Origin: an uncultured Opitutales bacterium | Lineage (GTDB): Bacteria > Verrucomicrobiota > Verrucomicrobiia > Opitutales > Seribacteraceae | Assembly (NCBI GenBank): GCA_943789375.1 | Contig: CALSTX010000007.1 | Location: forward strand, 17,696 to 81,695 | DNA: 64,000 nucleotides | Reading direction: 5' to 3' | Part shown: piece after piece, positions 1 to 64,000 of the stretch | Layout: every line of letters begins with the position of its first letter | How positions within the stretch are numbered: position 1 is the first letter of the stretch | Program-made: the position numbers and the translations under genes | The notes under the pieces: generated by a model | Told to the model about the DNA's origin: nothing | What the model saw: the letters and a program-made list of their open reading frames with translations, nothing else | Databases searched by the model: none

Positions 1-1248
1 GCTTTTTTTGGAAAATGGCCATTTGAAAACTTACCAAAAAACTTTGATTACTGGGAAATTTCTACTGCTACTGATCAGATTTATAATCCCGAGATTATTT
101 CTCCGCATAGTACTTATGAAATTGAAGGGCACGCTACGGATGTGATTACGGATCGTGCGATTTCATGGATCAACCAACAAACTAAAACAGAAAAACCAAT
201 ATTTATAATAACTCTTTTTCATGGAACCTTAAAGCCATGGATTCCTCCCATTCGATTTCTTGAATTGTACAACGACAGGTTACTACCGGAGCCAAAAACT
301 TTAAAAACTGACTACTTAAGTAAAGCTCCTCCATCAAGATACCAAGAAGTTGAAATTCTCAGGAACCTTGATTTAGCTTCGGACCTTTTTGTAGAAACGG
401 ATGAAGAATCAGAGGGTGATGATAAATCATTAAACTTGGCCAAGCCTAGCCCTTTTGATCGATTAAATGATGAACAATTATCTGCATGGCAACTTGGAAT
501 CCGTCCGCAAAATGAAGCATTTACCAGAATAAATCAAGATTCAGCAGAGGCTTTGAATTGGAAATATCAACGCTTTGTTAAAAATTACTTGAGATGTGTA
601 CACGCTATCGATGAAAATATCGGCAGGCTTTATGATATAATCATGCAGGAGAATATTACCAACAATTGGACCTTTATGTACTCCGCATGCCAGGGAAACT
701 TTTTAGGTGAAAATGGATGGTTTGGCGGAAATTGGATTTATGAACCCGCGATACGAATTCCTTTGATCATTACCGGGGATAAATACCCGAAGAATAAAAA
801 ATCTGATTTCACCATCCACCTTGCTGACATTTACCCTACTCTCTTAACATACAAATCGTCAAAAACATCAGATGGTGGAAACTTCCCCATAATGCTTGAT
901 ACTAATGGCTCTGATACCACAAAAAATCTGTATTTTGAACACAGCATCTTTCCGGATATCAGCATGGTAGCCAAGCATTACGGAATACGAACCGCCAGGC
1001 ACAAACTCATACATTACCACCAATTCGATGAATGGGAATTATTTGATTTAGGGGAAGACCCTGACGAACAAAATAATATTTTTGAACGAACAGAAAATGA
1101 ATCATTAGTAAACGACCTTACAAAACTACTACTTTTCGAAAGAAGAAAGCAAGGATACGATAACTTTAAAGAACCTATGCCGGAAGAATGGCGAAGAATT
1201 TACAGGGGACCTAATGCACGAAAAAAAGAAAGAATCGGACAACCCTAA
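1..1248 (+). CDS. Sulfatase-family (alkaline phosphatase superfamily) protein with DUF4976-like C-terminus; 5'-truncated by the window edge; catalytic residues degenerate
   Basis: Frame 1 is open from base 1 (AFFGKWPF...EGHATDVITDRAISWI). Sulfatase scaffold motifs: KPIFI, YLRCVHAIDENIGRLYD, YEPAIRIPLII, HYGIRTARHKLIHY, WELFDLGEDPDEQNNI. Confidence 0.85.
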   Translation, partial: AFFGKWPFENLPKNFDYWEISTATDQIYNPEIISPHSTYEIEGHATDVITDRAISWINQQTKTEKPIFIITLFHGTLKPWIPPIRFLELYNDRLLPEPKTLKTDYLSKAPPSRYQEVEILRNLDLASDLFVETDEESEGDDKSLNLAKPSPFDRLNDEQLSAWQLGIRPQNEAFTRINQDSAEALNWKYQRFVKNYLRCVHAIDENIGRLYDIIMQENITNNWTFMYSACQGNFLGENGWFGGNWIYEPAIRIPLIITGDKYPKNKKSDFTIHLADIYPTLLTYKSSKTSDGGNFPIMLDTNGSDTTKNLYFEHSIFPDISMVAKHYGIRTARHKLIHYHQFDEWELFDLGEDPDEQNNIFERTENESLVNDLTKLLLFERRKQGYDNFKEPMPEEWRRIYRGPNARKKERIGQP

Positions 1249-1354
1249 TTATTTTTATGTATATTTTATAAAATTTTATTAAATTTTTTAAAAAAACATT
1301 TGTATCTTATAATAAAAACTATAAAAGCATATATAAAGGAATGCATATCCTGAG

Positions 1355-1391
1355 AGGCACCGTTTGGGAGGACGGTGCCTTTCGTCTTTTT
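1355..1391 (+). terminator. Intrinsic terminator-like hairpin
   Basis: 9-bp stem AGGCACCGT (1355-1363) / ACGGTGCCT (1372-1380), 8-nt loop, followed by TTCGTCTTTTT. Confidence 0.65.
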
Positions 1392-1455
1392 GAGCTTACC
1401 TAACTCTCTGGCACTTGCCTGTAAGTTCTAAAATCAGTTAAAGCATAAAGGTGAT

Positions 1456-2505
1456 TTAGGTCTGGAAGCTATGTTCCTTACCAGCAAATATTGCAGCGTA
1501 GGTACTTGGAGGAATCCAATCACTCAGTAACCATCTCTTGGCTAGTACTCGGTATCGATTTGGCTTTGTTTTAAGACCTGGTTCATAGTCAGTGTAAAAG
1601 GCTGTAAGAAGGGATCCTTTTTTATCCAAACTAATTGTGGAAGGATATCCAATATCTTTGGCGGAATCTCCAAATTGATGAATTACCCAAGGCGGTCTCC
1701 AGGTCTCACCTCCATCGATACTAAATCTAGCTCCAATGCCCATAAGACCACGATTACGGATTCCGTATGTCAGCAACAAACATTTATCAGACAGCACTGT
1801 TAAATCTGCTGGGTGCTGCATGGGAAGGGTGAGGATTCTTTTTTCTTTCCACCTTGCTTTAGACTCAGAAAGTTCGCAGAGTTTTACATGGTGATCGATA
1901 TGAGTCCGCGTTGCGGCGAATAGCCTTCCATTACTTAATTTGCAAAGAGTAGCTTCACTTGAATCATCCTTGCCAAATTTTGATTTTTGAGTCCAAGTCC
2001 GTCCATCGTCATGTGATGAAATCATCCAGGACTGACTAGGATTTCCTTTTCCTTGAGAACGATAAGATGAGTAAGCCAATTGATTTCGTCCGATTTGAAT
2101 GATTCGCCCAAATGGAATCGTGGACTCAATTCCATTGGGAACAATAGGATTAGTTTCAGAACGCCAAGACTTACCACCATCGTTTGATCTGGATAGCCAA
2201 TGACCGGAAAATCCGGTAAATTTTTCATCTTTGACAAAGAATCCGCTGCTAAAGCAAAGGATGTCACCATTATGGGCAAGGCCAACAGCCAAATGCATCC
2301 GATTTCCACCTTTAGGTCTTTTTGCCACAACTGAAAGTTTTTTCCAATTTTGACCATTACTGTCACTGATGGAACAAACCAAATCTCCCTCCATTAGACC
2401 ATGGCTAGGTGCATCAAAATAAGTGCACAGGACATGACCGTTGTTTAGCTTGGTCAGATTTGGCCACCCACATGAGTCAGTTGAAATAACCGCAACTTTA
2501 TTCAT
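1456..2505 (-). CDS. Sialidase-fold (BNR/Asp-box beta-propeller) protein
   Basis: Asp-boxes SDSNGQNW, SNDGGKSW, SHDDGRTW, SIDGGETW; C-terminal GYPS motif; no signal peptide visible. Confidence 0.8.
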   Translation of the reverse strand: MNKVAVISTDSCGWPNLTKLNNGHVLCTYFDAPSHGLMEGDLVCSISDSNGQNWKKLSVVAKRPKGGNRMHLAVGLAHNGDILCFSSGFFVKDEKFTGFSGHWLSRSNDGGKSWRSETNPIVPNGIESTIPFGRIIQIGRNQLAYSSYRSQGKGNPSQSWMISSHDDGRTWTQKSKFGKDDSSEATLCKLSNGRLFAATRTHIDHHVKLCELSESKARWKEKRILTLPMQHPADLTVLSDKCLLLTYGIRNRGLMGIGARFSIDGGETWRPPWVIHQFGDSAKDIGYPSTISLDKKGSLLTAFYTDYEPGLKTKPNRYRVLAKRWLLSDWIPPSTYAAIFAGKEHSFQT

Positions 2506-2599
2506 CTAATGAAAAGCTAAATAAACGATGTTGAATAAAAAAACGATTAAGCTTAAAGGTATGTCCCGAAAAAAGAAAGCAAAGCTGATTGCAAGAGGA

Positions 2600-3145
2600 T
2601 TAAAGTAGTTTTCCTAAAGATCGGCAAAATTGAATAAATTGCTCAGCCTGATCGCTAAGTCTACCCAGTAAATCAATGTCAGTGATACCATTTTCATGAG
2701 AGGCGACATTATGAACAGCGGGTACAAAAACTCGTTTCGGGAAGTTATACGCATTGCGATAACCAAAAACCTGCTGCAGATGCTCCACGGGACGCAAAGC
2801 CCCGAATTGTCCTGATGCAATACCGATGTAGCAAATTGGACGACCTTCGAAACTATCTGGGTATGGCAGTAGGTCGATAAAAAGCTTTAGTGCACCAGGC
2901 ATACTCCCATTGTACTCGGGCACGACAATAACCAATCCGGAAGCATTAAGTATGTCCTTGGTAAATTCTAAAATCGCAGGAGGCTTTTCAGTGTATGCAT
3001 TAGGCGAAAAAGTTTCAGTAGGTAAATGGGAAAGCTCGAGTATTTTGCTGTCCATGCCTTTTTCCTGATAAAGTTCATTCAATGCATTCGAAAACACAGA
3101 TGACAAACTTCCCTCCCGATTTGTGCCTGAAATAATGACAATCAT
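2600..3145 (-). CDS. NAD(P)H-dependent FMN reductase (flavodoxin-like, ChrR/SsuE family)
   Basis: ISGTNREGS N-terminus, VPEYNGSMPGALKLFID motif, GQFGALR motif; ATGA overlap with thrH. Confidence 0.9.
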   Translation of the reverse strand: MIVIISGTNREGSLSSVFSNALNELYQEKGMDSKILELSHLPTETFSPNAYTEKPPAILEFTKDILNASGLVIVVPEYNGSMPGALKLFIDLLPYPDSFEGRPICYIGIASGQFGALRPVEHLQQVFGYRNAYNFPKRVFVPAVHNVASHENGITDIDLLGRLSDQAEQFIQFCRSLGKLL

Positions 3146-3741
3146 GGGTTTGGGCTTTCAATAAAAGACATAAGTTTTCGGTAATCTCTAGCAACCGGCA
3201 TATCAGGATAATCTTTGGTTAATTGCTCTGGTGGATTAAATAGTACGCAATGATCAGATGTCTTTAACATACCCAAATCATTGTAACTGTCTCCTGCAGC
3301 GGTCACTTCAAAATTTAGCTTTTGTAAATATTGAACGCTTCTCCGTTTATGGTCGGGAAGCCTCAATTTGATAGCTTTAATGGACTCTCCATCAATTTCA
3401 AGTTCGTGGCAAAATAAGGTGGGGAAACCAAGCTTTTTCATAAGTGGACCAGCAAATTCACGAAATGTATCGGAAAGGATGATTAACTCATACTTCGATC
3501 TCAGTTCGTTTAAGAATTCAAGGGCTCCAGGTAAAGGTTCAAGGGTTTCAATGACTTCTTGTATTTGATCGAGGGTAAAACCATGAGAATTTAAAATATC
3601 AAGTCGATACTGCATCAGCACCTCATAATCTGGTTCATCCCTGGTAGTACGGGTTAATTCAGATACACCGGTTTTTTCTGCGAAAGCAACCCAGATTTCT
3701 GGGACCAATACACCTTCCAAATCCAAGCAAATAACACGCAT
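3142..3741 (-). CDS. thrH: Bifunctional phosphoserine phosphatase / homoserine phosphotransferase
   Basis: CLDLEGVLVPEIW, TRDEPDYEVLM, ILSDTF, AAGDSYND motifs diagnostic of ThrH. Confidence 0.93.
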   Translation of the reverse strand: MRVICLDLEGVLVPEIWVAFAEKTGVSELTRTTRDEPDYEVLMQYRLDILNSHGFTLDQIQEVIETLEPLPGALEFLNELRSKYELIILSDTFREFAGPLMKKLGFPTLFCHELEIDGESIKAIKLRLPDHKRRSVQYLQKLNFEVTAAGDSYNDLGMLKTSDHCVLFNPPEQLTKDYPDMPVARDYRKLMSFIESPNP

Positions 3742-3758
3742 TCTACGAAAACTTAAAA

Positions 3759-5240
3759 TCAGGGCAAAGAAGTCTCGCCCATTAAATAACGATCACATTC
3801 ACGAGCCGCTGCCCTACCCTCATTGATTGCCCATACGACCAATGACTGCCCTCTACGCACATCACCAGCAGCAAAAACACCATCTATATTAGTAGAAAAC
3901 TTACCATATTCCGCGTTGAGATTTGATCTTGAGTCTCTTTCCAAACCTAACTCCTCTGCAATTATATCTTCTGGGCCTAGAAAACCCATTGCAAGAAAGG
4001 CAACCTGTGCTGGAATCTCTTGCTCGGTACCAGGAACTTCAACAGGTAAAAAACGCCCATTTTCCTGCTTCCATTCAATCTCATGGATGAGAATTGATTT
4101 TAAGTTACCACTTTCATCACCAATAAACTTTTTGGTTGCAGTTAAATATTTTCGTGGATCAGCTCCAAAAATTTCTTTGGCCTCTTCTTGCCCGTAATCC
4201 ATCTTGTAGACCTTTGGCCATTCGGGCCATGGATTGTCTTCTGCTCTTTCCTCTGGCGGCCGAGGCATGATCTCCAACTGGGTGATACTCTTGCAACCAT
4301 GACGAAGAGAAGTCCCAACGCAATCAGTGCCCGTATCTCCTCCGCCTATAACTATCGCGTCTTTTCCTTGAGCAGCAGTTTCAAAGGCAGTGATATCTTT
4401 CAACTCAAGTAGTCCTTGCGTATTTTTGGTAAGAAATTCCATGGCAAAATGGACGCCATTTAACTCCCTCCCTTCAATAGGTAAGTCTCGAGGTTTAGTC
4501 GCTCCGCAGCAAAGTATAACAGAATCAAAATCTTCAATGAGTTTTTTAGCAGGCAAATCTTTCCCAATTTCTGTAGAAACTACAAACTCTACACCTTCCT
4601 CTGCCATAAGGTCTACCCGTCTTTGAACGATTTGCTTATCTAGTTTCATGTTGGGGATGCCATAAAGTAAAAGACCTCCAATGCGGTCTGCCCTCTCATA
4701 AACAGTTACCAAATGACCAGCTTTGTTAAGTTGATCAGCAGTAGCCAAGCCAGCAGGACCGGAACCAACAACGGCAACCTTTTTACCTGACCTCGATTGA
4801 GGAGGATTTGCCTTAACCCAGCCTTCTTGAAAACCTTTATCAATAATAGAACACTCAATACTCTTGATTGCAACAGGCGGTTCAATGACACCCAATACAC
4901 ATGAACCTTCACATGGGGCTGGGCAAACTCTACCAGTGAATTCCGGAAAATTATTTGTTTTATGAAGTCTGTCCAAGGCTTCTCGCCATTTATTTTGATA
5001 AACTAAATCATTCCACTCAGGAATTAAATTATTAATGGGGCAACCACTGGCCATGTTACTCAATGTCATTCCTGTGTGACAGTAAGGTGTACCACAATCC
5101 ATACAGCGAGCACCTTGTTTGCGTACTTTATCTTCTTCAAAATCTTCATGGATTTCGTTCCAATCTTTTACCCGCTCCGTAGGCAGACGATCAGGTATTG
5201 GCTTTCTTTCGTATTCTAAAAATCCGGTTGATTTTCCCAT
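3759..5240 (-). CDS. gltD: Glutamate synthase small (beta) subunit
   Basis: Start [10 protein letters not shown] at ATG 5240 (the longer ORF-track start lies inside gltB). [10 protein letters not shown] Fe-S motif, [25 protein letters not shown] and GGGDTG dinucleotide motifs, [14 protein letters not shown]. Confidence 0.96.
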
Positions 5241-5265
5241 AATAAATTCTCCTGTTAAATTTGTA

Positions 5266-8200
5266 TTAATGACCGGCGGCCACATTTTCTTCGAAAGCCG
5301 CTTGAACAGCATCATCGCCTTCCAAGCCTCTTTCCTCAGCTTTTTTAAGAGCAAGTAAAACTCTTTCGTAATCCTCAGGTAAGATCTTTAAGAATTTACT
5401 ACTAAAAGAATCCCAATTTTCTAGCAGATCTTGACCTCTAGCCGATTGAGTATGTTTTACATGATCAGAAATCAAATTTTTGACTGTAAGTATCTCATCA
5501 TCATCACATTCGACAAGAGGATACACTTTTACCATTTCACGATTAAGACGCTTGCTTACAAAATCACCGTCCTCATCAAAAATATAGGCTACTCCTCCAG
5601 ACATACCTGCACCAAAATTCCTGCCTGTTTTCCCTAGGCATAGCATGCTTCCTCCCGTCATATACTCGCAAGCATGATCGCCAACACCTTCAACGACAGC
5701 GGAAACACCGGAATTACGAACACAGAACCTTTCACCTGCAACTCCAGCAATAAATGCTTCTCCGGCAGTAGCTCCGTAAAAGCAGACGTTACCTGTAATA
5801 ATATTTTCGTGTGCAACGAAAGCAGAATCTTTGGGAGGACGAACGATGATTTTGGCACCAGAAAGTCCTTTTCCACAGTAGTCATTGGTATCACCCTCCA
5901 CTGTAAATGTCATTCCTTTAGGACAAAAAGCTCCAAGGCTTTGACCGGCCGAACCAACTAAATTGACTCGAATGGAATCGTCAGGCAAACCATCAGGACC
6001 ATTTATTCTCGACAATTCAGCACCTGTTATAGTGCCAACCACACGGTCAGTATTAACAACAGGAAGGTCAATGGTGACTGGTTGCCCTCCTTCGATTGTA
6101 GATTGTGATGCTTTTAAAATAGTTCTCATATCAAGTGAACGGTCAATGAGATGGTCTTGCTTCATTTGGCAAAAAGTTCCGACTTCAGGTGCAACATTGG
6201 GTCGGTAAAGAATCTTTGAATAGTCTAAGCCTTTTGCTTTCCAATGATCTACTGCATTTCGTAATTCTAACTTATCAACTCTTCCAACCATTTCATTGAT
6301 GGATCGAAAGCCAAGTTTCGCCATTGTCTCCCTCATTTCTTCAGCAATGAAATTCATAAAGTTAATCACAGCATCTGCACCACCTGCGAACTTTTCACGT
6401 AGACGCGGGTCCTGAGTAGCGATGCCAACAGGACAGGTGTTTTTGTGACAAACCCTCATCATTAAACAACCAAGAGTAACTAGTGGTGCTGTGGCAAAGC
6501 CAAATTCTTCAGCACCTAATAAACAAGCAATTGCAACATCCCGCCCTGTTTTGAGCTGTCCGTCTGTCTCCAACACCACGCGGCTTCGCAAGTCATTGAG
6601 AAGCAAAGTTTGATTTGTTTCTGCAACACCAAGCTCCCAGGGAGCTCCAGCGTGTTGGATGGATGAACGGGGTGATGCACCAGTACCCCCATCGTAACCA
6701 GAGACAAGAATAACATCTGCTTTAGCTTTTGCTACGCCTGCAGCAACAGTACCAACTCCAACCTCCGAAACTAATTTCACATTCACTCGGGCATGGACAT
6801 TAGAATTTTTTAAGTCATGAATGAGTTCAGCGAGGTCTTCGATTGAATAAATATCGTGATGGGGGGGAGGTGAAATTAAACCAACACCTGGAGTAGTTCC
6901 TCTTGTTTTAGCGATTGGAGGTAATACCTTATGGCCCGGTAATTCACCACCCTCTCCGGGCTTAGCACCTTGGACGATTTTAATTTGAATTTCATCAGAA
7001 TTAACGAGGTAATAACTCGTTACCCCCAAATCTACCACTTGCAACTTGTTTAATCGCAGATCTTCTCGAATTACCATTAGAATCCGGTGTAAATCTGTCC
7101 AAATCTTCACCACCTTCTCCGGTGTTTGATTTTCCGCCAAGACGATTCATGGCAATCGCCAAACTTTCATGAGCTTCTTTGGATATTGATCCGTAAGACA
7201 TGGCCCCTGTTTTAAATCTTTTAACAATTTCGCTTGCTGGTTCTACATCATCTATCGAAACAGCGTTCTGATCATCGAATTTAAAATCCATCAATCCTCT
7301 CAATGTGTAAAGGTCGCGGGACTGATCATTTACAGCATTTGAATATTCCCTAAATACTTCGAAATTACCGAGCCTCGTGGCTTTCTGCAATTTGTGAATG
7401 GTTGTTGGGTTAAACAAATGCTTTTCTCCTGTTGCTCTCCATTGGTAAACGCCACCAGGATCAAGGGGAAGCGAACGCTCGTCTGGTCTTGGGGCAAATG
7501 CAAAACTATGTCGGTGCCTTGCCTCAGATGCAATGGCATCCATTCCAATCCCCTCCACTCGAGTGGCTGTTTTGGTGAAAAACTTGTCTATGATCAATTG
7601 ATTCAAGCCTAACGATTCAAAAATCTGAGCACCACGGTAAGATGCAACCGTAGAGATCCCCATTTTCGACATGGTTTTAATAACACCATTAAGGTTGGCC
7701 TTGAGAAAGTTTTTACAAGCAATCTTGGGGTCCTCTTTGATATCACCACAACAAATCATGTGACGAACGGTTTCGAGGGATAAGTACGGATTAATTAAAT
7801 CTGCACCGTACCCAACAAGCAGTGCGAAATGCTGAACTTCCCGAGGTTCTCCTGATTCAATTACTAGAGACACTTTGGTGCGTGTGCCATTGCGTATCAA
7901 GTGATGATGTAAACCAGCACATGCAAGAAGTGCTGGCATTGCAGCATGACTAGAGGAAACATCACGGTCGGATAAAATAAGTACATTCACACCCTCAATG
8001 ATTGCATCATCTGCCTTCCTAAAAAGTGCTTCTAGAGCAATCTCCAAGTCTTCTCCGTGAAGCTTAGAGTTGTCTGGCTTAAACAAAATTGGCAAAGTTG
8101 AAGCCATAAAACCAACAGGTAGTTTACCCCTAAGTTGGGCAATTTGTGTATCATCTACTAGCGGAGAATCATATTTTAAAAGCCTACAACTTTTTGGACC

Positions 8201-9871
8201 AGGTTTTGTAAGGTTTCCCTCAGACCCTACGAAGCTAATGGATGCTGTGACTAACTCTTCGCGGATAGGATCGATGGGGGGGTTTGTTACCTGGGCAAAT
8301 AGTTGCTTAAAGTAATTGTAAAGAGATTGTGATTTGTCTGAAAGAACAGCGAGAGGTGAATCGTTGCCCATTGAACCTAAAGGTTGCTTGCCAACTTGGG
8401 CGCTTGGCCCAATCAAAAATCGTAAATCCTCAAATGTATAACCAAAAGATTTTTGTTTCGTAACAATAGAACTGAAATCGTCTTTCTTGTTGGTCTCCGG
8501 AAGAGGTAAAGTTGATGCATCTACAAGTGACTCTCTCAACCAATCACCGTAGGGTTCTTGTTGAGCAACAGATTCTTTGATCTCAGCGTCGTCTATTATT
8601 CGGCCCTGATTCATATCTATCATAAACATCCTACCTGGCTCTAATCTACCTTTTTTGACAACATCAGATGAATCAATAGAGGAAAGAACGCCCACTTCAG
8701 AAGCTAAAATTACTTTATCGTCTTTGGTAACATAATACCTTGATGGACGGAGCCCATTTCGGTCAAGGACTGCACCCACTTGTGTACCATCTGAAAATGC
8801 AATCGAAGCAGGACCATCCCAGGGTTCCATCACGCAAGCATGAAATTCGTAGAAATCCCTCTTGTATTGTGGCATGTCCTGATGTTTTTCCCATGGCTCA
8901 GGTATCATCATCATCATTGCGTGGGAAAGACTACGACCAGACAGGGTTAAAAATTCCAAGCAATTATCAAACTTTTGGGAATCTGAACCATCTTCTCTTA
9001 TAATCGGTAAAAGTTTTTTTACATCTTCACCAAAGGCATCGCTGGCCAACTGCATTTGACGAGCGTAGAGCCAATTCTCGTTACCTCGAACTGTATTGAT
9101 TTCTCCATTATGACAAAGGTACCTAAATGGTTGAGCTCTGTGCCAACTTGGAAAAGTATTCGTGGAAAATCTTGAGTGAGTTAGTGCAAGGGCAGATTCC
9201 ATTAATGGATTACTGAGATCCGGGAAATAATCTGAAAGTTGTTGAGTTGTAAGCATACCTTTGTATGTCATGGTCTTGGAAGAAAAAGAACTTACATGGA
9301 AGCTTACATCCGGATCATCTGAACTAAAACGTAAACGATGACTGATAATTCTCCGAACCAAATAAAGTTTCCTTTCAAAAGGTAAGCCGACATCAATGTG
9401 AGCTGGACGCTTAACAAAAAGTTGCTCCATTGTAGGCTCTGAGTCAGAAGAAGCCTTACCAAGTATGCTGCTTCTGACAGGTACAGTTCTCCACCCCAAT
9501 AATTCTATACCCTCCTCATTTAGGACTTCTGCAATGATGTTCTTTTCATGGGCATACAAGTCCTGATCTTTGGAAAGAAATATAAATGCCGCACCATAAT
9601 CTCCTGAAGAAGGAAGGCGCAGTGAAATTTCATCTGCACATGCTTGGGTAAGAAATTTGTGTGGGAGTTGTATAAATATGCCTGCACCGTCACCCGTTAT
9701 TGGATCGCAGCCACATCCACCTCGGTGGTCAAGATTCACACAGATTTCTAGTGCACCTTGGACTATGGAATGTGACTTACGGCCTTTAAGGTCGACAATT
9801 AGACCAATGCCACAATTTTCATGTTCTAGTGTAGGGTTGTAAAGTCCTTGTTCTTTAGGCGGTGTTTTCAT
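5266..9871 (-). CDS. gltB: Glutamate synthase large (alpha) subunit, split by a +1 frameshift near 7023-7027
   Basis: Ntn CGIG start, [38 protein letters not shown] then (other frame) [43 protein letters not shown]-terminal domain. Removing one G from the G5 run restores ASGRFGVTSYYL. Confidence 0.95.
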
Positions 9872-9879
9872 TTTAAAAT

Positions 9880-9908
9880 ATTATAGGCATTCGAAGTCTA
9901 AGAAACAA
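9880..9908 (-). promoter_or_regulatory. Putative sigma70-type promoter of the gltB operon
   Basis: On the minus strand TTGTTT-N17-TATAAT, ending 8 nt before the gltB ATG. Confidence 0.5.
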
Positions 9909-9956
9909 ACGAGGAATTCAAACATTTTGTTCTATGACATTATTCGGTCAAGGCTA

Positions 9957-10598
9957 TTAGCACAGTTTAAGAGGTAACTTTCTTTTTAAGTTAGCAAACA
10001 GTGGAGGTGAAAAGGAAAATGTTTTTTTTGTTAAAACTAAATTTCCACATGAATAGTTAGAGTAAATCGGCAAATTACTTGAGCCTAAGGATGCGGTTTT
10101 ACGAAAGAAGTTAAAAAGGACTCTGATAACAAATCTAAAATAATATCCAGAGAGTGATCGACATTTCGGATTGTAAAAATCTATATTAAGCCAATGTCCA
10201 CTAACACATAAAAGTTTGGTGATTTTTAAAATACATAAATTGCAATCATTTTGAGAAAAGCAGTCCAAAAAAAAACTTGTACAAATTATGTCATAATAAA
10301 TACTAGCATTGAAATCGAAAAAGGATTCATTAATGATAGAAATATTATGATCACTTACATCTATGCACTTTATTTTCAATATTTCACACATTTTAGTAGA
10401 AGATTCTACGATAGTTATTTTACTGTCAGGAAAAGATTTGAAATAATTTAATAAATTTCCTGTTCCTTCGCCGATTAACAGAATGTTTTTACTTTTACTT
10501 TTATATAATAGTGATTCCCTAAAACATTGTAAATAATCTCCAAAAGAAATTTTTTCTAAAAAATTATAAAAGTTAGAAACTTTATCAAAATCATTCAT
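9957..10598 (-). CDS. Class I SAM-dependent methyltransferase
   Basis: ILLIGEGTGN motif I, ITIVESS acidic motif II, YDIICTSFFLDCF motif IV; TAATG stop/start coupling with the upstream gene. Confidence 0.8.
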   Translation of the reverse strand: MNDFDKVSNFYNFLEKISFGDYLQCFRESLLYKSKSKNILLIGEGTGNLLNYFKSFPDSKITIVESSTKMCEILKIKCIDVSDHNISIINESFFDFNASIYYDIICTSFFLDCFSQNDCNLCILKITKLLCVSGHWLNIDFYNPKCRSLSGYYFRFVIRVLFNFFRKTASLGSSNLPIYSNYSCGNLVLTKKTFSFSPPLFANLKRKLPLKLC

Positions 10599-11404
10599 TA
10601 TAAATTAATAATAATATATAAGACAGGAAGAAACCAATAGATTGTGTCGATCACACGTCTTCCCAAAAAAGATCGAAAGTTAAAGCAAAAGAAAAGTGAA
10701 AACGAAAATGTTGTTAAGATGAGAAGGAAAAAATTTGTAGTTTTAGGATTAAATAATAATAGTAAATTAATAATTGGTGATATAAATAAAAACAAAAGTA
10801 TACATTTTAAAATGGTAGGATTTTTTTGCAAAAAAGTAAAGTTTTTTTCATTATCACTTTTGATATCAATAAAGGAAATCAATAACATATTGAAAAATAT
10901 AACTATAAAAGTAAGAAACATAATATTATAAGATACTTCATTTCTGTTAATTATGAATATGATAATATAAATTGTTATTGTCATTGAATTATGAAACTCT
11001 TTACCAAGAATTAAAAATTTAAAATATCTACAAGGACTTCTCAATAAATATAAATTATTTAATGAAAAAATAAGAATAATTATTATGCTAATTATAAATT
11101 TCAACTCATAATAATTAATGAGTAGAAATAAAATAAGGATTAAAACTGGCAAAAAGAGAACGAAAAGGTAATTTTTAAAGTTTTTCAACTTTTGGTGCCT
11201 AGCAGTTAGTAGATACCCACTCCCTTCAGGTTCAAATAATCGATCTAGGGTGTAACCAAAAAGAATTATGAAAAAAATCATTACGAGATCAACAGACTCG
11301 AGGTAAAACCCGTAAGACTTGCAAATAGCGACATACCAAGCGCATATTATCAACGGTGGTTCTAAACTGTAATCATTTATTAAGTACCAAAAATTCCTAA
11401 TCAT
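10598..11404 (-). CDS. Multi-pass membrane protein, UbiA prenyltransferase-like
   Basis: About 8 hydrophobic segments; YTLDRLFE...RH and NMLLISFIDIKSD resemble the two Asp-containing UbiA motifs; very AT-rich. Confidence 0.5.
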   Translation of the reverse strand: MIRNFWYLINDYSLEPPLIICAWYVAICKSYGFYLESVDLVMIFFIILFGYTLDRLFEPEGSGYLLTARHQKLKNFKNYLFVLFLPVLILILFLLINYYELKFIISIIIILIFSLNNLYLLRSPCRYFKFLILGKEFHNSMTITIYIIIFIINRNEVSYNIMFLTFIVIFFNMLLISFIDIKSDNEKNFTFLQKNPTILKCILLFLFISPIINLLLLFNPKTTNFFLLILTTFSFSLFFCFNFRSFLGRRVIDTIYWFLPVLYIIINL

Positions 11405-11459
11405 GACATTATAAATTGTTAGATTTGCAATTTAGAAAAAGAAAGGGTAAAAATAAAAA

Positions 11460-11810
11460 ATGGATATTAAAGCGTACTTAAAACCACAATGCGGATGGAG
11501 CATGGGTGTCCGTGCAATAATGGACAAATACTCTCTAGAATACAATGATCTAGACATCATAAATAACCCTAGTATTTATGCAGAAATGGTTGAAAAATCT
11601 GGACAACCGCTTTCGCCTTGCGTTGAAATTGACGGAGTCATGCTTGCAGATGTCAGTGGTGAAGAAGTAGAGAATTATCTTCTCTCAAACAAAATCGTTG
11701 ATGAGTCTGCAAAAGAAACTTCCGTCCCCACCAACTCACCTTGCTCAGACGAGGAACATGAAAGACAAAGGAATGAAAGCAAAACAACTTCTCCTGTAAG
11801 ATTCTTTTAA
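11460..11810 (+). CDS. Glutaredoxin-family protein (monothiol-like CGWS motif)
   Basis: YLKPQCGWS active site, SGQPLSPCVEIDG cis-Pro segment. Confidence 0.8.
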   Translation: MDIKAYLKPQCGWSMGVRAIMDKYSLEYNDLDIINNPSIYAEMVEKSGQPLSPCVEIDGVMLADVSGEEVENYLLSNKIVDESAKETSVPTNSPCSDEEHERQRNESKTTSPVRFF

Positions 11811-11833
11811 GATAATTCATACAAAACAAAATC

Positions 11834-12136
11834 ATGACCTATGTAGTAACTGAAAAGTGTGTAGATTGTAAATTCACTAGTTGTGTGTCTGTTTGCCCAG
11901 TAGATGCATTCCATGAACTACCGGATAGATTGTACATAAACCCAGAAACCTGCATTGATTGCAATGCATGTATGGACGAATGTCCTGTAGAAGCTATCTT
12001 CCCAGACATGGATGTACCTGAGGAGTTACAAGACTGGATTGAACTAAACGAGAAAGCAGAAGAGTACCCGCAACTCATCGGACAAATCGACGCACTAAAA
12101 GGACCAAAATGTGTTGATCCTAATGCTGACCAATAA
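11834..12136 (+). CDS. fdxA: Dicluster (7Fe-type) ferredoxin
   Basis: CxxCxxxxCxxxCP and CxxCxxCxxxCP motifs, acidic C-terminal tail. Confidence 0.88.
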   Translation: MTYVVTEKCVDCKFTSCVSVCPVDAFHELPDRLYINPETCIDCNACMDECPVEAIFPDMDVPEELQDWIELNEKAEEYPQLIGQIDALKGPKCVDPNADQ

Positions 12137-12244
12137 TCTTCCCTACACACAAATAATTTCATAAAAATGTAACTTTTACCGCATATTGTTTAGTTGCTAA
12201 AATTATTTATTGACTTATACTCCTGTTAGTTTTTAAGTGTGCTA

Positions 12245-13399
12245 ATGAAAATTCGCGTACTCTCATTAGAAACTGACAACTCACTTCCTCAAAATGGCTC
12301 GATCGATAAACCTAAAGGCGGACAATGTTACTCTCTTTATTTTTTCAAGTCATCAGGGTTGATTAAAACCTCAATTGGTCTAAGTGACTTTAGAACTGGT
12401 GACTGTATTTTGCTTGATCCTACATTCCCGATTTATGTTAAATGTAAACAAAGCAGCATCGATTATGACATCATCTCATTTAAAGGATCAGATGCTACAA
12501 GGCTAGTTCAGCAAGTCGGTCTCGAACTCAATACTCTCCACACACCCATACAAACTTTTTTCATTGATTCAATCCTAGACAGAATCACTAAAGAAAGTCG
12601 TGCCAGTGATTTGTTGTGGGAAAGAATTGTAGCAGGATGCGTGGACGAATTACTTAGTAAAATATACCGTTTTTCAAAGCAGGATTTCGTGCTCTCTATG
12701 CCGGATCATGCTCAAAAGTTAAGAGATTTAAGATCTGAAGTCCATGAAACCTTTTCTAAACCTTGGACTATCGGTCAGATGGCAAGTAAAATGAAACTTA
12801 GCCCGAGTAGATTTGCCTCTCTCTACAAAAAAGAGTTTAACACGAGCCCTACGGAAGATTTAATTCGAACTCGTATTGACCAAGCAAAAAGAATGTTATC
12901 GACAACTAAGGTCAGCGTAAAGCAAGTGTCACTTGCTTGCGGCTTTGAAAGTGTTCACTACTTCCATAGAGCTTTCAAAAAAAGAAATAACATAACACCT
13001 AAACATTTTCAAAATCATAAGCTTTCGATGAAAGGGTCGATTCCATCAAAAGAGAAGACATTTACATTAGATGGTTTATCATTAGAAGCAGATTTTGTGG
13101 GTACTATTGAAATTAATAATGGCGAAATTTTCTTAAATGGAACGGACCAGCAATGGAATGACTTTCTCGGATACGATGCTGAACTCATTAATAATAAACC
13201 ATTCTTCAACTTTGTATCTCCAACCCACCTTGAAATTGCAAAAGAGGCAATGAACAACATTGTTGACGGGAAAAATGTCCAAGACATTGCTATTGATTTG
13301 ATAAGTAAATCTGGGGATATAGTGAATATTGAATTTTCTGCACTTGTTAAAGGAAAAGCGTGGTTTTGGTTTGCCCGCAATGTCAGCGTAATGGCTTAA
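12245..13399 (+). CDS. AraC-family transcriptional regulator with C-terminal PAS domain
   Basis: AraC double HTH (WTIGQMASKMKLSPSRF...VKQVSLACGFESVHYFHRAFKK) in the middle; PAS-like tail (WNDFLGYDAELINNKPFFNFVSP...KSG). Confidence 0.85.
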   Translation: MKIRVLSLETDNSLPQNGSIDKPKGGQCYSLYFFKSSGLIKTSIGLSDFRTGDCILLDPTFPIYVKCKQSSIDYDIISFKGSDATRLVQQVGLELNTLHTPIQTFFIDSILDRITKESRASDLLWERIVAGCVDELLSKIYRFSKQDFVLSMPDHAQKLRDLRSEVHETFSKPWTIGQMASKMKLSPSRFASLYKKEFNTSPTEDLIRTRIDQAKRMLSTTKVSVKQVSLACGFESVHYFHRAFKKRNNITPKHFQNHKLSMKGSIPSKEKTFTLDGLSLEADFVGTIEINNGEIFLNGTDQQWNDFLGYDAELINNKPFFNFVSPTHLEIAKEAMNNIVDGKNVQDIAIDLISKSGDIVNIEFSALVKGKAWFWFARNVSVMA

Positions 13400-13443
13400 T
13401 TCTTAACCATATATTATCTCGTAAAAAAGCAACTATGGCCGCT

Positions 13444-13471
13444 AAGGTAGGACTGCTGTTGTCTACCTTTA
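13444..13471 (+). terminator. Hairpin downstream of the AraC gene
   Basis: AAGGTAG(G)AC / GTCTACCTT stem with 7-nt loop, followed by a T-rich run. Confidence 0.45.
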
Positions 13472-13475
13472 TTAC

Positions 13476-13590
13476 TTAGTTACTAGGTGCTCAAAAATAG
13501 CATTCATCACTCTGTTTGTGTTTGACTAAACTCCATTTAGAACAAACTTGCAGTCTGATACTTAGGTGGTTTCACCTAGTTTTAATTTAA
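13476..13590 (+). ncRNA. Candidate structured RNA (long interrupted hairpin with central bubble, 6S-like); strand uncertain
   Basis: ACTAGGTG (13482-13489) / CACCTAGT (13573-13580) closing stem; inner GTTTGT / ACAAAC and CTAAA / TTTAG stems; competing local hairpin TAGGTG / CACCTA (13563-13578) followed by TTTT. Confidence 0.3.
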
Positions 13591-13629
13591 TTTGTTTGGA
13601 TTAAACCTTACTTCCTAAGGAAGAAAACT

Positions 13630-14404
13630 TCATTCAATAGGCCAGCTGAAATTGCCGGCACCAACACCTTGGTGTTTTTTTTCTGGCCCATCATCTACAG
13701 CAAAACGAAGACTTTCCAGTGATGAACTGTAACATTTAAATGATTTTTTAAATTTGATGGTTTTTTCCCACCCCTTTGGTAAGGTTTTAAATTCATGATA
13801 TTTTTTAGGGATTTCACCTTCATCACAGACAATCAGCCTCTCTATTGGTCCGATTGCTGCTAAATTCAAAGAATTAACATCGCTTAAAATCTCTTTTGAA
13901 ACAGGAGCGGGATTTGGTTGAATTTTTTCTTCAATCTGCAGGGGTTCATTACTGGCAATTTCTTCTTCTTTATCACCCGATAAAACAGAGCCAACAAGAA
14001 AAGTAATAACAATAAATAAGGCTAGTCCCAATATTGAAAAGATCACTTTGGGAATCGGTATACTTTTGGCTGTTTTATTTGAGTTTGATGAAGTTGCTGC
14101 AGAAGCTTTTTTTTTCAATAAGATCGTTTGATGCAATCGAACCAAGAGATTTTTTTTGATTCTTGGAACTAATAGAACCAAGTTCTAAATCCAAATCAGA
14201 CATAATACCTTCTTGGTCTAACCCAAGAAATCGAGAATAAAGCCTAACAAATCCCCGTAGGTAAACAACCGGCAGATTAATGTTAAAATCACCAGATTCA
14301 AAAGATGAAAGGTAATCACTTCTAATTTTGGTACTTTCAGTGGCTTCACGAATGGAAATACCTTTCCGATTTCTAGCTTCTTCTAATTTTTGTCCTAGTC
14401 CCAT
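13630..14404 (-). CDS. RodZ-like protein (HTH - TM - periplasmic domain), split by a frameshift at the A9 run 14107-14115
   Basis: N-terminal LGQKLEEARNRKGISI...YLRGFVRLYSRFLGLD (RodZ/HTH_25 pattern); TM segment IFSILGLALFIVITFLVGSVL in the second frame; A8 instead of A9 joins them as DLIEKKASAATSS. Confidence 0.75.
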
Positions 14405-14469
14405 TTAATATAATAATTTCGATGGTCATTGATGATTGCAAGAAGAGATTTTTACAATCAATAAATTTA

Positions 14470-17088
14470 CTAGAGGTCCATAAGAATTTCCCTTCCTTGA
14501 CCAGGAACATCAGGTCCAATCAAACCTCTGTCTTCAAGATCATCCATTATTCTTGCAGCCCTATTATATCCAATACTTAATTTTCTTTGCAGATTTGAAG
14601 TGGAAGCACGTTTAGTTGTTCTGATAACTTCGATTGCTTTTCGAACCATTGGGTCTTCATCTCCATCCTCACCTTCTTTTCCTAACACATCATCTTCGCC
14701 CGCTGATTCAATTTGTTCACGGACTTCATCAATAATTTCGGGTGGACCATTAATTTTTAAGTAATCAACAATCCCGTTGATTTCATCATCGCTGACAAAT
14801 GCACCCTGAGCTCTAACAAAAGTGGAACTTCCAGGTGGAATAAATAACATATCTCCTTTCCCAATTAAAGCTTCCGCCCCCTTCCCATCCAGAATCGTCT
14901 GACTATCTCGATAAGACGCAACTCTAAATGAAATTCTGCTTGGCAGGTTAGCTTTTATAACACCGGTTATAACATTTACAGATGGTCTCTGGGTTGCAAT
15001 GATAAGATGTATACCTGCTGCCCTTGCAAGTTGAGCAAGTCTCGCAATACCAGTTTCTACATCGGCTTGGGCAACCATCATTAAATCAGCCAATTCATCA
15101 ATAATACAAACTATATATGGTAGCTTATTCTCTGGAATTTCCAAGGCATCATCATCTCTAGGAACTTGTATATTCGACAAAGCAGCACGCTCTTCAGCAG
15201 TCATCTCAGCATCAAGCAGTAGAGCTTTTTCCTTTTCTTCTTTGTCTTTTAATATCTTTGCATTGAAGCCTGCAATATTTCTCACACCAACTTTTGAAAA
15301 GATTTGGTATCTTCTTTCCATCTCTATGAGTAGCCATTTGAGGGCCCCTGGCACTTTTTTTGGTTCCGTGACAACCGGGATTAACATGTGAGGTAAATCA
15401 TTATAGATCTTCATCTCTACAATCTTTGGATCTACCATTATAAATCTAACATCATCGGGACTCGAATGATAACAAAGTGAAGCGATGATTGCATTAATAC
15501 AAACCGTTTTACCCGAGCCTGTAGAGCCAGCGACTAACAGGTGAGGCATTTTTGTTAAATCAGCTACTAAAGCCTTTCCACTTGCTTCTTTACCTAATAC
15601 AATAGGAATCTCCGCACCAGAATCAGCCCATGCCTTTGACTGTAATATCTCCTTTAAACAAACAGCTGCGGGATCTGAATTTGGCACCTCAATCCCGACG
15701 CACCCTTTCCCTGGTACAGGTGCTAATATTCGTACGCTGTCTGCACGAAGAGCCATTGCTAAATTTTTATCTAAATTTGCAATTTTCTCCACGCGCACTC
15801 CTGCAGCAGGGTGAACATCATATCTAGTGATCACAGGCCCTGTATGCACTTCACCCAGTTCAATATCTACTTTAAATTGAGCGAGGGTTTCTTTTAAATT
15901 ACGCGCTTTCTCCATGTGGTCGTCATCGGCATTACCGACTTCCTCAGGGGGTTCCATCAATAAATCCAAAGTTGGAAAATGATAGTCTCCTTTTCTTTCA
16001 GGAAAAAGGTCACCTGCTTTTTCGGTTTTGGCAGCTCGTACAACTTTAAAGCCATCCATTTCTACTTGGTTAGGAGTGGTTACTTCAGAAGAGTTAATGT
16101 TTTCTTTAGGCGGTTCACTCACTGTAGAAGACACTATTGAGATATCTTCTTTAGGCTTTATTGCACTAACGTTTTCTTTGCGATCTGTTTTTTCTGTTTG
16201 TTCAGTACACTCGGTTTTAACTGACTTGAGGGGTAATATTGGTTCACTTAGGTGAGCCTGCTCAATAGTTTCCTTGGTAGTTTGACTTTTAGATACATCG
16301 CTAAATAAAAGATCATCTTCTGTATTAAAATTCAACTTCGGTATCGCAGACAACATTTTACTCAGTAAGGATTTGGATGATGTTGGGGTTTCTTCCTTTG
16401 CTTTAGTTTGATCAACAATTGCATCGTTGGAATCCTTTTTTTGAGGCAACTTCGAAACCATGGTTTTTGCATAAACATTTCTAAATGTCGAAAACGATAA
16501 AGAGAAATGCAGGCATAAAGAAAAAATTGATAAAATGATGCTCAAAAGATTAGTTCCAAGTGGACCAAAGAAAACACCTACCATTCCTTGAGGAGGCCGT
16601 GCCTCGATTGTTAAAGGTAAACCCGAATACAAAAAGCAACCCAAATAACCACCCGGTCCCGATATAAAATGTTGATTATTGAAACTTTGAGAAAAATTGA
16701 GATCCGAAAATACACATATTGAGACGATAAAAAGAAAAATACTTCCTACTTTTTTGCATTTATAAATAATACTGTTTTTGTAATAAATACCATATGCTAG
16801 ACCGATTAGAGCCCATGGTATCAACCAAGCAGAAACCCCAAAAAGGGCTAAGTTGTAATAGGCTAAATAATTCCCAAATTTACCAAGCAGGGGTATTATT
16901 TGTTCTTCACTTTGTACAGCACTATCCAGGGATCCAACAATATGCAGGGCACTGGACTCAAAAGAAAACAGGGATAGAAATAAACAAATTGCGATCAATA
17001 CTATAAAAACGGGTAGGAACGAATTCTTCTGAGATTTAATTGAATCTGACTTTATTCTATTGCTTTCTTTTATGTTTCTTTTCGCCAT
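14470..17088 (-). CDS. ftsK: DNA translocase FtsK/SpoIIIE
   Basis: N-terminal TM domain, PHLLVAGSTGSGKT Walker A, IIDELADLMM Walker B, RAAGIHLIIATQRPS, GAEALIGKGDML, C-terminal gamma domain (IGYNRAARIMD). Confidence 0.97.
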   Translation of the reverse strand: MAKRNIKESNRIKSDSIKSQKNSFLPVFIVLIAICLFLSLFSFESSALHIVGSLDSAVQSEEQIIPLLGKFGNYLAYYNLALFGVSAWLIPWALIGLAYGIYYKNSIIYKCKKVGSIFLFIVSICVFSDLNFSQSFNNQHFISGPGGYLGCFLYSGLPLTIEARPPQGMVGVFFGPLGTNLLSIILSIFSLCLHFSLSFSTFRNVYAKTMVSKLPQKKDSNDAIVDQTKAKEETPTSSKSLLSKMLSAIPKLNFNTEDDLLFSDVSKSQTTKETIEQAHLSEPILPLKSVKTECTEQTEKTDRKENVSAIKPKEDISIVSSTVSEPPKENINSSEVTTPNQVEMDGFKVVRAAKTEKAGDLFPERKGDYHFPTLDLLMEPPEEVGNADDDHMEKARNLKETLAQFKVDIELGEVHTGPVITRYDVHPAAGVRVEKIANLDKNLAMALRADSVRILAPVPGKGCVGIEVPNSDPAAVCLKEILQSKAWADSGAEIPIVLGKEASGKALVADLTKMPHLLVAGSTGSGKTVCINAIIASLCYHSSPDDVRFIMVDPKIVEMKIYNDLPHMLIPVVTEPKKVPGALKWLLIEMERRYQIFSKVGVRNIAGFNAKILKDKEEKEKALLLDAEMTAEERAALSNIQVPRDDDALEIPENKLPYIVCIIDELADLMMVAQADVETGIARLAQLARAAGIHLIIATQRPSVNVITGVIKANLPSRISFRVASYRDSQTILDGKGAEALIGKGDMLFIPPGSSTFVRAQGAFVSDDEINGIVDYLKINGPPEIIDEVREQIESAGEDDVLGKEGEDGDEDPMVRKAIEVIRTTKRASTSNLQRKLSIGYNRAARIMDDLEDRGLIGPDVPGQGREILMDL

Positions 17089-17157
17089 CTTTTTTTTTAT
17101 TACTAAGGATTAGTTCCTTCATTTAGTACCACATCACACATAGAACAAAATTTTAAC

Positions 17158-18114
17158 ATGATTTTCAAGTTTGAACCGATTTACCAAGAAAGAGTTTGGG
17201 GCGGCCAATTGCTTAAAACAAAGCTTAAGCGTAATATTCCAAGTGATGTTAGAATTGGGGAATCCTGGGATCTTGTCGATCGAGATGATATAAACTCTAG
17301 GCTTTTACATTCTTTTAAAAATTCGCAGTCTTTAAGATCACTAATTCATGATAATCCTACTTTGATGATGGGACCACATTGGTCACCTGATCAAAAATTT
17401 CCAATTTTGGTAAAATGGCTTGATTGTTCAGAGCGATTGAGTCTACAAGTCCATCCCCCAAAACAAATTGCTCAGAAACTAAGTGGTGAACCCAAAACTG
17501 AAAATTGGTATGTAGCCCATGCTGCAGATAATGCCGGTCTATTTGCTGGATTCAGAAAAGGAACGACAAAAGAGAATTTCAAGGAAGCAATTGCCAACGG
17601 GACAGCTGAAAATTGTTGCCACCGAATCAACTCGGAAGAAGGTGTATCAATTTTAATAGAAAGTGGCAGGATTCATGCAATTGACTCGGGTAATTTGATT
17701 CTAGAAATTCAACAAAATTCAGACACTACCTATCGAGTTTTTGATTGGGACAGAAATGGTCTCAATGGAATCCCACGGGAATTACATATTGAAAATTCAA
17801 TGCAAAGCATAGATTTTAATGACTTTGAACCAAGCGTTTTAAAAACTGCTATTAATTTGAACCCTCAAATTCTCGCAAATTGTAATGAATTTAGAATAAG
17901 AAAATTTAATCTCTTGAATGGTCAAGAGTTTCAACTCAAAGAAAAAAATGTTGATTGTTCAATCATTCATCTAATTTCAGGCAAAATCAATATAGGTAAA
18001 GAAAGTATTGAAATAGGTGAGCACGGGCTATCCCCTTTCTCTGAAGGATGTATTATAAAGGCCACCCATGAGTCAGAAATACTTATAACGGACAGATTTA
18101 ATAAACCTACGTAA
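17158..18114 (+). CDS. manA: Mannose-6-phosphate isomerase, class I (cupin)
   Basis: RVWGG, GESW, LSLQVHP, EPKTENWY, HAI, LEIQQNSDTTYRVFDW. Confidence 0.9.
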   Translation: MIFKFEPIYQERVWGGQLLKTKLKRNIPSDVRIGESWDLVDRDDINSRLLHSFKNSQSLRSLIHDNPTLMMGPHWSPDQKFPILVKWLDCSERLSLQVHPPKQIAQKLSGEPKTENWYVAHAADNAGLFAGFRKGTTKENFKEAIANGTAENCCHRINSEEGVSILIESGRIHAIDSGNLILEIQQNSDTTYRVFDWDRNGLNGIPRELHIENSMQSIDFNDFEPSVLKTAINLNPQILANCNEFRIRKFNLLNGQEFQLKEKNVDCSIIHLISGKINIGKESIEIGEHGLSPFSEGCIIKATHESEILITDRFNKPT

Positions 18115-18164
18115 TAAACTCTACACAATACAAATTAATGATATTGTATAATGTTTAATTCCTA

Positions 18165-18740
18165 ATGAGCGACACTGAAGAAAAAACTAACCTAAACGAA
18201 AACGAAAATCTAAACGAAAACAAGGTGGTTGAAGATACCAATAAACCGCCAAAAGATAGTGAAGAGAATGATCTTACTACCAAGCTCCAAAATGCTTACG
18301 AGAAAAATGAATCCATTCAGAATAAATATCTTCGTGCCCTAGCTGATATTGAAAACATTCGTAAAAGATCCATCCGCGAGAGAGAAGAGTCAGTTACGAG
18401 AACTAGAGTACAATTATTCTCTGACTTACTTCCCATTCTAGACGCTTTTAATCTCGGTTTAAAAGAAGCAGAAAAAACTGATAATGGTAAAGAAGTTGTT
18501 CAAGGTTTTGTGATGGCGATGAATCAATTTGAGGGAGCCATGAAAGAATATGGACTAAATATAATCGAGCCATCTGGCGAAAGTTTTGACCCAAGCCTGC
18601 ACGAAGCCATAGGTTACGAAGAATCAAAAGGAGATGAAGATGGTATTGTACTCAAAACCATTCGTACAGGTTACAAGTTAAAAAATAATCTTCTCCGACC
18701 TGCTTCGGTCATTCTAGTGAAAAATGGCGTTAGTGAATAA
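18165..18740 (+). CDS. grpE: Nucleotide exchange factor GrpE
   Basis: LRALADIENIRKR, LLPILDAF, FDPSLHEAI, GYKLKNNLLRPASV. Confidence 0.95.
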   Translation: MSDTEEKTNLNENENLNENKVVEDTNKPPKDSEENDLTTKLQNAYEKNESIQNKYLRALADIENIRKRSIREREESVTRTRVQLFSDLLPILDAFNLGLKEAEKTDNGKEVVQGFVMAMNQFEGAMKEYGLNIIEPSGESFDPSLHEAIGYEESKGDEDGIVLKTIRTGYKLKNNLLRPASVILVKNGVSE

Positions 18741-18769
18741 ATATCTAACTACTTACCTCAAAATACAAT

Positions 18770-19906
18770 ATGTCTAATAAAGATTTCTACGATGTGCTTG
18801 GTGTGCCCAGAGACTCATCGGATAGTGATATTAAAAAAGCTTATCGCAAACTAGCGATTAAATATCATCCAGATAAAAATCCGGGTGACAAGGAGGCAGA
18901 GGAAAAATTTAAAGAAATCTCAGGTGCTTTTGAAATCCTAAAAGATAGTGAAAAAAGAAGAAAGTACGATCAGTTCGGTCATGATGCTTTCAGAGGTGGT
19001 GGTCCCTCAGGGCAAGGCGTAGACCCTTTTGACTTATTTCGTGATGCTTTCGGAGGAAACAACAGCGGTGGTGGAGGTTTTGGGAGCATTTTTGAAGATT
19101 TTTTTGGCGGTGGTCAGAGTACAGGATCTGATCCAGGGAAAAGAGGTGCAGACTTACGCGTCAGTGTCTCAATCTCATTAGAGCAGGCAGCTTCTGGAAT
19201 TGAGAAAGAAATTAAATATCATCATCATGATGAATGTGATACTTGCTCAGGTTCCGGTTCAGCACAAGGTTCAGGGAAATCAATGTGTTCAACTTGCGGG
19301 GGGATTGGCCAAGTTGCTTCGAATCAAGGTTTTATCAGCATAAGAAGAACATGCCCGTCTTGTAGTGGTTCTGGAGTGATGATTGAAAACCCATGCACAA
19401 AATGTCGTGGAGAAGGTAGGAAAAAGATATCTGATTCCATAAAAGTTGATATCCCGGCTGGTGTTAGTGATGGCAATCGTCTTTGCTCAAGAGGTAGAGG
19501 AGACGCGGGGATGTATGGTGGATCAAGTGGAGATTTATATGTTGATATTAATATCAAAGAACACGATCAATTTGATCGGGATGAGGACGACCTTTTTCAT
19601 GAACTTTTTATTCCGTTTACCCTTGCTGCATTGGGTGGCAATGTGAATGTACCTACACTTCAGGGCAAGGTATTATTGAAAATTCCAAGTGGAACACAAT
19701 CTAACAAGACTTTTCGTATTCGCGATAAAGGGATGCCAAATCTTAGGTCTAAAGGTAGAGTTGGTGATTTATATGTAAAAATTTGCATCCTCGTTCCTTC
19801 GAAACTTTCTAAAGAACAACGTAGTAAATTAACTGATTTCGCCAAGTCCTGCGGTGAAAAAGATATGGATGAAGGATTTATGGATAAAATGAAAAAAATT
19901 CTCTAA
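18770..19906 (+). CDS. dnaJ: Chaperone DnaJ
   Basis: J-domain with HPD, G/F-rich linker, four CxxCxGxG zinc motifs, C-terminal domain. Confidence 0.97.
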   Translation: MSNKDFYDVLGVPRDSSDSDIKKAYRKLAIKYHPDKNPGDKEAEEKFKEISGAFEILKDSEKRRKYDQFGHDAFRGGGPSGQGVDPFDLFRDAFGGNNSGGGGFGSIFEDFFGGGQSTGSDPGKRGADLRVSVSISLEQAASGIEKEIKYHHHDECDTCSGSGSAQGSGKSMCSTCGGIGQVASNQGFISIRRTCPSCSGSGVMIENPCTKCRGEGRKKISDSIKVDIPAGVSDGNRLCSRGRGDAGMYGGSSGDLYVDINIKEHDQFDRDEDDLFHELFIPFTLAALGGNVNVPTLQGKVLLKIPSGTQSNKTFRIRDKGMPNLRSKGRVGDLYVKICILVPSKLSKEQRSKLTDFAKSCGEKDMDEGFMDKMKKIL

Positions 19907-19917
19907 ATTCTATTGTA

Positions 19918-20418
19918 ATGATTGCGGAGTGTTATATCTCAATAGATGAAGCGGTACAGAAAAGATCAGTTTTAAGAAAAAGAAATAAAACTGTAGCTCT
20001 GACAAACGGATGCTTTGATCTTTTACATGCGGGTCATGTGCATAGTTTAAAGCAAGCAGCAAAATATGCCGACCACCTATGGGTAGCACTTAATTCTGAT
20101 GAGAGTGTCAGAATTCTCAAAGGTAACCTCCGACCTATTATTACCCAAAAAGAGCGTGCTTACATACTATCAGCATTAAGTTGTGTGGAAGAAATAATTT
20201 TATTTAATACTCCAAATCTTAAATCTGAAATTCTCAAGCTTAAGCCTGACTATTACATTAAATCTTCCGATTATTCTCTTAATTCAATAGACAAAGAAGA
20301 GAAACAGGCATTACAAGAAGTTGGCACTAAAATAAGATTTGCTGATATGTTAACAGGAACAAGTACAACGGATGTTATTTCTAAAATAACAAAATCTTTT
20401 AATTCATCTTCATCTTGA
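19918..20418 (+). CDS. rfaE2: D-glycero-beta-D-manno-heptose 1-phosphate adenylyltransferase-like (RfaE domain II, cytidylyltransferase fold)
   Basis: TNGCFDLLHAGHV, VALNSDESVRILKG..RP, STTDVI. Confidence 0.85.
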   Translation: MIAECYISIDEAVQKRSVLRKRNKTVALTNGCFDLLHAGHVHSLKQAAKYADHLWVALNSDESVRILKGNLRPIITQKERAYILSALSCVEEIILFNTPNLKSEILKLKPDYYIKSSDYSLNSIDKEEKQALQEVGTKIRFADMLTGTSTTDVISKITKSFNSSSS

Positions 20419-21005
20419 AAATTTCTATTCTTGGCTCTGGTAAAGGTTCAAACGCTAAATATTTGTTATCGGAATTTAAAAATGGCAAACTTAGCAATGT
20501 CCAAGATATTTCTCTTTTTAGTGATTCTGAAAATTCACAATTTTTAAAATTGGCTTCTGAATTTGGATGCTATGGAAAACATGTACCTACACCAACAAAA
20601 GGTTCAGTTATTAAGGGAACATATGAGACCGATTGGATCAATTCCTTATCTAAACTCCAACCCGACCTTATCATTCTAGCTGGATTCATGAGGATTGTTG
20701 GCATTAATTTCATTAACCATTTTGATGGTAATATAATTAATTTACATCCTAGTTTACTTCCTCACTTTAAAGGCTTAAACGCAATTGAGAATGCATTCAA
20801 AATGAATGTAGCAAGAACAGGTTGTACCGTCCATTGGGTTGATAACACTATAGATGGTGGCGATATTATAGCACAAGCTAGCATTCAGGTTTTTAAAAAC
20901 GAAAGTCTAGAAAGTCTTACTTCCCGGATTCACTCACAAGAACATTTTATATTATCACAAGTTGTCTGTGCTCTTGCTGATACTCATGTGTTAAAGAAAA
21001 CATGA
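20415..21005 (+). CDS. purN: Phosphoribosylglycinamide formyltransferase
   Basis: GSGKGSN, LAGFMRI, INLHPSLLP, GCTVHWV...DGGDII; TTG start. Confidence 0.93.
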   Translation: MKISILGSGKGSNAKYLLSEFKNGKLSNVQDISLFSDSENSQFLKLASEFGCYGKHVPTPTKGSVIKGTYETDWINSLSKLQPDLIILAGFMRIVGINFINHFDGNIINLHPSLLPHFKGLNAIENAFKMNVARTGCTVHWVDNTIDGGDIIAQASIQVFKNESLESLTSRIHSQEHFILSQVVCALADTHVLKKT

Positions 21006-21898
21006 TCAAGGCAAGTATTCCGATACATGCTGATATTGTTGATCAGATAGAAAACAATTTGCATGAAATTGCTCCATCTAAATGGATTATTTCACAAAGC
21101 CAAATAACCTTAAAAGCAAGACTTGAAGGGTACTTTGAAAACAACACAACTATCGATGAAATTAATGCTGAGATTAATTCATTTTTTTCAGACGAACTGT
21201 GTGAAAACAACAAACTAGAAGTCCTACAAATTAAGGATACAGATTGGACTGAATCCTATAAAATCCACTTTAAGCCCTGGAATCATAAAGGGTTTCATTG
21301 GATTCCAATATGGCTAGTTAATGAGTATTTAGTTCCCCAGGGAGATAAATATCTTCTTTTAGATCCAGGCATGGCTTTTGGTACAGGCAATCATGAAACT
21401 ACTAAACTTTGCTTAGAAGAAATAGTTGAGATGAATATAGTTCACTCTTCCAAACAAAAGGTACTAGACATAGGTTGCGGTTCTGGAATCTTAGCGATTA
21501 CTGCCGCTAAATTAGGATACCTTAACATTCTCGGCATTGATAATGATGAAGATGCTGTGAGAATATCAGAAGAAAATGCAATTCTTAACCAAGTGGAACA
21601 ACATATCCGTTTTATGAATCAAGGAATTGAATTGATTGAAGCAGACTCCAACTATGATCTAGTTGTAGCTAATATACAGTCAGATATTCTGATAGAAAAC
21701 AAAAATTCGATAATTGATACGACAAAAGCAGTATCAACACTGTTGCTATCAGGTGTCCTAGCAGTGGAAGCCAAAAATGTTGAAATGGTGTACTCTGAAG
21801 AATTTAACAGAAGAAAATACAACTATAAATCAGTGATAAAGACAGACGGAGAATGGAGTTTAATTCGATTCTCAATTTTGGAACCAAGAGAACTTTAG
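21002..21898 (+). CDS. prmA: Ribosomal protein L11 methyltransferase
   Basis: DWTESYK, LDPGMAFGTGNHETT, LDIGCGSGILAI, VVANI, LSGVL. Confidence 0.95.
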   Translation: MIKASIPIHADIVDQIENNLHEIAPSKWIISQSQITLKARLEGYFENNTTIDEINAEINSFFSDELCENNKLEVLQIKDTDWTESYKIHFKPWNHKGFHWIPIWLVNEYLVPQGDKYLLLDPGMAFGTGNHETTKLCLEEIVEMNIVHSSKQKVLDIGCGSGILAITAAKLGYLNILGIDNDEDAVRISEENAILNQVEQHIRFMNQGIELIEADSNYDLVVANIQSDILIENKNSIIDTTKAVSTLLLSGVLAVEAKNVEMVYSEEFNRRKYNYKSVIKTDGEWSLIRFSILEPREL

Positions 21899-23019
21899 CC
21901 CCCTAGATAAGTAAGAGCTTTGGGAATAGGTAATGTGTAAAAAGCAAATTGTGCAATTCCAAGGGAAGATATTTTTTTTGATACAGTATCTCTTAATGAC
22001 TCAACACTATCTGGTCCGACTGAAGTATAGACTAGAGCCCATTCTTCATTTTGTTGCTGCTCAGTATCAGCGGACTCAGCATCTATCATAACACCAAAGT
22101 TTGTACTCACACCCGGTGCACCCGTTTCTAAAATAGAATCATAAACTTCATCATAATGGTCGCGGGGTACTATACAATAGAGTCCTACTAAATCATTCAA
22201 AAAAGTGGATTTAAGAGATTTAGATTTAGATAAATCAGGCATTGCTCGCCAATCTTTACCTCCTTTTAAATCGTCTAAAGCGGAAATGACTTGTTCCATG
22301 TTAGCACCATGTGTTGAAGATGAAACCGTACTTGAAACATTGATAAGACCGGAGTGAACTGGAATTGAATACATAAAGCCACGACCCGGTTCCGTGATTC
22401 TTCCTGCCCGTGCCATATTACTGAAAACATCATCTGCTTCAGATTTATCTACCACACACCAAACAAATTCTTTTTCAGGCCCTTTAGTTATACGAAGCAT
22501 TGGGATTTTATCTCGTACGCCACCACCTTCTCCAAAAGTAACAGTTGGACCAGGAGCACCACTTTGAAGCGCTGCCTTTGCAATGTCATCAGCAATACCT
22601 TTTTCGCAAATGCAACATATTGCCTCTAAACTGGCTGCACTTTGGTTGTCTTCACTATTATTAGCATCGGATGAAATATTAGTTGGGAAGGATTTTGATA
22701 CCTGAGCATCATTACAACTCATACTAAAAACAGCCCCAGAACCGACTTTATCTAAATTTCCTGATTTAATAGCAGCTTCAGTAACTTGATTGATAATGTC
22801 GTCTGGAACAAGTGCCTGTAAAAGTAATTGCTCAGGAGCGGGTGGCGGAAACATTCTTTGAAGAAACCCACCTTCATTAAGTACAGAACCACGGGCGGAT
22901 ATTTGAAAAACCCCTTTCGCACCAGCTTTAGACACTGCATTAGAAACGCGTACAACTGATTCTTTCGGAAGAATTAAGTTTAGAAGGGAAACTCCTGATG
23001 ATTTTACTAAGTCGGTCAT
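21895..23019 (-). CDS. PII-like protein with three tandem PII-like domains
   Basis: Three approximately 95-aa units, each with a GA-x-G strand turn (AGAKGV, SGAPGP, TGAPGV); B-loop-like GSGAVF and GRGFMY in units 1 and 2; immediately downstream of the DUF1538 gene. Confidence 0.75.
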   Translation of the reverse strand: MTDLVKSSGVSLLNLILPKESVVRVSNAVSKAGAKGVFQISARGSVLNEGGFLQRMFPPPAPEQLLLQALVPDDIINQVTEAAIKSGNLDKVGSGAVFSMSCNDAQVSKSFPTNISSDANNSEDNQSAASLEAICCICEKGIADDIAKAALQSGAPGPTVTFGEGGGVRDKIPMLRITKGPEKEFVWCVVDKSEADDVFSNMARAGRITEPGRGFMYSIPVHSGLINVSSTVSSSTHGANMEQVISALDDLKGGKDWRAMPDLSKSKSLKSTFLNDLVGLYCIVPRDHYDEVYDSILETGAPGVSTNFGVMIDAESADTEQQQNEEWALVYTSVGPDSVESLRDTVSKKISSLGIAQFAFYTLPIPKALTYLGG

Positions 23020-23021
23020 GA

Positions 23022-25190
23022 TTATGCTTTCTCCATTTCTAATTCTGTTGCGTCATCCACTTTCGGTTTTTTTCGGACAAGTAGACCAACTGTGAGGACT
23101 GTAATGATAGGTCCAACTGAAGCCAGTGAAAGAACACCAAAACCATCAATAGCTCCAGTCTTGGCTCCAATACCTAGGCCCATAGCAAGCACAAGAGGCA
23201 CCGTAATTGGTCCTGTTGTAACACCCGCACTGTCCCATCCAAAGTTTACAAAATCTTCACTTGAAAAGAAGGTTAAAACCAAAAGAAAAGCATAGGGTGG
23301 TATCAACAAGTACCAAAGTTCTAAATTAAAAGCTATTTTGGCCACTCCAGTTGCAATTCCGCAAGCAACCCCTGTGGCAACAGCTTGCATCAATAAATTT
23401 TTCTTAAAAGCACCGACGGTTATTTTTTCTACAGTTGAACCAAGTGCATTTAATGCTGGTTCCGCCAAGGTTGCTCCATAGCCTAGAATGAAGCCAAAAA
23501 GAATCGCAAGACACTTCCCGGCAGTTGATGATTTGAAAAGAGGATCAACAAAACCTTCGCTTTGCCAAGGTTGAATCGATGTAAAACTAGAAACGACATT
23601 TCCGCCTAACTGTTCACCTAAGGGTGTTAAGCCTAAGGCTATTCCAAGATTAAAAAGACACATTCCAATGACGGCACAACCAATGCCTATAAATAATTCA
23701 TCTAAATATTTTGGTTTCTGCCTAAGTCCTCCCATCAACACAAGTAATAGTATTGAGCAAAGTGGCACAATGGCCCAAATCGCTCCCTCTAATGCTCCTC
23801 TATCTTGGTCAGGTCCATCAAGCTTACCATTTTTCTCATTATAATTGACGCTACCATCTTGATTGAACCCGTAAAAGTCTTCGCCAGGATCAAGGATTCC
23901 ATTACCGTTTTTATCTTCCTGTGGTTTGAAAGTGTTAGGGAAAAAATCGAAATTATTCGTAAAAGCGGTCGCAATATCCGAGCCTTCGTCCCAGACACCA
24001 TCGGGTGCTTTAAAACCCTCTCTAACGACATAAGCCTTTGCACCCTGCACCTCTACATTCTCACGTGAAACCTCATTGTCGCTTGACAGAAAACTTGGGA
24101 CAATTTTACCATCAGTTATTCTAGTTTTAATAGTGTAACCCTCAGGTAGCTTTTTATATTCCTGTAAGTATTTATCTACATTTTTTCTTTCATCTTGGGA
24201 TAAAGACCAAAATAAAGCATCTTCATCGACAGCTCCAGTAGCAGCCATTCTTTCAGCTGCTACAATGTCACCAAATTTCTGGTAGTCTTTGGGGTAATTT
24301 TTCCCGTAATCTCCAGCATTTAAATGCCATTCCGCCTTGGATAGCTTGGCCATGTAATAATTATCTCCATTAAATAAATAGAGGGCGTAACACATCACTG
24401 CTAGTATGGGAAATAAAGATGCTAAGGTAACAACACCAAAACCCGTGTTGCTGGAACCTCCCGTTGACACGATCCGACAAACTCCAATACCAAGCGCAAG
24501 AACTAAGGGTACTGTAACCGGGCCAGTCGTGACCGCACCGCAATCCCAAGCAAGGCCTAATACATGCCTAAGTCTATCGTCAGAAAACTGCATGTATAGG
24601 GTGATGCATGAAAGTACAATTACACCAACATATATAAATGGCTTCAGAGACCAACCTTTATAAAACCGTAAAACTCCAAGTAGAACAGCAATGCCAACAC
24701 CCACTCCAACACAATTGACAAGCATACCTGCTCCAGTGTTTAAAATAGTCCACAATAAAGGTGCAGCAGTTGGGTCCACACCGGAACCTGCAGCCCTAAG
24801 AACACCAATAGCTGGCTCTGCGAAAGTTGCAAAAGCTCCTAAAACGAAACCAAAAGCCAGACTTGCTGGTAAACAAGGAATTCCAAAAATCTTTTTTCTT
24901 GGTAGAGTAGATCCTAAAGTTTCCCCAAGAGGCATCAACCCAAGTCTGAGACCTTCCATGAAAAAAGCTAGTCCAACAATGACAATCATGATGCCTACTG
25001 CTATCATTAGAGAATAAACAATGGGTAATCCTAGGACCAGGACTTGGAAAACGATAAGGTATAGAATGATAAACCATACACATTGGATTTGTTCCACAAC
25101 CTTATCTTTCGAAAACGACAGCAAAATGCTAATCTTCTGTTTTAGAGTAAGTTGAAGTTTCTTTTGATCAGATGATTGTTGTGCCGTCAT
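23022..25190 (-). CDS. Fused tandem DUF1538 membrane protein (putative transporter)
   Basis: Duplicated motifs GLMPLGE/GLTPLGE, ATFAEPA/ATLAEPA, WDCGAVTTGPVTVP/WDSAGVTTGPITVP, GFGVVTLAS/GFGVLSLAS; about 190-aa soluble linker. Confidence 0.88.
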   Translation of the reverse strand: MTAQQSSDQKKLQLTLKQKISILLSFSKDKVVEQIQCVWFIILYLIVFQVLVLGLPIVYSLMIAVGIMIVIVGLAFFMEGLRLGLMPLGETLGSTLPRKKIFGIPCLPASLAFGFVLGAFATFAEPAIGVLRAAGSGVDPTAAPLLWTILNTGAGMLVNCVGVGVGIAVLLGVLRFYKGWSLKPFIYVGVIVLSCITLYMQFSDDRLRHVLGLAWDCGAVTTGPVTVPLVLALGIGVCRIVSTGGSSNTGFGVVTLASLFPILAVMCYALYLFNGDNYYMAKLSKAEWHLNAGDYGKNYPKDYQKFGDIVAAERMAATGAVDEDALFWSLSQDERKNVDKYLQEYKKLPEGYTIKTRITDGKIVPSFLSSDNEVSRENVEVQGAKAYVVREGFKAPDGVWDEGSDIATAFTNNFDFFPNTFKPQEDKNGNGILDPGEDFYGFNQDGSVNYNEKNGKLDGPDQDRGALEGAIWAIVPLCSILLLVLMGGLRQKPKYLDELFIGIGCAVIGMCLFNLGIALGLTPLGEQLGGNVVSSFTSIQPWQSEGFVDPLFKSSTAGKCLAILFGFILGYGATLAEPALNALGSTVEKITVGAFKKNLLMQAVATGVACGIATGVAKIAFNLELWYLLIPPYAFLLVLTFFSSEDFVNFGWDSAGVTTGPITVPLVLAMGLGIGAKTGAIDGFGVLSLASVGPIITVLTVGLLVRKKPKVDDATELEMEKA

Positions 25191-25275
25191 GATAATAAAT
25201 TTTATATGGAGTTAAGTTTATCTAATAGTCATTAAATGTATTTTAAACAAAAGGGAAAGCTTATTCATCAATAGA

Positions 25276-26478
25276 TCACATACTCCAAGATGCATTTGCG
25301 AGAGTCAAAGATACTTTGTTAACTCCTTGGTCTAAAACAATAGGAACATTCCATGTTACCCCAATTTTACCAAGAGCTGCAGTTCCTATTATAAAATAGT
25401 TACCCTTTTGGATCCCAGAAATAGACGCAGATCCGTTTATATCCGTTCTAACTCTTCTTCCATTTCCCTTCTCAACCTCGGAAAGTAATAATGTTCTAAT
25501 ATTCTTTTGGAGATTAGGATAGAGAAAAGAATTTTTTCTGGATTGAGCCCACAACTCTGAAAAGGATTCAAAAGATGAAAATTCAGACAGGTTGATATTA
25601 CCGGCTGAGAGAATCGCATTGAGGTTATTATTAATGACAAAAAACTCAGTGTAAAAAGCCTCTTTACTTTTTCCATTATAAGAGGTGACGACTGCATCAA
25701 AATTTAATGAACATGTACCTGTAAATAAACTCTTACTTGAGTTTTCATAATTCTGGGCAAACCGATTTTCCTCCAAATTAAGTTCCGGTTCTGCTAAAAA
25801 TATCTTTGTTTTAGGACTATTTTCAAGACTGGAAATTCGAGCTTCGAGGGAGTCATTTCGATACCTTAAATCTTTTATTTCATTCGATTTAAGAAATAGA
25901 CTATTTTTAAGGTTACTAATCTCTGAATGAAGTCCAGGAGCGACAACCTCTTCTGGAGAAATAAACTCGGAAGGAGAAGAGACAATTTTGGTTTCTCTTG
26001 CAGGTAATCCCTTCAATCGACGCACTTCAGCAAGCAGTTCGTCATTAATTGAAGAAAGTGATGCTATAGTTGTATCTTTGTTCGCATTAATTTTCCTCAA
26101 TTCCTCAATACTTCTTTGGTGTTCAATTGTTGATTCCTCTAGGTTTTGTAAGGCAACCTCGGCTTCAGTATTGGCAACTGTATCGAGGACTCTTCCGGCA
26201 TCAATGCCTGGGGAACTCACTGGAAGTGGAGTGGTAAAGCTAGGTTCAGCCCCTTCTACAACTAAAGATATAGACTTGTTGCTATCGTTTAAAAGATCCT
26301 CAAGATCGCTAACATTGTCAGGAGAAGACAGTAAAAGGTTTGTTACTTCACTATCGTTAGAACTTTCTTGTGTATTCTCCGTTTGAACTTGTTGCTCAGC
26401 AGTTCCGCAAGAGCAAATCGACATTACAAATACTAAAACAACGCAAGTAAACAAAGAATCTTTAAGCTTTTGGGACAT
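25276..26478 (-). CDS. Putative lipoprotein with central coiled coils, function unknown
   Basis: Basic-hydrophobic N-terminus ending in ICSC lipobox-like Cys; heptad-rich segments; beta-rich C-terminus (RTDINGSASISGIQKGNYFII). Confidence 0.65.
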   Translation of the reverse strand: MSQKLKDSLFTCVVLVFVMSICSCGTAEQQVQTENTQESSNDSEVTNLLLSSPDNVSDLEDLLNDSNKSISLVVEGAEPSFTTPLPVSSPGIDAGRVLDTVANTEAEVALQNLEESTIEHQRSIEELRKINANKDTTIASLSSINDELLAEVRRLKGLPARETKIVSSPSEFISPEEVVAPGLHSEISNLKNSLFLKSNEIKDLRYRNDSLEARISSLENSPKTKIFLAEPELNLEENRFAQNYENSSKSLFTGTCSLNFDAVVTSYNGKSKEAFYTEFFVINNNLNAILSAGNINLSEFSSFESFSELWAQSRKNSFLYPNLQKNIRTLLLSEVEKGNGRRVRTDINGSASISGIQKGNYFIIGTAALGKIGVTWNVPIVLDQGVNKVSLTLANASWSM

Positions 26479-26581
26479 AACAACTCATTACCAAAATATG
26501 TGTTCAATTCTTTGCAAGCACAATAATAGCGACGCTCAACTTGTTATTTACAAAATATTTATTTATGAAATATTGTTAGTA

Positions 26582-28948
26582 ATGCCTCAGCATACCCGAG
26601 AAGAGACTGATTTACTCAACCATGAGAATCGTTTTCTAAAGCAAACAATTCTATCTTTAAGAGATGAGCTGATTAAAAAAGAGATTGAATCCGAGGATTT
26701 GGTTCAAACTAAAGAAAATGAACTTCAATTGGAGATCAACTCCTTAAAGACTTCTATTGAACAGCAAAGGAGTGATTTAGACCAAAAAATTATAGCTCAT
26801 GACAATGAAAATCAAAATGTTCTTCAGAAATCCATAAATGAACAAAAGGAATTTAAAAAAATTATTCTAGATTTAAGGACTTCATTAGAAAAAAAATCTC
26901 TCGTCACAGATCAACAAAAACAGCAGTTAGCCTCCGTATTCAATCTAGAACTAAGCAGCTTGAAGAAACAGGTCGAGGTACTAAGGGAAGCGCTGGATAA
27001 AAGTCAGTTAGAAATTCAAGAGGTCGGACAACTTGCCACCAGGGGTGCTTCTAATGAAATCTCTGAACTCAAAAAATCTATACTCAATCTACGACAAAAA
27101 ATCGAAGGTTTGAATAATTTAAATGATCAAAAAATCCAAAAGATTAAAGCAGGTACAGAAATTGAGGCTAGAGGACTAAGAGCAACGATCACAAACCTTA
27201 GAAATCAATTAGAAAAACTCGAAAGCTCAAGGGATGATGCGGTTCAGAAGGCAATTTCAAGCAAATCGGCAGAGATATCTTCTCTTAAATTATCAATTTC
27301 TAATACTCGGGAAAAGCTAGCCAAGATAAAGGAAGAGGAGGAGGACAAAGCACAAACAAAATTTTCTACTTACAACCTAGAAATTAAAAACCTTAAGGAT
27401 ACTATCACAAGCATTCGCAATGAACTAGAAAACCAGAAAAATAAAGAAGCAGAAATTACTCAATCAGCGAAAAAAGAGGCATACGACGAAATTAAGCAAC
27501 TTAAGCAAACTCTCTCAAAGACTCGTGATAATCTCGAGCTTCAAAAGAATTTGGAAGATGATCGCATACAGAAAGTCAAAGCTAATGCTGAAATTGAAAT
27601 TACTGTATTAAAGAATTCAATCCAAGAACTCAGAGAAGAACTTGATAATTGCTCTTTTGATAAAAATACTGCGATTCAAAAGGTAGAAAATGGATACCGC
27701 TCTGAAATTTCGCTATTAAAACAATCTTTGTCAATAGCCCGTGATAATTTAGAAGACTTAAAAGCAAGAGAAGAAGATAAAATACAAAGAGCAATCTCGT
27801 CGATAAATAGCCAAAACAAAACATTTCAAAATACAATCATCGGATTAAGAGAAGAACTTGAAAAAGAATCATCTGATAAAGAGGACATGATTCAAAAGTA
27901 TCAATCTGCAACCAATCGGGAAATCCAGCAACTTAAATTTTCACTTGGAAAAACTCGTGAATCACTTGACCAGCAAAAAGCTAAGTACGAGGATAGAGTC
28001 CAAAAGGTCAAGGCTTCGAAAGAAAATGAAATTCATACCTTAAAAGGTTTAGCCCAAAGCTTACGAGATGAATTAGAACACTCTCAAGTTGTGACTGACG
28101 ATTTAGTTCAGAAGAGTAAAAGTGAATCTCAATCAGAAATAAATCAGCTGAAATCGTCTCTTCACAGAATGCGGGATCAGCTTCAAAAGGTTAAGGAATA
28201 CGAGGCGGAAAAACATCAAATGTCACAAGCCCAAAATGAAAGAGAAAATACGAGTCTTAAAAGCACTATTTCAACATTGAGAACAAAACTCGATGAAACC
28301 GAATTTAAATTTCAAGATTCAATACAAAAAGCAGAAGCCAGTTCAAATGCTCAACAAGTTGCACTCAAAAAAAGTCTGTTACAAACACGAGAAAAAATGG
28401 ACAGGCTTCAAAATGATAAAGAAGTAGAGGTGCAAAATGCGGTCTCTAAGCAAGAATCTACAATCCAACAATTGCAAAACAGTATATCTCAATTAAGAGA
28501 AGAAATAGAATTACAGAAAAGTCAGAATGAAGAAGCTACCCAAAAATCTATTTCGATTCATTTGACCGATAATTCACAATTGAAGAAATCAATCTTAGAT
28601 TTACGAAATAAACTTGAAAAAATTAAAATTTCGAAAGAAGAAGCGTTACAAAAATTGAGATTTGAAAGAGAAAATGAAATCAAAGCTTTGCAAGAAAATT
28701 TAACCCAACTTCGATTGGATTTGGAAGGTTCCGAAATCAATAAACAGGAAGCAGTACAAAATGTTGTGAGCTCAAATCAAAATGAAATTAACCACTTTCG
28801 TAGAATGGTATCCAATCTTCGCGATGAGCTTGAACAAAACAAAGCAAGATACGAACAAGCAAAGCAAGATGATCTGCAAAAAAAAGAATCGGAAATGTTG
28901 CAGTTACAGTCGACTATAATTGATTTACGAACTAAACTAGAAAATTAA
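26582..28948 (+). CDS. 788-aa helical protein built of exact 36-residue repeats
   Basis: Probable start ATG 26582 (MPQHTREE); 14-aa leader + 21 x 36 aa + 18-aa partial repeat; no TM segment or signal peptide. Confidence 0.9.
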   Translation: MPQHTREETDLLNHENRFLKQTILSLRDELIKKEIESEDLVQTKENELQLEINSLKTSIEQQRSDLDQKIIAHDNENQNVLQKSINEQKEFKKIILDLRTSLEKKSLVTDQQKQQLASVFNLELSSLKKQVEVLREALDKSQLEIQEVGQLATRGASNEISELKKSILNLRQKIEGLNNLNDQKIQKIKAGTEIEARGLRATITNLRNQLEKLESSRDDAVQKAISSKSAEISSLKLSISNTREKLAKIKEEEEDKAQTKFSTYNLEIKNLKDTITSIRNELENQKNKEAEITQSAKKEAYDEIKQLKQTLSKTRDNLELQKNLEDDRIQKVKANAEIEITVLKNSIQELREELDNCSFDKNTAIQKVENGYRSEISLLKQSLSIARDNLEDLKAREEDKIQRAISSINSQNKTFQNTIIGLREELEKESSDKEDMIQKYQSATNREIQQLKFSLGKTRESLDQQKAKYEDRVQKVKASKENEIHTLKGLAQSLRDELEHSQVVTDDLVQKSKSESQSEINQLKSSLHRMRDQLQKVKEYEAEKHQMSQAQNERENTSLKSTISTLRTKLDETEFKFQDSIQKAEASSNAQQVALKKSLLQTREKMDRLQNDKEVEVQNAVSKQESTIQQLQNSISQLREEIELQKSQNEEATQKSISIHLTDNSQLKKSILDLRNKLEKIKISKEEALQKLRFERENEIKALQENLTQLRLDLEGSEINKQEAVQNVVSSNQNEINHFRRMVSNLRDELEQNKARYEQAKQDDLQKKESEMLQLQSTIIDLRTKLEN
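26624..28945 (+). repeat. Degenerate 108-bp (36-codon) tandem repeat array, 21.5 units
   Basis: Consensus E-I-x-x-L-K-x-S/T-I/L-x-x-L/T-R-x-x-L-E...Q; the repeat is clear at protein level and divergent at DNA level. Confidence 0.9.
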
Positions 28949-28949
28949 C

Positions 28950-31214
28950 ATGGCAGATAAAAAAGATACCAAATCCAAAAGAACATCCAGGTTCGCTGAA
29001 ATGCTTTTGCAGGTTACTAATGATCTAGCAAAAACTAAATCCCTTGATGAAGCTCTTGAAGTGTTAGTTAAAATAACCACTTCAACCATCGGTGCAGAAA
29101 GAGGAACAATTTTTCTCAATGATGCCTCCACCGGTGAGCTATACTCTCGAATTGCCCAAGGAAATTTCAGGCGTGAAATAAGAATCCTAAACACAAAAGG
29201 CGTGGCAGGATGGGTCTTTACCCAAGATGAGGGTGTCATCATTCATGACGCCTACAAAGATGAAAGGTTTAATAAAGCTGTTGATGTGAGAACAGGGTTT
29301 CGAACCAAAAGCATCCTTTGTGCCCCCCTAAGAACGGTGTCGGGGGAAGAAATTGGCGTATCTCAGATACTAAACAAGATAGACGGTGAGTTTGAGCAAG
29401 AGGACCTCGACTTACTTGAGGCAATGACTGAACAAGCTGCTATTGCTATTCAGGGAAATATAATCGTTGAGCAAATTGAGGCAGCAAGAAAACAAGAGTT
29501 GGAATTCCTGGATGTCGTATCTCAAGTTTCGTCCGAGCTAGAACTTACTCCCCTCTTGCAGAAAATCATCACCACAATCTCTACAATGTTAGATTGTGAA
29601 AGAGCTACTCTTTTTATCAATGATGAAAAAACAAATGAATTATATACAGAAGTAGGCGAAGGACTTGATGAAAAATCTGTAATCAAATTCCCCAACCACC
29701 TTGGCATAGCAGGAACCGTTTTTACTTCTGGAAAACCCGTAAATATTCCTCATGCTTATGCGGATCTCAGGTTCAATCCTAGTTTTGATAAACAAACTGG
29801 GTTTTTCACCAGATCAATTTTGTGCATGCCGGTATTTAATAAGGAAGGCAAAACCATTGGAGTTAGCCAAGTTCTTAATAAAAGAGGTGGTTCCTTTAAC
29901 GCAGAAGATGAAAAAAGGTTAGCAGCTTTTACATCTCAAATTTCAATGGGTATCGAGAATGCAAAATTATTCGACGATGTTCAAAACCAAAAAAATTATT
30001 CTGAGAGTATTTTATCTAGTATGCATGATGCTGTTCTCACTCTAGATGAAACCGGAATTATCAGAACCTGTAATACGGCTGGTCTTCGTATTCTAAAATC
30101 TCCCATATTGAGCGATATTTTGGGAAAAAAAGCTTCGGATGTGTTAACTGAATCAAATTCATGGTTACTTCAAAAACTGGATTCTATGGAGGAACAGGAA
30201 GACTTTTTAGATGCTGAAATTAAAATTGAAGATGAAACACTTTCGGTGAATGTGTCAGTGATGCCACTCGTAGGTCAAAAGAAAGAAAGCCTCGGTGTGA
30301 TGCTTATGATTGAAGATATTAGTTCGGAAAAAAGAATGAAATCTACGATGTCTAGATATATGGACCCAGAATTGGCGGATCAGCTAATGATGGGTGGAGA
30401 TGGGAATGACATCATGGGGGGCAAGCAAAGTGTAGGAACCGTCCTATTTTCCGATGTTAGAAGTTTCACCACCATTACAGAAGAACTTGGTGCTCAAGGA
30501 ACAGTCAAGCTATTGAACGAATACTTTACAATTATGGTGGATTGTATAACGGATGAAGGGGGCATGCTTGATAAATTTATTGGCGATGCGATGATGTGTA
30601 TTTTTGGAACACCCGTTCCTCATGATGACGATCCTGACCGTGCTGTAAGAGCTGCTATCAGAATGATGACAGACTTAATTGTTTTTAATGACAAACGAGC
30701 AACCGAAGGAAAAATGCCCATTGATCACGGTATGGGTATAAACACCGACTCTATCGTTTCTGGAAATATCGGTTCGCCAAAAAGAATGGACTACACTGTC
30801 ATTGGAGATGGGGTTAACTTAGCAGCTCGTATTGAAAGTGCATGTAAACAATACGGAGCTCATATCCTGATAAGTGAGTTTACGCAAAAAGCTGTAAAAG
30901 CCACCTACAGAACCCGCCAAGTCGATTATATGATCGTGAAGGGAAAAACTGTTCCCGTTGGTGTCTACGAGGTCTTGGACTTTCATGACGATAAATCTTA
31001 CCCTAACCTAGCGGACGCCCTTGGGGTATTCAACGAAGGCTACAGATCCTGGACAGATGGCAAATGGGATCAAGCCATAAAATTATTCAAAAATGTTCAG
31101 AAAATAAACCCTGCGGATAAAGCCGCTCAACTTTATTTGGATCGTTGTGCTCACATGAAGAAGAATCCACCAAAAGGCGATTGGTCTGGTGTTTGGGTGA
31201 TGACAACTAAGTAA
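28950..31214 (+). CDS. GAF-GAF-PAS-class III adenylate cyclase-TPR protein (CyaB-like architecture)
   Basis: Two GAF domains with NK...F...D(E) motifs (LNKIDGEFEQED, LNKRGGSFNAEDE); PAS; catalytic FSDVRSFT, DKFIGDA, MDYTVIGDGVNLAARIES; C-terminal TPR-like helices. Confidence 0.92.
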   Translation: MADKKDTKSKRTSRFAEMLLQVTNDLAKTKSLDEALEVLVKITTSTIGAERGTIFLNDASTGELYSRIAQGNFRREIRILNTKGVAGWVFTQDEGVIIHDAYKDERFNKAVDVRTGFRTKSILCAPLRTVSGEEIGVSQILNKIDGEFEQEDLDLLEAMTEQAAIAIQGNIIVEQIEAARKQELEFLDVVSQVSSELELTPLLQKIITTISTMLDCERATLFINDEKTNELYTEVGEGLDEKSVIKFPNHLGIAGTVFTSGKPVNIPHAYADLRFNPSFDKQTGFFTRSILCMPVFNKEGKTIGVSQVLNKRGGSFNAEDEKRLAAFTSQISMGIENAKLFDDVQNQKNYSESILSSMHDAVLTLDETGIIRTCNTAGLRILKSPILSDILGKKASDVLTESNSWLLQKLDSMEEQEDFLDAEIKIEDETLSVNVSVMPLVGQKKESLGVMLMIEDISSEKRMKSTMSRYMDPELADQLMMGGDGNDIMGGKQSVGTVLFSDVRSFTTITEELGAQGTVKLLNEYFTIMVDCITDEGGMLDKFIGDAMMCIFGTPVPHDDDPDRAVRAAIRMMTDLIVFNDKRATEGKMPIDHGMGINTDSIVSGNIGSPKRMDYTVIGDGVNLAARIESACKQYGAHILISEFTQKAVKATYRTRQVDYMIVKGKTVPVGVYEVLDFHDDKSYPNLADALGVFNEGYRSWTDGKWDQAIKLFKNVQKINPADKAAQLYLDRCAHMKKNPPKGDWSGVWVMTTK

Positions 31215-31225
31215 AACTAGCTGAA

Positions 31226-32743
31226 ATGAACCCAAGAACACATTTGGAGAGAGCGATTGATTTAGATCCCGATTATTCGGAAGCATACTTTGAACTTGGA
31301 CTTTTAAATAAACATGAAGGTAATGAACATGATGCACTCTCCTTATTTCAAAAGGCTGTTTCGCTGAATAAAAATTTTGCCGAGGCAGAATGTGAATTAG
31401 CCATTTCATTAATGAACTCAAATGATTTAGAAGAATCAAGAAATCATTTCCTCAATTCATTAGAGATAAACCCAAATTACGCGGATGCTTACTTTCATTA
31501 CGGGCAATTATTGACAAAGCTTAAAGATATAGAAGAAGCAAAAAATAACTTTGATAAAGTAACCGAAATTAATCAAAACTATGCTAAAGCATACTTTCAT
31601 AAAGCTAGATTACTTACTCATGCAGATGATTTTGAGTCTGCTAGGAAGAATTATGAAACGGCAATCGACATAGACGAAGAATTCACAGATGCTCATTATT
31701 ACATGGCAAAACTTCTGACTGGAGGAATCGCCACAGACAAAGAAGGTTCGATTATTGACCGAACAAATATACCGGCCGCTAAACATCACTTAAAGAAAGT
31801 CTTAAAATATAAGCCTGACAACTTTAAGGCCCTATACAACATTGCTAAAATTGATTACAAACAAGGAGAATTAAACTTAGCAAAAAAAAATCTTAATAAA
31901 GCAATAAAACTGAGTCCACAATATTGGAAAGCACAGTATTTGCTGGGAATGATTTATCTAAAAATTGGAGATATTAAAAACGCTGAAAAATACTTTCAGG
32001 CATCCATTATTAACAACGAAATTAACCCAAAATCCTACTTCCAAATTGGGAAAATATATTACTATCAGAATTCTTACAAAACTGCTGAAGGAAATCTTGC
32101 GAAATCAGTTGCCCATAAGGATGAAAATGCTGAAGCACACTATTATCTTGCTAAGATAAACAGCGAAAATGGTGATTCTACTTTGGCTAAGAAACATTTT
32201 TACAAGTCTCTTGAAATTGATCCTGAGTATGCAAATGCATACTATGAATTAGCACACCATTGTCTAAAAGTTAACGAAATTAATGAAGCAAAAATTCATT
32301 TTCAAAAAACGACCGATATTGATCAAAACTTTTCGAAAGCATATTATCATTTAGCAAAATCACTAAGAAACCCTTCAGAATTTGATCAAGCATTTCGCAA
32401 CTATGAAACTGCACTTGAAATTGATCCTGGCATGGAAGAATGTCACTACAATTTTGCTTGTTTATTAATTGAAGGTGAAAAATTAAAAAATGATGGAACT
32501 CTGGTTAAAGAACCAAATTTAACTCTAGCGGAAAAACATTTGAAGTTAGCCATCGAAGTAAACCCGAAATTTTTTAAAGCTTACTATAAAATTGGCAAAA
32601 TACAGAATACCCAAAAGAAATATTCTCAGGCACTAGAGCACTTTCAGAAAAGCATCCAGATTGAAAATGAGTTTGCAAAAGCTCATTACGAAATCGCACT
32701 ACTGCTTATCAAAAAAAAAGGTCAACTACTCACACAAAAATAA
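31226..32743 (+). CDS. Tetratricopeptide-repeat protein
   Basis: 13 complete TPR units in 34-aa register (two extended to 46 aa) plus partial units at both ends. Confidence 0.92.
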   Translation: MNPRTHLERAIDLDPDYSEAYFELGLLNKHEGNEHDALSLFQKAVSLNKNFAEAECELAISLMNSNDLEESRNHFLNSLEINPNYADAYFHYGQLLTKLKDIEEAKNNFDKVTEINQNYAKAYFHKARLLTHADDFESARKNYETAIDIDEEFTDAHYYMAKLLTGGIATDKEGSIIDRTNIPAAKHHLKKVLKYKPDNFKALYNIAKIDYKQGELNLAKKNLNKAIKLSPQYWKAQYLLGMIYLKIGDIKNAEKYFQASIINNEINPKSYFQIGKIYYYQNSYKTAEGNLAKSVAHKDENAEAHYYLAKINSENGDSTLAKKHFYKSLEIDPEYANAYYELAHHCLKVNEINEAKIHFQKTTDIDQNFSKAYYHLAKSLRNPSEFDQAFRNYETALEIDPGMEECHYNFACLLIEGEKLKNDGTLVKEPNLTLAEKHLKLAIEVNPKFFKAYYKIGKIQNTQKKYSQALEHFQKSIQIENEFAKAHYEIALLLIKKKGQLLTQK

Positions 32744-32767
32744 AATCCTATAAATGCTCAGGCAAAA

Positions 32768-34042
32768 GTGTGTGATCAAGAAATTACTTATCATTTAGAA
32801 AGTGCGTTATCTTACGATCCACATAACCAAGAGATATTAAAACTATCATGCTTGTTCTATTTAGATAACGAAGATTTCAAAAAAGTAAGAAGTATTCTCC
32901 AGTGCTTTGAATCAGAAAGTGAAAGTGAATATGTTCTCTTTATAAAATCACTTCTTGCATTTAAGAAGAAAGAATACCAGGAAGCATCTCAGTGCATAGC
33001 GAAATGCATAAGGTTAAATCCATCCATAGAATACCTAACTAAAGGACAAGAAATTGAAAGCTATAATGGAGATACAGAAAATCTATCAACCTACCTCAAC
33101 CTGCTCGTAGAAAAGGACTCACAAAATGGTTGGCATTACTATGCACTCGCAAAGTTTCTCGATATAGAGTCAGAGTTCCAACGAATATTTTACTTAATTG
33201 AAACTAGTATTTCTCTCCTACACAAAGAGGAAAAGCCTCTCATCCTTAAGTACAATATCTTAATTGATTATAGTGATTTACTGAAGGAGACACCCTACTA
33301 TAAAACTGACATCCAAATATTTGATGATTTTGGCAAGTTGCTCGAAAAATATCCTCTTAATAACGATTTAAGTTTTTTCATTGCTAAAATTAACTATCAA
33401 AAGAAGAGATATGATGAAGCGATCGACATCCTAGAAAACAATGTTGAACCGATTAAGTCATTCAACTTACTCGGAGATTGTTATTTCAAAAAAAAGAATT
33501 TCAAAAAAGCATTAGAATATTTTAGTAAAACTAATCCTTCAGGAAATAATGCTTTTTTTCTGAGTAAAAAGAAAGGAATGTGTTCATTAAAACTTAATAA
33601 ACACTCTCATGCAAAAAAACACTTCCTAGAATGCTATGAACTATTTTATGATCTGCAAAGGAAGTATGATAATGATTATAAACGTTGTGTTTCAAAGAAT
33701 CAATTTGGCGAAGCAAAGAAATTTATTATTAAAAAAAATAAGGCAAAGTTATATATGTCGAATATATGCTTGGCTCTTCACAAATTCAAAACCTTACCAA
33801 TTCAAAAAGACTTTCTTCAACTGGCTTTAAATATAAATAATCAAAACAGCCACGCCCTTCTTGAAATGGGTTTGTTACACAAAGAGAATTGCACACAAGA
33901 GGCACTGGTTTATTTCCTAAAATCCGCACAATACGATTGGGATAATATGGAAGCACATAAACAACTCTCAGTTGCGTATAAAGAACTCGGCCAACTTCAA
34001 AACCATTTACTTCATAAAAAAATAATAGAGCAAGACAGTTGA
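32768..34042 (+). CDS. TPR-like helical repeat protein; in frame with the upstream TPR gene
   Basis: Degenerate TPR units (AKINYQKKRYDEAIDILE, LLGDCYFKKKNFKKALEYFSK, ALLEMGLL...ALVYFLKS); GTG start; separated from the previous ORF by a single TAA in the same frame. Confidence 0.75.
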   Translation: MCDQEITYHLESALSYDPHNQEILKLSCLFYLDNEDFKKVRSILQCFESESESEYVLFIKSLLAFKKKEYQEASQCIAKCIRLNPSIEYLTKGQEIESYNGDTENLSTYLNLLVEKDSQNGWHYYALAKFLDIESEFQRIFYLIETSISLLHKEEKPLILKYNILIDYSDLLKETPYYKTDIQIFDDFGKLLEKYPLNNDLSFFIAKINYQKKRYDEAIDILENNVEPIKSFNLLGDCYFKKKNFKKALEYFSKTNPSGNNAFFLSKKKGMCSLKLNKHSHAKKHFLECYELFYDLQRKYDNDYKRCVSKNQFGEAKKFIIKKNKAKLYMSNICLALHKFKTLPIQKDFLQLALNINNQNSHALLEMGLLHKENCTQEALVYFLKSAQYDWDNMEAHKQLSVAYKELGQLQNHLLHKKIIEQDS

Positions 34043-34067
34043 TAATCTCTTTTATCTAAATGAAAGC

Positions 34068-34916
34068 TTAATTTTCTGATTTTTTTAAGTCTCTTTTGTA
34101 AGTTACAAAAGAAACTGGAATGCTACACAAATAAAAGATTCCGACAGCAAATAAAGATAACCACATTTCTTTAATGAAAATCGCCACAAACAAACAAACC
34201 ACAAGTAAGACAACCAATGCTTTTCTTGACGAAACACTCAAGCGAATATTCCTAAAGGAAAATGTTGGTATTTGGGAAATTAGGAGAACTGATATAAAAC
34301 TGACCCAAAATAACAACAATGAAGAATTGTCAAGTATCTCAAAGTCTAATTTAAAACGGTCGCAAATAAAACTAAAACCTAAAGGTAGTAGAACCAAACC
34401 GGCACCAGCGGGCGATGGCACGCCTGTGAAGTAACCTTTTTTAGACAAATTGTTTGAATTTTCCTGAACCATGACATTAAAACGTGCTAATCGAAAAGCA
34501 CAGCACATCGTGTAAAACAAAAAGGGTATCCAGTACCACCCAAGAATTTCACTGTTTTTGTCTATCATTAGAGAACTTTTTATCCACAAAAAAGAGATGA
34601 TAGAGGGTGCCACACCAAAACTGATAGCATCGGCAAGACTATCAAGTTCAGCACCAAATCTTGAAAATGCTCTAAGAAGTCTTGCAGATAGACCATCAAT
34701 CATGTCAAAGCAAGCTGCCACAAGGATGCAAATGACTGCATTTTCCCAGTCAGAATCTAAAGCAAACCTAATACCAGTCAAACCTGTGCAGAGACCGATT
34801 GTTGTAAAAATATTCGGTAAAAGTTTTGTAAAAGAAAGACTTTTTGCTTTCGTACTAATGATATTAGTAAAACTAGATCTGCGATAGGTTGCAAGTCCGC
34901 AAATGCCTACGAGCAA
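34068..34916 (-). CDS. pssA: CDP-diacylglycerol--serine O-phosphatidyltransferase (CDP-alcohol phosphatidyltransferase family)
   Basis: LPNIFT, DMIDGLSAR...GAELDSLADAISFGVAP, RLARFN, YFTGVPSPAGA; start position uncertain. Confidence 0.85.
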   Translation of the reverse strand: MLVGICGLATYRRSSFTNIISTKAKSLSFTKLLPNIFTTIGLCTGLTGIRFALDSDWENAVICILVAACFDMIDGLSARLLRAFSRFGAELDSLADAISFGVAPSIISFLWIKSSLMIDKNSEILGWYWIPFLFYTMCCAFRLARFNVMVQENSNNLSKKGYFTGVPSPAGAGLVLLPLGFSFICDRFKLDFEILDNSSLLLFWVSFISVLLISQIPTFSFRNIRLSVSSRKALVVLLVVCLFVAIFIKEMWLSLFAVGIFYLCSIPVSFVTYKRDLKKSEN

Positions 34917-35388
34917 CTCTGTGTTCTATTCCGTAAGTTCGATTTATTACCCTTTGCCATAATTCAGCCCAATGTTTTTCATGTGGGTCAGAAATACCTG
35001 CAGCGACACAATCAATAGAGTTAGTATAAAATATAAAGAAGTGGGATGAGGCAGGAGAGTCATGCAAATCATTTGGTAAATTTTCACTCCTCAGTCTTTG
35101 GAATTCAGTAAGAAGGTACTCATCTTTGGATATGTATCCTGATGATATTTCAACTTTTGGATTGATTGATAAATTGGGATCCATGATTTTCTGCCTCAGT
35201 GGGGAAAGAACTCGGGATACTTTTAACATTACTCTATTCCTGTAATCAACAAGGTCTATAGTGGTTTCAAGACCCGAAACAGGGAAACGGCAGAGACGAA
35301 ATAAAAATTTGCCTGATTTTGGTGTCGGCAATTCTAAGTTAGCAATTATGCTAGCATTATATCTTTCGAGTTTTTTGGGGAAAATCAT
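34873..35388 (-). CDS. Hypothetical protein
   Basis: 171-aa ORF upstream of pssA on the same strand; no recognisable motif. Confidence 0.55.
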   Translation of the reverse strand: MIFPKKLERYNASIIANLELPTPKSGKFLFRLCRFPVSGLETTIDLVDYRNRVMLKVSRVLSPLRQKIMDPNLSINPKVEISSGYISKDEYLLTEFQRLRSENLPNDLHDSPASSHFFIFYTNSIDCVAAGISDPHEKHWAELWQRVINRTYGIEHRVARRHLRTCNLSQI

Positions 35389-35872
35389 GACTGTAAAGCG
35401 AAAAAATATAAAGCATGAACGATGCCAAGCATTAACTATTTGGCATCGAGCATATAGCTTCTCTGTGATCTCATTTTTTTTACTTCTACTCGGTTGCCGT
35501 AAGCAATGGGACCCTGATCAACAATTTTCGAATGAGGTTAGTGAAATTATACAAAAAAGAGAAGCATCCGTTTTTTTAAATGAGAGCCTAGCAAAAGATA
35601 GGTTACGATCTTTGGATAGAAAACTTAATGCTTCCCTACATCCAGGACTAGAAGTTTCAAAGTTTAATGATCTGTTGGGTTCACTTGGTCATATAATAGC
35701 CAGGAAAATTGAAAATAGTAGTGAATGGGTAACTGTAAGGTATGATTGGGATGATATTGTGGCACATCACTTTACTGTGGACTCTCCTGAATACAGATAT
35801 TGCTCGAAAACAAAGCCTTATGTCGAAGTTACCTTAAATGAAGTAAGGATCGTATCTATTAATTGGCTTTAG
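35387..35872 (+). CDS. Hypothetical protein, possible lipoprotein
   Basis: Hydrophobic stretch ending LLLLGC (lipobox-like); start uncertain (ATG 35387 chosen). Confidence 0.5.
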   Translation: MTVKRKNIKHERCQALTIWHRAYSFSVISFFLLLLGCRKQWDPDQQFSNEVSEIIQKREASVFLNESLAKDRLRSLDRKLNASLHPGLEVSKFNDLLGSLGHIIARKIENSSEWVTVRYDWDDIVAHHFTVDSPEYRYCSKTKPYVEVTLNEVRIVSINWL

Positions 35873-36107
35873 TAATTATTTTTTCTCGATGAAGAGTTAC
35901 GATCAGTTTAACAACTGAACCCTCACTTGTCATGGTTGGAACTAGTTTAGCAAGTTGCCAACCTTTACCAGAATATAAATTCAGTCTATGGCTTAACAAT
36001 TTTGAAATAACATCGGAATTATCGTCACCTTTTACCCGCAAGCCCTCAGGGCCTAGTACGAAAACCTTATATTCTTTTATCACGATAAATTGATAGGAAA
36101 TTGACAC
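35859..36107 (-). CDS. Small DUF4177-like protein
   Basis: EYKV...LN..SGKGWQLA pattern; directly downstream of wzc. Confidence 0.5.
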   Translation of the reverse strand: MSISYQFIVIKEYKVFVLGPEGLRVKGDDNSDVISKLLSHRLNLYSGKGWQLAKLVPTMTSEGSVVKLIVTLHREKIITKAN

Positions 36108-36119
36108 ATAAGCAAGAAA

Positions 36120-38372
36120 CTAGCTTTTCTCATTATCGGAACCATAATATTTGTTATAATATTTGTATCGGAAATAACCGTAACCATAGTATCCTGAGTA
36201 GTAGTAACCGGGAGTTTTCTTTTGTGGCAAATCATTTAGTACAACGCCCAAAACATTTGCTCCAGTTTCTTCGATATTCTCGATTAAGTTTTTAGCAACT
36301 TTTCTAGAGACCTTTCCATATCTAGTAACGAATAATACTTCTTCTACTTTTCTTGCTATGGCAAGTGAATCAGGAAAAAGTCCAATAGGCGGACTATCTA
36401 TAATAATAACCTCAGCCAAAGTGCGTACATGGTTAATAACCATTTCAAACTCGTTACTTTCAAGCATTTCAGTTGCTGCGCGGGTTTTACCACCAGAAGG
36501 AAGCAAAAACAAATTATCATGAATCGGATGAAGGGTTTTTTGGGTCAATTCGCTAAGACGATCCATTCCGTTTTTCGCTTCATTAATCAAAGTTACTAAA
36601 CCTGTATTATTTTCAATACCACAAAATTTGTGCAGGCCGGGTCTCCTTAAATCAAAATCGATGAGAATTGTTTTTCTTCCATGATTTGCACAACTGTATG
36701 CCAAATTTGCTGAAATTAAGCTTTTGCCCTCACTTGGGATAGCAGAGGTAACCAAAATAATTTTGGGATAATCTGCATTAGAGTTCATTTGAATCCGACT
36801 GTACATACTTCGAAATGACTCTGTCAGTCCATCATCTAAATCATTTCCAACAATAAGTGGGCGCTTTCTTTCCTCAACTTGAGAAATTTGAGGGATACCT
36901 CCAATTAGATCTTTCCCAATAAAAACATCAACATCCCATGGTGACTTTACCCGATTATCAATAAACTCTAGCATAATGGGGATGACTATAAAGATGGTGA
37001 AAAATAAGATTATGCCATTTTTTCTAATCGCCGCTTTGTCAGGCGTGTATGGACTAGCGGCTAAGGAAGCAAAATTCTCTCTGTGCAATGGGTCATCTTG
37101 CTCTGATGGTAGGGATTGCTCAATTTTGACATCATTTAACCTTTTATGAATTTGATCTGTACTTCCCCTTACAATACTTAGTTCACGACTATAATCCTCC
37201 AACTTTTCTTCTATGTCCATAAGAGTGGCAGATTGTTTCTGCATCGATGCCATAGCTTTTGTAAATTCGCTTTCTTGGTGCTGAAGCTCAACAAGTTTAT
37301 CCCTAAAATCATCAATAGCAGATTGAACTTCTTTAGCTAGTGCCTTTTTAACATCTTTAACTTGGCGGGCATTATCCAACATTTTAGGGTGCCTTTCAAG
37401 GTAACCCGGATCAAGTTCTTGATAATCCCTTCTTTTTTTCTCTAGATCAAATAGGTTCTTTCGTAAGGAAGGAACATTACCGTAGGATTCAATCGCATCA
37501 ATTTCAAAAAATTGCTTAATAATTGCAATTTCAGATTCAATATCCTGAGACCTAAGTGAGTCATTTTGAACACCAATACTGACTCGGATGTTAAGAATTT
37601 GTTTCAGTAAAGTTGTAATTTTAATTTGCTCTAGTTTTGATCCTGTTATTTCATTTTGGTACTGACTCTTGCGACCAAAAATACTTTGTTTTGCATCTTC
37701 TAAATAAGGGATGTTCTTGCTCTTCTTGAAAGATGATATTGACTGTGCAATTCGCTTTTCCTCCGATTGTCTGTTTTCCAGCAATAACTCTAGTAGATTA
37801 CGAGCAGACTCTACTTTTTCGCTTTTTCTGCTTTTGTGAAGTTTTTCGTATTCAGTTTGAACAGTGTCAGCAATAATCTGCGCACCCCGAGCACTTCTGG
37901 AATTTGCAGTAATAGTAATTCTTGGGTTACCTGCACTTGGCGGAGAGATATTGACTGAAAAATTAATTGTATTAGCAACACCAATTGGGATGCCGTCTTT
38001 GAGAAAGGGAGCCAAAAGAATGGATTTATATTCTGGATTTTCCGAAATTTTTTGCACAACATTAACTCTTAATTCTTGGCTATTTATTCCATCTAAGTGT
38101 CGTGTAATCAGCGTTTGAACTTGGTTATCTCTCTCTACTTTCTGTAAATTAAGTAATGAAGGAGGTGGGATGAGTCTGAAAGTGGCACTAGAACTGTAAT
38201 ACTCTGGAACTTGAAGTTCATTATAAACATAGCCAAGTGCAATAGGTAAAGCTAAGGTAATCGCGAGCAACCACCTATCTCTGATAATAAGTAAGAAATC
38301 AGATATACCTCGTATTTTTCCTCTTGGCTTAAAACCAGGACCTTGATTGTTTCCATCGAAATTTTCGTCCAT
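36120..38372 (-). CDS. wzc: Polysaccharide co-polymerase / tyrosine autokinase (Wzc family)
   Basis: Two TM segments flanking a coiled-coil periplasmic domain, ESFRS, VTSAIPSEGKS Walker A, IDFDLRRP, IIIDSPP, C-terminal Tyr cluster PGYYYSGYYGYGYFRYKYY. Confidence 0.93.
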   Translation of the reverse strand: MDENFDGNNQGPGFKPRGKIRGISDFLLIIRDRWLLAITLALPIALGYVYNELQVPEYYSSSATFRLIPPPSLLNLQKVERDNQVQTLITRHLDGINSQELRVNVVQKISENPEYKSILLAPFLKDGIPIGVANTINFSVNISPPSAGNPRITITANSRSARGAQIIADTVQTEYEKLHKSRKSEKVESARNLLELLLENRQSEEKRIAQSISSFKKSKNIPYLEDAKQSIFGRKSQYQNEITGSKLEQIKITTLLKQILNIRVSIGVQNDSLRSQDIESEIAIIKQFFEIDAIESYGNVPSLRKNLFDLEKKRRDYQELDPGYLERHPKMLDNARQVKDVKKALAKEVQSAIDDFRDKLVELQHQESEFTKAMASMQKQSATLMDIEEKLEDYSRELSIVRGSTDQIHKRLNDVKIEQSLPSEQDDPLHRENFASLAASPYTPDKAAIRKNGIILFFTIFIVIPIMLEFIDNRVKSPWDVDVFIGKDLIGGIPQISQVEERKRPLIVGNDLDDGLTESFRSMYSRIQMNSNADYPKIILVTSAIPSEGKSLISANLAYSCANHGRKTILIDFDLRRPGLHKFCGIENNTGLVTLINEAKNGMDRLSELTQKTLHPIHDNLFLLPSGGKTRAATEMLESNEFEMVINHVRTLAEVIIIDSPPIGLFPDSLAIARKVEEVLFVTRYGKVSRKVAKNLIENIEETGANVLGVVLNDLPQKKTPGYYYSGYYGYGYFRYKYYNKYYGSDNEKS

Positions 38373-39019
38373 TATATTAGTCGCTCTGGGACCTGAATTC
38401 GATCACCTGGATAAATCCAAAATCTCTTTTTAGAACTAGATTTGATGAGACCTTTGCTCAAAGCTTCTACATCCACAGTGTAAGTTTCTGTTTTGGTTGC
38501 ATTTCCACTCGTATCATAAATGGTTCGCGTAACATAAACTTTATTTTTTCTTGCAATATCTGAGAAACCGCCTGCCCTCGAAATTACTTCCACAATATTC
38601 ATTGCCTCAACTTCAGGGGGAAAATTGTAAGGACCTTGCCTGTTTACAGATCCGTTTAGAAACACAACCCTTTCGGAATATTTTGAAATAAAAACATTTA
38701 CTTTTGGGTTACGAAAAATGAGTTCAGATTGGTACTTGCGAGTGATTAATGACTCTATCGACTTTACATTCATTCCACTTACCTTCACCTCCCCTACATA
38801 GGTCAGTCTGATCAATCCCTGATTATTGATCTGTACCTCCGCGGAGCAATCGGGCTGACCTTGAATAGATATACGAATCCTATCGCCAGGTCTTATTTTA
38901 TAACCTGAGGGATCTCTAAATACGGAGGGATCATTGCTGTACTGGTTCTGTGCAGAAACAGTGTAAGTTTCCATTACCATGAAAATAAACCATACAAAAG
39001 GGAGGAATATCGCGGGCAT
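38372..39019 (-). CDS. wza: Polysaccharide export protein (Wza/Poly_export + SLBB)
   Basis: YKIRPGDRIRI, GLIRLTYVGEVKVSG, VFLNGSVNRQG, ISRAGGFS, IYPGDRIQV. Confidence 0.88.
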   Translation of the reverse strand: MPAIFLPFVWFIFMVMETYTVSAQNQYSNDPSVFRDPSGYKIRPGDRIRISIQGQPDCSAEVQINNQGLIRLTYVGEVKVSGMNVKSIESLITRKYQSELIFRNPKVNVFISKYSERVVFLNGSVNRQGPYNFPPEVEAMNIVEVISRAGGFSDIARKNKVYVTRTIYDTSGNATKTETYTVDVEALSKGLIKSSSKKRFWIYPGDRIQVPERLI

Positions 39020-39022
39020 ATC

Positions 39023-40282
39023 CTAAAATCTTCCGGATATCAGAGCTTGGATTATATGCCTTCCATAGGAATCAGAATTCCTATCAATTATACTAAAGTC
39101 ATAACCTCCACTAGCAGTAAAAAATTTATTGATAGTTTTATTTATCGAAAACCCCAATCCGTAAGTATTCATAGAACTTGACTCACCAGCGACAGAAACG
39201 GAGCTTGCTGGGTAAGTGTAGTCCACAGTGCTAGCGCTCAAGTAAGCAGTACCAGAAATACTTTCAACAAATCGATGCGAAAGGCCAGCTCGCGCTGAAG
39301 TTGTAAAAGCGGAAAAACCCTGTGCAGAAGGTGAAAAAGAGCGACTAAGAGAAAAATTGGATGAAGTCTTAGAATTATATTTATATGACAACCCAAGGCC
39401 AAGGGTAAGATCGTCTTGATTTGGATTACCACCTTGGTCAAATGTAACGAGAGTATAGCCAACACTAGCATCACCAGATAGCTTACTTGAGTATTCTCCA
39501 TTCGCACCAAAGGAAATAGAATGAGATTTACTATCAATTAAATTAGGTTGGTCGCTTTTACTTTTTGATCTGGAAAAAGTGTAGTTCGTATAAATATCAA
39601 GCTTTTCTGAGTAAATGTAAAACGCCTTAAAATTAAGAGGTAAGGTTGAAAAATCTTGATATGGTCGGGGTCCTGTTGATCCAGCTTGGTATTGTTGAAT
39701 GCTGTAATTTGTACCCCCACTAACCCCAAATTTAGGACTATGGTTATACCTAACATTCATACCCGCTGTAAAATAAGTGTATGAGGTCAGATCTTGTTCA
39801 AGCACACTGGCGGAGACTTTCTGCCCCAAGTCAAAAACTGCTTCAAAACGAATCTTTGCATTATTTGATATTCGCTTATTTTTGGATAAAGTCTCATCAA
39901 AATCTATACTGAATGTTGTGACCGGAACAACATAACTTTTATCATCGTTTTTAATATATTGGGCAATTTCCACCCCCGCAGAACCAGAAAATTTAAGGAG
40001 ACTAACTTTTTTTGCTAAATGTACAGCGGGAGAAAATTTCAAAATAAAATCATCTTCGCTCTTTAGTTCATTAACCGGTACACCAGCGTTGTTACTGCCA
40101 GGATTTGTCTTAAGTTGATTGTAATAGGAACTAGGAATGCCGAAAACCCTAGAATCATAGGTTGCAGAAGCAGAAGCAGAGGTTTTGATTTGCCCAAACA
40201 ATGGGCTATCCCACTCAGCACGAACATTAAGTTGAAAAATGCAAACGCTAAGAAAAAGGATAGTGGGTAGTCTGGATGTCAT
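39023..40282 (-). CDS. Outer-membrane beta-barrel protein of polysaccharide export loci (EpsL/BBP2-like)
   Basis: Signal peptide, alternating aromatic beta-strands, C-terminal Phe; co-transcribed with wza-wzc. Confidence 0.75.
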   Translation of the reverse strand: MTSRLPTILFLSVCIFQLNVRAEWDSPLFGQIKTSASASATYDSRVFGIPSSYYNQLKTNPGSNNAGVPVNELKSEDDFILKFSPAVHLAKKVSLLKFSGSAGVEIAQYIKNDDKSYVVPVTTFSIDFDETLSKNKRISNNAKIRFEAVFDLGQKVSASVLEQDLTSYTYFTAGMNVRYNHSPKFGVSGGTNYSIQQYQAGSTGPRPYQDFSTLPLNFKAFYIYSEKLDIYTNYTFSRSKSKSDQPNLIDSKSHSISFGANGEYSSKLSGDASVGYTLVTFDQGGNPNQDDLTLGLGLSYKYNSKTSSNFSLSRSFSPSAQGFSAFTTSARAGLSHRFVESISGTAYLSASTVDYTYPASSVSVAGESSSMNTYGLGFSINKTINKFFTASGGYDFSIIDRNSDSYGRHIIQALISGRF

Positions 40283-40297
40283 TTCAGTAGTTGATAG

Positions 40298-40326
40298 ATT
40301 GAATTTAACGAATTAATACTTGTCAA
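40298..40326 (-). promoter_or_regulatory. Putative sigma70-type promoter for the beta-barrel-wza-wzc operon
   Basis: Minus-strand TTGACA-N17-TTCAAT; perfect -35, weak -10. Confidence 0.35.
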
Positions 40327-40356
40327 TAACATCGTTAGCGTGCTTTGGATTGAATC

Positions 40357-41928
40357 TTGAATATTTTTCAAAAAATCCTACTCCTTTTGGTCATATGTAT
40401 TGGATGGTTCCGTGCTGGACTCGATTTACAATGGGTACAAAATATTTGGATATCAACAACACTTTTACTCAGTCTGGGCCTTTTAATTCCAAGCACTAGG
40501 TCATCTTACAAAAAGATAACCCCATTTATTTTTTATATAGGAATTTTAATAACTATTTTTTACCTATCTACAGAAAATCAAACTTTTAGACAATTAAGTC
40601 TTCAGACTTTCAAGGAGGTAAAAACTGCGAAATACCTTTCCACAGAAAAAGATTTGGCAAAAACACTCATGATTTCAAAGGGAATTAAACAAATACTTCC
40701 TTTCATATCAAGCGGCCCAAGCAAAGCAATAAGTGTTTTTTTAGATTTTAAGAATCATTATTCAGATAAATACAGGTCGTTTGACGATGGTACTAGGCTA
40801 ATAAAAAATATCAGTGAGCAAATTGAGAAAAGCCCTAGTCCTTACTTACCTACAATTCCTTTAATAAGTGCAAAGATTTGGGTTAGTTTTTTATACTTCG
40901 TAACCCAAATAAGTATAGGTTTTTTTGCCTTTTATTACCTAAAAGAAAGAGCACAAATTAGAAAATTTACACTTTTACTTGTGGTCGCTGCTGTTCTTTT
41001 AGCATTTCTTGGCATTGTACAAAAAGTTAATTATGTCCCATCGGATAATTTGAAAGAGATTTTTGGTATTTGGGACACCCCAGAACCTAGGTATTTTTAT
41101 GCAAGCTTTACCTACAAAAATCATTGGAGTGCCTACGCAATACTTATTATCTCTTGTCTCTTCGCTTTAAAAACCAGAGAGAGTTTGAGATGTAACTTTT
41201 TTAGAAAAAATGATTTAAAAAGTATTTTTTATTTTGTCGGTCTTGGTATATTACTTATATCGATTCCGCATTCTGGATCTAGGTCTGGGATCGTTGTTTT
41301 ATTGTTTTTGATAATTTTGCTTACTTTAGTTCTGTTCAAAAAAAATATTTTAAGATTAAAAACACTTACGGGTTTATGCTTGGTTATTATCATGTCATGC
41401 CTAGTTGGTTTATTTCTTAATAAAGAAACCACCAAAGAAATGCTTTCAAACACCATTTCTCAAATTCAAAATGAAAAACCACCTCTTAGATTCCTTTTAT
41501 GGAAAGATCTTGTTGGTCAAATTTCAAAAAAAACATTTTGGGGCTATGGTTACGATTCGTATGCTACAATTAATCCGATTTTTCAGTCTAAAAAAATTAG
41601 GGATCAGCGTACAATTGGTCTAGCAAATGCACATAATTCCTACATCCCACTTATCGGATATGGCCATAGTGATATTCTTGAATGGATAAGTGAATTTGGT
41701 TGGGTTGGTTTATCATTTTTTATTTTACCAGTAATTCTCTTAATTTGCCGAAATTTGTTTTTTTCAAAATCAATTTTTTCTCAAATAATTTCGATTGGGG
41801 CATTATCTTTTTTACTGTACTGCTGCTTCGATTTCCCAACAAGATCTCCGGCTTGCCTTATTATTTTTTCTGTAATTGTAGGAATATCTTCAAAATATAC
41901 CAATCTGAGTATCAACAAAAAAATTTAG
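40357..41928 (+). CDS. O-antigen ligase / Wzy_C family membrane protein
   Basis: About 11-12 TM segments, ASFTYKNH, SGSRSG, R..LW, FWGYGYDSY, HSDILEWISEFGWVG. Confidence 0.85.
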   Translation: MNIFQKILLLLVICIGWFRAGLDLQWVQNIWISTTLLLSLGLLIPSTRSSYKKITPFIFYIGILITIFYLSTENQTFRQLSLQTFKEVKTAKYLSTEKDLAKTLMISKGIKQILPFISSGPSKAISVFLDFKNHYSDKYRSFDDGTRLIKNISEQIEKSPSPYLPTIPLISAKIWVSFLYFVTQISIGFFAFYYLKERAQIRKFTLLLVVAAVLLAFLGIVQKVNYVPSDNLKEIFGIWDTPEPRYFYASFTYKNHWSAYAILIISCLFALKTRESLRCNFFRKNDLKSIFYFVGLGILLISIPHSGSRSGIVVLLFLIILLTLVLFKKNILRLKTLTGLCLVIIMSCLVGLFLNKETTKEMLSNTISQIQNEKPPLRFLLWKDLVGQISKKTFWGYGYDSYATINPIFQSKKIRDQRTIGLANAHNSYIPLIGYGHSDILEWISEFGWVGLSFFILPVILLICRNLFFSKSIFSQIISIGALSFLLYCCFDFPTRSPACLIIFSVIVGISSKYTNLSINKKI

Positions 41929-41938
41929 TAAAATTCTA

Positions 41939-44083
41939 TTGCCAAAAACATACTGTTATATTCAAGTTGTAAAAGTGCCCTCCTTTTCAGTTTCAGTTAA
42001 ATTTTTATTTACCGCTGCAACCTTCGCAGTTGTGCCCTTATCTGGTAAATCCTTAAATTCATCTTTAGTTGAAAGTGCTATTCTTGTTAACATCAATGCA
42101 TTAAAAGAAGACAAGAATGGCTTTATTTCTCAGAGAAGATTGTCTGAGATTGATCAGTCATTACTGGAAGACTCCATTTACGAAGATGATCTTGTAATCC
42201 CAAAATTAAACTCAGATTTAACAGAAGGAATGAAAGAAACTTTCAGTAGTTTTGGAGTAGATCAATCAATTGAAGCATTTTCCCATGCAGTAGATTATTT
42301 GTCGGATAAAAAAATAGATTTCTCTTTAACTGACCAAGAATTTTTGTCGGGTTTAACATCTATTATCAAAGCTTTTGCCGAAACTTTCCCCCAAGATGAG
42401 CAAACAAAAAAAATACCCAAAGAGGTCTTCAGCTTATTGATTCCTGAAAAAATTCTTAATTGGGGAGGTGGAGCACAATCTTGGGGTACGAAAATTACTC
42501 AATCCATTATATCTACTATCCCATATACGGATAATATTGCGAATGAGGTCCAACTGGAAATCTTCTCCGAATCAATTATTGAATCAACCTTGGCTTTTTA
42601 CGAAAGTGACAATCCATTGTTAATTGAAGTAGGAATCTATCCGGGAATTGAATCGATTGTAAACGATGGAACACCAAATACCACAATGATGTTTGATGGC
42701 GAACTGGAACAATTCATGAAATTTGATCCTAACAAAACTGAATTCATTAAATCTGTAACATATGGCATGTCCACTGCGATATATACTAGCTCCTTAATTA
42801 ATACTAACAACCTAGACAAGTACTCTGAATCTTTATCGACTGCCGTTATTGATGGTGCATTTTCTTTTATAGATCGCCTAGAAAGTGAAAATGTTGGCGA
42901 TAACCATAATTTTTTCGTGAATGAGATAACCAAAGTTATTTCTAACGGATTACTCCTAGGTGCTGTATCTTCTTTGTCACGGGACGAAGACAGTAACAAG
43001 TTGGAACTTCCTGCGGATGCCGCCAAATCCTTGGCAAAGCATTTGGCTTTTGCATCGATTAATAAAACTTTAGAACTAGGGAAAGAAGATAATTGGGAAT
43101 TGAAGAGAATTGCGGAAGCAACAGCATTTGGAAGTGCTACTGGTGCTCAATTAGCTGCGGTTCTAGATAAGTCCATTGATTACACTGAAAGCTGGGAAAG
43201 CTATGAAAGAAAACAGTTAGCCAAATCTACCGCTGAAGGCAGTGCACTAGGGTCAACAAGTGCTAGAATAGGTAGAGCTAAAGGAGACTTAGGAAACGCG
43301 ACCAATGAGGAAGAAAGCTTACTCATTGCTGAGAATGCAAGGAATGACCTGCTTTCAATTTCTCAACACAGCTCTATGGGCTCGTTAATTGGTAATGTGG
43401 GCATGTCCGTTTATTACCCAAATCCGATGGATAAACTAGCCCTTATAAACTTTGCTGCCCAAGGTGCTACAACAGGAAGTATATCAGGAACAAGTGATAT
43501 AGATCTAAAGAGGCAAACATCTACTGAAACTTTTGATGTTGAGATTGCCCGATCTAGTACACAGGGAGCTTCCTTTGGTGCTGTCTTTGAAACAGTCGCA
43601 TTAACAGACGCCAATCCGAAAGACTTTTCTAACGATATTACAACAACTTCCGTTGTCCAAGCAGTAACTTACGGGGCCACCTATGGGGCAATCACTGCAG
43701 GAGATGATAATGATGCACCTGTTGCTGATGCACTTGTGTTCAAGCAAGCTACCAAACAAGGTGCAATAGAAGGTGCTCTCAGTGGAGCAACCTTGGGAAC
43801 TGGCGCATCTGAAGAAAATGTGGATGACATTGAACTCAGGGCAAAGTCTTCTATCATTAAAGCTGTTGCTGAAACCAATTCGCAAGCTGCTGCTAACGCG
43901 AGTAGTTCAATGGCTACAAAAGCTATCAAAACAAGCACTTCAGATATGCTCCTGCTTATGAAAAAATTTGGTATCAATCCACGCCTCACAAACCCAACTA
44001 GAATTTTCAATAAAAAAACTACAAAAAATGAGGAAGATGATTTTCTCTTCGAAGAAGAATTAAAAGTAGCTTCGCCGATCTAG
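41939..44083 (+). CDS. Large acidic hypothetical protein with repeated G-xxx-G helices
   Basis: Possible Sec signal if started at GTG 41975; eight G(S/A/L)xxG motifs in the C-terminal half. Confidence 0.75.
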   Translation: MPKTYCYIQVVKVPSFSVSVKFLFTAATFAVVPLSGKSLNSSLVESAILVNINALKEDKNGFISQRRLSEIDQSLLEDSIYEDDLVIPKLNSDLTEGMKETFSSFGVDQSIEAFSHAVDYLSDKKIDFSLTDQEFLSGLTSIIKAFAETFPQDEQTKKIPKEVFSLLIPEKILNWGGGAQSWGTKITQSIISTIPYTDNIANEVQLEIFSESIIESTLAFYESDNPLLIEVGIYPGIESIVNDGTPNTTMMFDGELEQFMKFDPNKTEFIKSVTYGMSTAIYTSSLINTNNLDKYSESLSTAVIDGAFSFIDRLESENVGDNHNFFVNEITKVISNGLLLGAVSSLSRDEDSNKLELPADAAKSLAKHLAFASINKTLELGKEDNWELKRIAEATAFGSATGAQLAAVLDKSIDYTESWESYERKQLAKSTAEGSALGSTSARIGRAKGDLGNATNEEESLLIAENARNDLLSISQHSSMGSLIGNVGMSVYYPNPMDKLALINFAAQGATTGSISGTSDIDLKRQTSTETFDVEIARSSTQGASFGAVFETVALTDANPKDFSNDITTTSVVQAVTYGATYGAITAGDDNDAPVADALVFKQATKQGAIEGALSGATLGTGASEENVDDIELRAKSSIIKAVAETNSQAAANASSSMATKAIKTSTSDMLLLMKKFGINPRLTNPTRIFNKKTTKNEEDDFLFEEELKVASPI

Positions 44084-44090
44084 TTCTCAT

Positions 44091-44135
44091 TGGACATGTG
44101 GTTGTAAAACTACTACAAAGCAAGTCCACTTTTTT
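44091..44135 (+). terminator. Possible weak terminator
   Basis: TGGAC/GTCCA and TTGTA/TACAA interrupted stem followed by T6. Confidence 0.3.
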
Positions 44136-44155
44136 AAAACTTACTTTATGATACA

Positions 44156-45649
44156 ATGAATAATTCTGATATAGGTTTAATTGGTCTTGCTGTAATGGGG
44201 CAAAATTTAGCTCTTAATATTGCAGATCATGGTTTTCACATTTCTGTCTTCAACAGAACCTTTGCCAAAACCGAGCAATTTCTTCAAAATAATAATCACC
44301 CTAATTTAGACGGCTTCGAAAATCTAAAAGATTTTGTGGAATCAATTTCTAAACCACGAAAGATCATTATCATGGTACAAGCAGGGAATGCGACAGATGC
44401 CGTTATCGAAGGCTTAACCCCCCTACTCGATCAAGGGGATGTAATTATAGACGGGGGTAATGCTAAATGGACTGATACTATAAGGCGTGAAAAGGATCTT
44501 GGCGAGAAGGGCTTTTATTTTGTCGGATCCGGAGTAAGCGGTGGTGAAGAAGGTGCCCGTTTAGGTCCTTCACTCATGCCCGGTGGAACCCTTAAATCAT
44601 GGGATTTAATTAAAGATATATGGACAAGTATTTCCGCTAAAGTTGATGAAACATCAGGGAAGCCTATAGAAGGGGGCAAGCCAGGTGCTCCGGTTTCTGG
44701 GGGATTCTCATGTGCTGCTTACATTGGAGAAAATGGTGCAGGTCATTATGTAAAAATGGTTCATAACGGCATTGAATATGGAGATATGCAAATGATCTGC
44801 GAAGCTTATCACATTCTTTCCTCGATTGGGGGCATGGATTCCTATAAAATTGGGGAAGTTTTCAAACAATGGAATGAAGAAATTCTTGATTCATTTTTAG
44901 TTGAAATTACTGGTGATATCCTATGCCAATCAGATCCAGTAACGAATAAACCTTTTGTTGATATTGTACTAGATACTGCTGGTCAAAAAGGAACGGGAAA
45001 ATGGACATCAGTGAATGCTCTTGATATGGGTGTGCCCGCTCCGACTGTCTCAGAAGCGGTGTTTGCCAGATGCTTAAGTGCTGTTAAAGAAGAAAGGGTT
45101 GCCGCATCTACGCAACTAACAGGACCTACTCTAGAAAATTTAAATGTAAATGTAGAGGAATTGGTTAAATCTGTAAGAGATGCATTGTATTGTTCGAAAA
45201 TTTGTTCCTACGCACAAGGCTTTCAACTTATGAGAGAAGCTCAAAATGAATACAATTGGAATCTAGATTTTGGCCAGATTGCTCAAATATGGAGAGGTGG
45301 CTGCATTATAAGAGCAGCTTTCCTTCAGAAAATTACTGAAGCCTTTGAAAGAGATAAAAATCTTCCCAACCTACTCCTAGATCAGTATTTTAAAGATTGC
45401 ATCTCCGAGTATCAACCGAACTGGAGAAAAGTTGTTTCAATGGCTGTGGCGAATGGAATTCCTACACCTACTTTTTCCTCTGCCATCGCCTACTATGACG
45501 GATACAGGGCAGCTCGTTTACCCCAAAACTTACTTCAGGCACAAAGAGATTATTTTGGTGCCCACACTTACGAGAGAACAGACCAAGATAGAGGGCACTT
45601 TTATCATTTGGATTGGCCGCATCCCAATAGGCCAGAGCGTAAAATTTAA
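44156..45649 (+). CDS. gndA: 6-phosphogluconate dehydrogenase (NADP+, decarboxylating)
   Basis: [67 protein letters not shown]. Confidence 0.97.
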
Positions 45650-45662
45650 AATTTCTTATTGG

Positions 45663-46247
45663 TCACTGTAGGCCAGTGAATTTCACGAAAAAGTTTTTAA
45701 CCAAACAGTAGTCCAAGTCCTTGTTTGTTGAATCGATTATAAAATCGAACAAGTTGGCTTGAGCTATTTCTTGCTTAGCCGTTTGCATTCTCCGGTTGAT
45801 TTCATCTTCTTCGTCCGTACCCCGATGTAATAACCTATCCTTTAAATCTTCTATCGACTTTGGCCGGACGAAGATACTAAGTGTCTGAAAACCCTTCGCT
45901 GCGGAATTGGAAACAATTTTCTGTATCGATTGAGCCCCATTTACATCAATATTTATTAACAAGTTTTTATCGGATGAAGAATCAAATAAAGACTTTTTCA
46001 ATGATCCATAGTAATTACCATGGATCATTTCATGCTCAGCAAATTCATCATTGCTAACTTTGTCTAAAAAATCTTTGGGGGATAAAAATATATAGTCAAC
46101 ACCATCGACTTCGTTTTTTCTAGCGGGTCTAGATGTGGTCGTAATTAAACGATAAAGGTGCGATCCGAATTCCTTGACTAGTCTGTTACAAATTGTGGTT
46201 TTACCAACCCCTGCTGGACCAGAAATGATAATAATGTATCTAGCCAT
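45663..46247 (-). CDS. gmk: Guanylate kinase
   Basis: ISGPAGVGKT, TTSRPARKNEVDGVDYIF, IHGNYYG, IDVNGA. Confidence 0.95.
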   Translation of the reverse strand: MARYIIIISGPAGVGKTTICNRLVKEFGSHLYRLITTTSRPARKNEVDGVDYIFLSPKDFLDKVSNDEFAEHEMIHGNYYGSLKKSLFDSSSDKNLLINIDVNGAQSIQKIVSNSAAKGFQTLSIFVRPKSIEDLKDRLLHRGTDEEDEINRRMQTAKQEIAQANLFDFIIDSTNKDLDYCLVKNFFVKFTGLQ

Positions 46248-46251
46248 TTAC

Positions 46252-46791
46252 CTAATAACTCAACGCCGAAAAACTTAAACCCAAGCCACAGACAACCAAC
46301 GCAATTCCTAGATATTTGGGGCGACTTTTTTTACGATAGATAAAGGTTAAAAAATCTCTCATTCTGTATGGATAGGCGCCCAAGTATAAAGCTACAGAAA
46401 TTAAAATGTAAATTACTGCGACCAAAAAAAGTCTAGCACTTGGTTCCTGCAAGAATGCAGCGTCTAACACTTCTCGGGAATACAGCAGGATCAATATAGA
46501 AAGAGCACGAACGGCAAGAAAATCCTTCGTTAAAAAGAAAGCCGAAAATAATATGCAAATTGAAATCAACACTATTATTGTTTTGTACTCTCCAAAATCC
46601 GCTTCACCTAACTGCATAACATGACCAAAAAGAAACCAGCATACCCCTGTGACCATAAGAATGTAAGCAAGCAATCTTGAGCGCGGAAATGAAAGAACTT
46701 TGGCCTGAACAAATACGTTGCTAGACAAAAAAGGGACTCCTAAAATAACAAGCAAAATCCCGGTGAGAATAGTAAATTCTGATAAATGCAT
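46252..46791 (-). CDS. Membrane protein, function unknown
   Basis: About 5-6 hydrophobic segments; lies between miaB and gmk in one operon. Confidence 0.7.
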   Translation of the reverse strand: MHLSEFTILTGILLVILGVPFLSSNVFVQAKVLSFPRSRLLAYILMVTGVCWFLFGHVMQLGEADFGEYKTIIVLISICILFSAFFLTKDFLAVRALSILILLYSREVLDAAFLQEPSARLFLVAVIYILISVALYLGAYPYRMRDFLTFIYRKKSRPKYLGIALVVCGLGLSFSALSY

Positions 46792-46795
46792 GGTG

Positions 46796-48139
46796 CTATT
46801 GAATTAAATCGCCAAAAAGCGTATTGGGTGAAATGCGGGTTATTCGAACTATTAACATTTTACTTATCAACCTATCGGGACCAGAGAAAACTACTTTCCT
46901 AAAGCATGGAGTACGGCCAATCAAAAAGCCCTCCCCTTTTCGTGCTTTTCCTTCAACAAGAACCTCTAGGTCAGCACCTACTAGTTTTTCATTAGATTTT
47001 GTGGATTGCTGTTCTAACAAATGCAAAAGTTCTTGATTACGCTTTTCTTTTACACGCTGAGGAACTTGATCCTTAAGCCCGGCTGCAGGGGTTTCAGACC
47101 TTTCGCTGTATTTAAAAATGAAAGCCATTTCAAAGCCTGCTTCAACAAAAAGATTTTTAGTTGCCTCAAAGTCTTCTTCTTCTTCACCTGGATAGCCAAC
47201 AATGACATCAGTACTTAATCGCATAGTAGGCTTAGAAGCTCTTAATTTTTTAACGAGATTTATAAATTTACTGCGTGTGTAAGGTCGGTTCATAGACTTC
47301 AAAATTCTATCAGAACCACTCTGCATTGGAATGTGCGCATGACTTCCGAGTTTATCTAGACGCGTAAATGCAGTGATCAAGTCATCACCAAAAGAAACGG
47401 GGTGAGGAGAAGTAAATCGAATACGTTTGATATCATCGATTGCATGAAGTTTATCCAACAACTGCACAAAAGGAGATTTATTATCAATACGCTTAAATTC
47501 ACCTCTGCCATATGCGTTCACTATTTGTCCGAGCAGAGTGACTTCCCTGACCCCTTTAGAGGCAAGTTTCTCAACCTCAGCAACAATATCATCCATCGTA
47601 CGATACCTTTCCTTACCTCTTGTCTTCGGCACAATGCAAAAGGAACAGTTCATATTACATCCCTGCATGATGGAAACAAAAGCAGAAACCGCTTTCACAG
47701 GTGAATCTAAATGATTTTTAATGTGATTTTGTGAATTAATTTCTTCATCAATATCAACAATAGGTGAAATGCTTTTAGAGTTTTGTTTTGTAAGTGTATC
47801 TAAATAATCAGGAATGCGGTGAAACTTTTGCGTTCCTGCTACTAAACTGAGTTTGGGCAAGGATTTTAAAAGATCTTTACCTTTATTCTGTGCCATACAA
47901 CCCATGATTCCTAAAATAAAATTTTTATCTTTCTTTTTTTTAGAAAGTACATGACCTGCTTTCCCAATGGCTTTGCTTTCAGCTTGCTCTCTCACACTGC
48001 AAGTATTCAGCAGGACAATATCAGCTTCTTTCTCATTTTTTACCAAGGAATATCCGCGTTCTGTTAAACTGGAAGCAACTTCTTCAGAATCTCTTTCATT
48101 CATCTGACATCCATAAGTCTTGATATATACGCGGTTCAT
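46796..48139 (-). CDS. miaB: tRNA-2-methylthio-N6-dimethylallyladenosine synthase
   Basis: KTYGCQMNERDSE, LNTCSVRE, GCNMNCSFCIVP radical SAM motif, RIRFTSPHP, C-terminal TRAM domain. Confidence 0.96.
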   Translation of the reverse strand: MNRVYIKTYGCQMNERDSEEVASSLTERGYSLVKNEKEADIVLLNTCSVREQAESKAIGKAGHVLSKKKKDKNFILGIMGCMAQNKGKDLLKSLPKLSLVAGTQKFHRIPDYLDTLTKQNSKSISPIVDIDEEINSQNHIKNHLDSPVKAVSAFVSIMQGCNMNCSFCIVPKTRGKERYRTMDDIVAEVEKLASKGVREVTLLGQIVNAYGRGEFKRIDNKSPFVQLLDKLHAIDDIKRIRFTSPHPVSFGDDLITAFTRLDKLGSHAHIPMQSGSDRILKSMNRPYTRSKFINLVKKLRASKPTMRLSTDVIVGYPGEEEEDFEATKNLFVEAGFEMAFIFKYSERSETPAAGLKDQVPQRVKEKRNQELLHLLEQQSTKSNEKLVGADLEVLVEGKARKGEGFLIGRTPCFRKVVFSGPDRLISKMLIVRITRISPNTLFGDLIQ

Positions 48140-48164
48140 AATCTGGTAGAAAATATTACTTAAA

Positions 48165-48803
48165 TTAGCTAATAAAACTCAACAGTCTTTCATAATTTTT
48201 GATAACGCGAGAGGTCTTGCCCAATAAAACATCGTATCGATTATGCCCATTAGAAAATAAAACACAATCAATACCTAAGTGTTCTGCAATCTCTAGATCA
48301 TGAATGGTATCTCCTACCAGCAAAAGCTTATCATTCGTACACATAATATTTTGACGGTGAGCCTCAGAAATTTCCTTTTTTCCAGATGCACAGATATTTT
48401 GCACACCTGAGATGCTAGAAAAATAATTTGATAACTTATAATAGTTAACAAACTCGATTATGTCGCTTTCTTTTCCAGCAGATAATACAGATTGCTCTGC
48501 CCCTAATTTCATTAACTTATCTATAACACAAAGCACTCCTGAGTGTAAATTGCAGGAAAAATATTCTTTTTTGTAATGAGTAATGAACAATCGATTGATT
48601 TCATCATAACATTTTCCTGAGCAGGGTAATCCTAATTTCTTGTAGAATAAATTGACCGGAAAACTAAAATGTTCCCGGTAATACCTAAGATTGATATTTG
48701 GTAAGTCCCTCTTGAACAGTATGTCGTTAAGAATAAACACACAAAATTGAGCATCATCAACTATTGTACCATTCCAGTCCCATATAATGTGTTCATAATT
48801 CAA
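48165..48803 (-). CDS. HAD-superfamily hydrolase (phosphoglycolate phosphatase-like)
   Basis: IIWDWNGTIVDD, VLSA, VGDTIHD motifs. Confidence 0.88.
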   Translation of the reverse strand: MNYEHIIWDWNGTIVDDAQFCVFILNDILFKRDLPNINLRYYREHFSFPVNLFYKKLGLPCSGKCYDEINRLFITHYKKEYFSCNLHSGVLCVIDKLMKLGAEQSVLSAGKESDIIEFVNYYKLSNYFSSISGVQNICASGKKEISEAHRQNIMCTNDKLLLVGDTIHDLEIAEHLGIDCVLFSNGHNRYDVLLGKTSRVIKNYERLLSFIS

Positions 48804-48923
48804 ATTTGAATCCTTATATGCTCATTCTTAATTCTCACTAAAAAAAGGCAATGGAGAAAACATCAAAACAACTTGCTTATCGTTGAAATGATTACAAGGT
48901 AGAGTTTTAACCCAACATTTTAT

Positions 48924-49985
48924 ATGTCCAAACAAACACAGAACAAAAGCCAATCAAATACAAAAAATTCAGATTTAGATCTAGCCTTTCAAGGTATAAA
49001 TAAAAAATTCGGTGAGGGAGCACTCATGAAACTTGGTGATGCCAAGAAAATGAATGTTTCCGTTATCTCAACCGGTTCTTTAGCAGTTGATTTGTCACTA
49101 GGGGCAGGCGGATTACCAAGAGGGAGAATTGTCGAGATCTATGGTCCTGAATCCTCTGGTAAGACAACCTTTTGCTTAAGCGTTATCGCTGAAGCCCAGC
49201 GCAAAGGTGGCAATGCTGTATTTGTAGATGTCGAACACGCCCTAGACCCAAGATATGCTAAAATTGTCGGTGTAGACCTTGATAATCTTATGGTATCACA
49301 ACCAGAAAGTGGTGAGGATGCCCTTAATATCACAGAAACACTTATTAGATCGGGTGCAATTGATGTCATCGTACTAGATTCTGTTGCCGCTCTTGTATCC
49401 AGACAAGAGTTAGACGGTCAAATGGGAGATACTACTGTTGGACTACAAGCCCGAATGATGAGTCAAGCCATGCGTCGGTTAACCGCAGCTATTTCCAAAA
49501 CAAATTGTGTATGTATATTTACAAACCAAATTAGAGAAAAAATAGGGGTAATGTTTGGAAGTCCAGAAACGACTCCAGGCGGTCGGGCATTGAAATTCTT
49601 TTGCTCTATTCGCATGGATATAAGAAGAATTGGGCAGATAAAAGAAGCAAATGGAACGGTAACTGGATCGAGAACACGATTAAAAATAGTTAAAAATAAA
49701 GTAGCACCACCATTTACTGCATGCGAATTTGACATTATGTACAATGAAGGAATATCAAGAACGGGATCTATATTAGACTTGGGAATTGAACATAATATTA
49801 TTACCAAAAAAGGGGCTTGGATTTCGTTTGATGGCAACTTGATTGGACAAGGCCGGGAAGCAGCCAAAATAGCACTTTCTGAAGATCCAAAATTAATGGA
49901 ACAAATTACTGAAGCAATTCTTGAAAAAGTTGAAGTATCTGTAGGTTCAGTCTTAGCTCAGGCAAAAGATGATGATGCTGAGTAA
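48924..49985 (+). CDS. recA: Recombinase RecA
   Basis: [58 protein letters not shown]. Confidence 0.99.
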
Positions 49986-50007
49986 GTAAATCGCTGAATA
50001 CTAATAC

Positions 50008-51360
50008 ATGACTGAAACGATTGTTGCTGTAGCAACACCGCCAGGTGAGTCTGCCCTTGCTATTTTACGCTTAAGTGGTGATCACTGTTCAAAAATTACT
50101 CTTAGTTGCTTTGACACCCCCTCCCCTATCCCTAGGCATTCCTATGTGTCAGAATACAGAAATTCAGCAGGAGATTCGATTGATCAGGTCGTTTGGTGTT
50201 TTTACCCCTCTGGTAAATCATTCACGGGAGAAGAAATGCTCGAGATTTCATGCCACGGAAACGAATTTATTATCAAAGAAATTATTAATGACCTACTTTC
50301 CTTCGACATTAGGGCAGCAGAACCAGGTGAATTTACAAAACGAGCTTTTTTATCCAAAAAAATTGATCTGACACAAGCTGAAGCAATCGCACAACTTATT
50401 TCTGCACAAAGTACAAGAGAAGCTAAGCTTTCAAAGAAAAACCTAGAGGGAAACTTGTCAGAAAAAATTCTAATAATTCAACAAAATATTCTTGGTATTG
50501 TATCAAAAATTGAAGCTTTCATTGATTTCCCGGAGGATGATATTGGCGAAAGACAAAGTGATATACTAATATCGCAAATTGCTGATATCGAATTTTTTAC
50601 AAAAACACTTGCTGATGCCTATCACAGAAACTCTTCATTAATTTCTAAACGAAAAGTAGTTTTAATAGGCTCACCAAATGCTGGCAAAAGTACTCTCTTC
50701 AACTGTATAGTTGGCTATGACAGATCTATTATTAGTACAACGCCTGGTACGACAAGGGACTACATCTCACAAGAAATTATAATCAATGATTCTAAAATTG
50801 ATTTAATTGATACAGCTGGATTACGAGATACCAAGGAAAAAATTGAATCAACCGGGGTTGATAATACAGTTAAACTACTAGAAAAAGCAGATGTTATTAT
50901 TCTAGTGCTTGATGTTTCACTGCCCTACCCTTCTTGTATTTCACAATACACAAAAAATAATCTCAAAAGTGAAAAATTGATTATCGTTGAAAACAAGAAT
51001 GATTTAAATCGTGAAATATCAACAAAGAATTATCCTCAAAACTTTAAAACAGTTAATATCAGCGCTAAAGATAACAAAGGTATTAACTGCTTACTTGATG
51101 AATTTAATAATTGTATTATGTCTCAAAACAATTCTGACAATAATGTAGATATTCTAATCAATTTACGTCAATATAACTGTCTTTCTAATGCTTGTGAATA
51201 TTTCGTGAAAGCACGAGCTATTCTTGTGGATTGTGATGATTACCTCTTAGCTTCTATTGAGTTAAACGAAGCACTTATTCAAATTGGTGAAATCATAGGT
51301 CATACAGACAATGAAGACATGCTCGATAAACTGTTTAAGAATTTTTGTATCGGGAAATGA
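50008..51360 (+). CDS. mnmE: tRNA modification GTPase MnmE
   Basis: SFTGEEMLEISCHG, AEPGEFTKRAF, GSPNAGKS, PGTTRD, DTAGLR, NKND, terminal FCIGK. Confidence 0.97.
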   Translation: MTETIVAVATPPGESALAILRLSGDHCSKITLSCFDTPSPIPRHSYVSEYRNSAGDSIDQVVWCFYPSGKSFTGEEMLEISCHGNEFIIKEIINDLLSFDIRAAEPGEFTKRAFLSKKIDLTQAEAIAQLISAQSTREAKLSKKNLEGNLSEKILIIQQNILGIVSKIEAFIDFPEDDIGERQSDILISQIADIEFFTKTLADAYHRNSSLISKRKVVLIGSPNAGKSTLFNCIVGYDRSIISTTPGTTRDYISQEIIINDSKIDLIDTAGLRDTKEKIESTGVDNTVKLLEKADVIILVLDVSLPYPSCISQYTKNNLKSEKLIIVENKNDLNREISTKNYPQNFKTVNISAKDNKGINCLLDEFNNCIMSQNNSDNNVDILINLRQYNCLSNACEYFVKARAILVDCDDYLLASIELNEALIQIGEIIGHTDNEDMLDKLFKNFCIGK

Positions 51361-53231
51361 CTGCTTCAATTGGTGAAACAGAGCATTGTCCATTCGATGT
51401 AATTATCTGCGGAGCAGGTCATGCTGGATGCGAAGCTGCCCTTGCATCCGCAAGGCTTGGCTCAAAAGTTCTAGTACTCACAGGCAATCTTGACACGATT
51501 GCTCAGATGAGTTGCAACCCGGCAATAGGTGGACAAGCAAAAGGTCAAATTGTACGAGAGATTGATGCACTGGGTGGAGGCATGGCTTTAAACACGGATG
51601 CATCAGCAATTCAGTACAAATTACTTAACACTTCGAAAGGTGAAGCAGTTCAAGCACCTCGTGCACAGTGTGACAAAAAAAGATACCAGCTAAGAATGAA
51701 GCATATTCTTGAACTGGAAGAAAACATTTCGATTTTTCAGGGACTTGTGCATGGCTTACTCATAAAAAAAGGTAAATGCATTGGTGTTAAAACCTCGATT
51801 GGAATTAAATTCTTCGGAGCAACAACAATCGTAACTACCGGTACATTTCTTCAAGCATTAATGCATATCGGACAGGAGAAAAGCAAGGGCGGAAGACTCG
51901 GGGATCATGTTGCTACAGGCTTATCAAAAGATTTCATTAAATGTGGCATTAAACTCGGGAGATTTAAAACAGGAACACCTCCACGATTGCATGGCGGAAG
52001 TATTAACTTCAGCAATTTAGAAAAACAATCAGGGGATACAATTCCAACGAAATTTGCTTTTTATGATACAAGACCACAAGAAGAATTGTTCCATGTGGAA
52101 CAAAACTCACGATGGTTCCATGCGGAACGTAAACCATTCATGCCAACGCAAGTTGATTGCTTCGTATCAAGTACTCAAAAGAAGACAAAAGAAATCATTG
52201 AGGCAAATATTCATTTATCACCTCTATACAAAGGTGACATTGTTGGTACTGGTCCAAGATACTGCCCTAGTATTGAAGACAAAACAGTTAAATTTAATCA
52301 AAAAGATAGTCACAAGGTTTACCTTGAACCCGAAGGTCTTGACACGGATGAATGGTATATTAATGGGCTCTCAACTAGCCTCCCTTTTTCAGTACAAAAA
52401 GAAATTTTGAAAACAATTCCTGGATTAGAAAACACACAAATACTCCGCCCCGCCTACGCGGTAGAGTACGATTATGCACTTCCGACTCAACTATCGTTTT
52501 CACTTGAATCTCTTAAAGTAGAGAATCTTTTTTTTGCAGGCCAAATTAATGGTACATCAGGATATGAAGAAGCTGCCGCACAAGGCCTTGTTGCAGGTAT
52601 TAATGCCGCACAAAAGTGCAAAGGATTTGATCCTGTTCAATTTCATAGAGATGAAGGTTATATTGGAGTATTAATAGATGACTTAATTACCAAGGGCACG
52701 AATGAACCTTACCGAATGTTTACTAGCAGAGCAGAATATCGCTTATTGTTCAACCATGGTAGTAGCGAACTTAGGTATCTCAAAAAGTTAGTAGATCTGA
52801 ACCTTGTTTCACCAAAAAGATTAGAAAACATTTTATTAAAAAAATCGTTGATTAATAAATGGTTCACCAAAGCTAGTACTGAGAAATTTTCAGGTAACGA
52901 TTCCTATGCTGATTTATACCGAAAGGGTAGGGCAGACTTGCAGTTTAGTCCTGAATTCTCTAAACTAAGCCCTGAAATTAGAAGCGAAGTCCATTATCGT
53001 ATTAAATATGATGGTTACCTTCACCGTGAAACCAAGAACATTACTAAAATGAAAGCTGCAGAAAACATCAAAATTCCAAAGGATTATGATTACTCTACAG
53101 TCCCGGGTTTAAAAAATGAATGCCTGCAGAAACTCACTAATATTCGTCCTGAAACACTAGCACAAGCTTCCAGAATCCCAGGTGTTAATCCTGCCGATGT
53201 AAATGTTTTAATGGTGATGCTCTCAAGGTAA
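51357..53231 (+). CDS. mnmG: tRNA uridine-5-carboxymethylaminomethyl modification enzyme MnmG (GidA)
   Basis: GAGHAGCEAA, MSCNPAIGG, KTGTPPR, GPRYCPSIEDK, AGQINGTSGYEEAAAQG, YRMFTSRAEYRL; ATGA overlap with mnmE at 51357-51360. Confidence 0.97.
   Translation: MTASIGETEHCPFDVIICGAGHAGCEAALASARLGSKVLVLTGNLDTIAQMSCNPAIGGQAKGQIVREIDALGGGMALNTDASAIQYKLLNTSKGEAVQAPRAQCDKKRYQLRMKHILELEENISIFQGLVHGLLIKKGKCIGVKTSIGIKFFGATTIVTTGTFLQALMHIGQEKSKGGRLGDHVATGLSKDFIKCGIKLGRFKTGTPPRLHGGSINFSNLEKQSGDTIPTKFAFYDTRPQEELFHVEQNSRWFHAERKPFMPTQVDCFVSSTQKKTKEIIEANIHLSPLYKGDIVGTGPRYCPSIEDKTVKFNQKDSHKVYLEPEGLDTDEWYINGLSTSLPFSVQKEILKTIPGLENTQILRPAYAVEYDYALPTQLSFSLESLKVENLFFAGQINGTSGYEEAAAQGLVAGINAAQKCKGFDPVQFHRDEGYIGVLIDDLITKGTNEPYRMFTSRAEYRLLFNHGSSELRYLKKLVDLNLVSPKRLENILLKKSLINKWFTKASTEKFSGNDSYADLYRKGRADLQFSPEFSKLSPEIRSEVHYRIKYDGYLHRETKNITKMKAAENIKIPKDYDYSTVPGLKNECLQKLTNIRPETLAQASRIPGVNPADVNVLMVMLSR
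52087..52102. promoter_or_regulatory. parS-like centromere site 1 (within mnmG)
   Basis: TGTTCCATGTGGAACA, a 16-bp near-perfect palindrome matching the parS consensus TGTTNCACGTGAAACA with two differences. Confidence 0.7.
52114..52129. promoter_or_regulatory. parS-like site 2 (degenerate)
   Basis: GGTTCCATGCGGAACG, starting 27 bp after site 1. Confidence 0.45.
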
Positions 53232-53235
53232 TCTT

Positions 53236-53835
53236 ATGATCACCCCAAATGATTTATTACTACATAGAGCACAAAGATTGCTCTTATTAAAAAAAACAAT
53301 TCACTCTTTACCTAACATAAATTGTGACAGTTCAGAACTCTTAAACTTAGAAATTGGATGCGGTCATGGTCATTGGTTGACATCCTTTGCAGAAATAGCC
53401 AAAGAAAGAAAATTTATTGGAATAGATTTGATTACTAAAAGAATAGCAAAAGCTAATCAAAAGGTTTCCAAAAGATTATTGAAAAATATTTCTTTTCTCA
53501 AAGCAGAAGCCACAGAATTCCTTACCGCATTACCTCTTAATATTTTGTTACAGGATTGTTTTGTGATGTACCCGGATCCATGGCCAAAAAATCGCCATCA
53601 TAAAAGAAGATTAATTAATCAATCATTCTTAGATTTACTTGCAGAGAATTGTACTAACACTTCTAAATTGTATTTCATGACAGACCATTTGGATTACTTT
53701 CGTTGGTCAAAGCAAACAATTTCTAATTCCAAACATTGGAATATTACGTCGGGTCAATGGCCTCATGTTGAAACTAGTTATTTTCAGAATTTATTACCTA
53801 AAAACACTTTTTTGGTTGCTGATAGACTTTATTGA
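53236..53835 (+). CDS. trmB: tRNA (guanine-N7)-methyltransferase
   Basis: LEIGCGHG, FIGID, YPDPWPKNRHHKRRL, MTDHLDYF. Confidence 0.93.
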   Translation: MITPNDLLLHRAQRLLLLKKTIHSLPNINCDSSELLNLEIGCGHGHWLTSFAEIAKERKFIGIDLITKRIAKANQKVSKRLLKNISFLKAEATEFLTALPLNILLQDCFVMYPDPWPKNRHHKRRLINQSFLDLLAENCTNTSKLYFMTDHLDYFRWSKQTISNSKHWNITSGQWPHVETSYFQNLLPKNTFLVADRLY

Positions 53836-53907
53836 TAAGTAAAACTAATATTTGCAGTAAGGTTTCATTAGAGATAACAGCTTTTATTTTTTTTTACATG
53901 TTGATGT

Positions 53908-53936
53908 TTGACCAAAGTCTCATGATTGCCTATAAG
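53908..53936 (+). promoter_or_regulatory. Putative sigma70-type promoter of the atp operon
   Basis: TTGACC-N17-TATAAG, 14 nt upstream of the atpB TTG. Confidence 0.55.
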
Positions 53937-53950
53937 GTTTTAATTTTATT

Positions 53951-54814
53951 TTGAGGCCATTAGCTACAGTTATTGCTTTGTTTCTTACCACCCACCATCT
54001 ATCAGCGGCTGGTGATGGCGTGCATTTGAAAGCGGATTCATTTTTTGAGATTGCTGGTCTACCGATCACCAATTCGATGATAACTAGTTGGGTGGTTTCA
54101 TTGTTCATCATTATAGCGATTAGGATTCTCGTAGGAAGCCCACAGCTCGTTCCAAATAAGGGTCAAATCATCGTAGAATCCGTTGTCTCTGGCTTGCGTG
54201 GAATGCTTGAGCCAATAGTTGGAAAAAAAGTTTTCTTTCCGTCCTTTTGGTTATTAAGCGGATTGTTTATTTTCATCATCATCCAAAATTGGTCTGGTCT
54301 CCTACCTGGTGTTGGCACCATTGGTTATGGTTCTATTATTGATGATCACTTTAGTGTAAACAAACCTCTAATACGTCCAGGTAATGCCGACATCAATATG
54401 ACATTGGCACTATCATTGGTAGCTAACTTATTTTGGGTATACTTTATCGTTAAATACGCAGGTTTAAAGGCTATTGTTAAAGATTGGTTTGGAAACAAAG
54501 CAGACAAAAAGGAAGTTCATATTTTAATGTTCGCTGCCCTGTCTCTAATCTTCATCGCAGTCGGATTTATTGAGGTTCTTTCCATCGTTTTTCGCCCAGT
54601 TTCCTTAACCTTCAGGTTATTCGGCAATGTTTTCGGTGGAGAAAGCTTACTTCACAGCATGTTTTATCTAGTTCCTCAAATAAATTGGATCCTCCCTGTT
54701 CCCTTTTATTTTATGGAAGTTTTAATAGGTCTTGTCCAAGCCCTTGTTTTTACTCTTCTAGTCGCCGTTTACATCGGTCTAATCTGCAACCATGAAGAAG
54801 GGGACAATCATTAA
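53951..54814 (+). CDS. atpB: ATP synthase F0 subunit a
   Basis: PNKGQ, IQNWSGLLPG, RPVSLTFRLFGNVFGGE, QALVFTLLVAVY. Confidence 0.95.
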   Translation: MRPLATVIALFLTTHHLSAAGDGVHLKADSFFEIAGLPITNSMITSWVVSLFIIIAIRILVGSPQLVPNKGQIIVESVVSGLRGMLEPIVGKKVFFPSFWLLSGLFIFIIIQNWSGLLPGVGTIGYGSIIDDHFSVNKPLIRPGNADINMTLALSLVANLFWVYFIVKYAGLKAIVKDWFGNKADKKEVHILMFAALSLIFIAVGFIEVLSIVFRPVSLTFRLFGNVFGGESLLHSMFYLVPQINWILPVPFYFMEVLIGLVQALVFTLLVAVYIGLICNHEEGDNH

Positions 54815-54885
54815 TTTTCGTATCGTGACTATATACCAAAATGTAGGCGTGCGTTCACCATCATAAACTCAAATAAATACTAATT

Positions 54886-55107
54886 ATGTACGATATACTA
54901 GCACAAGCAGAACAAGTTTCACAAATCACAGGTAGCATTCAAGGAGCACTCGGTTGCTTAGGTGCTGCAATTGGCGTAGGCATTGTCGGAATGAAGGGCG
55001 TAGAAGCTGTCGGACGCAACCCAGATGCTGGCGGAAAGATTCTCGTTCAATCTATCCTCGGAATGGCGTTGGCAGAAGCGGTAGCTTTTTATTCCCTCTT
55101 TCTATAA
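54886..55107 (+). CDS. atpE: ATP synthase F0 subunit c
   Basis: GAAIGVG, VGRNP loop, ALAEA carboxylate. Confidence 0.95.
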   Translation: MYDILAQAEQVSQITGSIQGALGCLGAAIGVGIVGMKGVEAVGRNPDAGGKILVQSILGMALAEAVAFYSLFL

Positions 55108-55125
55108 TTTTTATCTGGAGAGGGC

Positions 55126-55662
55126 ATGAGTACATTAGCTAGCATTACTGATACCGCTCAAGATATCGCTGATACCTTTGGTGTCGATTGGCCAATGCTT
55201 ATTGCCCAATCCATTAATTTTTTAATTGTTGCATTTGTCATATGGAAATTCGCTTTCAGCAATGTACTCTCCACAATCAAAGAAAGAGAGAAACAAATCG
55301 CAGATTCTCTTAAGAATGCAGACCGAATTAAACTTGAATTAGAAGAAACTGAAAAAAAACAGCAGGAAACACTTCAAGAAGCTTCCCTCTCTGCTAAGAA
55401 AACAGTTACTGACGCCCAAGACAAAGCAAAGGCATTTATTGAAGGGCAAAAGGATGATGCGCGTAAGCAAGCAGAAGAAATCATATCCAAAGCCAAAATA
55501 GCTATGGATCTAGAACGAGAGAAAGTTCTTAAAGAGGCAAGAGAAGAAATTGCCTCTTTGGTAATTCTAACCACAACTAAGGTCCTCCAAAAAGAGTTAA
55601 GTGAAGATGATAGATCGAGATTTTCTCAGTCAGCTATCGAAAATTTAAATCTTACAAAATAG
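55126..55662 (+). CDS. atpF: ATP synthase F0 subunit b
   Basis: AQSINFLIV TM segment followed by a long charged coiled coil; operon position. Confidence 0.93.
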   Translation: MSTLASITDTAQDIADTFGVDWPMLIAQSINFLIVAFVIWKFAFSNVLSTIKEREKQIADSLKNADRIKLELEETEKKQQETLQEASLSAKKTVTDAQDKAKAFIEGQKDDARKQAEEIISKAKIAMDLEREKVLKEAREEIASLVILTTTKVLQKELSEDDRSRFSQSAIENLNLTK

Positions 55663-55665
55663 CTT

Positions 55666-56076
55666 TTGTTTTCACTGATGACTTCCTCTTCAAAACACAA
55701 AAAATTAGCGAAAAGCCTTCTCCAATTTTCCTTGAATGAAGAAGGTCATATTGTTGATTCAAAGATCGAGGAAATACTCAGCTCCCTAAGATCATCCAAC
55801 CCTTCAGGATTAAAATCTCTTTTAAGATTTTTCTACACTGAAGTTCGTCGTTACGAATACACCTACCATGCTATTGCCGAAATTGGGTGCAAAGATGAGC
55901 CTAATATAACAAATTCGATTGTTAAAAAACTTGAAAGTGCTATCGGTAAAAACATTAAGCTTACCGTTATCGAAAATCCCCAAATCATATCTGGTTGCAG
56001 AGTCCGCCTAAAAGACGATGTTTATGAAGATTCTCTTCAAAGCAGGCTCCAAAACCTTGAAAAATCATTTCACTAA
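55666..56076 (+). CDS. atpH: ATP synthase F1 subunit delta (short form)
   Basis: C-terminal ENPQIISGCRVRLKDDVYEDSL OSCP-like motif; position between atpF and atpA; alternative ATG start at 55678. Confidence 0.8.
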   Translation: MFSLMTSSSKHKKLAKSLLQFSLNEEGHIVDSKIEEILSSLRSSNPSGLKSLLRFFYTEVRRYEYTYHAIAEIGCKDEPNITNSIVKKLESAIGKNIKLTVIENPQIISGCRVRLKDDVYEDSLQSRLQNLEKSFH

Positions 56077-56092
56077 TCGACACACATAAACC

Positions 56093-57625
56093 ATGAGTTC
56101 TATCACTGATCTTATCCGTAAGGAAATTGAAAACCTTTCTACCGACGCTACCCGTACAAATGTCGGAACCATTACAACCCTTGCAGATGGAGTTGCAAAA
56201 GTTGAAGGGCTTTCAAAAGTCATGTTTAATGAAATGGTGGAATTTCCTAATAATATTTTAGGAATTGCTCTGAATTTAGAGGAAGATTCTGTTGGCTGTG
56301 TTTTGCTTGGAGATACAAGCTCGCTTAAAGAAGGTGATGAAGTTCGTACTACAGGTAAATTACTTTCGGTTCCTGTGGGAAAAGCATTGCTTGGCAGGGT
56401 AGTGGATGCGGTGGGTAGACCAATAGATGATAAGGGCACTATCGATTCAGACCAAAGCTCGCCTGTTGAAAAAATTGCGCCCGGTATCATTCCAAGAAAA
56501 TCTGTAGATCAACCTTTGCAGACAGGGATAATGGCAGTTGATTCAATGGTACCAATTGGAAGAGGGCAACGGGAACTAATCATCGGTGATAGATCAACAG
56601 GAAAAACTACCATTGCTATTGATACGATCATCAATCAGGCCAAGATCAATAAACAAGGTGAAAAATCTGGAGACCCTAACTTTAGAGCTGTTTACTGTAT
56701 TTATGTAGCCGTTGGACAAAAAAACTCCAATGTTGCGAGAACAATTAAAATACTCGAAGAAGCAGGTGCCCTTGAATATGTAATTATTGTCTCAGCACCA
56801 GCAGCTGACAACCCTGCTAATCAATATCTTGCCCCTTACTCTGGATGTGCAATGGGAGAATGGTTTATGGAAAACGGGATGGACGCCCTTATCGTTTATG
56901 ATGATCTTTCCAAGCACGCTGTTGCTTACCGGCAAATTTCTCTCATCTTAAAACGTCCCTCTGGAAGAGAAGCATACCCCGGAGATGTATTTTATCTTCA
57001 TTCTAGACTTCTCGAGCGTTCGGCTCGGCTTAATGAAAACAGCGGTAATGGTTCCCTCACTGCTCTTCCAATTATTGAAACCCAAATGGGAGATGTTTCT
57101 GGGTACATTCCAACCAATGTAATTTCAATTACGGATGGACAAATTTTCTTAGAAACAGATTTATTTAATAAAGGTATTAGGCCAGCAGTCTCTGTTGGGT
57201 TATCCGTTTCTCGGGTTGGTTCAGCTGCTCAAATTAAGGCCTACAAAAAGGTTGCAGGGAAAGTTAAACTTGAGCTTGCCCAGTTCCGTGAGCTTGCCGC
57301 TTTTTCACAATTTGAATCTGACCTGGATGCTTCGACAAAAGCACGACTTGACCGGGGTGCTCGTATCGTTGAAATGTTCAAACAAGGTGCCTATTCCCCC
57401 ATACCTGTTGAAGTACAATCCGCAATTATGTGGGGCATGCAAAATGACTTCTTTGACTCTATTTCAGCCCAAGACATCCAACGGGCTGTCGAAAGCTTAA
57501 AGGAGTATCTTTCAGCTCAAGGAAAAGATGTTTGTGATGAAATTTATAATTCTGGAAAGTTGGAAGATTCAACAGTCCAAAATCTTCGAGTTGCTTTTGA
57601 AGACTGGAAGAGAACTTTCGCCTAA
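56093..57625 (+). CDS. atpA: ATP synthase F1 subunit alpha
   Basis: [44 protein letters not shown]. Confidence 0.98.
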
Positions 57626-57644
57626 ACTTCTATAGTTTTACAAG

Positions 57645-58520
57645 ATGGCCTCTTCCAAAGACATTCGTAACAGAATAAAGGGTGTTAAAAGCACGCGTCA
57701 GATTACGCGTGCTATGCAGATGGTAGCCACATCCAAAATGAAAAAGGCTCAGGATAGTGCAAAGTCAGGAAGACCTTATGCATTACTCCTATCTGATATT
57801 ATTGTATCCATCGCAGATGAATTTGAAGAGTTGACCAGTGCCCATTTTATTCAAAAACCGATCAAACATAGAGGTATATTGGTTATTGGAACGGATAAAG
57901 GCCTTTGTGGTGCACTCAATGGAAATCTATTTAGGAAATTATCGGATATTGAAAGTTCTGCAAAGTTTGTAGCGGTTGGAAAACGGGCCACTCAATATTT
58001 AAGTCGTTCCAGAAAAGACTTACTCGCAGATTTCACCTTACCAGATAAACCAACTTTTAATGATGTCAGAAAAATCGTAGATTTTCTTCTACGAAGTTAC
58101 GATGAAGGTCGTATCGACACGATCGAAGTACTTTTCACAAGTTTCATTAATACCCTCCAGCAAGAGCCTGAACTTGTAAGATTATTTCCACTCAATGGCC
58201 TTGATGAGATGAACGAGAAGCTTCATCAAAGATTTGGGAGTTTGGAACATGAAGTTCCCAAAGACAATCGAGAGATCTTAATTGAAGATAGAGACAAAAT
58301 TTTATCTGAAATATCTTCACTTTATTTAAAACAAGAAATATTTCAGCTTATTTTGGAAGCGCAAGCCTCTGAACACAGTGCCCGAATGGTTGCAATGAAG
58401 ACAGCAACCGATAATGCTGGAAATCTTATCGATGATTTAACCCTGCAATACAATAGAGCGAGACAAGCTGCTATCACTCAAGAAATTCTTGAGATTTCTG
58501 CTGCTGCCTTCTCTGATTAA
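57645..58520 (+). CDS. atpG: ATP synthase F1 subunit gamma
   Basis: ITRAMQMVA, DKGLCGALN, SEHSARMVAMKTATDNA, RQAAITQE. Confidence 0.97.
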   Translation: MASSKDIRNRIKGVKSTRQITRAMQMVATSKMKKAQDSAKSGRPYALLLSDIIVSIADEFEELTSAHFIQKPIKHRGILVIGTDKGLCGALNGNLFRKLSDIESSAKFVAVGKRATQYLSRSRKDLLADFTLPDKPTFNDVRKIVDFLLRSYDEGRIDTIEVLFTSFINTLQQEPELVRLFPLNGLDEMNEKLHQRFGSLEHEVPKDNREILIEDRDKILSEISSLYLKQEIFQLILEAQASEHSARMVAMKTATDNAGNLIDDLTLQYNRARQAAITQEILEISAAAFSD

Positions 58521-59997
<1,477 letters not shown>

Positions 59998-60013
<16 letters not shown>

Positions 60014-60413
60014 AAATCGTTACCCCGAGCGAGGTTGTTTACTCCGAGCAGGTTGATCATGTCGTAATCCCTACATCGAGAGGAAAAATTGATGTCCTTC
60101 CTCATCATATTCCTATCATAGACACCCTTTCTGCAGGTGACATCAAAGTGGAAAAAGACGGTTCAACTCATTACCTAGCGGTTGGTTCCGGATTTGTTGA
60201 AGTCTACGCCGAAAAAGTTTCTCTTTTAACGGACCAAGCCATTGATATTAGCAACTCTGACGAAGCAGAAATCGAAGAAGCGGTTAAGTCGGGCTGCGGA
60301 AGCCCTTAACGAAGCCAAACAGAAGTAATTTCGACCAAGCACAAATTGACAAATTAGAGGCTGCGGCACGTTTTGCTTTTGCACAAAAAGTTGCAAAAGC
60401 TAAGGCAAGGTAG
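59998..60413 (+). CDS. atpC: ATP synthase F1 subunit epsilon, broken by insertions near 60289 and 60326
   Basis: [23 protein letters not shown]. Removing T60289 and T60326 gives the helical tail [41 protein letters not shown]-stop (TAG 60411-60413). Confidence 0.9.
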
Positions 60414-60418
60414 TCATC

Positions 60419-60446
60419 TTGACTGTCCCTTTCCTTTTGTTAGTCT
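60419..60446 (+). promoter_or_regulatory. Putative promoter of the tRNA gene
   Basis: TTGACT-N16-TAGTCT, 12 nt upstream of the tRNA 5' end. Confidence 0.4.
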
Positions 60447-60458
60447 AATCAATTTTCC

Positions 60459-60534
<76 letters not shown>

Positions 60535-60542
60535 TTTCTTTT

Positions 60543-60582
60543 AATCAAACTGTCTAATTTTTATTCAGTTTGATTTTTTTTT
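60543..60582 (+). terminator. Intrinsic terminator after the tRNA
   Basis: 10-bp stem AATCAAACTG (60543-60552) / CAGTTTGATT (60566-60575) followed by a T run. Confidence 0.65.
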
Positions 60583-60628
60583 GATTTAAGGCACAACAAT
60601 TTCTATGTCATGCTGACATAAATTTATT

Positions 60629-63600
60629 ATGAATATAGTCTCTGAAATAAAAAAATCCAAAGCTCTTGGAATTAGTAATGGTTACGAAATAGGCTCGGAC
60701 CATTACAAAGAATTAGCAAACTACTCCAACCTAAAATTAGCCACACTTGGACTCCCGACAGTGGGAGATCAAACTGCAAACCCAGCCTTACGGTTGAGCA
60801 GGTCATTAGTAAAAGAATATCGTGAAAAAGTGAGGCTTTTAAGGGGTTACCTGTGCCCTGCGGATCAACGTATCCAAAACTTTCTCTCGTCTATCTTAGG
60901 TACAGATCGACCAAGCCTACCAACAGAATCTTTTGTTTTAGACAGGCATGGGCTTGCAAGAGTTACCTCCTTACCTCGGGATGGGAATAGCTTTACCTCC
61001 GAAATCATAAAATCCAAAAGGGTTGCGCAAGGGGTATTACATAACCCTTCTAGAGATCGGAGAACCACCTCCGGGGTCTTTCACGTTGCTGATGTTGGAC
61101 TCCCCGCTGCAGATGATAAGAAAGTTGTCCCTATTAATGCCGCCAAAGAATTGCTACGGATTGCACTCAATCCACCACAGGAAGATATGATTTTTCCTTT
61201 CGCTGCAAACGAAGAGGACCCTGCCAAGTGTTGGGTTTCGCTTCTGCTGAGACCGGTTGTCTGTCCTGCCGTAGAGGGTTATATTCGTGAAAAATCAATG
61301 GAAATACGTTTTTTCGCACCAGGCGGTTGTGTTGCAAACCTAGACTTTGTAGAAAGTATTTTTGGCAATGGAGGAGATCCATTCTTAGCTGAAAATGATT
61401 CGGGAATCGATATTGAGTCTTGGACCGGTCACACGGGCTGCGTGATTGTGGCTCCACACCTTGCAGGTACTCCTAAGCAAATGCTAAACCTTCCCAAAAA
61501 ATCTGAAGCTACTGAAAGACAGATTCGAGACGGAATGTATATTGATGAACCCAATGAACTCTACAATGACGGAACTCCATTTAAACTAACCTTCAGGGAT
61601 TCCAGTGGTATGGTTGTCACCGTGCTTGCAGATAATTATTTCGGGTATTGTAAAAAAGAGGTTAAAACTCAGATCAGTTTTTCTGCTAACCTTTCAGGTC
61701 TCGGTGAAGAAGAGCATGCTGGAGGTGCTGTCGTATTCCCAAGCTATGACTTGGGAGAAGAATTTGACCCGTTAGCTATTCTTCCCAAAACTCCGCATAA
61801 GCTTGAAGATACTATCACCACTCTTGGCTTTGAAAGCGTTGAATCATCGAACGGCACATTCTCTGACCCAAGCTTTTCTTCTGTCATTTTCATTCCAGAA
61901 AATGCAAGATTCAGTCTTAGGAAGCAGCAAGTCTCGTGGTTATACCATGGAGAAAATCATGCGATCAACCTGGTTCCAAACAACACATACATCCTTCCAT
62001 CAGGCTATAAGGTCGAGATGAAAAAAGTGGAGAATGATGGTCCATGGAAACTTGTGGGCACTGTTGGGGAAGGATTTCTTTGTCACAAACCTTGTACCGT
62101 CTCCGGAGGAGGTAAATCAGAAATTTCCAAGCCACTTACAGACGCAATCGTAAGTGGTCCAGTTTTTGTAGCAAACTGGGAAGAAGACCAAAGGCAAGCA
62201 AATGAAGTCTTAACTAAAGATTACTCTCTGAGGTTTAGGGACCCAAACAGTCATACGGTTAGAAATCGATCTATTCTTGATCCAGAAAGATCTCTTGGCT
62301 CTGTCATTAAACTTCTGACACCATCTCGTTCTCTTTATACAGATGAATTCAATCAATGGCTTGAATCGATTCCCCAACATGTTAAGGATTTAGTTTTAAT
62401 CATTAAGAGAAGATACCACGCAGATTGGGGAGATGATTGGCAAAAGTTTTTTAGTGTAGACTCAGTCAATGGACAGCCAGCCAATGAATTACGATTTAAC
62501 GGTGACAAATTAATTACCAGACTACTTAGAGTCGGCTTTGACCAAAATGGTTCATGGCGATTATTTGCCCTTAGGAAAGATTTTATTCCGGCAGAAAAAG
62601 TACTTGCAGAAGATGATATTACCGCATCCACTGTCGCCCCCATTCGATTACTCAATGAAATTGGGCCAGGGACCTTTAAAGAATCCGCAAAGTTCGTCCA
62701 TAATTGCGAGTATCGTTTATTTCAAAGACCTGATGATGCCATTCATCGAGGGTTTGATAAACAAACCGAAATAGATCTAGCGAGAAAAGGAAATTTTATT
62801 AGTAATTTCGAATGCTTGGATTCCGAAAATGCAAATGAACAAATAAACAAGACCTTATCTTTTGAAAAATATACCCAACCCATCCAAGATCTAATTCTTG
62901 ATGCATCTAAAAAATATGGGGATGAAAGCTTATTTGTTTCCTCGGCAAATCCCCGAATTGTAGATGGTAAACCTACGAAAAACCCTCGATACCTTCAAAC
63001 CAGACCTGACCTTCTGGATCCAATTTCTGTGTTTAAGGCACTTACTGGTACTCGCCTTCGCCGAAAACTTAATATTCAAAAATCAGTCTTATACCCTGTA
63101 CGTTCTGTTTTGCCCGGCAGACGAAATAATCCAGCTGATCCAATTGCTAAGGTACGACCATTATGCTGTTTTGCTCCGATTCATTATCTTGAGTTACCAG
63201 AGTTATTTATAGATTTCATTGTATCCGTTACCGGCAAATCTCCTTCAACCACAGGAGCGGGATCGGAAGGGGCTCTTACCAAAGCGCCTTTCAATGCTTT
63301 ACTGCCCATACACGACCTTAATGCTGCCCTCGTTTCTTATGCTGCCACAGGGCAGGGGGCCTTTGTTACTTCAGCCGGACATATTGGGCCTAAGTATAAA
63401 GTAAATCACGACATTAGCCTTCTCATACCAGAAATATGGAGTCGATTGCGGGATTATGAAAATGATCCACAAGATATGATCCAAAAGGGGTATTTGGAAA
63501 AAGTACCTTCCCTCGAGTTTAATGGGGAAAAACTGCCAACTGAATACCTTGGTTATCGAATAACCAATCGCTTTTCCCACGAATTCTTGGGGAGGATTTT

Positions 63601-64000
63601 TACCGATCCCACTTCTGTTCTTCCCAACGATATGATTAAGCCAGAACTTCAAGACAACAAAGAGTACGCTGATTCATTAAAGAACTTAGTAGAAGCAGGC
63701 CAACTTGTGGCAAAGCGCTATTTCAATGATGGCTCAGTTGAAAAAGCATGCCCTCCACTTAAAGCACTTCTCACTATTATGGCTGAAGGTCATTGGAAAG
63801 GGAAGGGGCTCATCGACCAAGAGTTTAGGGATCTTTTTGACCCCGAAGCTATTCTTCAGAGCACTTGGTATGAGAAGAGATTAGAAACTCGTATAGATAT
63901 TACCAAACAATATTGGCAGAATCGGATTAAATACTTAGAAAACTTTATATGTGATCATGCGAACCGAGATACCTGCGTACGCCTTAACATCTCAGAAAGA
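60629..64000 (+). CDS. Pyrophosphate-dependent phosphoenolpyruvate carboxykinase (PPi-PEPCK), runs off the window end; absent from the ORF track
   Basis: Manual translation from ATG 60629 gives, in one frame: LDRHGLAR, QGVLHNPSRDRRTT (61028), ADNYFGYCKKEVKTQISFSAN...EEEHAGGA (61628), HKPCTVSGGGKSEISK (about 62084), HYLELPELFIDF (63182), QSTWYEKRL near the end. Confidence 0.88.
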   Translation, partial: MNIVSEIKKSKALGISNGYEIGSDHYKELANYSNLKLATLGLPTVGDQTANPALRLSRSLVKEYREKVRLLRGYLCPADQRIQNFLSSILGTDRPSLPTESFVLDRHGLARVTSLPRDGNSFTSEIIKSKRVAQGVLHNPSRDRRTTSGVFHVADVGLPAADDKKVVPINAAKELLRIALNPPQEDMIFPFAANEEDPAKCWVSLLLRPVVCPAVEGYIREKSMEIRFFAPGGCVANLDFVESIFGNGGDPFLAENDSGIDIESWTGHTGCVIVAPHLAGTPKQMLNLPKKSEATERQIRDGMYIDEPNELYNDGTPFKLTFRDSSGMVVTVLADNYFGYCKKEVKTQISFSANLSGLGEEEHAGGAVVFPSYDLGEEFDPLAILPKTPHKLEDTITTLGFESVESSNGTFSDPSFSSVIFIPENARFSLRKQQVSWLYHGENHAINLVPNNTYILPSGYKVEMKKVENDGPWKLVGTVGEGFLCHKPCTVSGGGKSEISKPLTDAIVSGPVFVANWEEDQRQANEVLTKDYSLRFRDPNSHTVRNRSILDPERSLGSVIKLLTPSRSLYTDEFNQWLESIPQHVKDLVLIIKRRYHADWGDDWQKFFSVDSVNGQPANELRFNGDKLITRLLRVGFDQNGSWRLFALRKDFIPAEKVLAEDDITASTVAPIRLLNEIGPGTFKESAKFVHNCEYRLFQRPDDAIHRGFDKQTEIDLARKGNFISNFECLDSENANEQINKTLSFEKYTQPIQDLILDASKKYGDESLFVSSANPRIVDGKPTKNPRYLQTRPDLLDPISVFKALTGTRLRRKLNIQKSVLYPVRSVLPGRRNNPADPIAKVRPLCCFAPIHYLELPELFIDFIVSVTGKSPSTTGAGSEGALTKAPFNALLPIHDLNAALVSYAATGQGAFVTSAGHIGPKYKVNHDISLLIPEIWSRLRDYENDPQDMIQKGYLEKVPSLEFNGEKLPTEYLGYRITNRFSHEFLGRIFTDPTSVLPNDMIKPELQDNKEYADSLKNLVEAGQLVAKRYFNDGSVEKACPPLKALLTIMAEGHWKGKGLIDQEFRDLFDPEAILQSTWYEKRLETRIDITKQYWQNRIKYLENFICDHANRDTCVRLNISER

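Follow-up and report, generated by a model that had tools for sequence, protein, structure and literature searches.

A single-chain protein of three PII-like units encoded beside a DUF1538 transporter gene in an uncultured Opitutales bacterium

Results

Genes at the locus

Here we analyzed a 64,000-nucleotide stretch of contig CALSTX010000007.1 (the window) from the genome of an uncultured Opitutales bacterium (GCA_943789375.1). On its minus strand, a listed open reading frame at positions 21895..23019, with the stop codon at 21895-21897, encodes a single chain of 374 amino acids that contains three PII-like units. Upstream on the same strand, at 23022..25190, lies a translationally coupled gene for a 722-aa fused double-DUF1538 protein, the presumed target of the PII-like protein. 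The two genes meet at TAA-tc-ATG, so that the PII-like start codon follows the DUF1538 stop codon by 2 nt. Junctions in other loci include a 1-nt gap (L065) and a 4-nt overlap (L066). A neighboring divergent operon on the plus strand encodes a class III nucleotide cyclase with a GAF-GAF-PAS architecture (28950..31214; PF00211 match at G000:C7:48133-48645).

PII proteins rank among the most widespread signal transducers, and the present understanding of how they work is framed around three identical subunits with three equivalent sites. A canonical PII protein is the approximately 112-aa subunit of a homotrimer, whereas the window protein is 374 aa long and carries three non-identical units in one chain. 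Pfam P-II (PF00543) matches it above the cut-off (E=9e-9, 36 bits compared with a cut-off of 25) in two stretches, the better of which covers residues 12-108. We found more than 230 close and 848 distant homologs, mostly 365-410 aa in length. Clustering at 50% identity divides the family into hundreds of clusters, and our searches placed it in two bacterial phyla.

Relatives are named ‘nitrogen regulatory protein PII’ or ‘P-II family nitrogen regulator’ in their source records, and these names together with the PF00543 match would fit a GlnB/GlnK-type nitrogen-regulatory PII that only happens to be adjacent to DUF1538. We consider this highly improbable. The host genome has two canonical 112-aa PII genes at other sites, which indicates that the 374-aa protein is not the nitrogen PII, and the protein scores 14.3 bits against the GlnB equivalog (NCBIfam NF008111), far below the cut-off of 202. 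It has three units per chain and lacks the Tyr51 motif, the TGxxGDGKI signature and Gln39 (see below), and DUF1538 adjacency is universal in the sampled genomes. The label “nitrogen regulatory protein P-II” is misleading for triple PII-like genes.

The DUF1538 transporter and its PII-like partners

The 722-aa protein contains the DUF1538 domain twice (PF07556, E=9e-108, 358.8 bits), as a UmpA-like region at residues 34-270 and a UmpB-like region at 471-701. In Halomonas zhaodongensis, UmpAB is a two-component Na+(Li+,K+)/H+ antiporter with DUF1538 domains (PMC5484666). Like UmpAB, the 722-aa protein has two homologous halves, the N-terminal half being most similar to UmpA and the C-terminal half to UmpB, but here the halves are fused in one chain around a hydrophilic insert of about 190 aa. 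It scores far below the cut-offs of both equivalogs (191.9 vs 490 bits for UmpA, NF041627; 156.4 vs 500 bits for UmpB, NF041628), so its substrate is uncertain and that of UmpAB cannot be assumed. In E. coli, UmpAB expressed alone, with no PII gene, gave Na+/Li+ tolerance and antiport activity (PMC5484666), which indicates that basal activity, in that system at least, does not depend on a PII partner. A PII partner is not mentioned in that paper (PMC5484666).

DUF1538 transporters are known from this single study and have neither a solved structure nor a match to a known fold. A profile search found no DUF1538 chain in the PDB. Our AlphaFold2 model of the 722-aa transporter is mediocre (pLDDT 61, pTM 0.64), and Foldseek returned no significant PDB match for it, the best having E=0.05.

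The first-pass annotation had proposed that the PII-like protein is a partner of the adjacent DUF1538 protein, and the genomic survey argues for such a pairing. Among 602 genomes (201 Verrucomicrobiota and 401 Bacteroidota), 22 are DUF1538-positive, 12 of them in Verrucomicrobiota and 10 in Bacteroidota, and all 22 have a PII-like gene adjacent to the DUF1538 gene. Within Opitutales, the arrangement is retained in 64 of the 64 loci where the flank is present. Adjacency to a transporter gene is therefore conserved across taxa, a trait of the GlnK/SbtB class.

A survey of domain count, which the same annotation had called for, showed that DUF1538-linked PII-like genes encode one, two or three units, with three in 11 of the 22 genomes. 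All three-unit partners lie beside DUF1538 fusions of 625-897 aa with an insert of at least 80 aa. Two-gene or two-unit partners (L072, L073, L080-L086) belong with the same transporter family, occupy the same place directly downstream and have units related to units 1 and 2, but they differ in having neither unit 3 nor the conserved helix described below. The DUF1538 proteins of these loci are either split or fused by a short connector (478-507 aa). We found no close PDB relative of the two-gene PII-like proteins. Relatives that place two separate or fused PII units beside DUF1538 show that heteromeric PII partners are the norm next to this transporter. In locus L064, a double DUF1538 seemed to be naturally fused to units 2-3, but this is an artifact caused by a scaffold gap of 100 N.

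Three units in one chain

We compared the units (U1, residues 8-112; U2, 128-230; U3, 272-374) using profiles cut from an alignment of 46 family members that are 23-67% identical to the window protein. Three tandem PII-like units had been read from the sequence at first pass, and hhalign bears this out: U1 matches U2 at 99.1% (E=1.4e-18), U2 matches U3 at 99.1% (E=9e-19) and U1 matches U3 at 97.5% (E=6e-12), over 93-98 columns each. End-to-end alignments to canonical GlnB, with the two 112-aa PII proteins of this genome included, score 95% for U1, 64% for U2 and 93% for U3.

Unit 1 (22684..22998, minus strand, as are all parts of this gene) has a long T-loop-like loop at residues 43-63 with a conserved Arg43, a B-loop Gly93-x-Gly95 and a degenerate C-loop; pLDDT is low at residues 47-61. 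It is followed by a low-complexity, variable connector (residues 113-127; 22639..22683), which is the least conserved part of the family at 0.62 bits and has pLDDT below 50 at 122-127. Unit 2 (residues 128-229; 22333..22638) is the most conserved unit. It contains a T-loop base of G165-x-G167-x-R169-D170, a Lys183 that corresponds to GlnB Lys58, a B-loop of P211-G-x-G214-F and a C-loop with G224 and N227. Its short T-loop and base, GEGGGVRDKIPMLRITKGPEKE (residues 163-184; 22468..22533), form the best-conserved stretch of the family at 3.05 bits, and low pLDDT at the tip (171-175) suggests that this part of the loop is mobile. Unit 3 (residues 273-374; 21898..22203) has a degenerate T-loop base and B-loop but keeps the turn between alpha1 and beta2 (G300, G303) and the C-terminal loop (T370, Y371).

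Units 2 and 3 are separated by residues 230-272 (22204..22332), which include a helix pair at 241-258 (22246-22299). The region had been described as a helical linker, and the helicity stands, with AlphaFold2 helices at 241-251 and 255-258 in EQVISALDDLKGGKDWR. A passive linker it is not: at 2.72 bits compared with a mean of 1.72, EQVISALDDLKGGKDWR ranks third in conservation among the segments of the family, and D249, W257 and R258 are 100% conserved in 137 sequences. The invariance of these three residues indicates that the helix is functional. The segment occurs only in three-unit proteins, as its HMM (LK) matches no others.

Predicted structure

The AlphaFold2 model of the 374-aa protein (pLDDT 78.6, pTM 0.80) consists of three beta-alpha-beta-beta-alpha-beta units with three low-confidence T-loop-like loops. 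The whole-chain pTM places the three units as one rigid body, although a monomer prediction may pack repeated domains artificially. Unit 3, on whose fold the first-pass annotation had made the covalent trimer depend, is predicted with high confidence as a beta-alpha-beta-beta-alpha-beta unit at pLDDT 88-94. Together with the single rigid body, this confident fold lends the covalent trimer model-based support.

In Foldseek searches of the PDB, single units matched GlnB/GlnK structures with probability 1.0 and TMt of 0.58-0.67, but no chain matched the entire protein (whole-chain TMq ≤0.23, one unit per chain). A family profile search of the PDB likewise found single-domain PII chains only and no solved multi-unit PII; the best match was 9p1x_H from the NifI1,2 complex (E=1.3e-5). 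Mean-field DCA for inter-unit contacts (253 sequences, effective number 134) gave scattered noise as its top pairs.

Ligand-binding clefts

In the NifI1,2 heterotrimer, each PII pocket is made of the T-loop base and B-loop of one subunit and the C-loop of its neighbor (PMC12439982). In canonical PII, the B-loop signature TGxxGDGKI is required for ATP/ADP binding, and Gln39 and Lys58, which lie at either end of the T-loop, take part in ligand binding (PMC4316997). The B-loop-like motifs noticed at first pass, LDKVGSGAVF in unit 1 (89-98) and ITEPGRGFMY in unit 2 (208-217), do align to GlnB TGKIGDGKIF, such that G93/G95 and G212/G214 fall on GlnB G87/G89. Unit 3 was rightly said to differ, with LGIAQF in place of a B-loop Gly-x-Gly. 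Of the full signature, only Gly87 and Gly89 are kept, in units 1 and 2, and nothing in unit 3. Lys90 is replaced by Ala96 in unit 1 and Phe215 in unit 2, and Thr83, Gly84 and Asp88 are also replaced. No unit has an equivalent of Gln39, and only unit 2 has one of Lys58 (K183, 93% conserved); the T-loop base of unit 2 also keeps its Gly-x-Gly. The GlnB T-loop Tyr motif YRGAEY is indeed in none of the units. This region, which carries the Tyr51/Ser49 modification motif, is replaced by GGFLQRMFPPPAPE in unit 1 and deleted in units 2 and 3. With Lys90, Asp88, Thr83/Gly84 and Gln39 absent from all units, GlnB-like ATP/2-OG binding is unlikely, and because Lys90 and Gln39 are missing throughout, nucleotide binding is not assured.

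Conservation across 137 members differs between the two sides of the putative clefts. For the T-loop base and B-loop, it is 2.29 and 2.73 bits in U1, 3.08 and 3.44 in U2, and 0.96 and 0.87 in U3; for the C-loop, it is 0.86 in U1, 1.93 in U2 and 2.12 in U3. The elements that a unit would supply to its own cleft are kept in units 2 and 1 and degenerate in unit 3, and the C-loop that it would lend to a neighbor is kept in units 3 and 2 and degenerate in unit 1. Three non-equivalent clefts, as had been proposed, would account for this pattern, and the unequal conservation fits two live clefts and one dead one. An open U1-U2-U3 row would give the same pattern, and the units would close into a ring only with both interfaces canonical.

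To our knowledge, all characterized members of the PII family are trimers of separate chains. Three copies of the window protein could similarly associate, with like units forming separate homotrimers (U1x3, U2x3, U3x3) in a nine-domain assembly able to bind three transporters. The long disordered connector between units 1 and 2 would permit domain swapping. However, we regard such an assembly as quite unlikely. The monomer pTM points to confident intrachain packing of all units. In a homotrimer of like units, each cleft comes from one unit type and its two halves should be kept or lost together, but unit 3 lost the T-loop base and B-loop and kept the C-loop, and unit 1 shows the opposite. The two-gene relatives also have two different PII paralogs rather than one.

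Discussion

Each element of the first-pass proposal (a covalent trimer, three non-equivalent clefts and a link to the DUF1538 protein) gained positive though indirect support in these analyses, and nothing spoke against any of them. Our preferred reading, to which we assign a probability of roughly 65%, is that the PII-like domains form a heterotrimer within the single, cytoplasmic chain of the window protein and that this protein acts as a dedicated partner, probably 1:1, of the upstream DUF1538 (UmpAB-type) cation/proton transporter. The units would be arranged head to tail, like the subunits of a PII trimer. The unit 1 pocket, formed by its T-loop base and B-loop, would be completed by the unit 2 C-loop, and the unit 2 pocket by the unit 3 C-loop. 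The third cleft, between the unit 3 pocket and the unit 1 C-loop, would be dead, which would leave unit 3 mainly as a structural wall that provides elements in trans. A small effector bound in the live clefts, most likely an adenine nucleotide and possibly cAMP in some lineages, could then reposition the T-loops of units 1 and 2, which are conserved, and perhaps the invariant Asp249/Trp257/Arg258 helix as well. The loops would dock onto the transporter from its cytoplasmic side, turning it on or off in the manner of GlnK-AmtB and SbtB-SbtA. The asymmetry of such a protein would suit a pseudo-heterodimeric target rather than a C3 trimer. A more specific version remains tentative, namely a covalent a-b-c PII heterotrimer with two sensing clefts, a dead structural unit and an invariant Asp/Trp/Arg helix, sitting 1:1 on an inverted-repeat (antiparallel) DUF1538 cation/proton transporter and responding, in some lineages, to cAMP from a neighboring cyclase. 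Such a pairing would represent a way for PII to engage its target that relies on broken three-fold symmetry.

Alternatively, the protein could be an obligatory part of the transporter, with a structural or gating role like that of KtrA/TrkA on Ktr/Trk and the PII fold as a scaffold only. The strict adjacency and co-occurrence (22/22), the fixed stoichiometry implied by translational coupling and the loss of the ATP-binding Lys90 and Gln39 are all consistent with such a role. We nevertheless find it unlikely, as the best-conserved residues lie at PII ligand sites (the T-loop base Gly-x-Gly, the Lys58 equivalent and the B-loop Gly-x-Gly) and UmpAB is active in E. coli by itself (PMC5484666).

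The protein shares several features with GlnK-AmtB and SbtB-SbtA: the PII-like fold, a gene beside, and putatively co-transcribed with, a transporter gene, apparently mobile T-loop-like loops between beta2 and beta3, and a Gly-rich T-loop base and B-loop at the putative clefts between units. GlnK and SbtB are made of three identical 112-aa subunits, whereas the window protein has three diverged units in one chain; only two of its three clefts look functional, and Lys90, Gln39 and Tyr51 are absent. Its presumed target, a DUF1538 protein, is pseudo-heterodimeric and not a C3 trimer, and its invariant helix (D249, W257, R258) has no counterpart in GlnK/SbtB. NifI1,2 is also a PII trimer of non-identical units with asymmetric pockets, in which one pocket is always empty and one T-loop unused. 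However, NifI is made from two separate gene products in a 2:1 ratio, acts on nitrogenase and retains the canonical ADP/ATP/2-OG residues, whereas the window protein is linked to a transporter and has its units joined covalently as a-b-c, the third of them degenerate.

In our searches of the literature on DUF1538, PF07556, UmpAB and tandem, fused or triple PII, the UmpAB paper was the sole match; they turned up no multi-unit PII partners and no paper describing a triple PII-like protein beside DUF1538. If the protein does prove to be a pseudo-trimer, its positions could be mutated one at a time in what would be a naturally occurring single-chain heterotrimer, useful for asking how many occupied sites and how many T-loops a PII switch needs. 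If the proposed partnership is true, it would also offer the first regulatory handle on DUF1538 transporters.

The neighboring cyclase may supply a ligand for the triple PII-like protein. We rejected cAMP as a general ligand, because the only loci with an adjacent cyclase are those of the Opitutales block and that of a single Sphingobacteriaceae genome, and because class III cyclases are missing from carrier genome G163. The association is lineage-specific, seen in only two lineages, and not a core part of the system, which leaves cAMP as a lineage-specific possibility only. Within Opitutales, the cyclase block is conserved in the loci wherever the flank reaches it, and in the unrelated Sphingobacteriaceae genome the sole cyclase lies directly upstream of the DUF1538/PII-like pair.

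Identification of the triple PII gene and its three units

The 374-aa open reading frame at 21895-23019 (minus strand), here called triple PII, directly follows a 722-aa DUF1538 gene (23022-25190, minus strand), in which Pfam DUF1538 (PF07556) is matched twice (E = 9e-108). Its ATG lies 2 nt past the TAA of the DUF1538 gene (...gca TAA tc ATG acc...). Triple PII scores 36 bits against Pfam P-II (cut-off 25) and has no specific match in NCBIfam, and neither Pfam (2025) nor NCBIfam (2026) holds a dedicated model for the family. The stop codons of triple PII and the convergent prmA overlap by 4 nt (21895-21898), which leaves no space for an intervening terminator, and a simple scan indicated none. 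In a representative search covering 1.84 billion proteins, 848 relatives reached E<=1e-3, of which 345 reached E<=1e-10. Since the best 150 of the 848 are mostly full length (365-410 aa), the architecture is widespread and not confined to this genome. We found no paper on multi-unit PII proteins or on a PII partner of DUF1538, and the pair is thus undescribed in the searchable literature.

Triple PII contains three PII-like units, as the first-pass annotation had proposed. An alignment of 46 full-length members, 23-67% identical to triple PII, was split into U1 (8-112), U2 (128-230) and U3 (272-374), and the pieces were compared by hhalign. The pairs U1-U2 (99.1% probability, E = 1.4e-18), U2-U3 (99.1%, E = 9e-19) and U1-U3 (97.5%, E = 6e-12) all matched, and U1, U2 and U3 gave whole-length alignments to canonical GlnB proteins, including the two 112-aa PII of this genome (95%, 64% and 93%, respectively). 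The AlphaFold2 model (25-sequence input alignment; mean pLDDT 78.6, pTM 0.80) has three beta-alpha-beta-beta-alpha-beta units, with low-confidence loops at the T-loop positions (47-61, 171-175 and 316-322). U3, the most degenerate at its own pocket, is also predicted to take this PII-like form, at pLDDT 88-94. Using Foldseek, single units resemble GlnB/GlnK structures in the PDB (probability 1.0, TMt 0.58-0.67), and no PDB chain covered more than one unit (whole-chain TMq <=0.23).

Motifs and comparison with canonical PII

The B-loop-like G-x-G-x-x-F/Y motif had been noted in U1 and U2 only, and alignment agrees. LDKVGSGAVF (U1) and ITEPGRGFMY (U2) align with the GlnB B-loop TGKIGDGKIF and retain both glycines, while U3 has LGIAQF at this position. 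The Tyr51 motif of the GlnB T-loop is likewise absent from all three units, as first described. U2 carries a T-loop base Gly-x-Gly (G165 100%, G167 98%) followed by Arg169 (99%) and Asp170, an equivalent of Lys58 (K183, 93% conserved), and a B-loop Gly-x-Gly (G212 97%, G214 100%). Canonical Lys90, Asp88, Thr83/Gly84 and Gln39, whose roles in PII are set out in PMC4316997, are missing in all three units, and a GlnB-like mode of ATP/Mg/2-oxoglutarate binding is therefore unlikely.

Judged by its sequence, triple PII is not a canonical PII: it departs from the full B-loop signature, lacks Gln39 and the Tyr51 motif, and does not share the features of a single-domain homotrimer. In its mode of action it is probably closest to GlnK-AmtB and SbtB-SbtA. 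Two canonical PII genes of 112 aa each are present elsewhere in the genome, approximately 2 kb apart (G000:C4:184294-186629; L069 and L070). Both carry full GFGRQKG and TGKIGDGKIF motifs and presumably serve the organism as its nitrogen PII pair.

A closed pseudo-trimer is favoured

Two indirect arguments, from pTM and from conservation, favour a closed pseudo-trimer. A pTM of 0.80 over 374 residues, 51 of them disordered, indicates that all three units are confidently placed relative to one another in the model; for three independently placed 100-residue domains we would expect a pTM well under 0.5. The second argument uses the composition of the PII pocket, to which one subunit contributes the T-loop base and B-loop and its neighbour the C-loop (NifI1,2 heterotrimer, PMC12439982). 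Information content was calculated over 137 full-length members (family mean 1.72 bits). For the T-loop base, B-loop and C-loop, respectively, U1 has 2.29, 2.73 and 0.86 bits, U2 has 3.08, 3.44 and 1.93, and U3 has 0.96, 0.87 and 2.12. In U3 the unit's own pocket is lost but the C-loop that it would lend to a neighbour is retained; U1 is the reverse, and U2 retains both.

Such a pattern is expected from a head-to-tail arrangement, in which the C-loop of U2 would complete the U1 pocket and that of U3 the U2 pocket, and which would leave a dead third cleft between the U3 pocket and the U1 C-loop. If U1-U2-U3 formed an open row instead of a ring, the same conservation pattern would be expected, and ring closure follows only if both live interfaces have canonical PII geometry. 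Coevolution analysis of the family gave output too noisy to be informative (effective number 134). The closed pseudo-trimer with three non-equivalent clefts, as originally interpreted, is supported by indirect evidence.

The segment joining U2 and U3 had been described as a helical linker. Residues 241-258 do form two short helices in the AlphaFold2 model, but this segment ranks third in conservation across the family (2.72 bits), with Asp249, Trp257 and Arg258 invariant and Ala239, Gln243 and Gly253 at ~90% or more. Because of this conservation, and because an HMM of the segment matches three-unit proteins only, it appears to be functional rather than a passive tether. The real passive connectors are residues 113-129 and 260-273, at 0.6-0.7 bits.

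Genomic link to DUF1538

DUF1538 occurs in 12 of 201 sampled Verrucomicrobiota genomes, and exactly these 12 have a PII-like gene directly adjoining it. The same holds for 10/10 carriers among 401 Bacteroidota genomes. Distant three-unit homologues in a Sphingobacteriaceae genome and on a metagenome contig also come immediately after a fused DUF1538 gene, with a gap of 1 nt in the former and an overlap of 4 nt in the latter. Adjacency in 22/22 DUF1538 genomes, together with the 2-nt spacing here, is consistent with the proposed partnership with the DUF1538 protein. An apparent 1039-aa fusion of double DUF1538 with units 2-3 (locus L064, 5900-6000) is an artefact of a 100-N scaffold gap.

Wherever the flank is present, 64 Opitutales loci share one order: a cyclase and a rod-like repeat protein (divergent), a lipoprotein-like gene, double DUF1538, triple PII and convergent prmA. 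Here, 25276-31214 holds the lipoprotein-like coiled-coil gene, upstream of the DUF1538-triple PII pair in one operon with it, and the divergent operon, which encodes a GAF-GAF-PAS cyclase and a repeat rod of 816 aa. No other lineage examined showed the same layout.

A survey of unit number across the 22 genomes found three units in 11, two in 9 and one in 2. The two-unit genomes comprise three with two separate PII genes and DUF1538 split into A and B genes, two with two PII genes and a fused DUF1538, and four with a fused two-unit protein. Every three-unit partner goes with a DUF1538 fusion of 625-897 aa whose halves are separated by an insert of 80 aa or more. Where the partner has two units or one, DUF1538 is either split into genes of 232-247 aa or fused in an open frame of 480-589 aa. 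As a rule, then, this transporter family seems to have heteromeric PII partners, with triple PII as the fully fused form. One genome without DUF1538 (G174) carries a lone 108-aa PII-like gene (L075, 5988-6314), which best matches the unit 3 model (E = 2e-13).

The DUF1538 transporter and possible effectors

The closest NCBIfam models are UmpA for the N-terminal half of the DUF1538 protein (191.9 bits, cut-off 490) and UmpB for the C-terminal half (156.4 bits, cut-off 500). DUF1538 has been studied experimentally only in the case of UmpAB from Halomonas zhaodongensis, a Na+(Li+,K+)/H+ antiporter that functions in E. coli with no PII gene present (PMC5484666). The AlphaFold2 model of the 722-aa protein is mediocre (pLDDT 61, pTM 0.64) and has no significant PDB fold match; the PDB contains no DUF1538 chain. 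Crude counting of hydropathy and positive-inside signals points to 7+7 helices in oppositely oriented halves, with an acidic ~190-aa insert (271-470) outside. DUF1538 fusions in other genomes that almost lack a connector agree with an odd helix number per half. If the inverted topology is right, the cytoplasmic face would lack rotational symmetry, which would rationalise an asymmetric partner. At the Sphingobacteriaceae locus L065 (genome G201), the triple-PII gene is followed on its own strand by a Na_H_Exchanger (CPA-type) gene (9183-10424), which fits a setting of cation/proton homeostasis.

The GAF-GAF-PAS class III cyclase of the divergent neighbouring operon (28950-31214) is one of five class III cyclases in this genome. 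The unrelated 4-Mb genome G201 has a single class III cyclase (cyclase and HD domains; L065 4220-6052), which lies directly upstream of the DUF1538-triple PII pair, 70 bp away on the same strand, an association that arose independently of the Opitutales block. Other carriers have no adjoining cyclase, and one lacks class III cyclases altogether, so that cAMP could at most be an effector in particular lineages. One diadenylate cyclase is also encoded in the genome of the window, making c-di-AMP another candidate.

What the first reader, a model, noticed from the sequence alone, without database searches (positions are those of the whole stretch)
21895..34042. Candidate undescribed system: cAMP cyclase + repeat rod + TPR scaffolds divergently paired with a PII-gated DUF1538 transporter
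Seen: a 12-kb block of non-housekeeping genes between prmA and pssA, arranged as two divergent units: (PII x3 <- DUF1538 x2 <- lipoprotein) and (36-mer rod -> cyclase -> TPR -> TPR). Established: the PII-like SbtB binds cAMP/AMP and controls its transporter SbtA, and PstA/DarA binds c-di-AMP. Inference: the cyclase product may be read by the triple PII-like protein to gate the transporter, giving a local second-messenger circuit (possibly inorganic carbon, ion or Ca2+ homeostasis). Adjacency in one genome is the only direct support.
Basis: inference. Interest (0 to 1): 0.7.

Follow-up and report, generated by a model that had tools for sequence, protein, structure and literature searches.

The report
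PII-guarded DUF1538 transporter beside cAMP cyclase
A marine Opitutales bacterium carries a two-gene cassette found in many phyla (a fused DUF1538 ion transporter plus a three-domain PII-like sensor) placed back-to-back with a self-activating cAMP cyclase operon; the sensor-transporter pairing holds across phyla, while the cAMP link recurs in another phylum but is unproven.

Summary
The block consists of two separately conserved modules.

**Module A** is lipoprotein, then fused DUF1538x2, then a single-chain triple PII-like protein. Its core pair, DUF1538x2 plus PIIx3, is an autonomous cassette. It is adjacent in 54-57 of 58 loci from Gammaproteobacteria, Bacteroidota, Planctomycetota, Chlorobiota and other Verrucomicrobiota, with no third conserved neighbour. 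Unfused DUF1538 pairs carry one- or two-domain PII genes.

**Module B** is a 36-residue-repeat rod, then a GAF-GAF-PAS class III adenylate cyclase with the same domain order as Anabaena CyaB1 (from memory), then TPR proteins. It is conserved across three Opitutales families.

- **Adjacency:** the two modules are adjacent only in one family (three genera). In a second family both persist but are unlinked.
- **Co-occurrence:** in a 121-genome order sample, 11 of 12 genomes with the cyclase ortholog also carry DUF1538. The twelfth has a contig break.
- **Independent recurrence:** a Bacteroidota order places a different adenylate cyclase (fused to an HD domain), together with a Na+/H+ exchanger carrying a cyclic-nucleotide-binding domain, divergently next to the same cassette in 6 of 6 loci.

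My reading is a PII-like-regulated cation/proton transporter of the UmpAB kind, recurrently coupled to cAMP signalling. Direct cAMP sensing by the PII-like protein remains untested (about 0.2).

The parts
21895..23019 (-). PIIx3: a single-chain protein of three PII-like domains (about 10-108, 131-233, 274-372) with a conserved helix (241-251) between domains 2 and 3. It is the presumed cytoplasmic regulator of the transporter.
   Evidence: Pfam P-II 36 bits. The profile hits solved PII/GlnK chains in all three domain positions. AF2 gives pLDDT 83.5 and pTM 0.81 with three beta-alpha-beta-beta-alpha-beta units. Foldseek matches GlnK/GlnB per domain at TM 0.6-0.73. Domain 2 and its T-loop (G165, G167, R169, D170, L175-R176-I177) are the most conserved part. 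It lies directly downstream of DUF1538x2 in 54-57 of 58 distant loci.
23022..25190 (-). DUF1538x2: a membrane transporter made of two fused DUF1538 halves (about 34-270 and 471-703) joined by a roughly 190-residue soluble linker. The linker carries family-specific DxNxNGxxDxxE loops (DNA 23877-23915). It is a relative of UmpA/UmpB.
   Evidence: PF07556 358.8 bits with two stretches. NCBIfam UmpA 191.9 bits and UmpB 156.4 bits, both far below the equivalog cut-offs of 490 and 500. Invariant AEP Glu and WD(S/C)xxVTTGP Asp occur in each half, at helix breaks in the AF2 model. No structural neighbour in the PDB. The linker loops are conserved only within the family.
25276..26478 (-). Lipoprotein with a coiled-coil middle and a conserved C-terminal domain (about 230-398). 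It is the first gene of the transporter operon in Opitutales only.
   Evidence: Signal peptide plus lipobox. It lies upstream of DUF1538x2 in family f1 and, unlinked from the cyclase, in family f83. It is absent from cassettes outside Opitutales.
26479..26581 (.). Divergent intergenic region with two blocks conserved across the genus: 26511-24 (TTTGCAAGCACAAT) and 26538-61 (CAACTTGTTATTTACAAAATATTT). They read as back-to-back promoter-like elements.
   Evidence: Alignment of the region from 13 family members. Promoter-like hit TTTACA-16-AATATT at 26547-26574 (not above shuffle expectation). Sequence.
26582..28948 (+). Rod: 21 in-register 36-residue repeats with a 72-residue super-period, Glu/Lys/Gln/Leu-rich, with no signal peptide. 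It is the first gene of the cyclase operon.
   Evidence: Autocorrelation peaks at 72, 108 and 36 residues and the register print. It lies directly upstream of the cyclase ortholog in families f1, f83 and f75. It evolves fast (31-53% identity) next to a cyclase at 84-92%.
28950..31214 (+). GAF-GAF-PAS class III adenylate cyclase with a C-terminal TPR, the domain order I recall for Anabaena CyaB1. It is predicted to make cAMP.
   Evidence: Pfam domains. The GAF tandem matches PDE5/PDE2 and an 'adenylate cyclase' entry, 1YKD, which I recall as the Anabaena CyaB2 GAF tandem. The catalytic domain aligns to chain 3R5G, named 'CyaB' (recalled as the Pseudomonas aeruginosa enzyme), with Lys (DKFIGD) and Thr (YTVIGD) at the substrate positions, plus FSD/IGD metal Asp and VNLAAR Asn/Arg; chain 2W01, deposited as 'adenylate cyclase' (I recall it as the Synechocystis guanylate cyclase Cya2), has Glu and Gly there. 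Identity is 84-92% across a family in which PrmA is 37-47%.
31226..32743 (+). TPR1: a 505-aa cytoplasmic all-TPR protein and a conserved third gene of the cyclase operon.
   Evidence: Multiple TPR families at E about 1e-50. No signal peptide. It follows the cyclase in f1 and f83 at 36-58% identity.
32768..34042 (+). TPR2: a 424-aa TPR protein that is poorly conserved; its membership of the module is uncertain.
   Evidence: TPR_2/TPR_19 hits. Identity is only 23-29% where detectable in relatives.

Best explanation
The block is two autonomous operons transcribed from a shared divergent promoter region of about 100 bp.

**Operon A (lipoprotein, DUF1538x2, PIIx3).** It encodes an ion-coupled transporter of the DUF1538 family. 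The family's only characterised member, UmpAB, is a two-subunit Na+(Li+,K+)/H+ antiporter. Here the two subunits are fused. The transporter has a dedicated cytoplasmic regulator, a single polypeptide holding three PII-like domains.

By analogy with GlnK-AmtB and SbtB-SbtA (inference), PIIx3 binds adenine nucleotides in its conserved inter-domain clefts and uses the near-invariant T-loop of domain 2 to dock on, and throttle, the transporter. Asymmetric conservation of the three domains (domain 2 > 1 > 3) would suit a non-trimeric, pseudo-dimeric target.

**Operon B (rod, cyclase, TPR).** It encodes an adenylate cyclase with the Anabaena CyaB1 domain order, presumably cAMP-autoactivated, held on a repeat-rod/TPR scaffold.

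**Link between them.** The operons are not obligate partners. They are repeatedly brought together with cAMP signalling, so they most likely serve one task: cAMP-modulated monovalent-cation/proton (salt and pH) homeostasis, with co-regulated expression. Whether PIIx3 itself reads cAMP is open.

**Shown here:** gene content, the cassette's conservation, the three PII folds, intact cyclase catalytic residues, and the distribution of adjacency.

**Inferred:** transport substrate, PIIx3-transporter contact, ligand identity, and any cAMP coupling.
For: **Cassette.**
- DUF1538x2 is directly followed by a full-length PIIx3 in 54-57 of 58 loci from at least five phyla or classes. No third conserved neighbour exists, and upstream genes are heterogeneous.
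- In a Verrucomicrobiota sample, 14 of 16 loci show the pairing by tblastn and one more by Pfam.
- An unfused DUF1538 pair is followed by a one-domain P-II gene, and a short fused form by a 214-aa P-II protein.
- The PIIx3 family holds 267 clusters at 50% identity at E<=1e-30.

**PII nature.**. Domain 2 and its T-loop are the most conserved region.

**Transport.** UmpA/UmpB-like matches. UmpAB antiport activity is reported in PMC5484666. Invariant Glu and Asp sit at predicted helix breaks.

**Module B.** Rod-cyclase-TPR1 is conserved in f1 and f83, and rod-cyclase in f75. Catalytic residues are intact with Lys/Thr at the substrate positions.

**Coupling.**
- Adjacency in three genera, with conserved intergenic motifs.
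- In the order sample, 11 of 12 genomes with the cyclase ortholog have DUF1538, and the twelfth contig ends inside the lipoprotein gene. Six genomes have DUF1538 without that ortholog, and 103 have neither.
- In a Bacteroidota order, 6 of 6 loci with upstream DNA show (NHE-cNMP-binding <- Lys/Asp cyclase-HD) divergent to (DUF1538x2 -> PIIx3).
- All three cyclase-domain hits in the 58 flanks lie at the immediately adjacent divergent position.
- The cyclase-linked cassettes fall in three separate clades of the transporter tree.
- The window's genome has a homolog of that NHE-cNMP exchanger at 47-51% identity.
Against: - About 55 of 58 cassettes outside the family have no cyclase within 8 kb.
- In family f83 both modules persist unlinked. 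In G402, 9-12 kb beyond each module holds none of the other's genes.
- The co-occurrence rests on related families, so it may reflect one to three events rather than independent ones.
- Whole-block synteny in f1 includes the housekeeping flanks, so adjacency there could be inherited without selection.
- Matches to UmpA and UmpB are far below the equivalog cut-offs, so the substrate is uncertain.
- The AF2 transporter model is only moderate (pLDDT 72) and has no solved analogue.
- The pseudo-trimeric packing of PIIx3 could not be inspected because no coordinates were available.
- The promoter-like hits do not exceed shuffle expectation.
Confidence: 0.55

Rival explanations
1. One reading: cAMP made by the adjacent cyclase is bound directly by PIIx3, which then opens or closes the DUF1538 transporter. 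This would be a local second-messenger loop like cAMP-SbtB-SbtA.
For: PII-like SbtB binds cAMP and controls SbtA (papers listed). Three independent clades place a class III cyclase divergently next to the cassette. All 10 tested carriers from other phyla encode at least one class III cyclase. Every order-sample genome with the cyclase ortholog also has the cassette.
Against: Most cassettes have no nearby cyclase. No SbtB chain is among the matches to solved structures at E<=1, whereas canonical PII chains are. The protein ends in ALTYLGG, without the Cys-containing C-terminal R-loop I recall for SbtB. In the Bacteroidota operon the obvious cAMP reader is the cNMP-binding domain fused to the Na+/H+ exchanger, and the window's genome has that exchanger plus two other cNMP-binding proteins. 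The cyclase-linked PIIx3 lineages share no obvious derived change in the loops. Class III cyclases are common anyway, present in 81 of 121 order genomes.
Confidence: 0.2
2. No functional link: two unrelated modules became neighbours once in an Opitutales ancestor and stayed together through general synteny. The Bacteroidota and gammaproteobacterial cases are coincidences.
For: The whole region, including dnaJ-like, prmA and pssA, is syntenic in f1. The modules are unlinked in f83. The cassette is autonomous in about 55 of 58 distant loci. The gammaproteobacterial case is a weak domain hit (E 7.7e-5) with only one other ortholog, of unknown context.
Against: Cyclase genes are about 0.1% of genes, yet they occupy the adjacent divergent slot in two to three independent clades, and all three flank hits are in that slot. 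The Bacteroidota arrangement is kept in 6 of 6 loci down to 57-63% PIIx3 identity, and its operon also holds a cNMP-gated Na+/H+ exchanger, matching the transporter family's known activity. Module B was not found without module A in the order sample. The intergenic motifs are conserved.
Confidence: 0.3
3. An inorganic-carbon system: DUF1538x2 takes up bicarbonate, as SbtA does, and the cyclase senses bicarbonate. Cyclases with Thr at the second substrate position (class IIIb) are often bicarbonate-responsive.
For: The cyclase has the Lys/Thr pair, as in the 'CyaB' chain 3R5G. Bicarbonate activation of CyaB1 and of Pseudomonas aeruginosa CyaB is from my own knowledge. The SbtA/SbtB precedent applies.
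Against: The only characterised DUF1538 proteins are a Na+(Li+,K+)/H+ antiporter. The Bacteroidota cyclase next to the cassette is the Lys/Asp type and is paired with a Na+/H+ exchanger. The carriers are mostly heterotroph lineages (my reading of the taxon names), and no carboxysome or RuBisCO genes appear among the recurring neighbours.
Confidence: 0.07

Closest known systems
GlnK-AmtB and SbtB-SbtA (PII-family proteins encoded next to, and plugging, a transporter)
   Same: A PII-fold protein is encoded immediately next to a membrane transporter and is conserved with it across phyla. It has a conserved T-loop carrying Arg residues, which could insert into the transporter.
   Different: The regulator is one chain with three non-equivalent PII domains instead of a homotrimer. 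The partner is a fused pseudo-dimeric DUF1538 protein, not a trimeric Amt or SbtA. No SbtB chain is among the matches to solved structures at E<=1. Ligand and contact are untested.
UmpAB, the two-component Na+(Li+,K+)/H+ antiporter of Halomonas zhaodongensis (PMC5484666)
   Same: It belongs to the same Pfam family (DUF1538), has two homologous halves that are needed together, and the N-half resembles UmpA while the C-half resembles UmpB.
   Different: Here the halves are fused through a roughly 190-residue soluble linker with Ca2+-loop-like motifs. Scores are far below the UmpA and UmpB equivalog cut-offs (191.9 against 490; 156.4 against 500). A PII-like partner is not mentioned in the paper's text.
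Anabaena CyaB1/CyaB2, cAMP-autoactivated GAF-GAF-PAS adenylate cyclases (own knowledge: Kanacher et al. 2002), and the 'CyaB' chain 3R5G (recalled as Pseudomonas aeruginosa)
   Same: The same domain order as CyaB1 including a terminal TPR (domains; the comparison is from memory). The GAF tandem matches the 'adenylate cyclase' chain 1YKD and cNMP-binding PDE GAFs. It has a Lys/Thr substrate pair and complete catalytic residues.
   Different: It is found in Verrucomicrobiota and lies in a conserved operon with a 36-residue-repeat rod and a TPR protein. Autoactivation and any bicarbonate response are untested.
Sperm SLC9C1 (a Na+/H+ exchanger with a cyclic-nucleotide-binding domain) working with soluble adenylyl cyclase (PMC6052114)
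   Same: The Bacteroidota operon next to the cassette pairs an adenylate cyclase with a Na+/H+ exchanger fused to a cNMP-binding domain. The window's genome has a homolog of that exchanger. This is the same logic of cAMP acting on Na+/H+ exchange.
   Different: The bacterial proteins gave no Pfam match to a voltage-sensor domain. The resemblance is one of logic, not shown homology of the whole system.

Membership tests
PII superfamily (PF00543) | Ferredoxin-like beta-alpha-beta-beta-alpha-beta fold with T-loop and B-loop | tested here: met
   Pfam 36 bits against a cut-off of 25. The profile matches solved PII chains in three positions. The AF2 secondary structure shows three such units. Foldseek to GlnK/GlnB gives probability 1.0 and TM 0.6-0.73 per domain. 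GxGxxF/Y B-loop-like motifs occur in domains 1 and 2.
PII superfamily (PF00543) | Homotrimer with three equivalent inter-subunit nucleotide sites | tested here: not met
   It is one chain of three diverged domains, with mean column conservation 0.50, 0.61 and 0.41. A pseudo-trimer is plausible (pTM 0.81), but the packing could not be inspected because no coordinates were available.
PII superfamily (canonical GlnB/GlnK) | T-loop Tyr51 uridylylation site and 2-oxoglutarate/ATP sensing | not testable with these tools
   The T-loops are short and unlike GlnB. Ligand binding needs biochemistry. The genome has two canonical PII genes elsewhere.
SbtB (cAMP-binding PII-like protein of SbtA) | Encoded with SbtA; SbtB-type sequence with a C-terminal redox R-loop; binds cAMP | tested here: not met
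   The partner is DUF1538, not SbtA. No SbtB chain is among the matches to solved structures at E<=1. The C-terminus is ALTYLGG, without a Cys pair. cAMP binding was not testable.
DUF1538 (PF07556) | Match to the family model over its full length | tested here: met
   358.8 bits with two full-length stretches. The conserved AEP and WDxxxVTTGPxTVP motifs occur in both halves.
UmpA/UmpB Na,Li,K/H+ antiporter (NCBIfam NF041627/NF041628 equivalogs) | Score above the equivalog cut-off; two separate subunits; measured antiport | tested here: not met
   191.9 bits against 490 and 156.4 bits against 500. The subunits are fused. Activity was not testable. This lowers the claim 'is UmpAB', not the claim 'works like a cation/H+ exchanger'.
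Class III nucleotide cyclase, adenylate-specific | Two metal Asp, substrate Lys plus Asp/Thr, transition-state Asn and Arg | tested here: met
   PF00211 79.5 bits. Alignment to 3R5G, 2W01 and 6FHT shows FSD, DKFIGD, YTVIGD and VNLAAR in register.
CyaB1/CyaB2-type self-activating cyclase | GAF-GAF-PAS-cyclase order with cNMP-binding (NKFDE-type) GAFs; cAMP activates via GAF-B | tested here: inconclusive
   The domain order is met. The GAFs match the 'adenylate cyclase' GAF tandem 1YKD and PDE5/PDE2 at E about 1e-34 to 1e-37, and carry NK…F…DE (GAF-B) and NK…F…ED (GAF-A). Autoactivation needs an enzyme assay.

The most novel reading that the evidence does not exclude
PIIx3 is a new class of single-chain, asymmetric PII receptor. 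Its non-equivalent clefts would read two different adenine nucleotides (energy charge and cAMP), and its domain-2 T-loop would plug a structurally unprecedented DUF1538 cation/proton transporter. Dedicated cyclases would have been recruited next to it at least twice. That would make cAMP a direct gate of Na+/H+ homeostasis in marine heterotrophs.
Probability: 0.17. Interest if true: 0.8.

Novelty: new variant of a known kind. Interest (0 to 1): 0.6.

Why it matters
PII proteins that plug transporters (GlnK-AmtB, SbtB-SbtA) are a textbook regulatory motif, and both are symmetric trimer-on-trimer pairs. This locus adds a third transporter family under PII-type control, and the geometry differs: a single-chain three-domain PII paired with a fused two-half transporter.

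The family comprises about 270 clusters at 50% identity across several phyla, and I found no paper linking DUF1538 to PII. The transporter fold has no solved relative.

Different adenylate cyclases appear next to the cassette more than once, in one case together with a cNMP-gated Na+/H+ exchanger. This gives a concrete and cheap hypothesis about what cAMP does in abundant marine heterotrophs. It can be tested with nucleotide binding, KNabc complementation and vesicle assays.

Tried and rejected
- **Pattern scan with a broad alignment.** A 13-sequence DUF1538 alignment had no stretch conserved enough for a pattern scan. A 6-sequence one worked.
- **tblastn with the window's cyclase.** It missed the Bacteroidota and gammaproteobacterial cyclases. 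They appeared only through a Pfam genome search and my own cyclase HMM over six-frame translations. Negative tblastn results for divergent domains should therefore not be trusted.
- **Whole-chain Foldseek of PIIx3.** The top hits (aspartate kinase, cytokinin oxidase, cage proteins) have TM about 0.2 and I discarded them. Only the per-domain PII hits are meaningful.
- **Foldseek of DUF1538x2.** Nothing at E<0.06.
- **Gammaproteobacterial FHA-cyclase neighbour.** Only one other ortholog turned up in 81 order genomes, at a contig start, so conservation is unknown. I count it as weak.
- **Third conserved partner.** None found by all-against-all ORF clustering or by a Pfam census of upstream genes.
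- **Neighbourhood of the genome's own NHE-cNMP exchanger.** It lies next to the nuo operon, with no cyclase nearby.
- **Literature.** No paper in the library links DUF1538 or UmpAB to PII, and none describes a tandem or single-chain PII.
- **Transporter topology.** The side of the membrane on which the linker lies could not be settled without model coordinates.

Full report
**What is there.** The window comes from a marine Opitutales (Verrucomicrobiota) metagenome-assembled genome, judging by names attached to near-identical proteins and loci.

- Minus strand: a lipoprotein (25276-26478), a 722-aa protein with two DUF1538 domains (23022-25190), and a 374-aa protein with P-II similarity (21895-23019).
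- Plus strand: an 816/788-aa repeat protein (26498 or 26582 to 28948), a GAF-GAF-PAS class III cyclase with a terminal TPR (28950-31214), and two TPR proteins (31226-32743, 32768-34042).

The repeat protein has exact 36-residue periodicity with a 72-residue super-period. BLOSUM autocorrelation peaks at 72, 108 and 36 residues, and 21 repeats stay in register.

**The PII-like protein.** A profile built from 56 homologs matches solved PII/GlnK proteins at three separate positions: 12-106, 136-225 and 291-383.
- AlphaFold2 on that alignment gives pLDDT 83.5 and pTM 0.81, with three beta-alpha-beta-beta-alpha-beta units and a conserved helix (241-251) between units 2 and 3.
- Foldseek matches each unit to GlnK/GlnB at TM 0.6-0.73. 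Whole-chain hits are spurious.
- Conservation is asymmetric. Domain 2 scores 0.61, domain 1 scores 0.50 and domain 3 scores 0.41. The domain-2 T-loop (G165, G167, R169, D170, L175-R176-I177) is the most conserved stretch at 0.78.
- I could not inspect domain packing, so 'pseudo-trimer' remains an inference from the high pTM.
- No SbtB chain is among the PDB matches at E<=1.
- The genome has two canonical PII genes elsewhere.

**The transporter.** Both halves match DUF1538 over the full model. The N-half resembles UmpA and the C-half resembles UmpB, but far below the equivalog cut-offs.
- UmpAB of Halomonas zhaodongensis is the only characterised member. It is a hetero-dimeric Na+(Li+,K+)/H+ antiporter (PMC5484666).
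- Each half keeps an invariant Glu (AEP) and Asp (WDxxxVTTGP). In the AF2 model (pLDDT 72) these lie at helix breaks, as cation sites often do.
- The model has no structural neighbour in the PDB.
- The roughly 190-residue linker with DxNxNGxxDxxE loops is an insertion specific to this Opitutales family.

**The cassette is autonomous and widespread.**
- A pattern scan of one genome per GTDB species returned 80 loci.
- Fifty-eight of them lie outside the window's family. They come from Gammaproteobacteria, Bacteroidota, Chlorobiota, Planctomycetota and other Verrucomicrobiota.
- In 54-57 of those 58, the fused DUF1538x2 is followed directly by a full-length PIIx3 (28-41% identity). The exceptions are cut by contig ends.
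- Clustering all flank ORFs found no third conserved neighbour, and the upstream genes are heterogeneous.
- An even sample of the phylum gave the same pairing in 15 of 16 loci.
- An unfused DUF1538 pair is followed by a one-domain P-II gene, and a short fused form by a 214-aa P-II protein. The DUF1538-PII link therefore holds across the family, with one, two or three PII domains.
- A profile search of 1.84 billion representatives finds 267 clusters at E<=1e-30, mostly 365-410 aa.
- I found no paper connecting DUF1538 or UmpAB with PII.

**The cyclase module.**
- The GAF tandem matches PDE5/PDE2 GAFs and the 'adenylate cyclase' chain 1YKD, which I recall as the Anabaena CyaB2 GAF tandem.
- The catalytic domain aligns with the 'CyaB' chain 3R5G. 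Lys (DKFIGD) and Thr (YTVIGD) occupy the substrate positions, and all metal and transition-state residues are present. Chain 2W01, deposited as 'adenylate cyclase' (I recall it as the Synechocystis guanylate cyclase Cya2), has Glu and Gly there. The protein is therefore predicted to make cAMP.
- The domain order equals that of Anabaena CyaB1, a cAMP-autoactivated enzyme (own knowledge).
- The protein is 84-92% identical across a family in which PrmA is only 37-47% and a DnaJ-like protein 68-75% identical. It is thus under unusually strong constraint, while the rod next to it drifts (31-53%).
- Rod-cyclase-TPR1 is a conserved unit in families f1 and f83, and rod-cyclase in f75.

**Are the two units linked?** Evidence against an obligate link:
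- About 55 of 58 distant cassettes have no cyclase domain within 8 kb (own HMM over six frames).
- In family f83, lipoprotein-DUF1538x2-PIIx3 and rod-cyclase-TPR1 both persist on different contigs. In G402, 9-12 kb beyond each unit holds none of the other's genes. In G347 and G369, the 1.6-2.2 kb upstream of the rod holds no match to the lipoprotein's conserved C-terminal domain, which in family f1 lies within that distance.
- The f1 synteny also includes the housekeeping flanks.

Evidence for a link:
- Adjacency holds in three genera, with conserved motifs in the 103-bp divergent intergenic region.
- In a 121-genome sample of the order, 12 genomes have the cyclase ortholog (>=66% identity). 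Eleven of them have DUF1538, and the twelfth (G343) has a contig ending inside the lipoprotein gene. Six genomes have DUF1538 without that ortholog, and 103 have neither. These genomes are related, so this may represent few events.
- A small Bacteroidota order (MAGs deposited as 'Flavobacteriales bacterium') shows, in 6 of 6 loci with upstream DNA, a divergent operon next to DUF1538x2-PIIx3. That operon encodes a Lys/Asp-type class III adenylate cyclase fused to an HD domain, followed by a Na+/H+ exchanger (PF00999) fused to a cyclic-nucleotide-binding domain. It is conserved down to 57-63% PIIx3 identity.
- One gammaproteobacterial MAG has an FHA-FHA protein with a weak cyclase domain in the same slot. 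Its conservation is unknown.
- All three cyclase hits in the 58 flanks occupy the immediately adjacent divergent position.
- In a maximum-likelihood tree of the transporter, the cyclase-linked cassettes fall in three separate, well-supported clades. The cyclases have three different architectures, so the adjacencies arose independently.
- The window's own genome encodes a homolog of the Bacteroidota NHE-cNMP exchanger (47-51% identity, contig C4) and four class III cyclases.

**Reading.** The best-supported model has three parts.
- (i) The cassette is a PII-like-regulated DUF1538 transporter. It most likely exchanges monovalent cations for protons, by family membership and by the company it keeps in Bacteroidota.
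- (ii) The rod-cyclase-TPR unit is a scaffolded cAMP switch.
- (iii) The two share a physiological task, cAMP-modulated salt and pH homeostasis, and are probably co-regulated where adjacent.

That PIIx3 itself reads cAMP is possible, and SbtB provides a precedent. It is not needed to explain the data, because cNMP-binding receptors, including one fused to a Na+/H+ exchanger, are present. I give the composite model 0.55, direct cAMP sensing by PIIx3 0.2, pure coincidence 0.3 and an inorganic-carbon role 0.07.

**Limits.**
- No ligand, transport or interaction data exist.
- The transporter model is of moderate confidence.
- The domain packing of PIIx3 and the membrane side of the linker are unverified.
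- The co-occurrence statistics are not phylogenetically corrected.
They agree with what I found but are not independent evidence.

Noticed in passing
L150:1-4471 (-) and L156:1830-6751 (-); also L213, L214, L216, L217: A Bacteroidota operon encodes a class III adenylate cyclase (Lys/Asp type) fused to an HD domain, followed by a roughly 1000-aa Na+/H+ exchanger (PF00999) with a C-terminal cyclic-nucleotide-binding domain. It is a bacterial counterpart of the sperm SLC9C1/soluble-cyclase logic.
   Followed up: partly
own genome G000, contig C4:274709-277915 (outside the window): A 1068-aa homolog (47-51% identity) of that cNMP-binding Na+/H+ exchanger lies just upstream of the nuo operon. It is a conventional cAMP receptor acting on Na+/H+ exchange in this organism.
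   Followed up: partly
window 26479-26581: The genus shares conserved blocks at 26511-26524 and 26538-26561. The promoter-like hexamers lie only about 7 nt from each start codon (26478 on the minus strand, 26582 on the plus strand). Both operons may therefore be near-leaderless, and the rod ORF's upstream ATG (26498) is probably not used. In sister genera the first block is replaced by the palindrome TTGCCTAGGCAA.
   Followed up: partly
window 23022-25190 (-): The AlphaFold2 model of DUF1538x2 (pLDDT 72) has no structural neighbour among 350,542 PDB chains (best E 0.065, TM 0.13). DUF1538 may be a transporter fold with no solved representative.
   Followed up: no
window 23877-23915 (-) and the following loop: The EF-hand-like DKNGNGILDPGED loop, and a second loop NQDGSVNYNEKNGKLDG, sit in a linker insertion found only in this Opitutales family. 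Cassettes elsewhere have a shorter linker without them.
   Followed up: partly
window 28950-31214 (+) versus 21002-21898 (+): The cyclase is 84-92% identical across genomes whose PrmA is 37-47% and DnaJ-like protein 68-75% identical. It is one of the most constrained proteins in the region.
   Followed up: no
L123:8739-10914 (-) (G368:C3): An unfused DUF1538 pair (two 259-aa ORFs) is followed by a 130-aa one-domain P-II gene and an ORF with a TrkA_C-like domain. This looks like a simpler version of the cassette.
   Followed up: partly
L191:4844-6361 (-): A gammaproteobacterial MAG has an FHA-FHA protein with a weak class III cyclase domain, divergently placed 491 bp upstream of its DUF1538x2-PIIx3 cassette.
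   Followed up: partly

What the first reader, a model, noticed from the sequence alone, without database searches (positions are those of the whole stretch)
26582..28948. 788-aa rod of 21 perfectly registered 36-residue repeats with invariant Arg13 and Gln28, coupled to an adenylate cyclase
Seen: after a 14-aa leader, 21 full repeats and one 18-aa partial follow with no indel. Arg at position 13 is present in all 22 units and Gln at 28 in all 21 full units, while other positions drift. Hydrophobic positions (about 2, 5, 9, 12, 16, 19/20, 23, 27, 30/31, 34) give 10 core layers per 36 residues. Central units alternate (S-L-x-x-T-R...EDK/R versus T-I-x-x-L-R-x-E-L), hinting at a 72-aa super-repeat. 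The stop lies 1 nt before the cyclase ATG. Established: 36/10 = 3.6 residues per turn implies an almost unsupercoiled coiled coil, unlike heptad 3.5; a continuous helix at 0.15 nm per residue would span about 118 nm. Inference: strict conservation of two polar residues suggests a repeated ligand, ion or partner-binding site, or polar core layers. The protein could be a filament or scaffold that positions or tunes the cyclase, with repeat number acting as a ruler.
Basis: partly seen in the sequence, partly recalled or inferred. Interest (0 to 1): 0.8.

Follow-up and report, generated by a model that had tools for sequence, protein, structure and literature searches.

The report
Giant coiled-coil partner of cAMP cyclase
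This gene encodes a roughly 115-nm helical rod of 21.5 exact 36-residue units, a greatly lengthened member of an undescribed family of small helical proteins that sit directly in front of one conserved type of cAMP-making enzyme, so it is probably that enzyme's dedicated partner or scaffold.

Summary
Window 26582-28948 (+) encodes 788 aa: a 14-aa leader, 21 units of 36 aa and an 18-aa half unit, with no indel. Arg13 is present in 22/22 units and Gln28 in 21/21. Hydrophobicity has a dominant period of exactly 3.600 residues, and there is no proline in 675 units from 31 orthologues. AlphaFold gives only very long unbroken helices.

The organism is an uncultured marine Opitutales genus (Verrucomicrobiota). 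About 30 orthologues at 33-80% identity keep the register perfectly. All internal length changes are 72 aa or 216 aa, giving 17.5, 21.5 or 23.5 units.

A 36-mer profile finds hundreds of short proteins (2.5-6 units, each ending in a half unit) in other, often high-GC, bacteria. In 8 of 8 contexts examined a GAF gene follows directly: an intact GAF-GAF-PAS cyclase in six, with stop and start overlapping in five. In 301 Verrucomicrobiota genomes the same five hold both genes and 296 hold neither.

The rod is therefore an expanded member of an unnamed family of cyclase partners. Physical association, oligomeric state and the role of Arg13/Gln28 are untested. No Pfam, NCBIfam, PDB or literature match was found. 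The scan has met this family before on other DNA (e1-4988563, e1-4998807, e1-4148742).

The parts
26582..28948 (+). Rod gene: 788 aa, 14-aa leader + 21 x 36 aa + 18-aa half unit, stop TAA
   Evidence: orthologues; dN/dS 0.10-0.12
26582..26623 (+). 14-aa leader (MPQHTREETDLLNH). Its length is invariant in all orthologues, and it resembles the '..L..AQ.' lead-in of the short family
26624..26677 (+). N-cap: first half of unit 1 (ENRFLKQTILSLRDELIK). One of the best conserved stretches (major-residue frequency 0.83), shared with short homologues that begin ENR[YH]LK
26624..28891 (+). 21 full 36-aa units (108 nt each): consensus E-I-x-x-L-K-x-[ST]-[IL]-x-x-L-R-x-E-L-[ED] followed by a charged stretch and x-[VI]-Q-K-A-x-S
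27056..28351 (+). Units 5-16: the region of alternating unit types (72-aa super-repeat). The 72-aa and 216-aa indels between orthologues fall in this central region
28784..28945 (+). C-cap: unit 21 plus the terminal half unit. It is the most conserved part (0.74-0.83), and the C-terminal 3.5 units give the best match to the short-family profile (E 5e-27)
28946..28952 (+). Junction TAA-C-ATG: rod stop, one base, cyclase start. In relatives the two genes overlap by 4-25 nt or lie 5 nt apart
28950..31214 (+). Partner enzyme: 754-aa GAF-GAF-PAS class III cyclase with a TPR-like C-terminal tail (CyaB1/CyaB2-type order). It is 84-97% identical within the genus and 54-66% identical across partner-bearing loci from unrelated contexts
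31226..32743 (+). Context only: 505-aa TPR protein 12 nt after the cyclase stop. Syntenic within the genus (52-88% identity) but not next to the pair in other lineages
25276..26478 (-). Context only: divergent 400-aa lipoprotein. Syntenic within the genus, fast-evolving and variable in length, and not part of the pair elsewhere

Best explanation
The gene encodes a cytoplasmic, continuously alpha-helical coiled-coil rod. Each 36-residue unit is two heptads plus two hendecads (10 helical turns), so the hydrophobic seam runs almost straight. The roughly 774 helical residues would span about 115 nm. The protein is the greatly expanded form (21.5 units) of an undescribed family of small helical proteins (usually 2.5-4.5 units, always ending in a half unit). 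That family is encoded immediately upstream of, and translationally coupled to, one orthologous family of CyaB-type GAF-GAF-PAS adenylate cyclases. It most likely works as a dedicated, physically associated partner subunit of that cyclase. The conserved N-terminal and C-terminal units would carry the family-wide function (binding or regulating the cyclase, probably assembling as the cyclase is made). The alternating central units, added in 72-residue quanta in this marine Opitutales genus, would act as a rigid spacer or scaffold that sets distance or valency. Shown: repeat anatomy, helicity, family membership, gene pairing, co-occurrence and purifying selection. Inferred: oligomeric state (probably a parallel two-stranded coiled coil, from Ile at a, Leu at d and the E1-K6 g-e' pair), physical binding to the cyclase, and the spacer role.
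For: Repeat anatomy is shown. AF2 gives three unbroken helices (6-209, 224-465, 515-787), with breaks only at low-confidence positions unrelated to the repeat. The short homologue P0162 is a single helix 2-149 at pLDDT 93.5. About 30 orthologues at 33-80% identity have no out-of-register indel, only 72- or 216-aa ones. Their cyclases are 84-97% identical. dN/dS is 0.10-0.12 for the rod and 0.016 for the cyclase. The 36-mer profile finds 880 proteins at E<1e-3 and 254 at E<1e-10 among 1.84 billion, with 3-6 units at exact 36 spacing. In 8 of 8 genomic contexts of short homologues with otherwise different neighbours a GAF gene follows directly. In six it is an intact ~760-790-aa GAF-GAF-PAS cyclase whose start overlaps the partner's stop or, once, lies 5 nt after it. 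In L055 the overlapping downstream gene is cut by the contig end and carries no Pfam call; L053 is a broken long-read contig with only a GAF fragment. Four more Verrucomicrobiota loci show the same pairing. In one sample of 301 Verrucomicrobiota genomes the same 5 carry both the partner and the orthologous cyclase, and 296 carry neither. The rod's C-terminal 3.5 units and its N-terminal unit match the ends of the short family, and they are the most conserved parts of the rod. No signal peptide is visible in the leader (sequence).
Against: No direct evidence of a physical interaction exists; no multimer prediction, expression data or experiment was available. Cyclase length (754-788 aa) does not scale with partner length (2.5 to 23.5 units), so a simple 'lies along the enzyme' model fails for the long forms. 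Tight translational coupling suggests roughly equal or lower cyclase output, which fits poorly with a 22-site scaffold. The monomer AF2 model folds the rod back on itself (pTM 0.22) and says nothing about the true assembly. Gene adjacency could reflect a regulatory link rather than a structural one.
Confidence: 0.62

Rival explanations
1. Pure regulator with a neutral middle. Only the terminal caps matter, acting as an inhibitor or activator of the cyclase in the way the elongated PDE6 gamma subunit regulates its GAF-containing enzyme. The 19 extra units would be tolerated expansion without a length-dependent function.
For: The caps are the most conserved parts and are shared with the 2.5-4.5-unit proteins. 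The middle evolves fast. Family members with very different unit numbers serve near-identical cyclases.
Against: The middle is under purifying selection (dN/dS about 0.1). It keeps R13 in essentially every unit and Q28 in about 95% of units across 31 proteins. It accepts no indel other than 72-aa multiples, and unit numbers are fixed within clades. Neutral filler would not behave so.
Confidence: 0.18
2. Cytoskeletal polymer. Staggered coiled-coil dimers assemble end to end into filaments, as proposed for crescentin, FilP and Scy, and the cyclase decorates or senses that filament.
For: The protein is a long non-heptad coiled coil, like Scy's 51-residue repeat (my knowledge, Walshaw et al. 2010). 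g15-e'20 charge pairs are repulsive in register (+0.10) but attractive with a one-unit stagger (-0.245), which would leave sticky ends. The alternating unit types fit the same picture.
Against: Most family members are only 2.5-4.5 units long, too short for typical filament formers. There are no head or tail domains. The stagger signal is small and rests on one pair type.
Confidence: 0.1
3. Surface-binding amphipathic helix. The straight 3.6-periodic hydrophobic stripe lies on a membrane or granule surface, as 11-mer repeats of apolipoproteins, perilipins and phasins do, tethering the cyclase there.
For: A non-supercoiling hydrophobic stripe is what 11/3 lipid-binding repeats have (established knowledge). 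One homologue carries an automatic 'phasin' label.
Against: The stripe is narrow and of the Ile-a/Leu-d zipper type, with an E1-K6 g-e' pair, which is typical of helix-helix packing. Half of each unit (19-26) is highly charged with no hydrophobic face. The labels are generic coiled-coil noise.
Confidence: 0.05
4. Alpha-solenoid of 36-residue helical hairpins (TPR, Sel1 or PUF-like), in which Arg13 and Gln28 read a repeated ligand.
For: The 36-aa unit length equals that of Sel1 and PUF repeats, and there are two invariant polar residues per unit.
Against: There is no Pfam hit to any solenoid family. There is no proline and only 1% glycine in 675 units. AF2 shows helices running through 6-7 units without a turn, and a single 148-residue helix at pLDDT 93.5 in the short homologue.
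Confidence: 0.02

Closest known systems
Anabaena CyaB1/CyaB2 adenylate cyclases (tandem GAF, PAS, class III catalytic domain, C-terminal TPR; GAF tandem PDB 1ykd)
   Same: The downstream enzyme has the same domain order. It matches the CyaB2 GAF tandem (1ykd, E 3e-34) and class III catalytic domains. It has a weak TPR-like C-terminal tail.
   Different: This is the partner enzyme, not the rod. No coiled-coil partner subunit is described for CyaB1/2 to my knowledge or in the papers searched. Whether the cyanobacterial genes have such a neighbour was not tested.
Scy and FilP of Streptomyces (bacterial coiled-coil cytoskeletal proteins with a 51-residue, 14-turn repeat)
   Same: They are long bacterial coiled coils built on a long, non-heptad period near 3.6 residues per turn, mixing heptads and hendecads (my knowledge; related paper PMC9858780 listed).
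   Different: There is no sequence relationship (no Pfam Filament or DivIVA hit above cut-off). The period is 36/10, not 51/14. There are no head or tail domains. The gene is tied to a cyclase gene, not to polar growth genes.
Tropomyosin and nebulin (periodic rods that measure or decorate a lattice)
   Same: They are long helical proteins with a strict quasi-repeat whose number is conserved and whose period matches a partner lattice. Here the period is 36 aa, about 5.4 nm, or 72 aa, about 10.8 nm (geometry from established helix rise).
   Different: This is analogy only. No lattice partner is known here, and tropomyosin is heptad-based and supercoiled.
PDE6 gamma subunit (elongated regulatory subunit of a GAF-GAF enzyme)
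   Same: It is a small dedicated accessory polypeptide for a tandem-GAF cyclic-nucleotide enzyme. The cyclase's GAF tandem matches the PDE5, PDE6 and PDE2 GAF domains.
   Different: PDE6 gamma is short and largely unstructured, not a repeat coiled coil. There is no homology.

Membership tests
Unnamed 36-residue-repeat partner family of GAF-GAF-PAS cyclases (defined here and in earlier scan notes) | Units of exactly 36 aa with the motif E-[IL]-x-x-L-[KR]-x-[ST]-[IV]-x-x-L-R-x-E-L-E and an invariant Arg at position 13 | tested here: met
   R13 in 22/22 units in the window. It is also invariant in the short homologues. The profile hits keep a spacing of exactly 36.
Unnamed 36-residue-repeat partner family of GAF-GAF-PAS cyclases | The protein ends within a half unit (n + 0.5 units) a few residues after the last L-R-x-x-L-E | tested here: met
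   Window: 21 units plus 18 aa. Orthologues have tails of 18-26 aa. Short members have 2.5, 3.5 or 4.5 units.
Unnamed 36-residue-repeat partner family of GAF-GAF-PAS cyclases | Encoded immediately upstream of an orthologous ~750-790-aa GAF-GAF-PAS class III cyclase, with stop and start overlapping or a few nt apart | tested here: met
   Window junction TAA-C-ATG. In 8 of 8 short-homologue contexts a GAF gene follows directly, an intact cyclase in six. Four of 4 phylum hits show the pairing. The same 5 of 301 genomes hold both genes. The cyclases are 54-66% identical.
Canonical heptad coiled coil (tropomyosin, myosin rod, SMC arms) | Hydrophobic period 7/2 = 3.5 residues; for SMC also ATPase head and hinge domains | tested here: not met
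   The dominant period is 3.600. The NCBIfam SMC_prok_B hit scores 25 bits against a cut-off of 567 and covers coiled-coil arm positions only.
Alpha-solenoid repeats of 34-38 aa (TPR, Sel1, PUF, PPR) | Each unit is a helix-turn-helix (or three-helix) hairpin and matches the family HMM | tested here: not met
   No Pfam match. No Pro and 1% Gly. AF2 helices cross 6-7 units unbroken.
Single alpha-helix (SAH) domain | An E/K/R-rich helix stabilised by i,i+4 salt bridges and lacking a hydrophobic seam | tested here: not met
   There is a strong seam: L5 99%, I/L/V9 91%, L16 97%, V/I27 79% hydrophobic. Only positions 19-26 look SAH-like.
Scy/FilP/crescentin-type bacterial intermediate-filament-like proteins | Filament formation in vitro or in vivo; rod domain with head and tail; 51-residue repeat for Scy | not testable with these tools
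   There is no sequence similarity. Filament formation needs an experiment.
CyaB1/CyaB2-type cyclase (for the downstream gene) | GAF-GAF-PAS-class III catalytic domain order with a C-terminal TPR-like tail; cAMP binding to the GAF tandem activates the enzyme | tested here: inconclusive
   The domain order is met (Pfam; PDB 1ykd and cyclase domains). The TPR_19 hit scores only 16.9 bits against a cut-off of 25. Ligand specificity and self-activation were not tested.

The most novel reading that the evidence does not exclude
The rod is a quantised molecular rack. A near-straight coiled coil presents one Arg13/Gln28-bearing docking face every 5.4 nm, organised in 10.8-nm (72-aa) super-units. It lines up many copies of a self-activating (cAMP-to-GAF feed-forward) cyclase into a linear array about 115 nm long. 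Unit number would then set the size and cooperativity of a switch-like cAMP burst. The short 2.5-4.5-unit partners in other bacteria would be the minimal version of the same device.
Probability: 0.1. Interest if true: 0.9.

Novelty: new variant of a known kind. Interest (0 to 1): 0.72.

Why it matters
Class III adenylate cyclases with tandem GAF domains are textbook self-contained signalling enzymes, and no dedicated structural partner is described for them. I found none in five literature searches. Here a helical protein family with no Pfam, NCBIfam or PDB match travels with one highly conserved cyclase family across unrelated bacteria, which makes a testable prediction of a two-subunit enzyme.

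The window's version is an extreme natural experiment. It has the same ends with 19 extra units inserted in 72-residue quanta, a strictly conserved phase, and a length of about a quarter of a small marine cell. For coiled-coil structural biology, the exact 36/10 period offers a long, almost unsupercoiled natural rod with a known repeat. The family-wide invariant Arg and near-invariant Gln still need a structural explanation.

The host genus is abundant in marine metagenomes: the best 120 cyclase clusters at 84-100% identity all appear to come from it. The system is therefore ecologically widespread.

Tried and rejected
- **Family libraries for the rod.** Pfam, NCBIfam, PADLOC and PHROGs gave nothing above cut-off. 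The only hits were SMC coiled-coil noise at 25 bits and phrog_5328 at 28 bits.
- **Solved structures.** A PDB sequence search with the protein and with the 36-mer profile gave nothing. Foldseek of the AF2 model against the PDB gave 0 hits.
- **Protein libraries.** The search for homologous proteins with the full rod found no hit, not even the rod itself. The exhaustive library also lacks full-length rods, although local hmmsearch scores them at 480-600 bits. The libraries seem to hold only fragments, so the absence of other long forms is weak evidence.
- **Weak Pfam labels.** DUF6779 and CCDC61_coil labels on short homologues are sub-threshold coiled-coil noise.
- **Solenoid reading.** Rejected.
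- **The 12-kb block as one system.** The idea that PII, DUF1538, the lipoprotein and the TPR genes belong with the pair is not supported outside the genus. Only the rod-cyclase pair recurs with different neighbours.
- **Promoters and terminators.** The scan gave nothing above the shuffled expectation.
- **Natural fusion.** I looked for a natural in-frame fusion of partner and cyclase to fold as one chain. None of the seven junctions examined is in frame (coordinates).
- **Literature.** Five searches found no description of the family.
Full report
**1. The observation**

The ORF list shows a + strand frame from 26498 to 28948.

Laid out in blocks of 36 after the 14-aa leader, the 788-aa product gives 21 full units and an 18-aa partial unit with no indel. 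Arg is present at position 13 in 22/22 units and Gln at position 28 in 21/21. At an Arg content of 6.6%, this phase-locked Arg has a chance probability of about 1e-26 (my arithmetic).

The stop TAA at 28946-28948 is followed by one base and then the ATG of a 754-aa GAF-GAF-PAS class III cyclase. Tandem Repeats Finder sees no 108-nt array, and the units are only 44% identical at DNA level. The array is therefore old and is not an assembly artefact.

**2. Anatomy of the unit**

I pooled 675 units from 31 full-length proteins.
- Clearly hydrophobic positions: 5 (99%), 16 (97%), 9 (91%), 12 (80%), 27 (79%) and 2 (73%).
- Position 30 is Ala or hydrophobic, and 31 is 44% hydrophobic.
- Positions 19-21 and 34 are weak (Ala/Ser).
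- Position 23 is Lys/Glu.

The unit is therefore two clean heptads (a-d-a-d-a at 2, 5, 9, 12, 16) followed by two hendecad-like stretches (16 to 27 to 38), the first of which is very charged.

The Fourier spectrum of hydrophobicity has its dominant peak at exactly 3.600 residues, the 10th harmonic of 36. There is no proline at all and only 1% glycine.

On a 100-degree-per-residue net, Arg13 lies about 60 degrees and Gln28 about 120 degrees from the centre of the seam. They sit on the same flank as K6 and E17, while E1, T/S8 and E15 lie on the other flank (my calculation). The heptad half has Ile at a, Leu at d, and a nearly universal E1(g)-K6(e') pair with a charge product of -0.78. This is the classical signature of a parallel two-stranded coiled coil, but that is an inference and not a result.

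**3. Structure prediction**

AlphaFold2 with a 30-orthologue alignment gives mean pLDDT 75. It shows three unbroken helices (6-209, 224-465, 515-787) folded back on each other. The only breaks are low-confidence segments that do not coincide with any feature of the repeat. This is the usual way a monomer prediction buries the seam of a long coiled coil.

A short family member (P0162, 151 aa) is predicted as one helix from residue 2 to 149 at pLDDT 93.5. Units are therefore not hairpins, and the solenoid reading (TPR, Sel1, PUF) is rejected.

With 0.148-0.15 nm rise per residue (established), about 774 helical residues span about 115 nm. If a relaxed helix has 3.63 residues per turn, a 3.6 period leaves roughly 0.8 degrees per residue of left-handed twist. 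That is about 30 degrees per unit, so the rod is nearly straight (inference).

**4. Orthologues**

The window lies in a 2.7-Mb genome of an uncultured marine Opitutales genus (record titles, including TMED40, TMED44 and 'Candidatus Seribacter sulfatis').
- The rod is found in 20 of 24 genomes of the genus and in none of 16 other families of the order when searched with the long protein.
- Across about 30 orthologues at 33-80% identity the leader is always 14 aa and the register is perfect. Arg13 is kept in essentially every unit and Gln28 in about 95% of units.
- Lengths fall into three classes: 788-796 aa (21.5 units), 861-867 aa (23.5 units) and 648 aa (17.5 units).
- In the 30-sequence alignment the only internal gaps are one 72-aa block and one 216-aa block, both central.
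- The divergent lipoprotein next door, at similar divergence, varies freely in length. Indel-free evolution is therefore not the default here.
- Orthologous units are 45% identical and paralogous units 29%, so there is no concerted evolution.
- The rod evolves much faster than its neighbour: 33-42% identity where the cyclase is 84-92% identical.
- It is still under purifying selection: dN/dS is 0.10-0.12 for the rod and 0.016 for the cyclase.
- The central units alternate between two types, matching the 72-aa indel quantum.

**5. A wider family**

A profile of 149 units was searched against 1.84 billion representative proteins. It gave 880 hits at E<1e-3 and 254 at E<1e-10. All listed hits are short (69-346 aa). 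Many come from high-GC organisms and carry 2-6 units at exact 36-residue spacing.

Complete members have a short lead-in ('..L..AQ.'), 2, 3 or 4 full units and then a half unit. This is the same plan as the rod.

Some start ENR[YH]LK like the rod. Their last 1.5 units share features with the rod's last 1.5 units, namely an aromatic or His pair at positions 23-24 followed by E-x-x-Q-L-x-x-T-I-x-x-L-R. The short-family profile matches the rod best over its C-terminal 3.5 units (E 5e-27) and also over its N-terminal units. Within the genus, the first half unit and the last 1.5 units are the most conserved parts.

The rod therefore looks like a short family member whose middle was expanded.

**6. 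The link to the cyclase**

I looked up the genomic context of eight short homologues chosen for contig length only.
- In six, a 760-788-aa GAF-GAF-PAS cyclase follows directly. Its start overlaps the partner's stop by 4-25 nt, or lies 5 nt after it in L054.
- In L055 a gene overlapping the partner's stop follows, but it is cut by the contig end after 723 aa and carries no Pfam call.
- L053 is a broken long-read contig that still shows a GAF fragment downstream.
- The other neighbours differ from case to case.

The six intact cyclases and the window's are 54-66% identical over about 750 residues, although the loci range from 38% to 71% G+C.

In a sample of 301 Verrucomicrobiota genomes (294 of them at least 90% complete), the short-family profile hits five genomes. 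The window's cyclase, at E<1e-60, hits exactly the same five, at 56-58% identity and adjacent to the partner. The other 296 have neither.

The pair thus behaves as one two-gene unit with a patchy distribution, compatible with transfer or repeated loss; this was not tested.

**7. Comparison with what is known**

- No curated family matches the rod or its short relatives.
- No solved structure matches by sequence or by fold.
- Five literature searches found nothing.
- The cyclase has the domain order of Anabaena CyaB1/CyaB2 and matches the CyaB2 GAF tandem (1ykd) and several class III catalytic domains.
- The nearest structural analogue of the rod is the long-period coiled coil of Streptomyces Scy and FilP (my knowledge), but there is no homology.

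The scan has met the family before in other genomes (e1-4988563, e1-4998807, e1-4148742). I reached the same reading from my own searches before seeing those notes, and I tested the pairing claim here.

New in this window are the extreme size, the quantised 72-aa length changes, the alternating unit types, and the cap-plus-spacer architecture.

**8. Mechanism**

The best-supported reading is a dedicated partner subunit of the cyclase. The tight coupling would favour assembly during translation, with the just-finished C-cap next to the emerging N-terminus of the cyclase (inference from established work on operon order and complex assembly).

Cyclase length does not change with partner length (754-788 aa for 2.5 to 23.5 units). 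The long middle is therefore better seen as a spacer or multivalent scaffold than as something that lies along one enzyme.

A small signal in the charge pattern hints that odd and even units pair with each other. The g15-e'20 pair is repulsive in register and attractive with a one-unit stagger. This is recorded as a lead only.

**9. Limits**

- No multimer prediction was available.
- Full-length rods are missing from both large protein libraries, although their fragments and neighbours are present. I cannot say whether comparably long forms exist outside this genus.

Noticed in passing
window 25276-26478 (-): Divergently transcribed 400-aa lipoprotein (lipobox ...ICSCG) with a central coiled-coil stretch and a beta-rich C-terminal end (...WNVPIVL..G.NK[IV]SLTLAN.SWS[LM]). 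It has no Pfam family. It is syntenic in the whole genus, evolves as fast as the rod (36-82% identity), and varies in length, unlike the rod.
   Followed up: partly
window 31226-32743 and 32768-34042 (+): Two TPR proteins follow the cyclase, the first only 12 nt after its stop. The first is conserved in the genus (52-88% identity). The second is barely recognisable outside the closest relatives. Neither accompanies the partner-cyclase pair in other lineages.
   Followed up: partly
window 21895-25190 (-): A PII-like 374-aa protein and a 722-aa double DUF1538 membrane protein lie next to the block. They are well conserved in the genus (69-96% and 59-96% identity) but absent from the neighbourhood of the pair elsewhere.
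   Followed up: partly
window 26582-28948; protein libraries: Full-length rods are absent from both large protein libraries; not even the query itself is returned. Fragments (for example P0072) and the adjacent cyclases are present in hundreds of clusters. Local hmmsearch scores the rods at 480-600 bits, so HMMER filtering is not the cause.
   Followed up: partly
window 27056-28351 (units 5-16): Odd units carry K/N/Q15 and K20, and even units carry E15 (90%). The g15-e'20 charge product is +0.10 in register and -0.245 with a one-unit stagger, a hint of staggered or odd-with-even pairing.
   Followed up: partly
window 26547-26576: The only promoter-like match in the 103-nt divergent intergenic region ends 6-8 nt before the rod's ATG, which would give a nearly leaderless mRNA. 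The scan as a whole is not above shuffled expectation.
   Followed up: no
L046 1479-2354 (context of short homologue P0009): A metallo-beta-lactamase-fold gene with a weak Anti-Pycsar Apyc1 hit lies divergently upstream of one partner-cyclase pair. It is probably coincidental and was not seen in the other contexts.
   Followed up: no
L047/L056 (Rokubacteria-type loci), about 8821-10248 and 6662-8089: In two related high-GC contexts a sigma-54 activator with a receiver domain lies convergently just after the cyclase, and a UbiE-type methyltransferase lies upstream. This is local synteny in that lineage.
   Followed up: no
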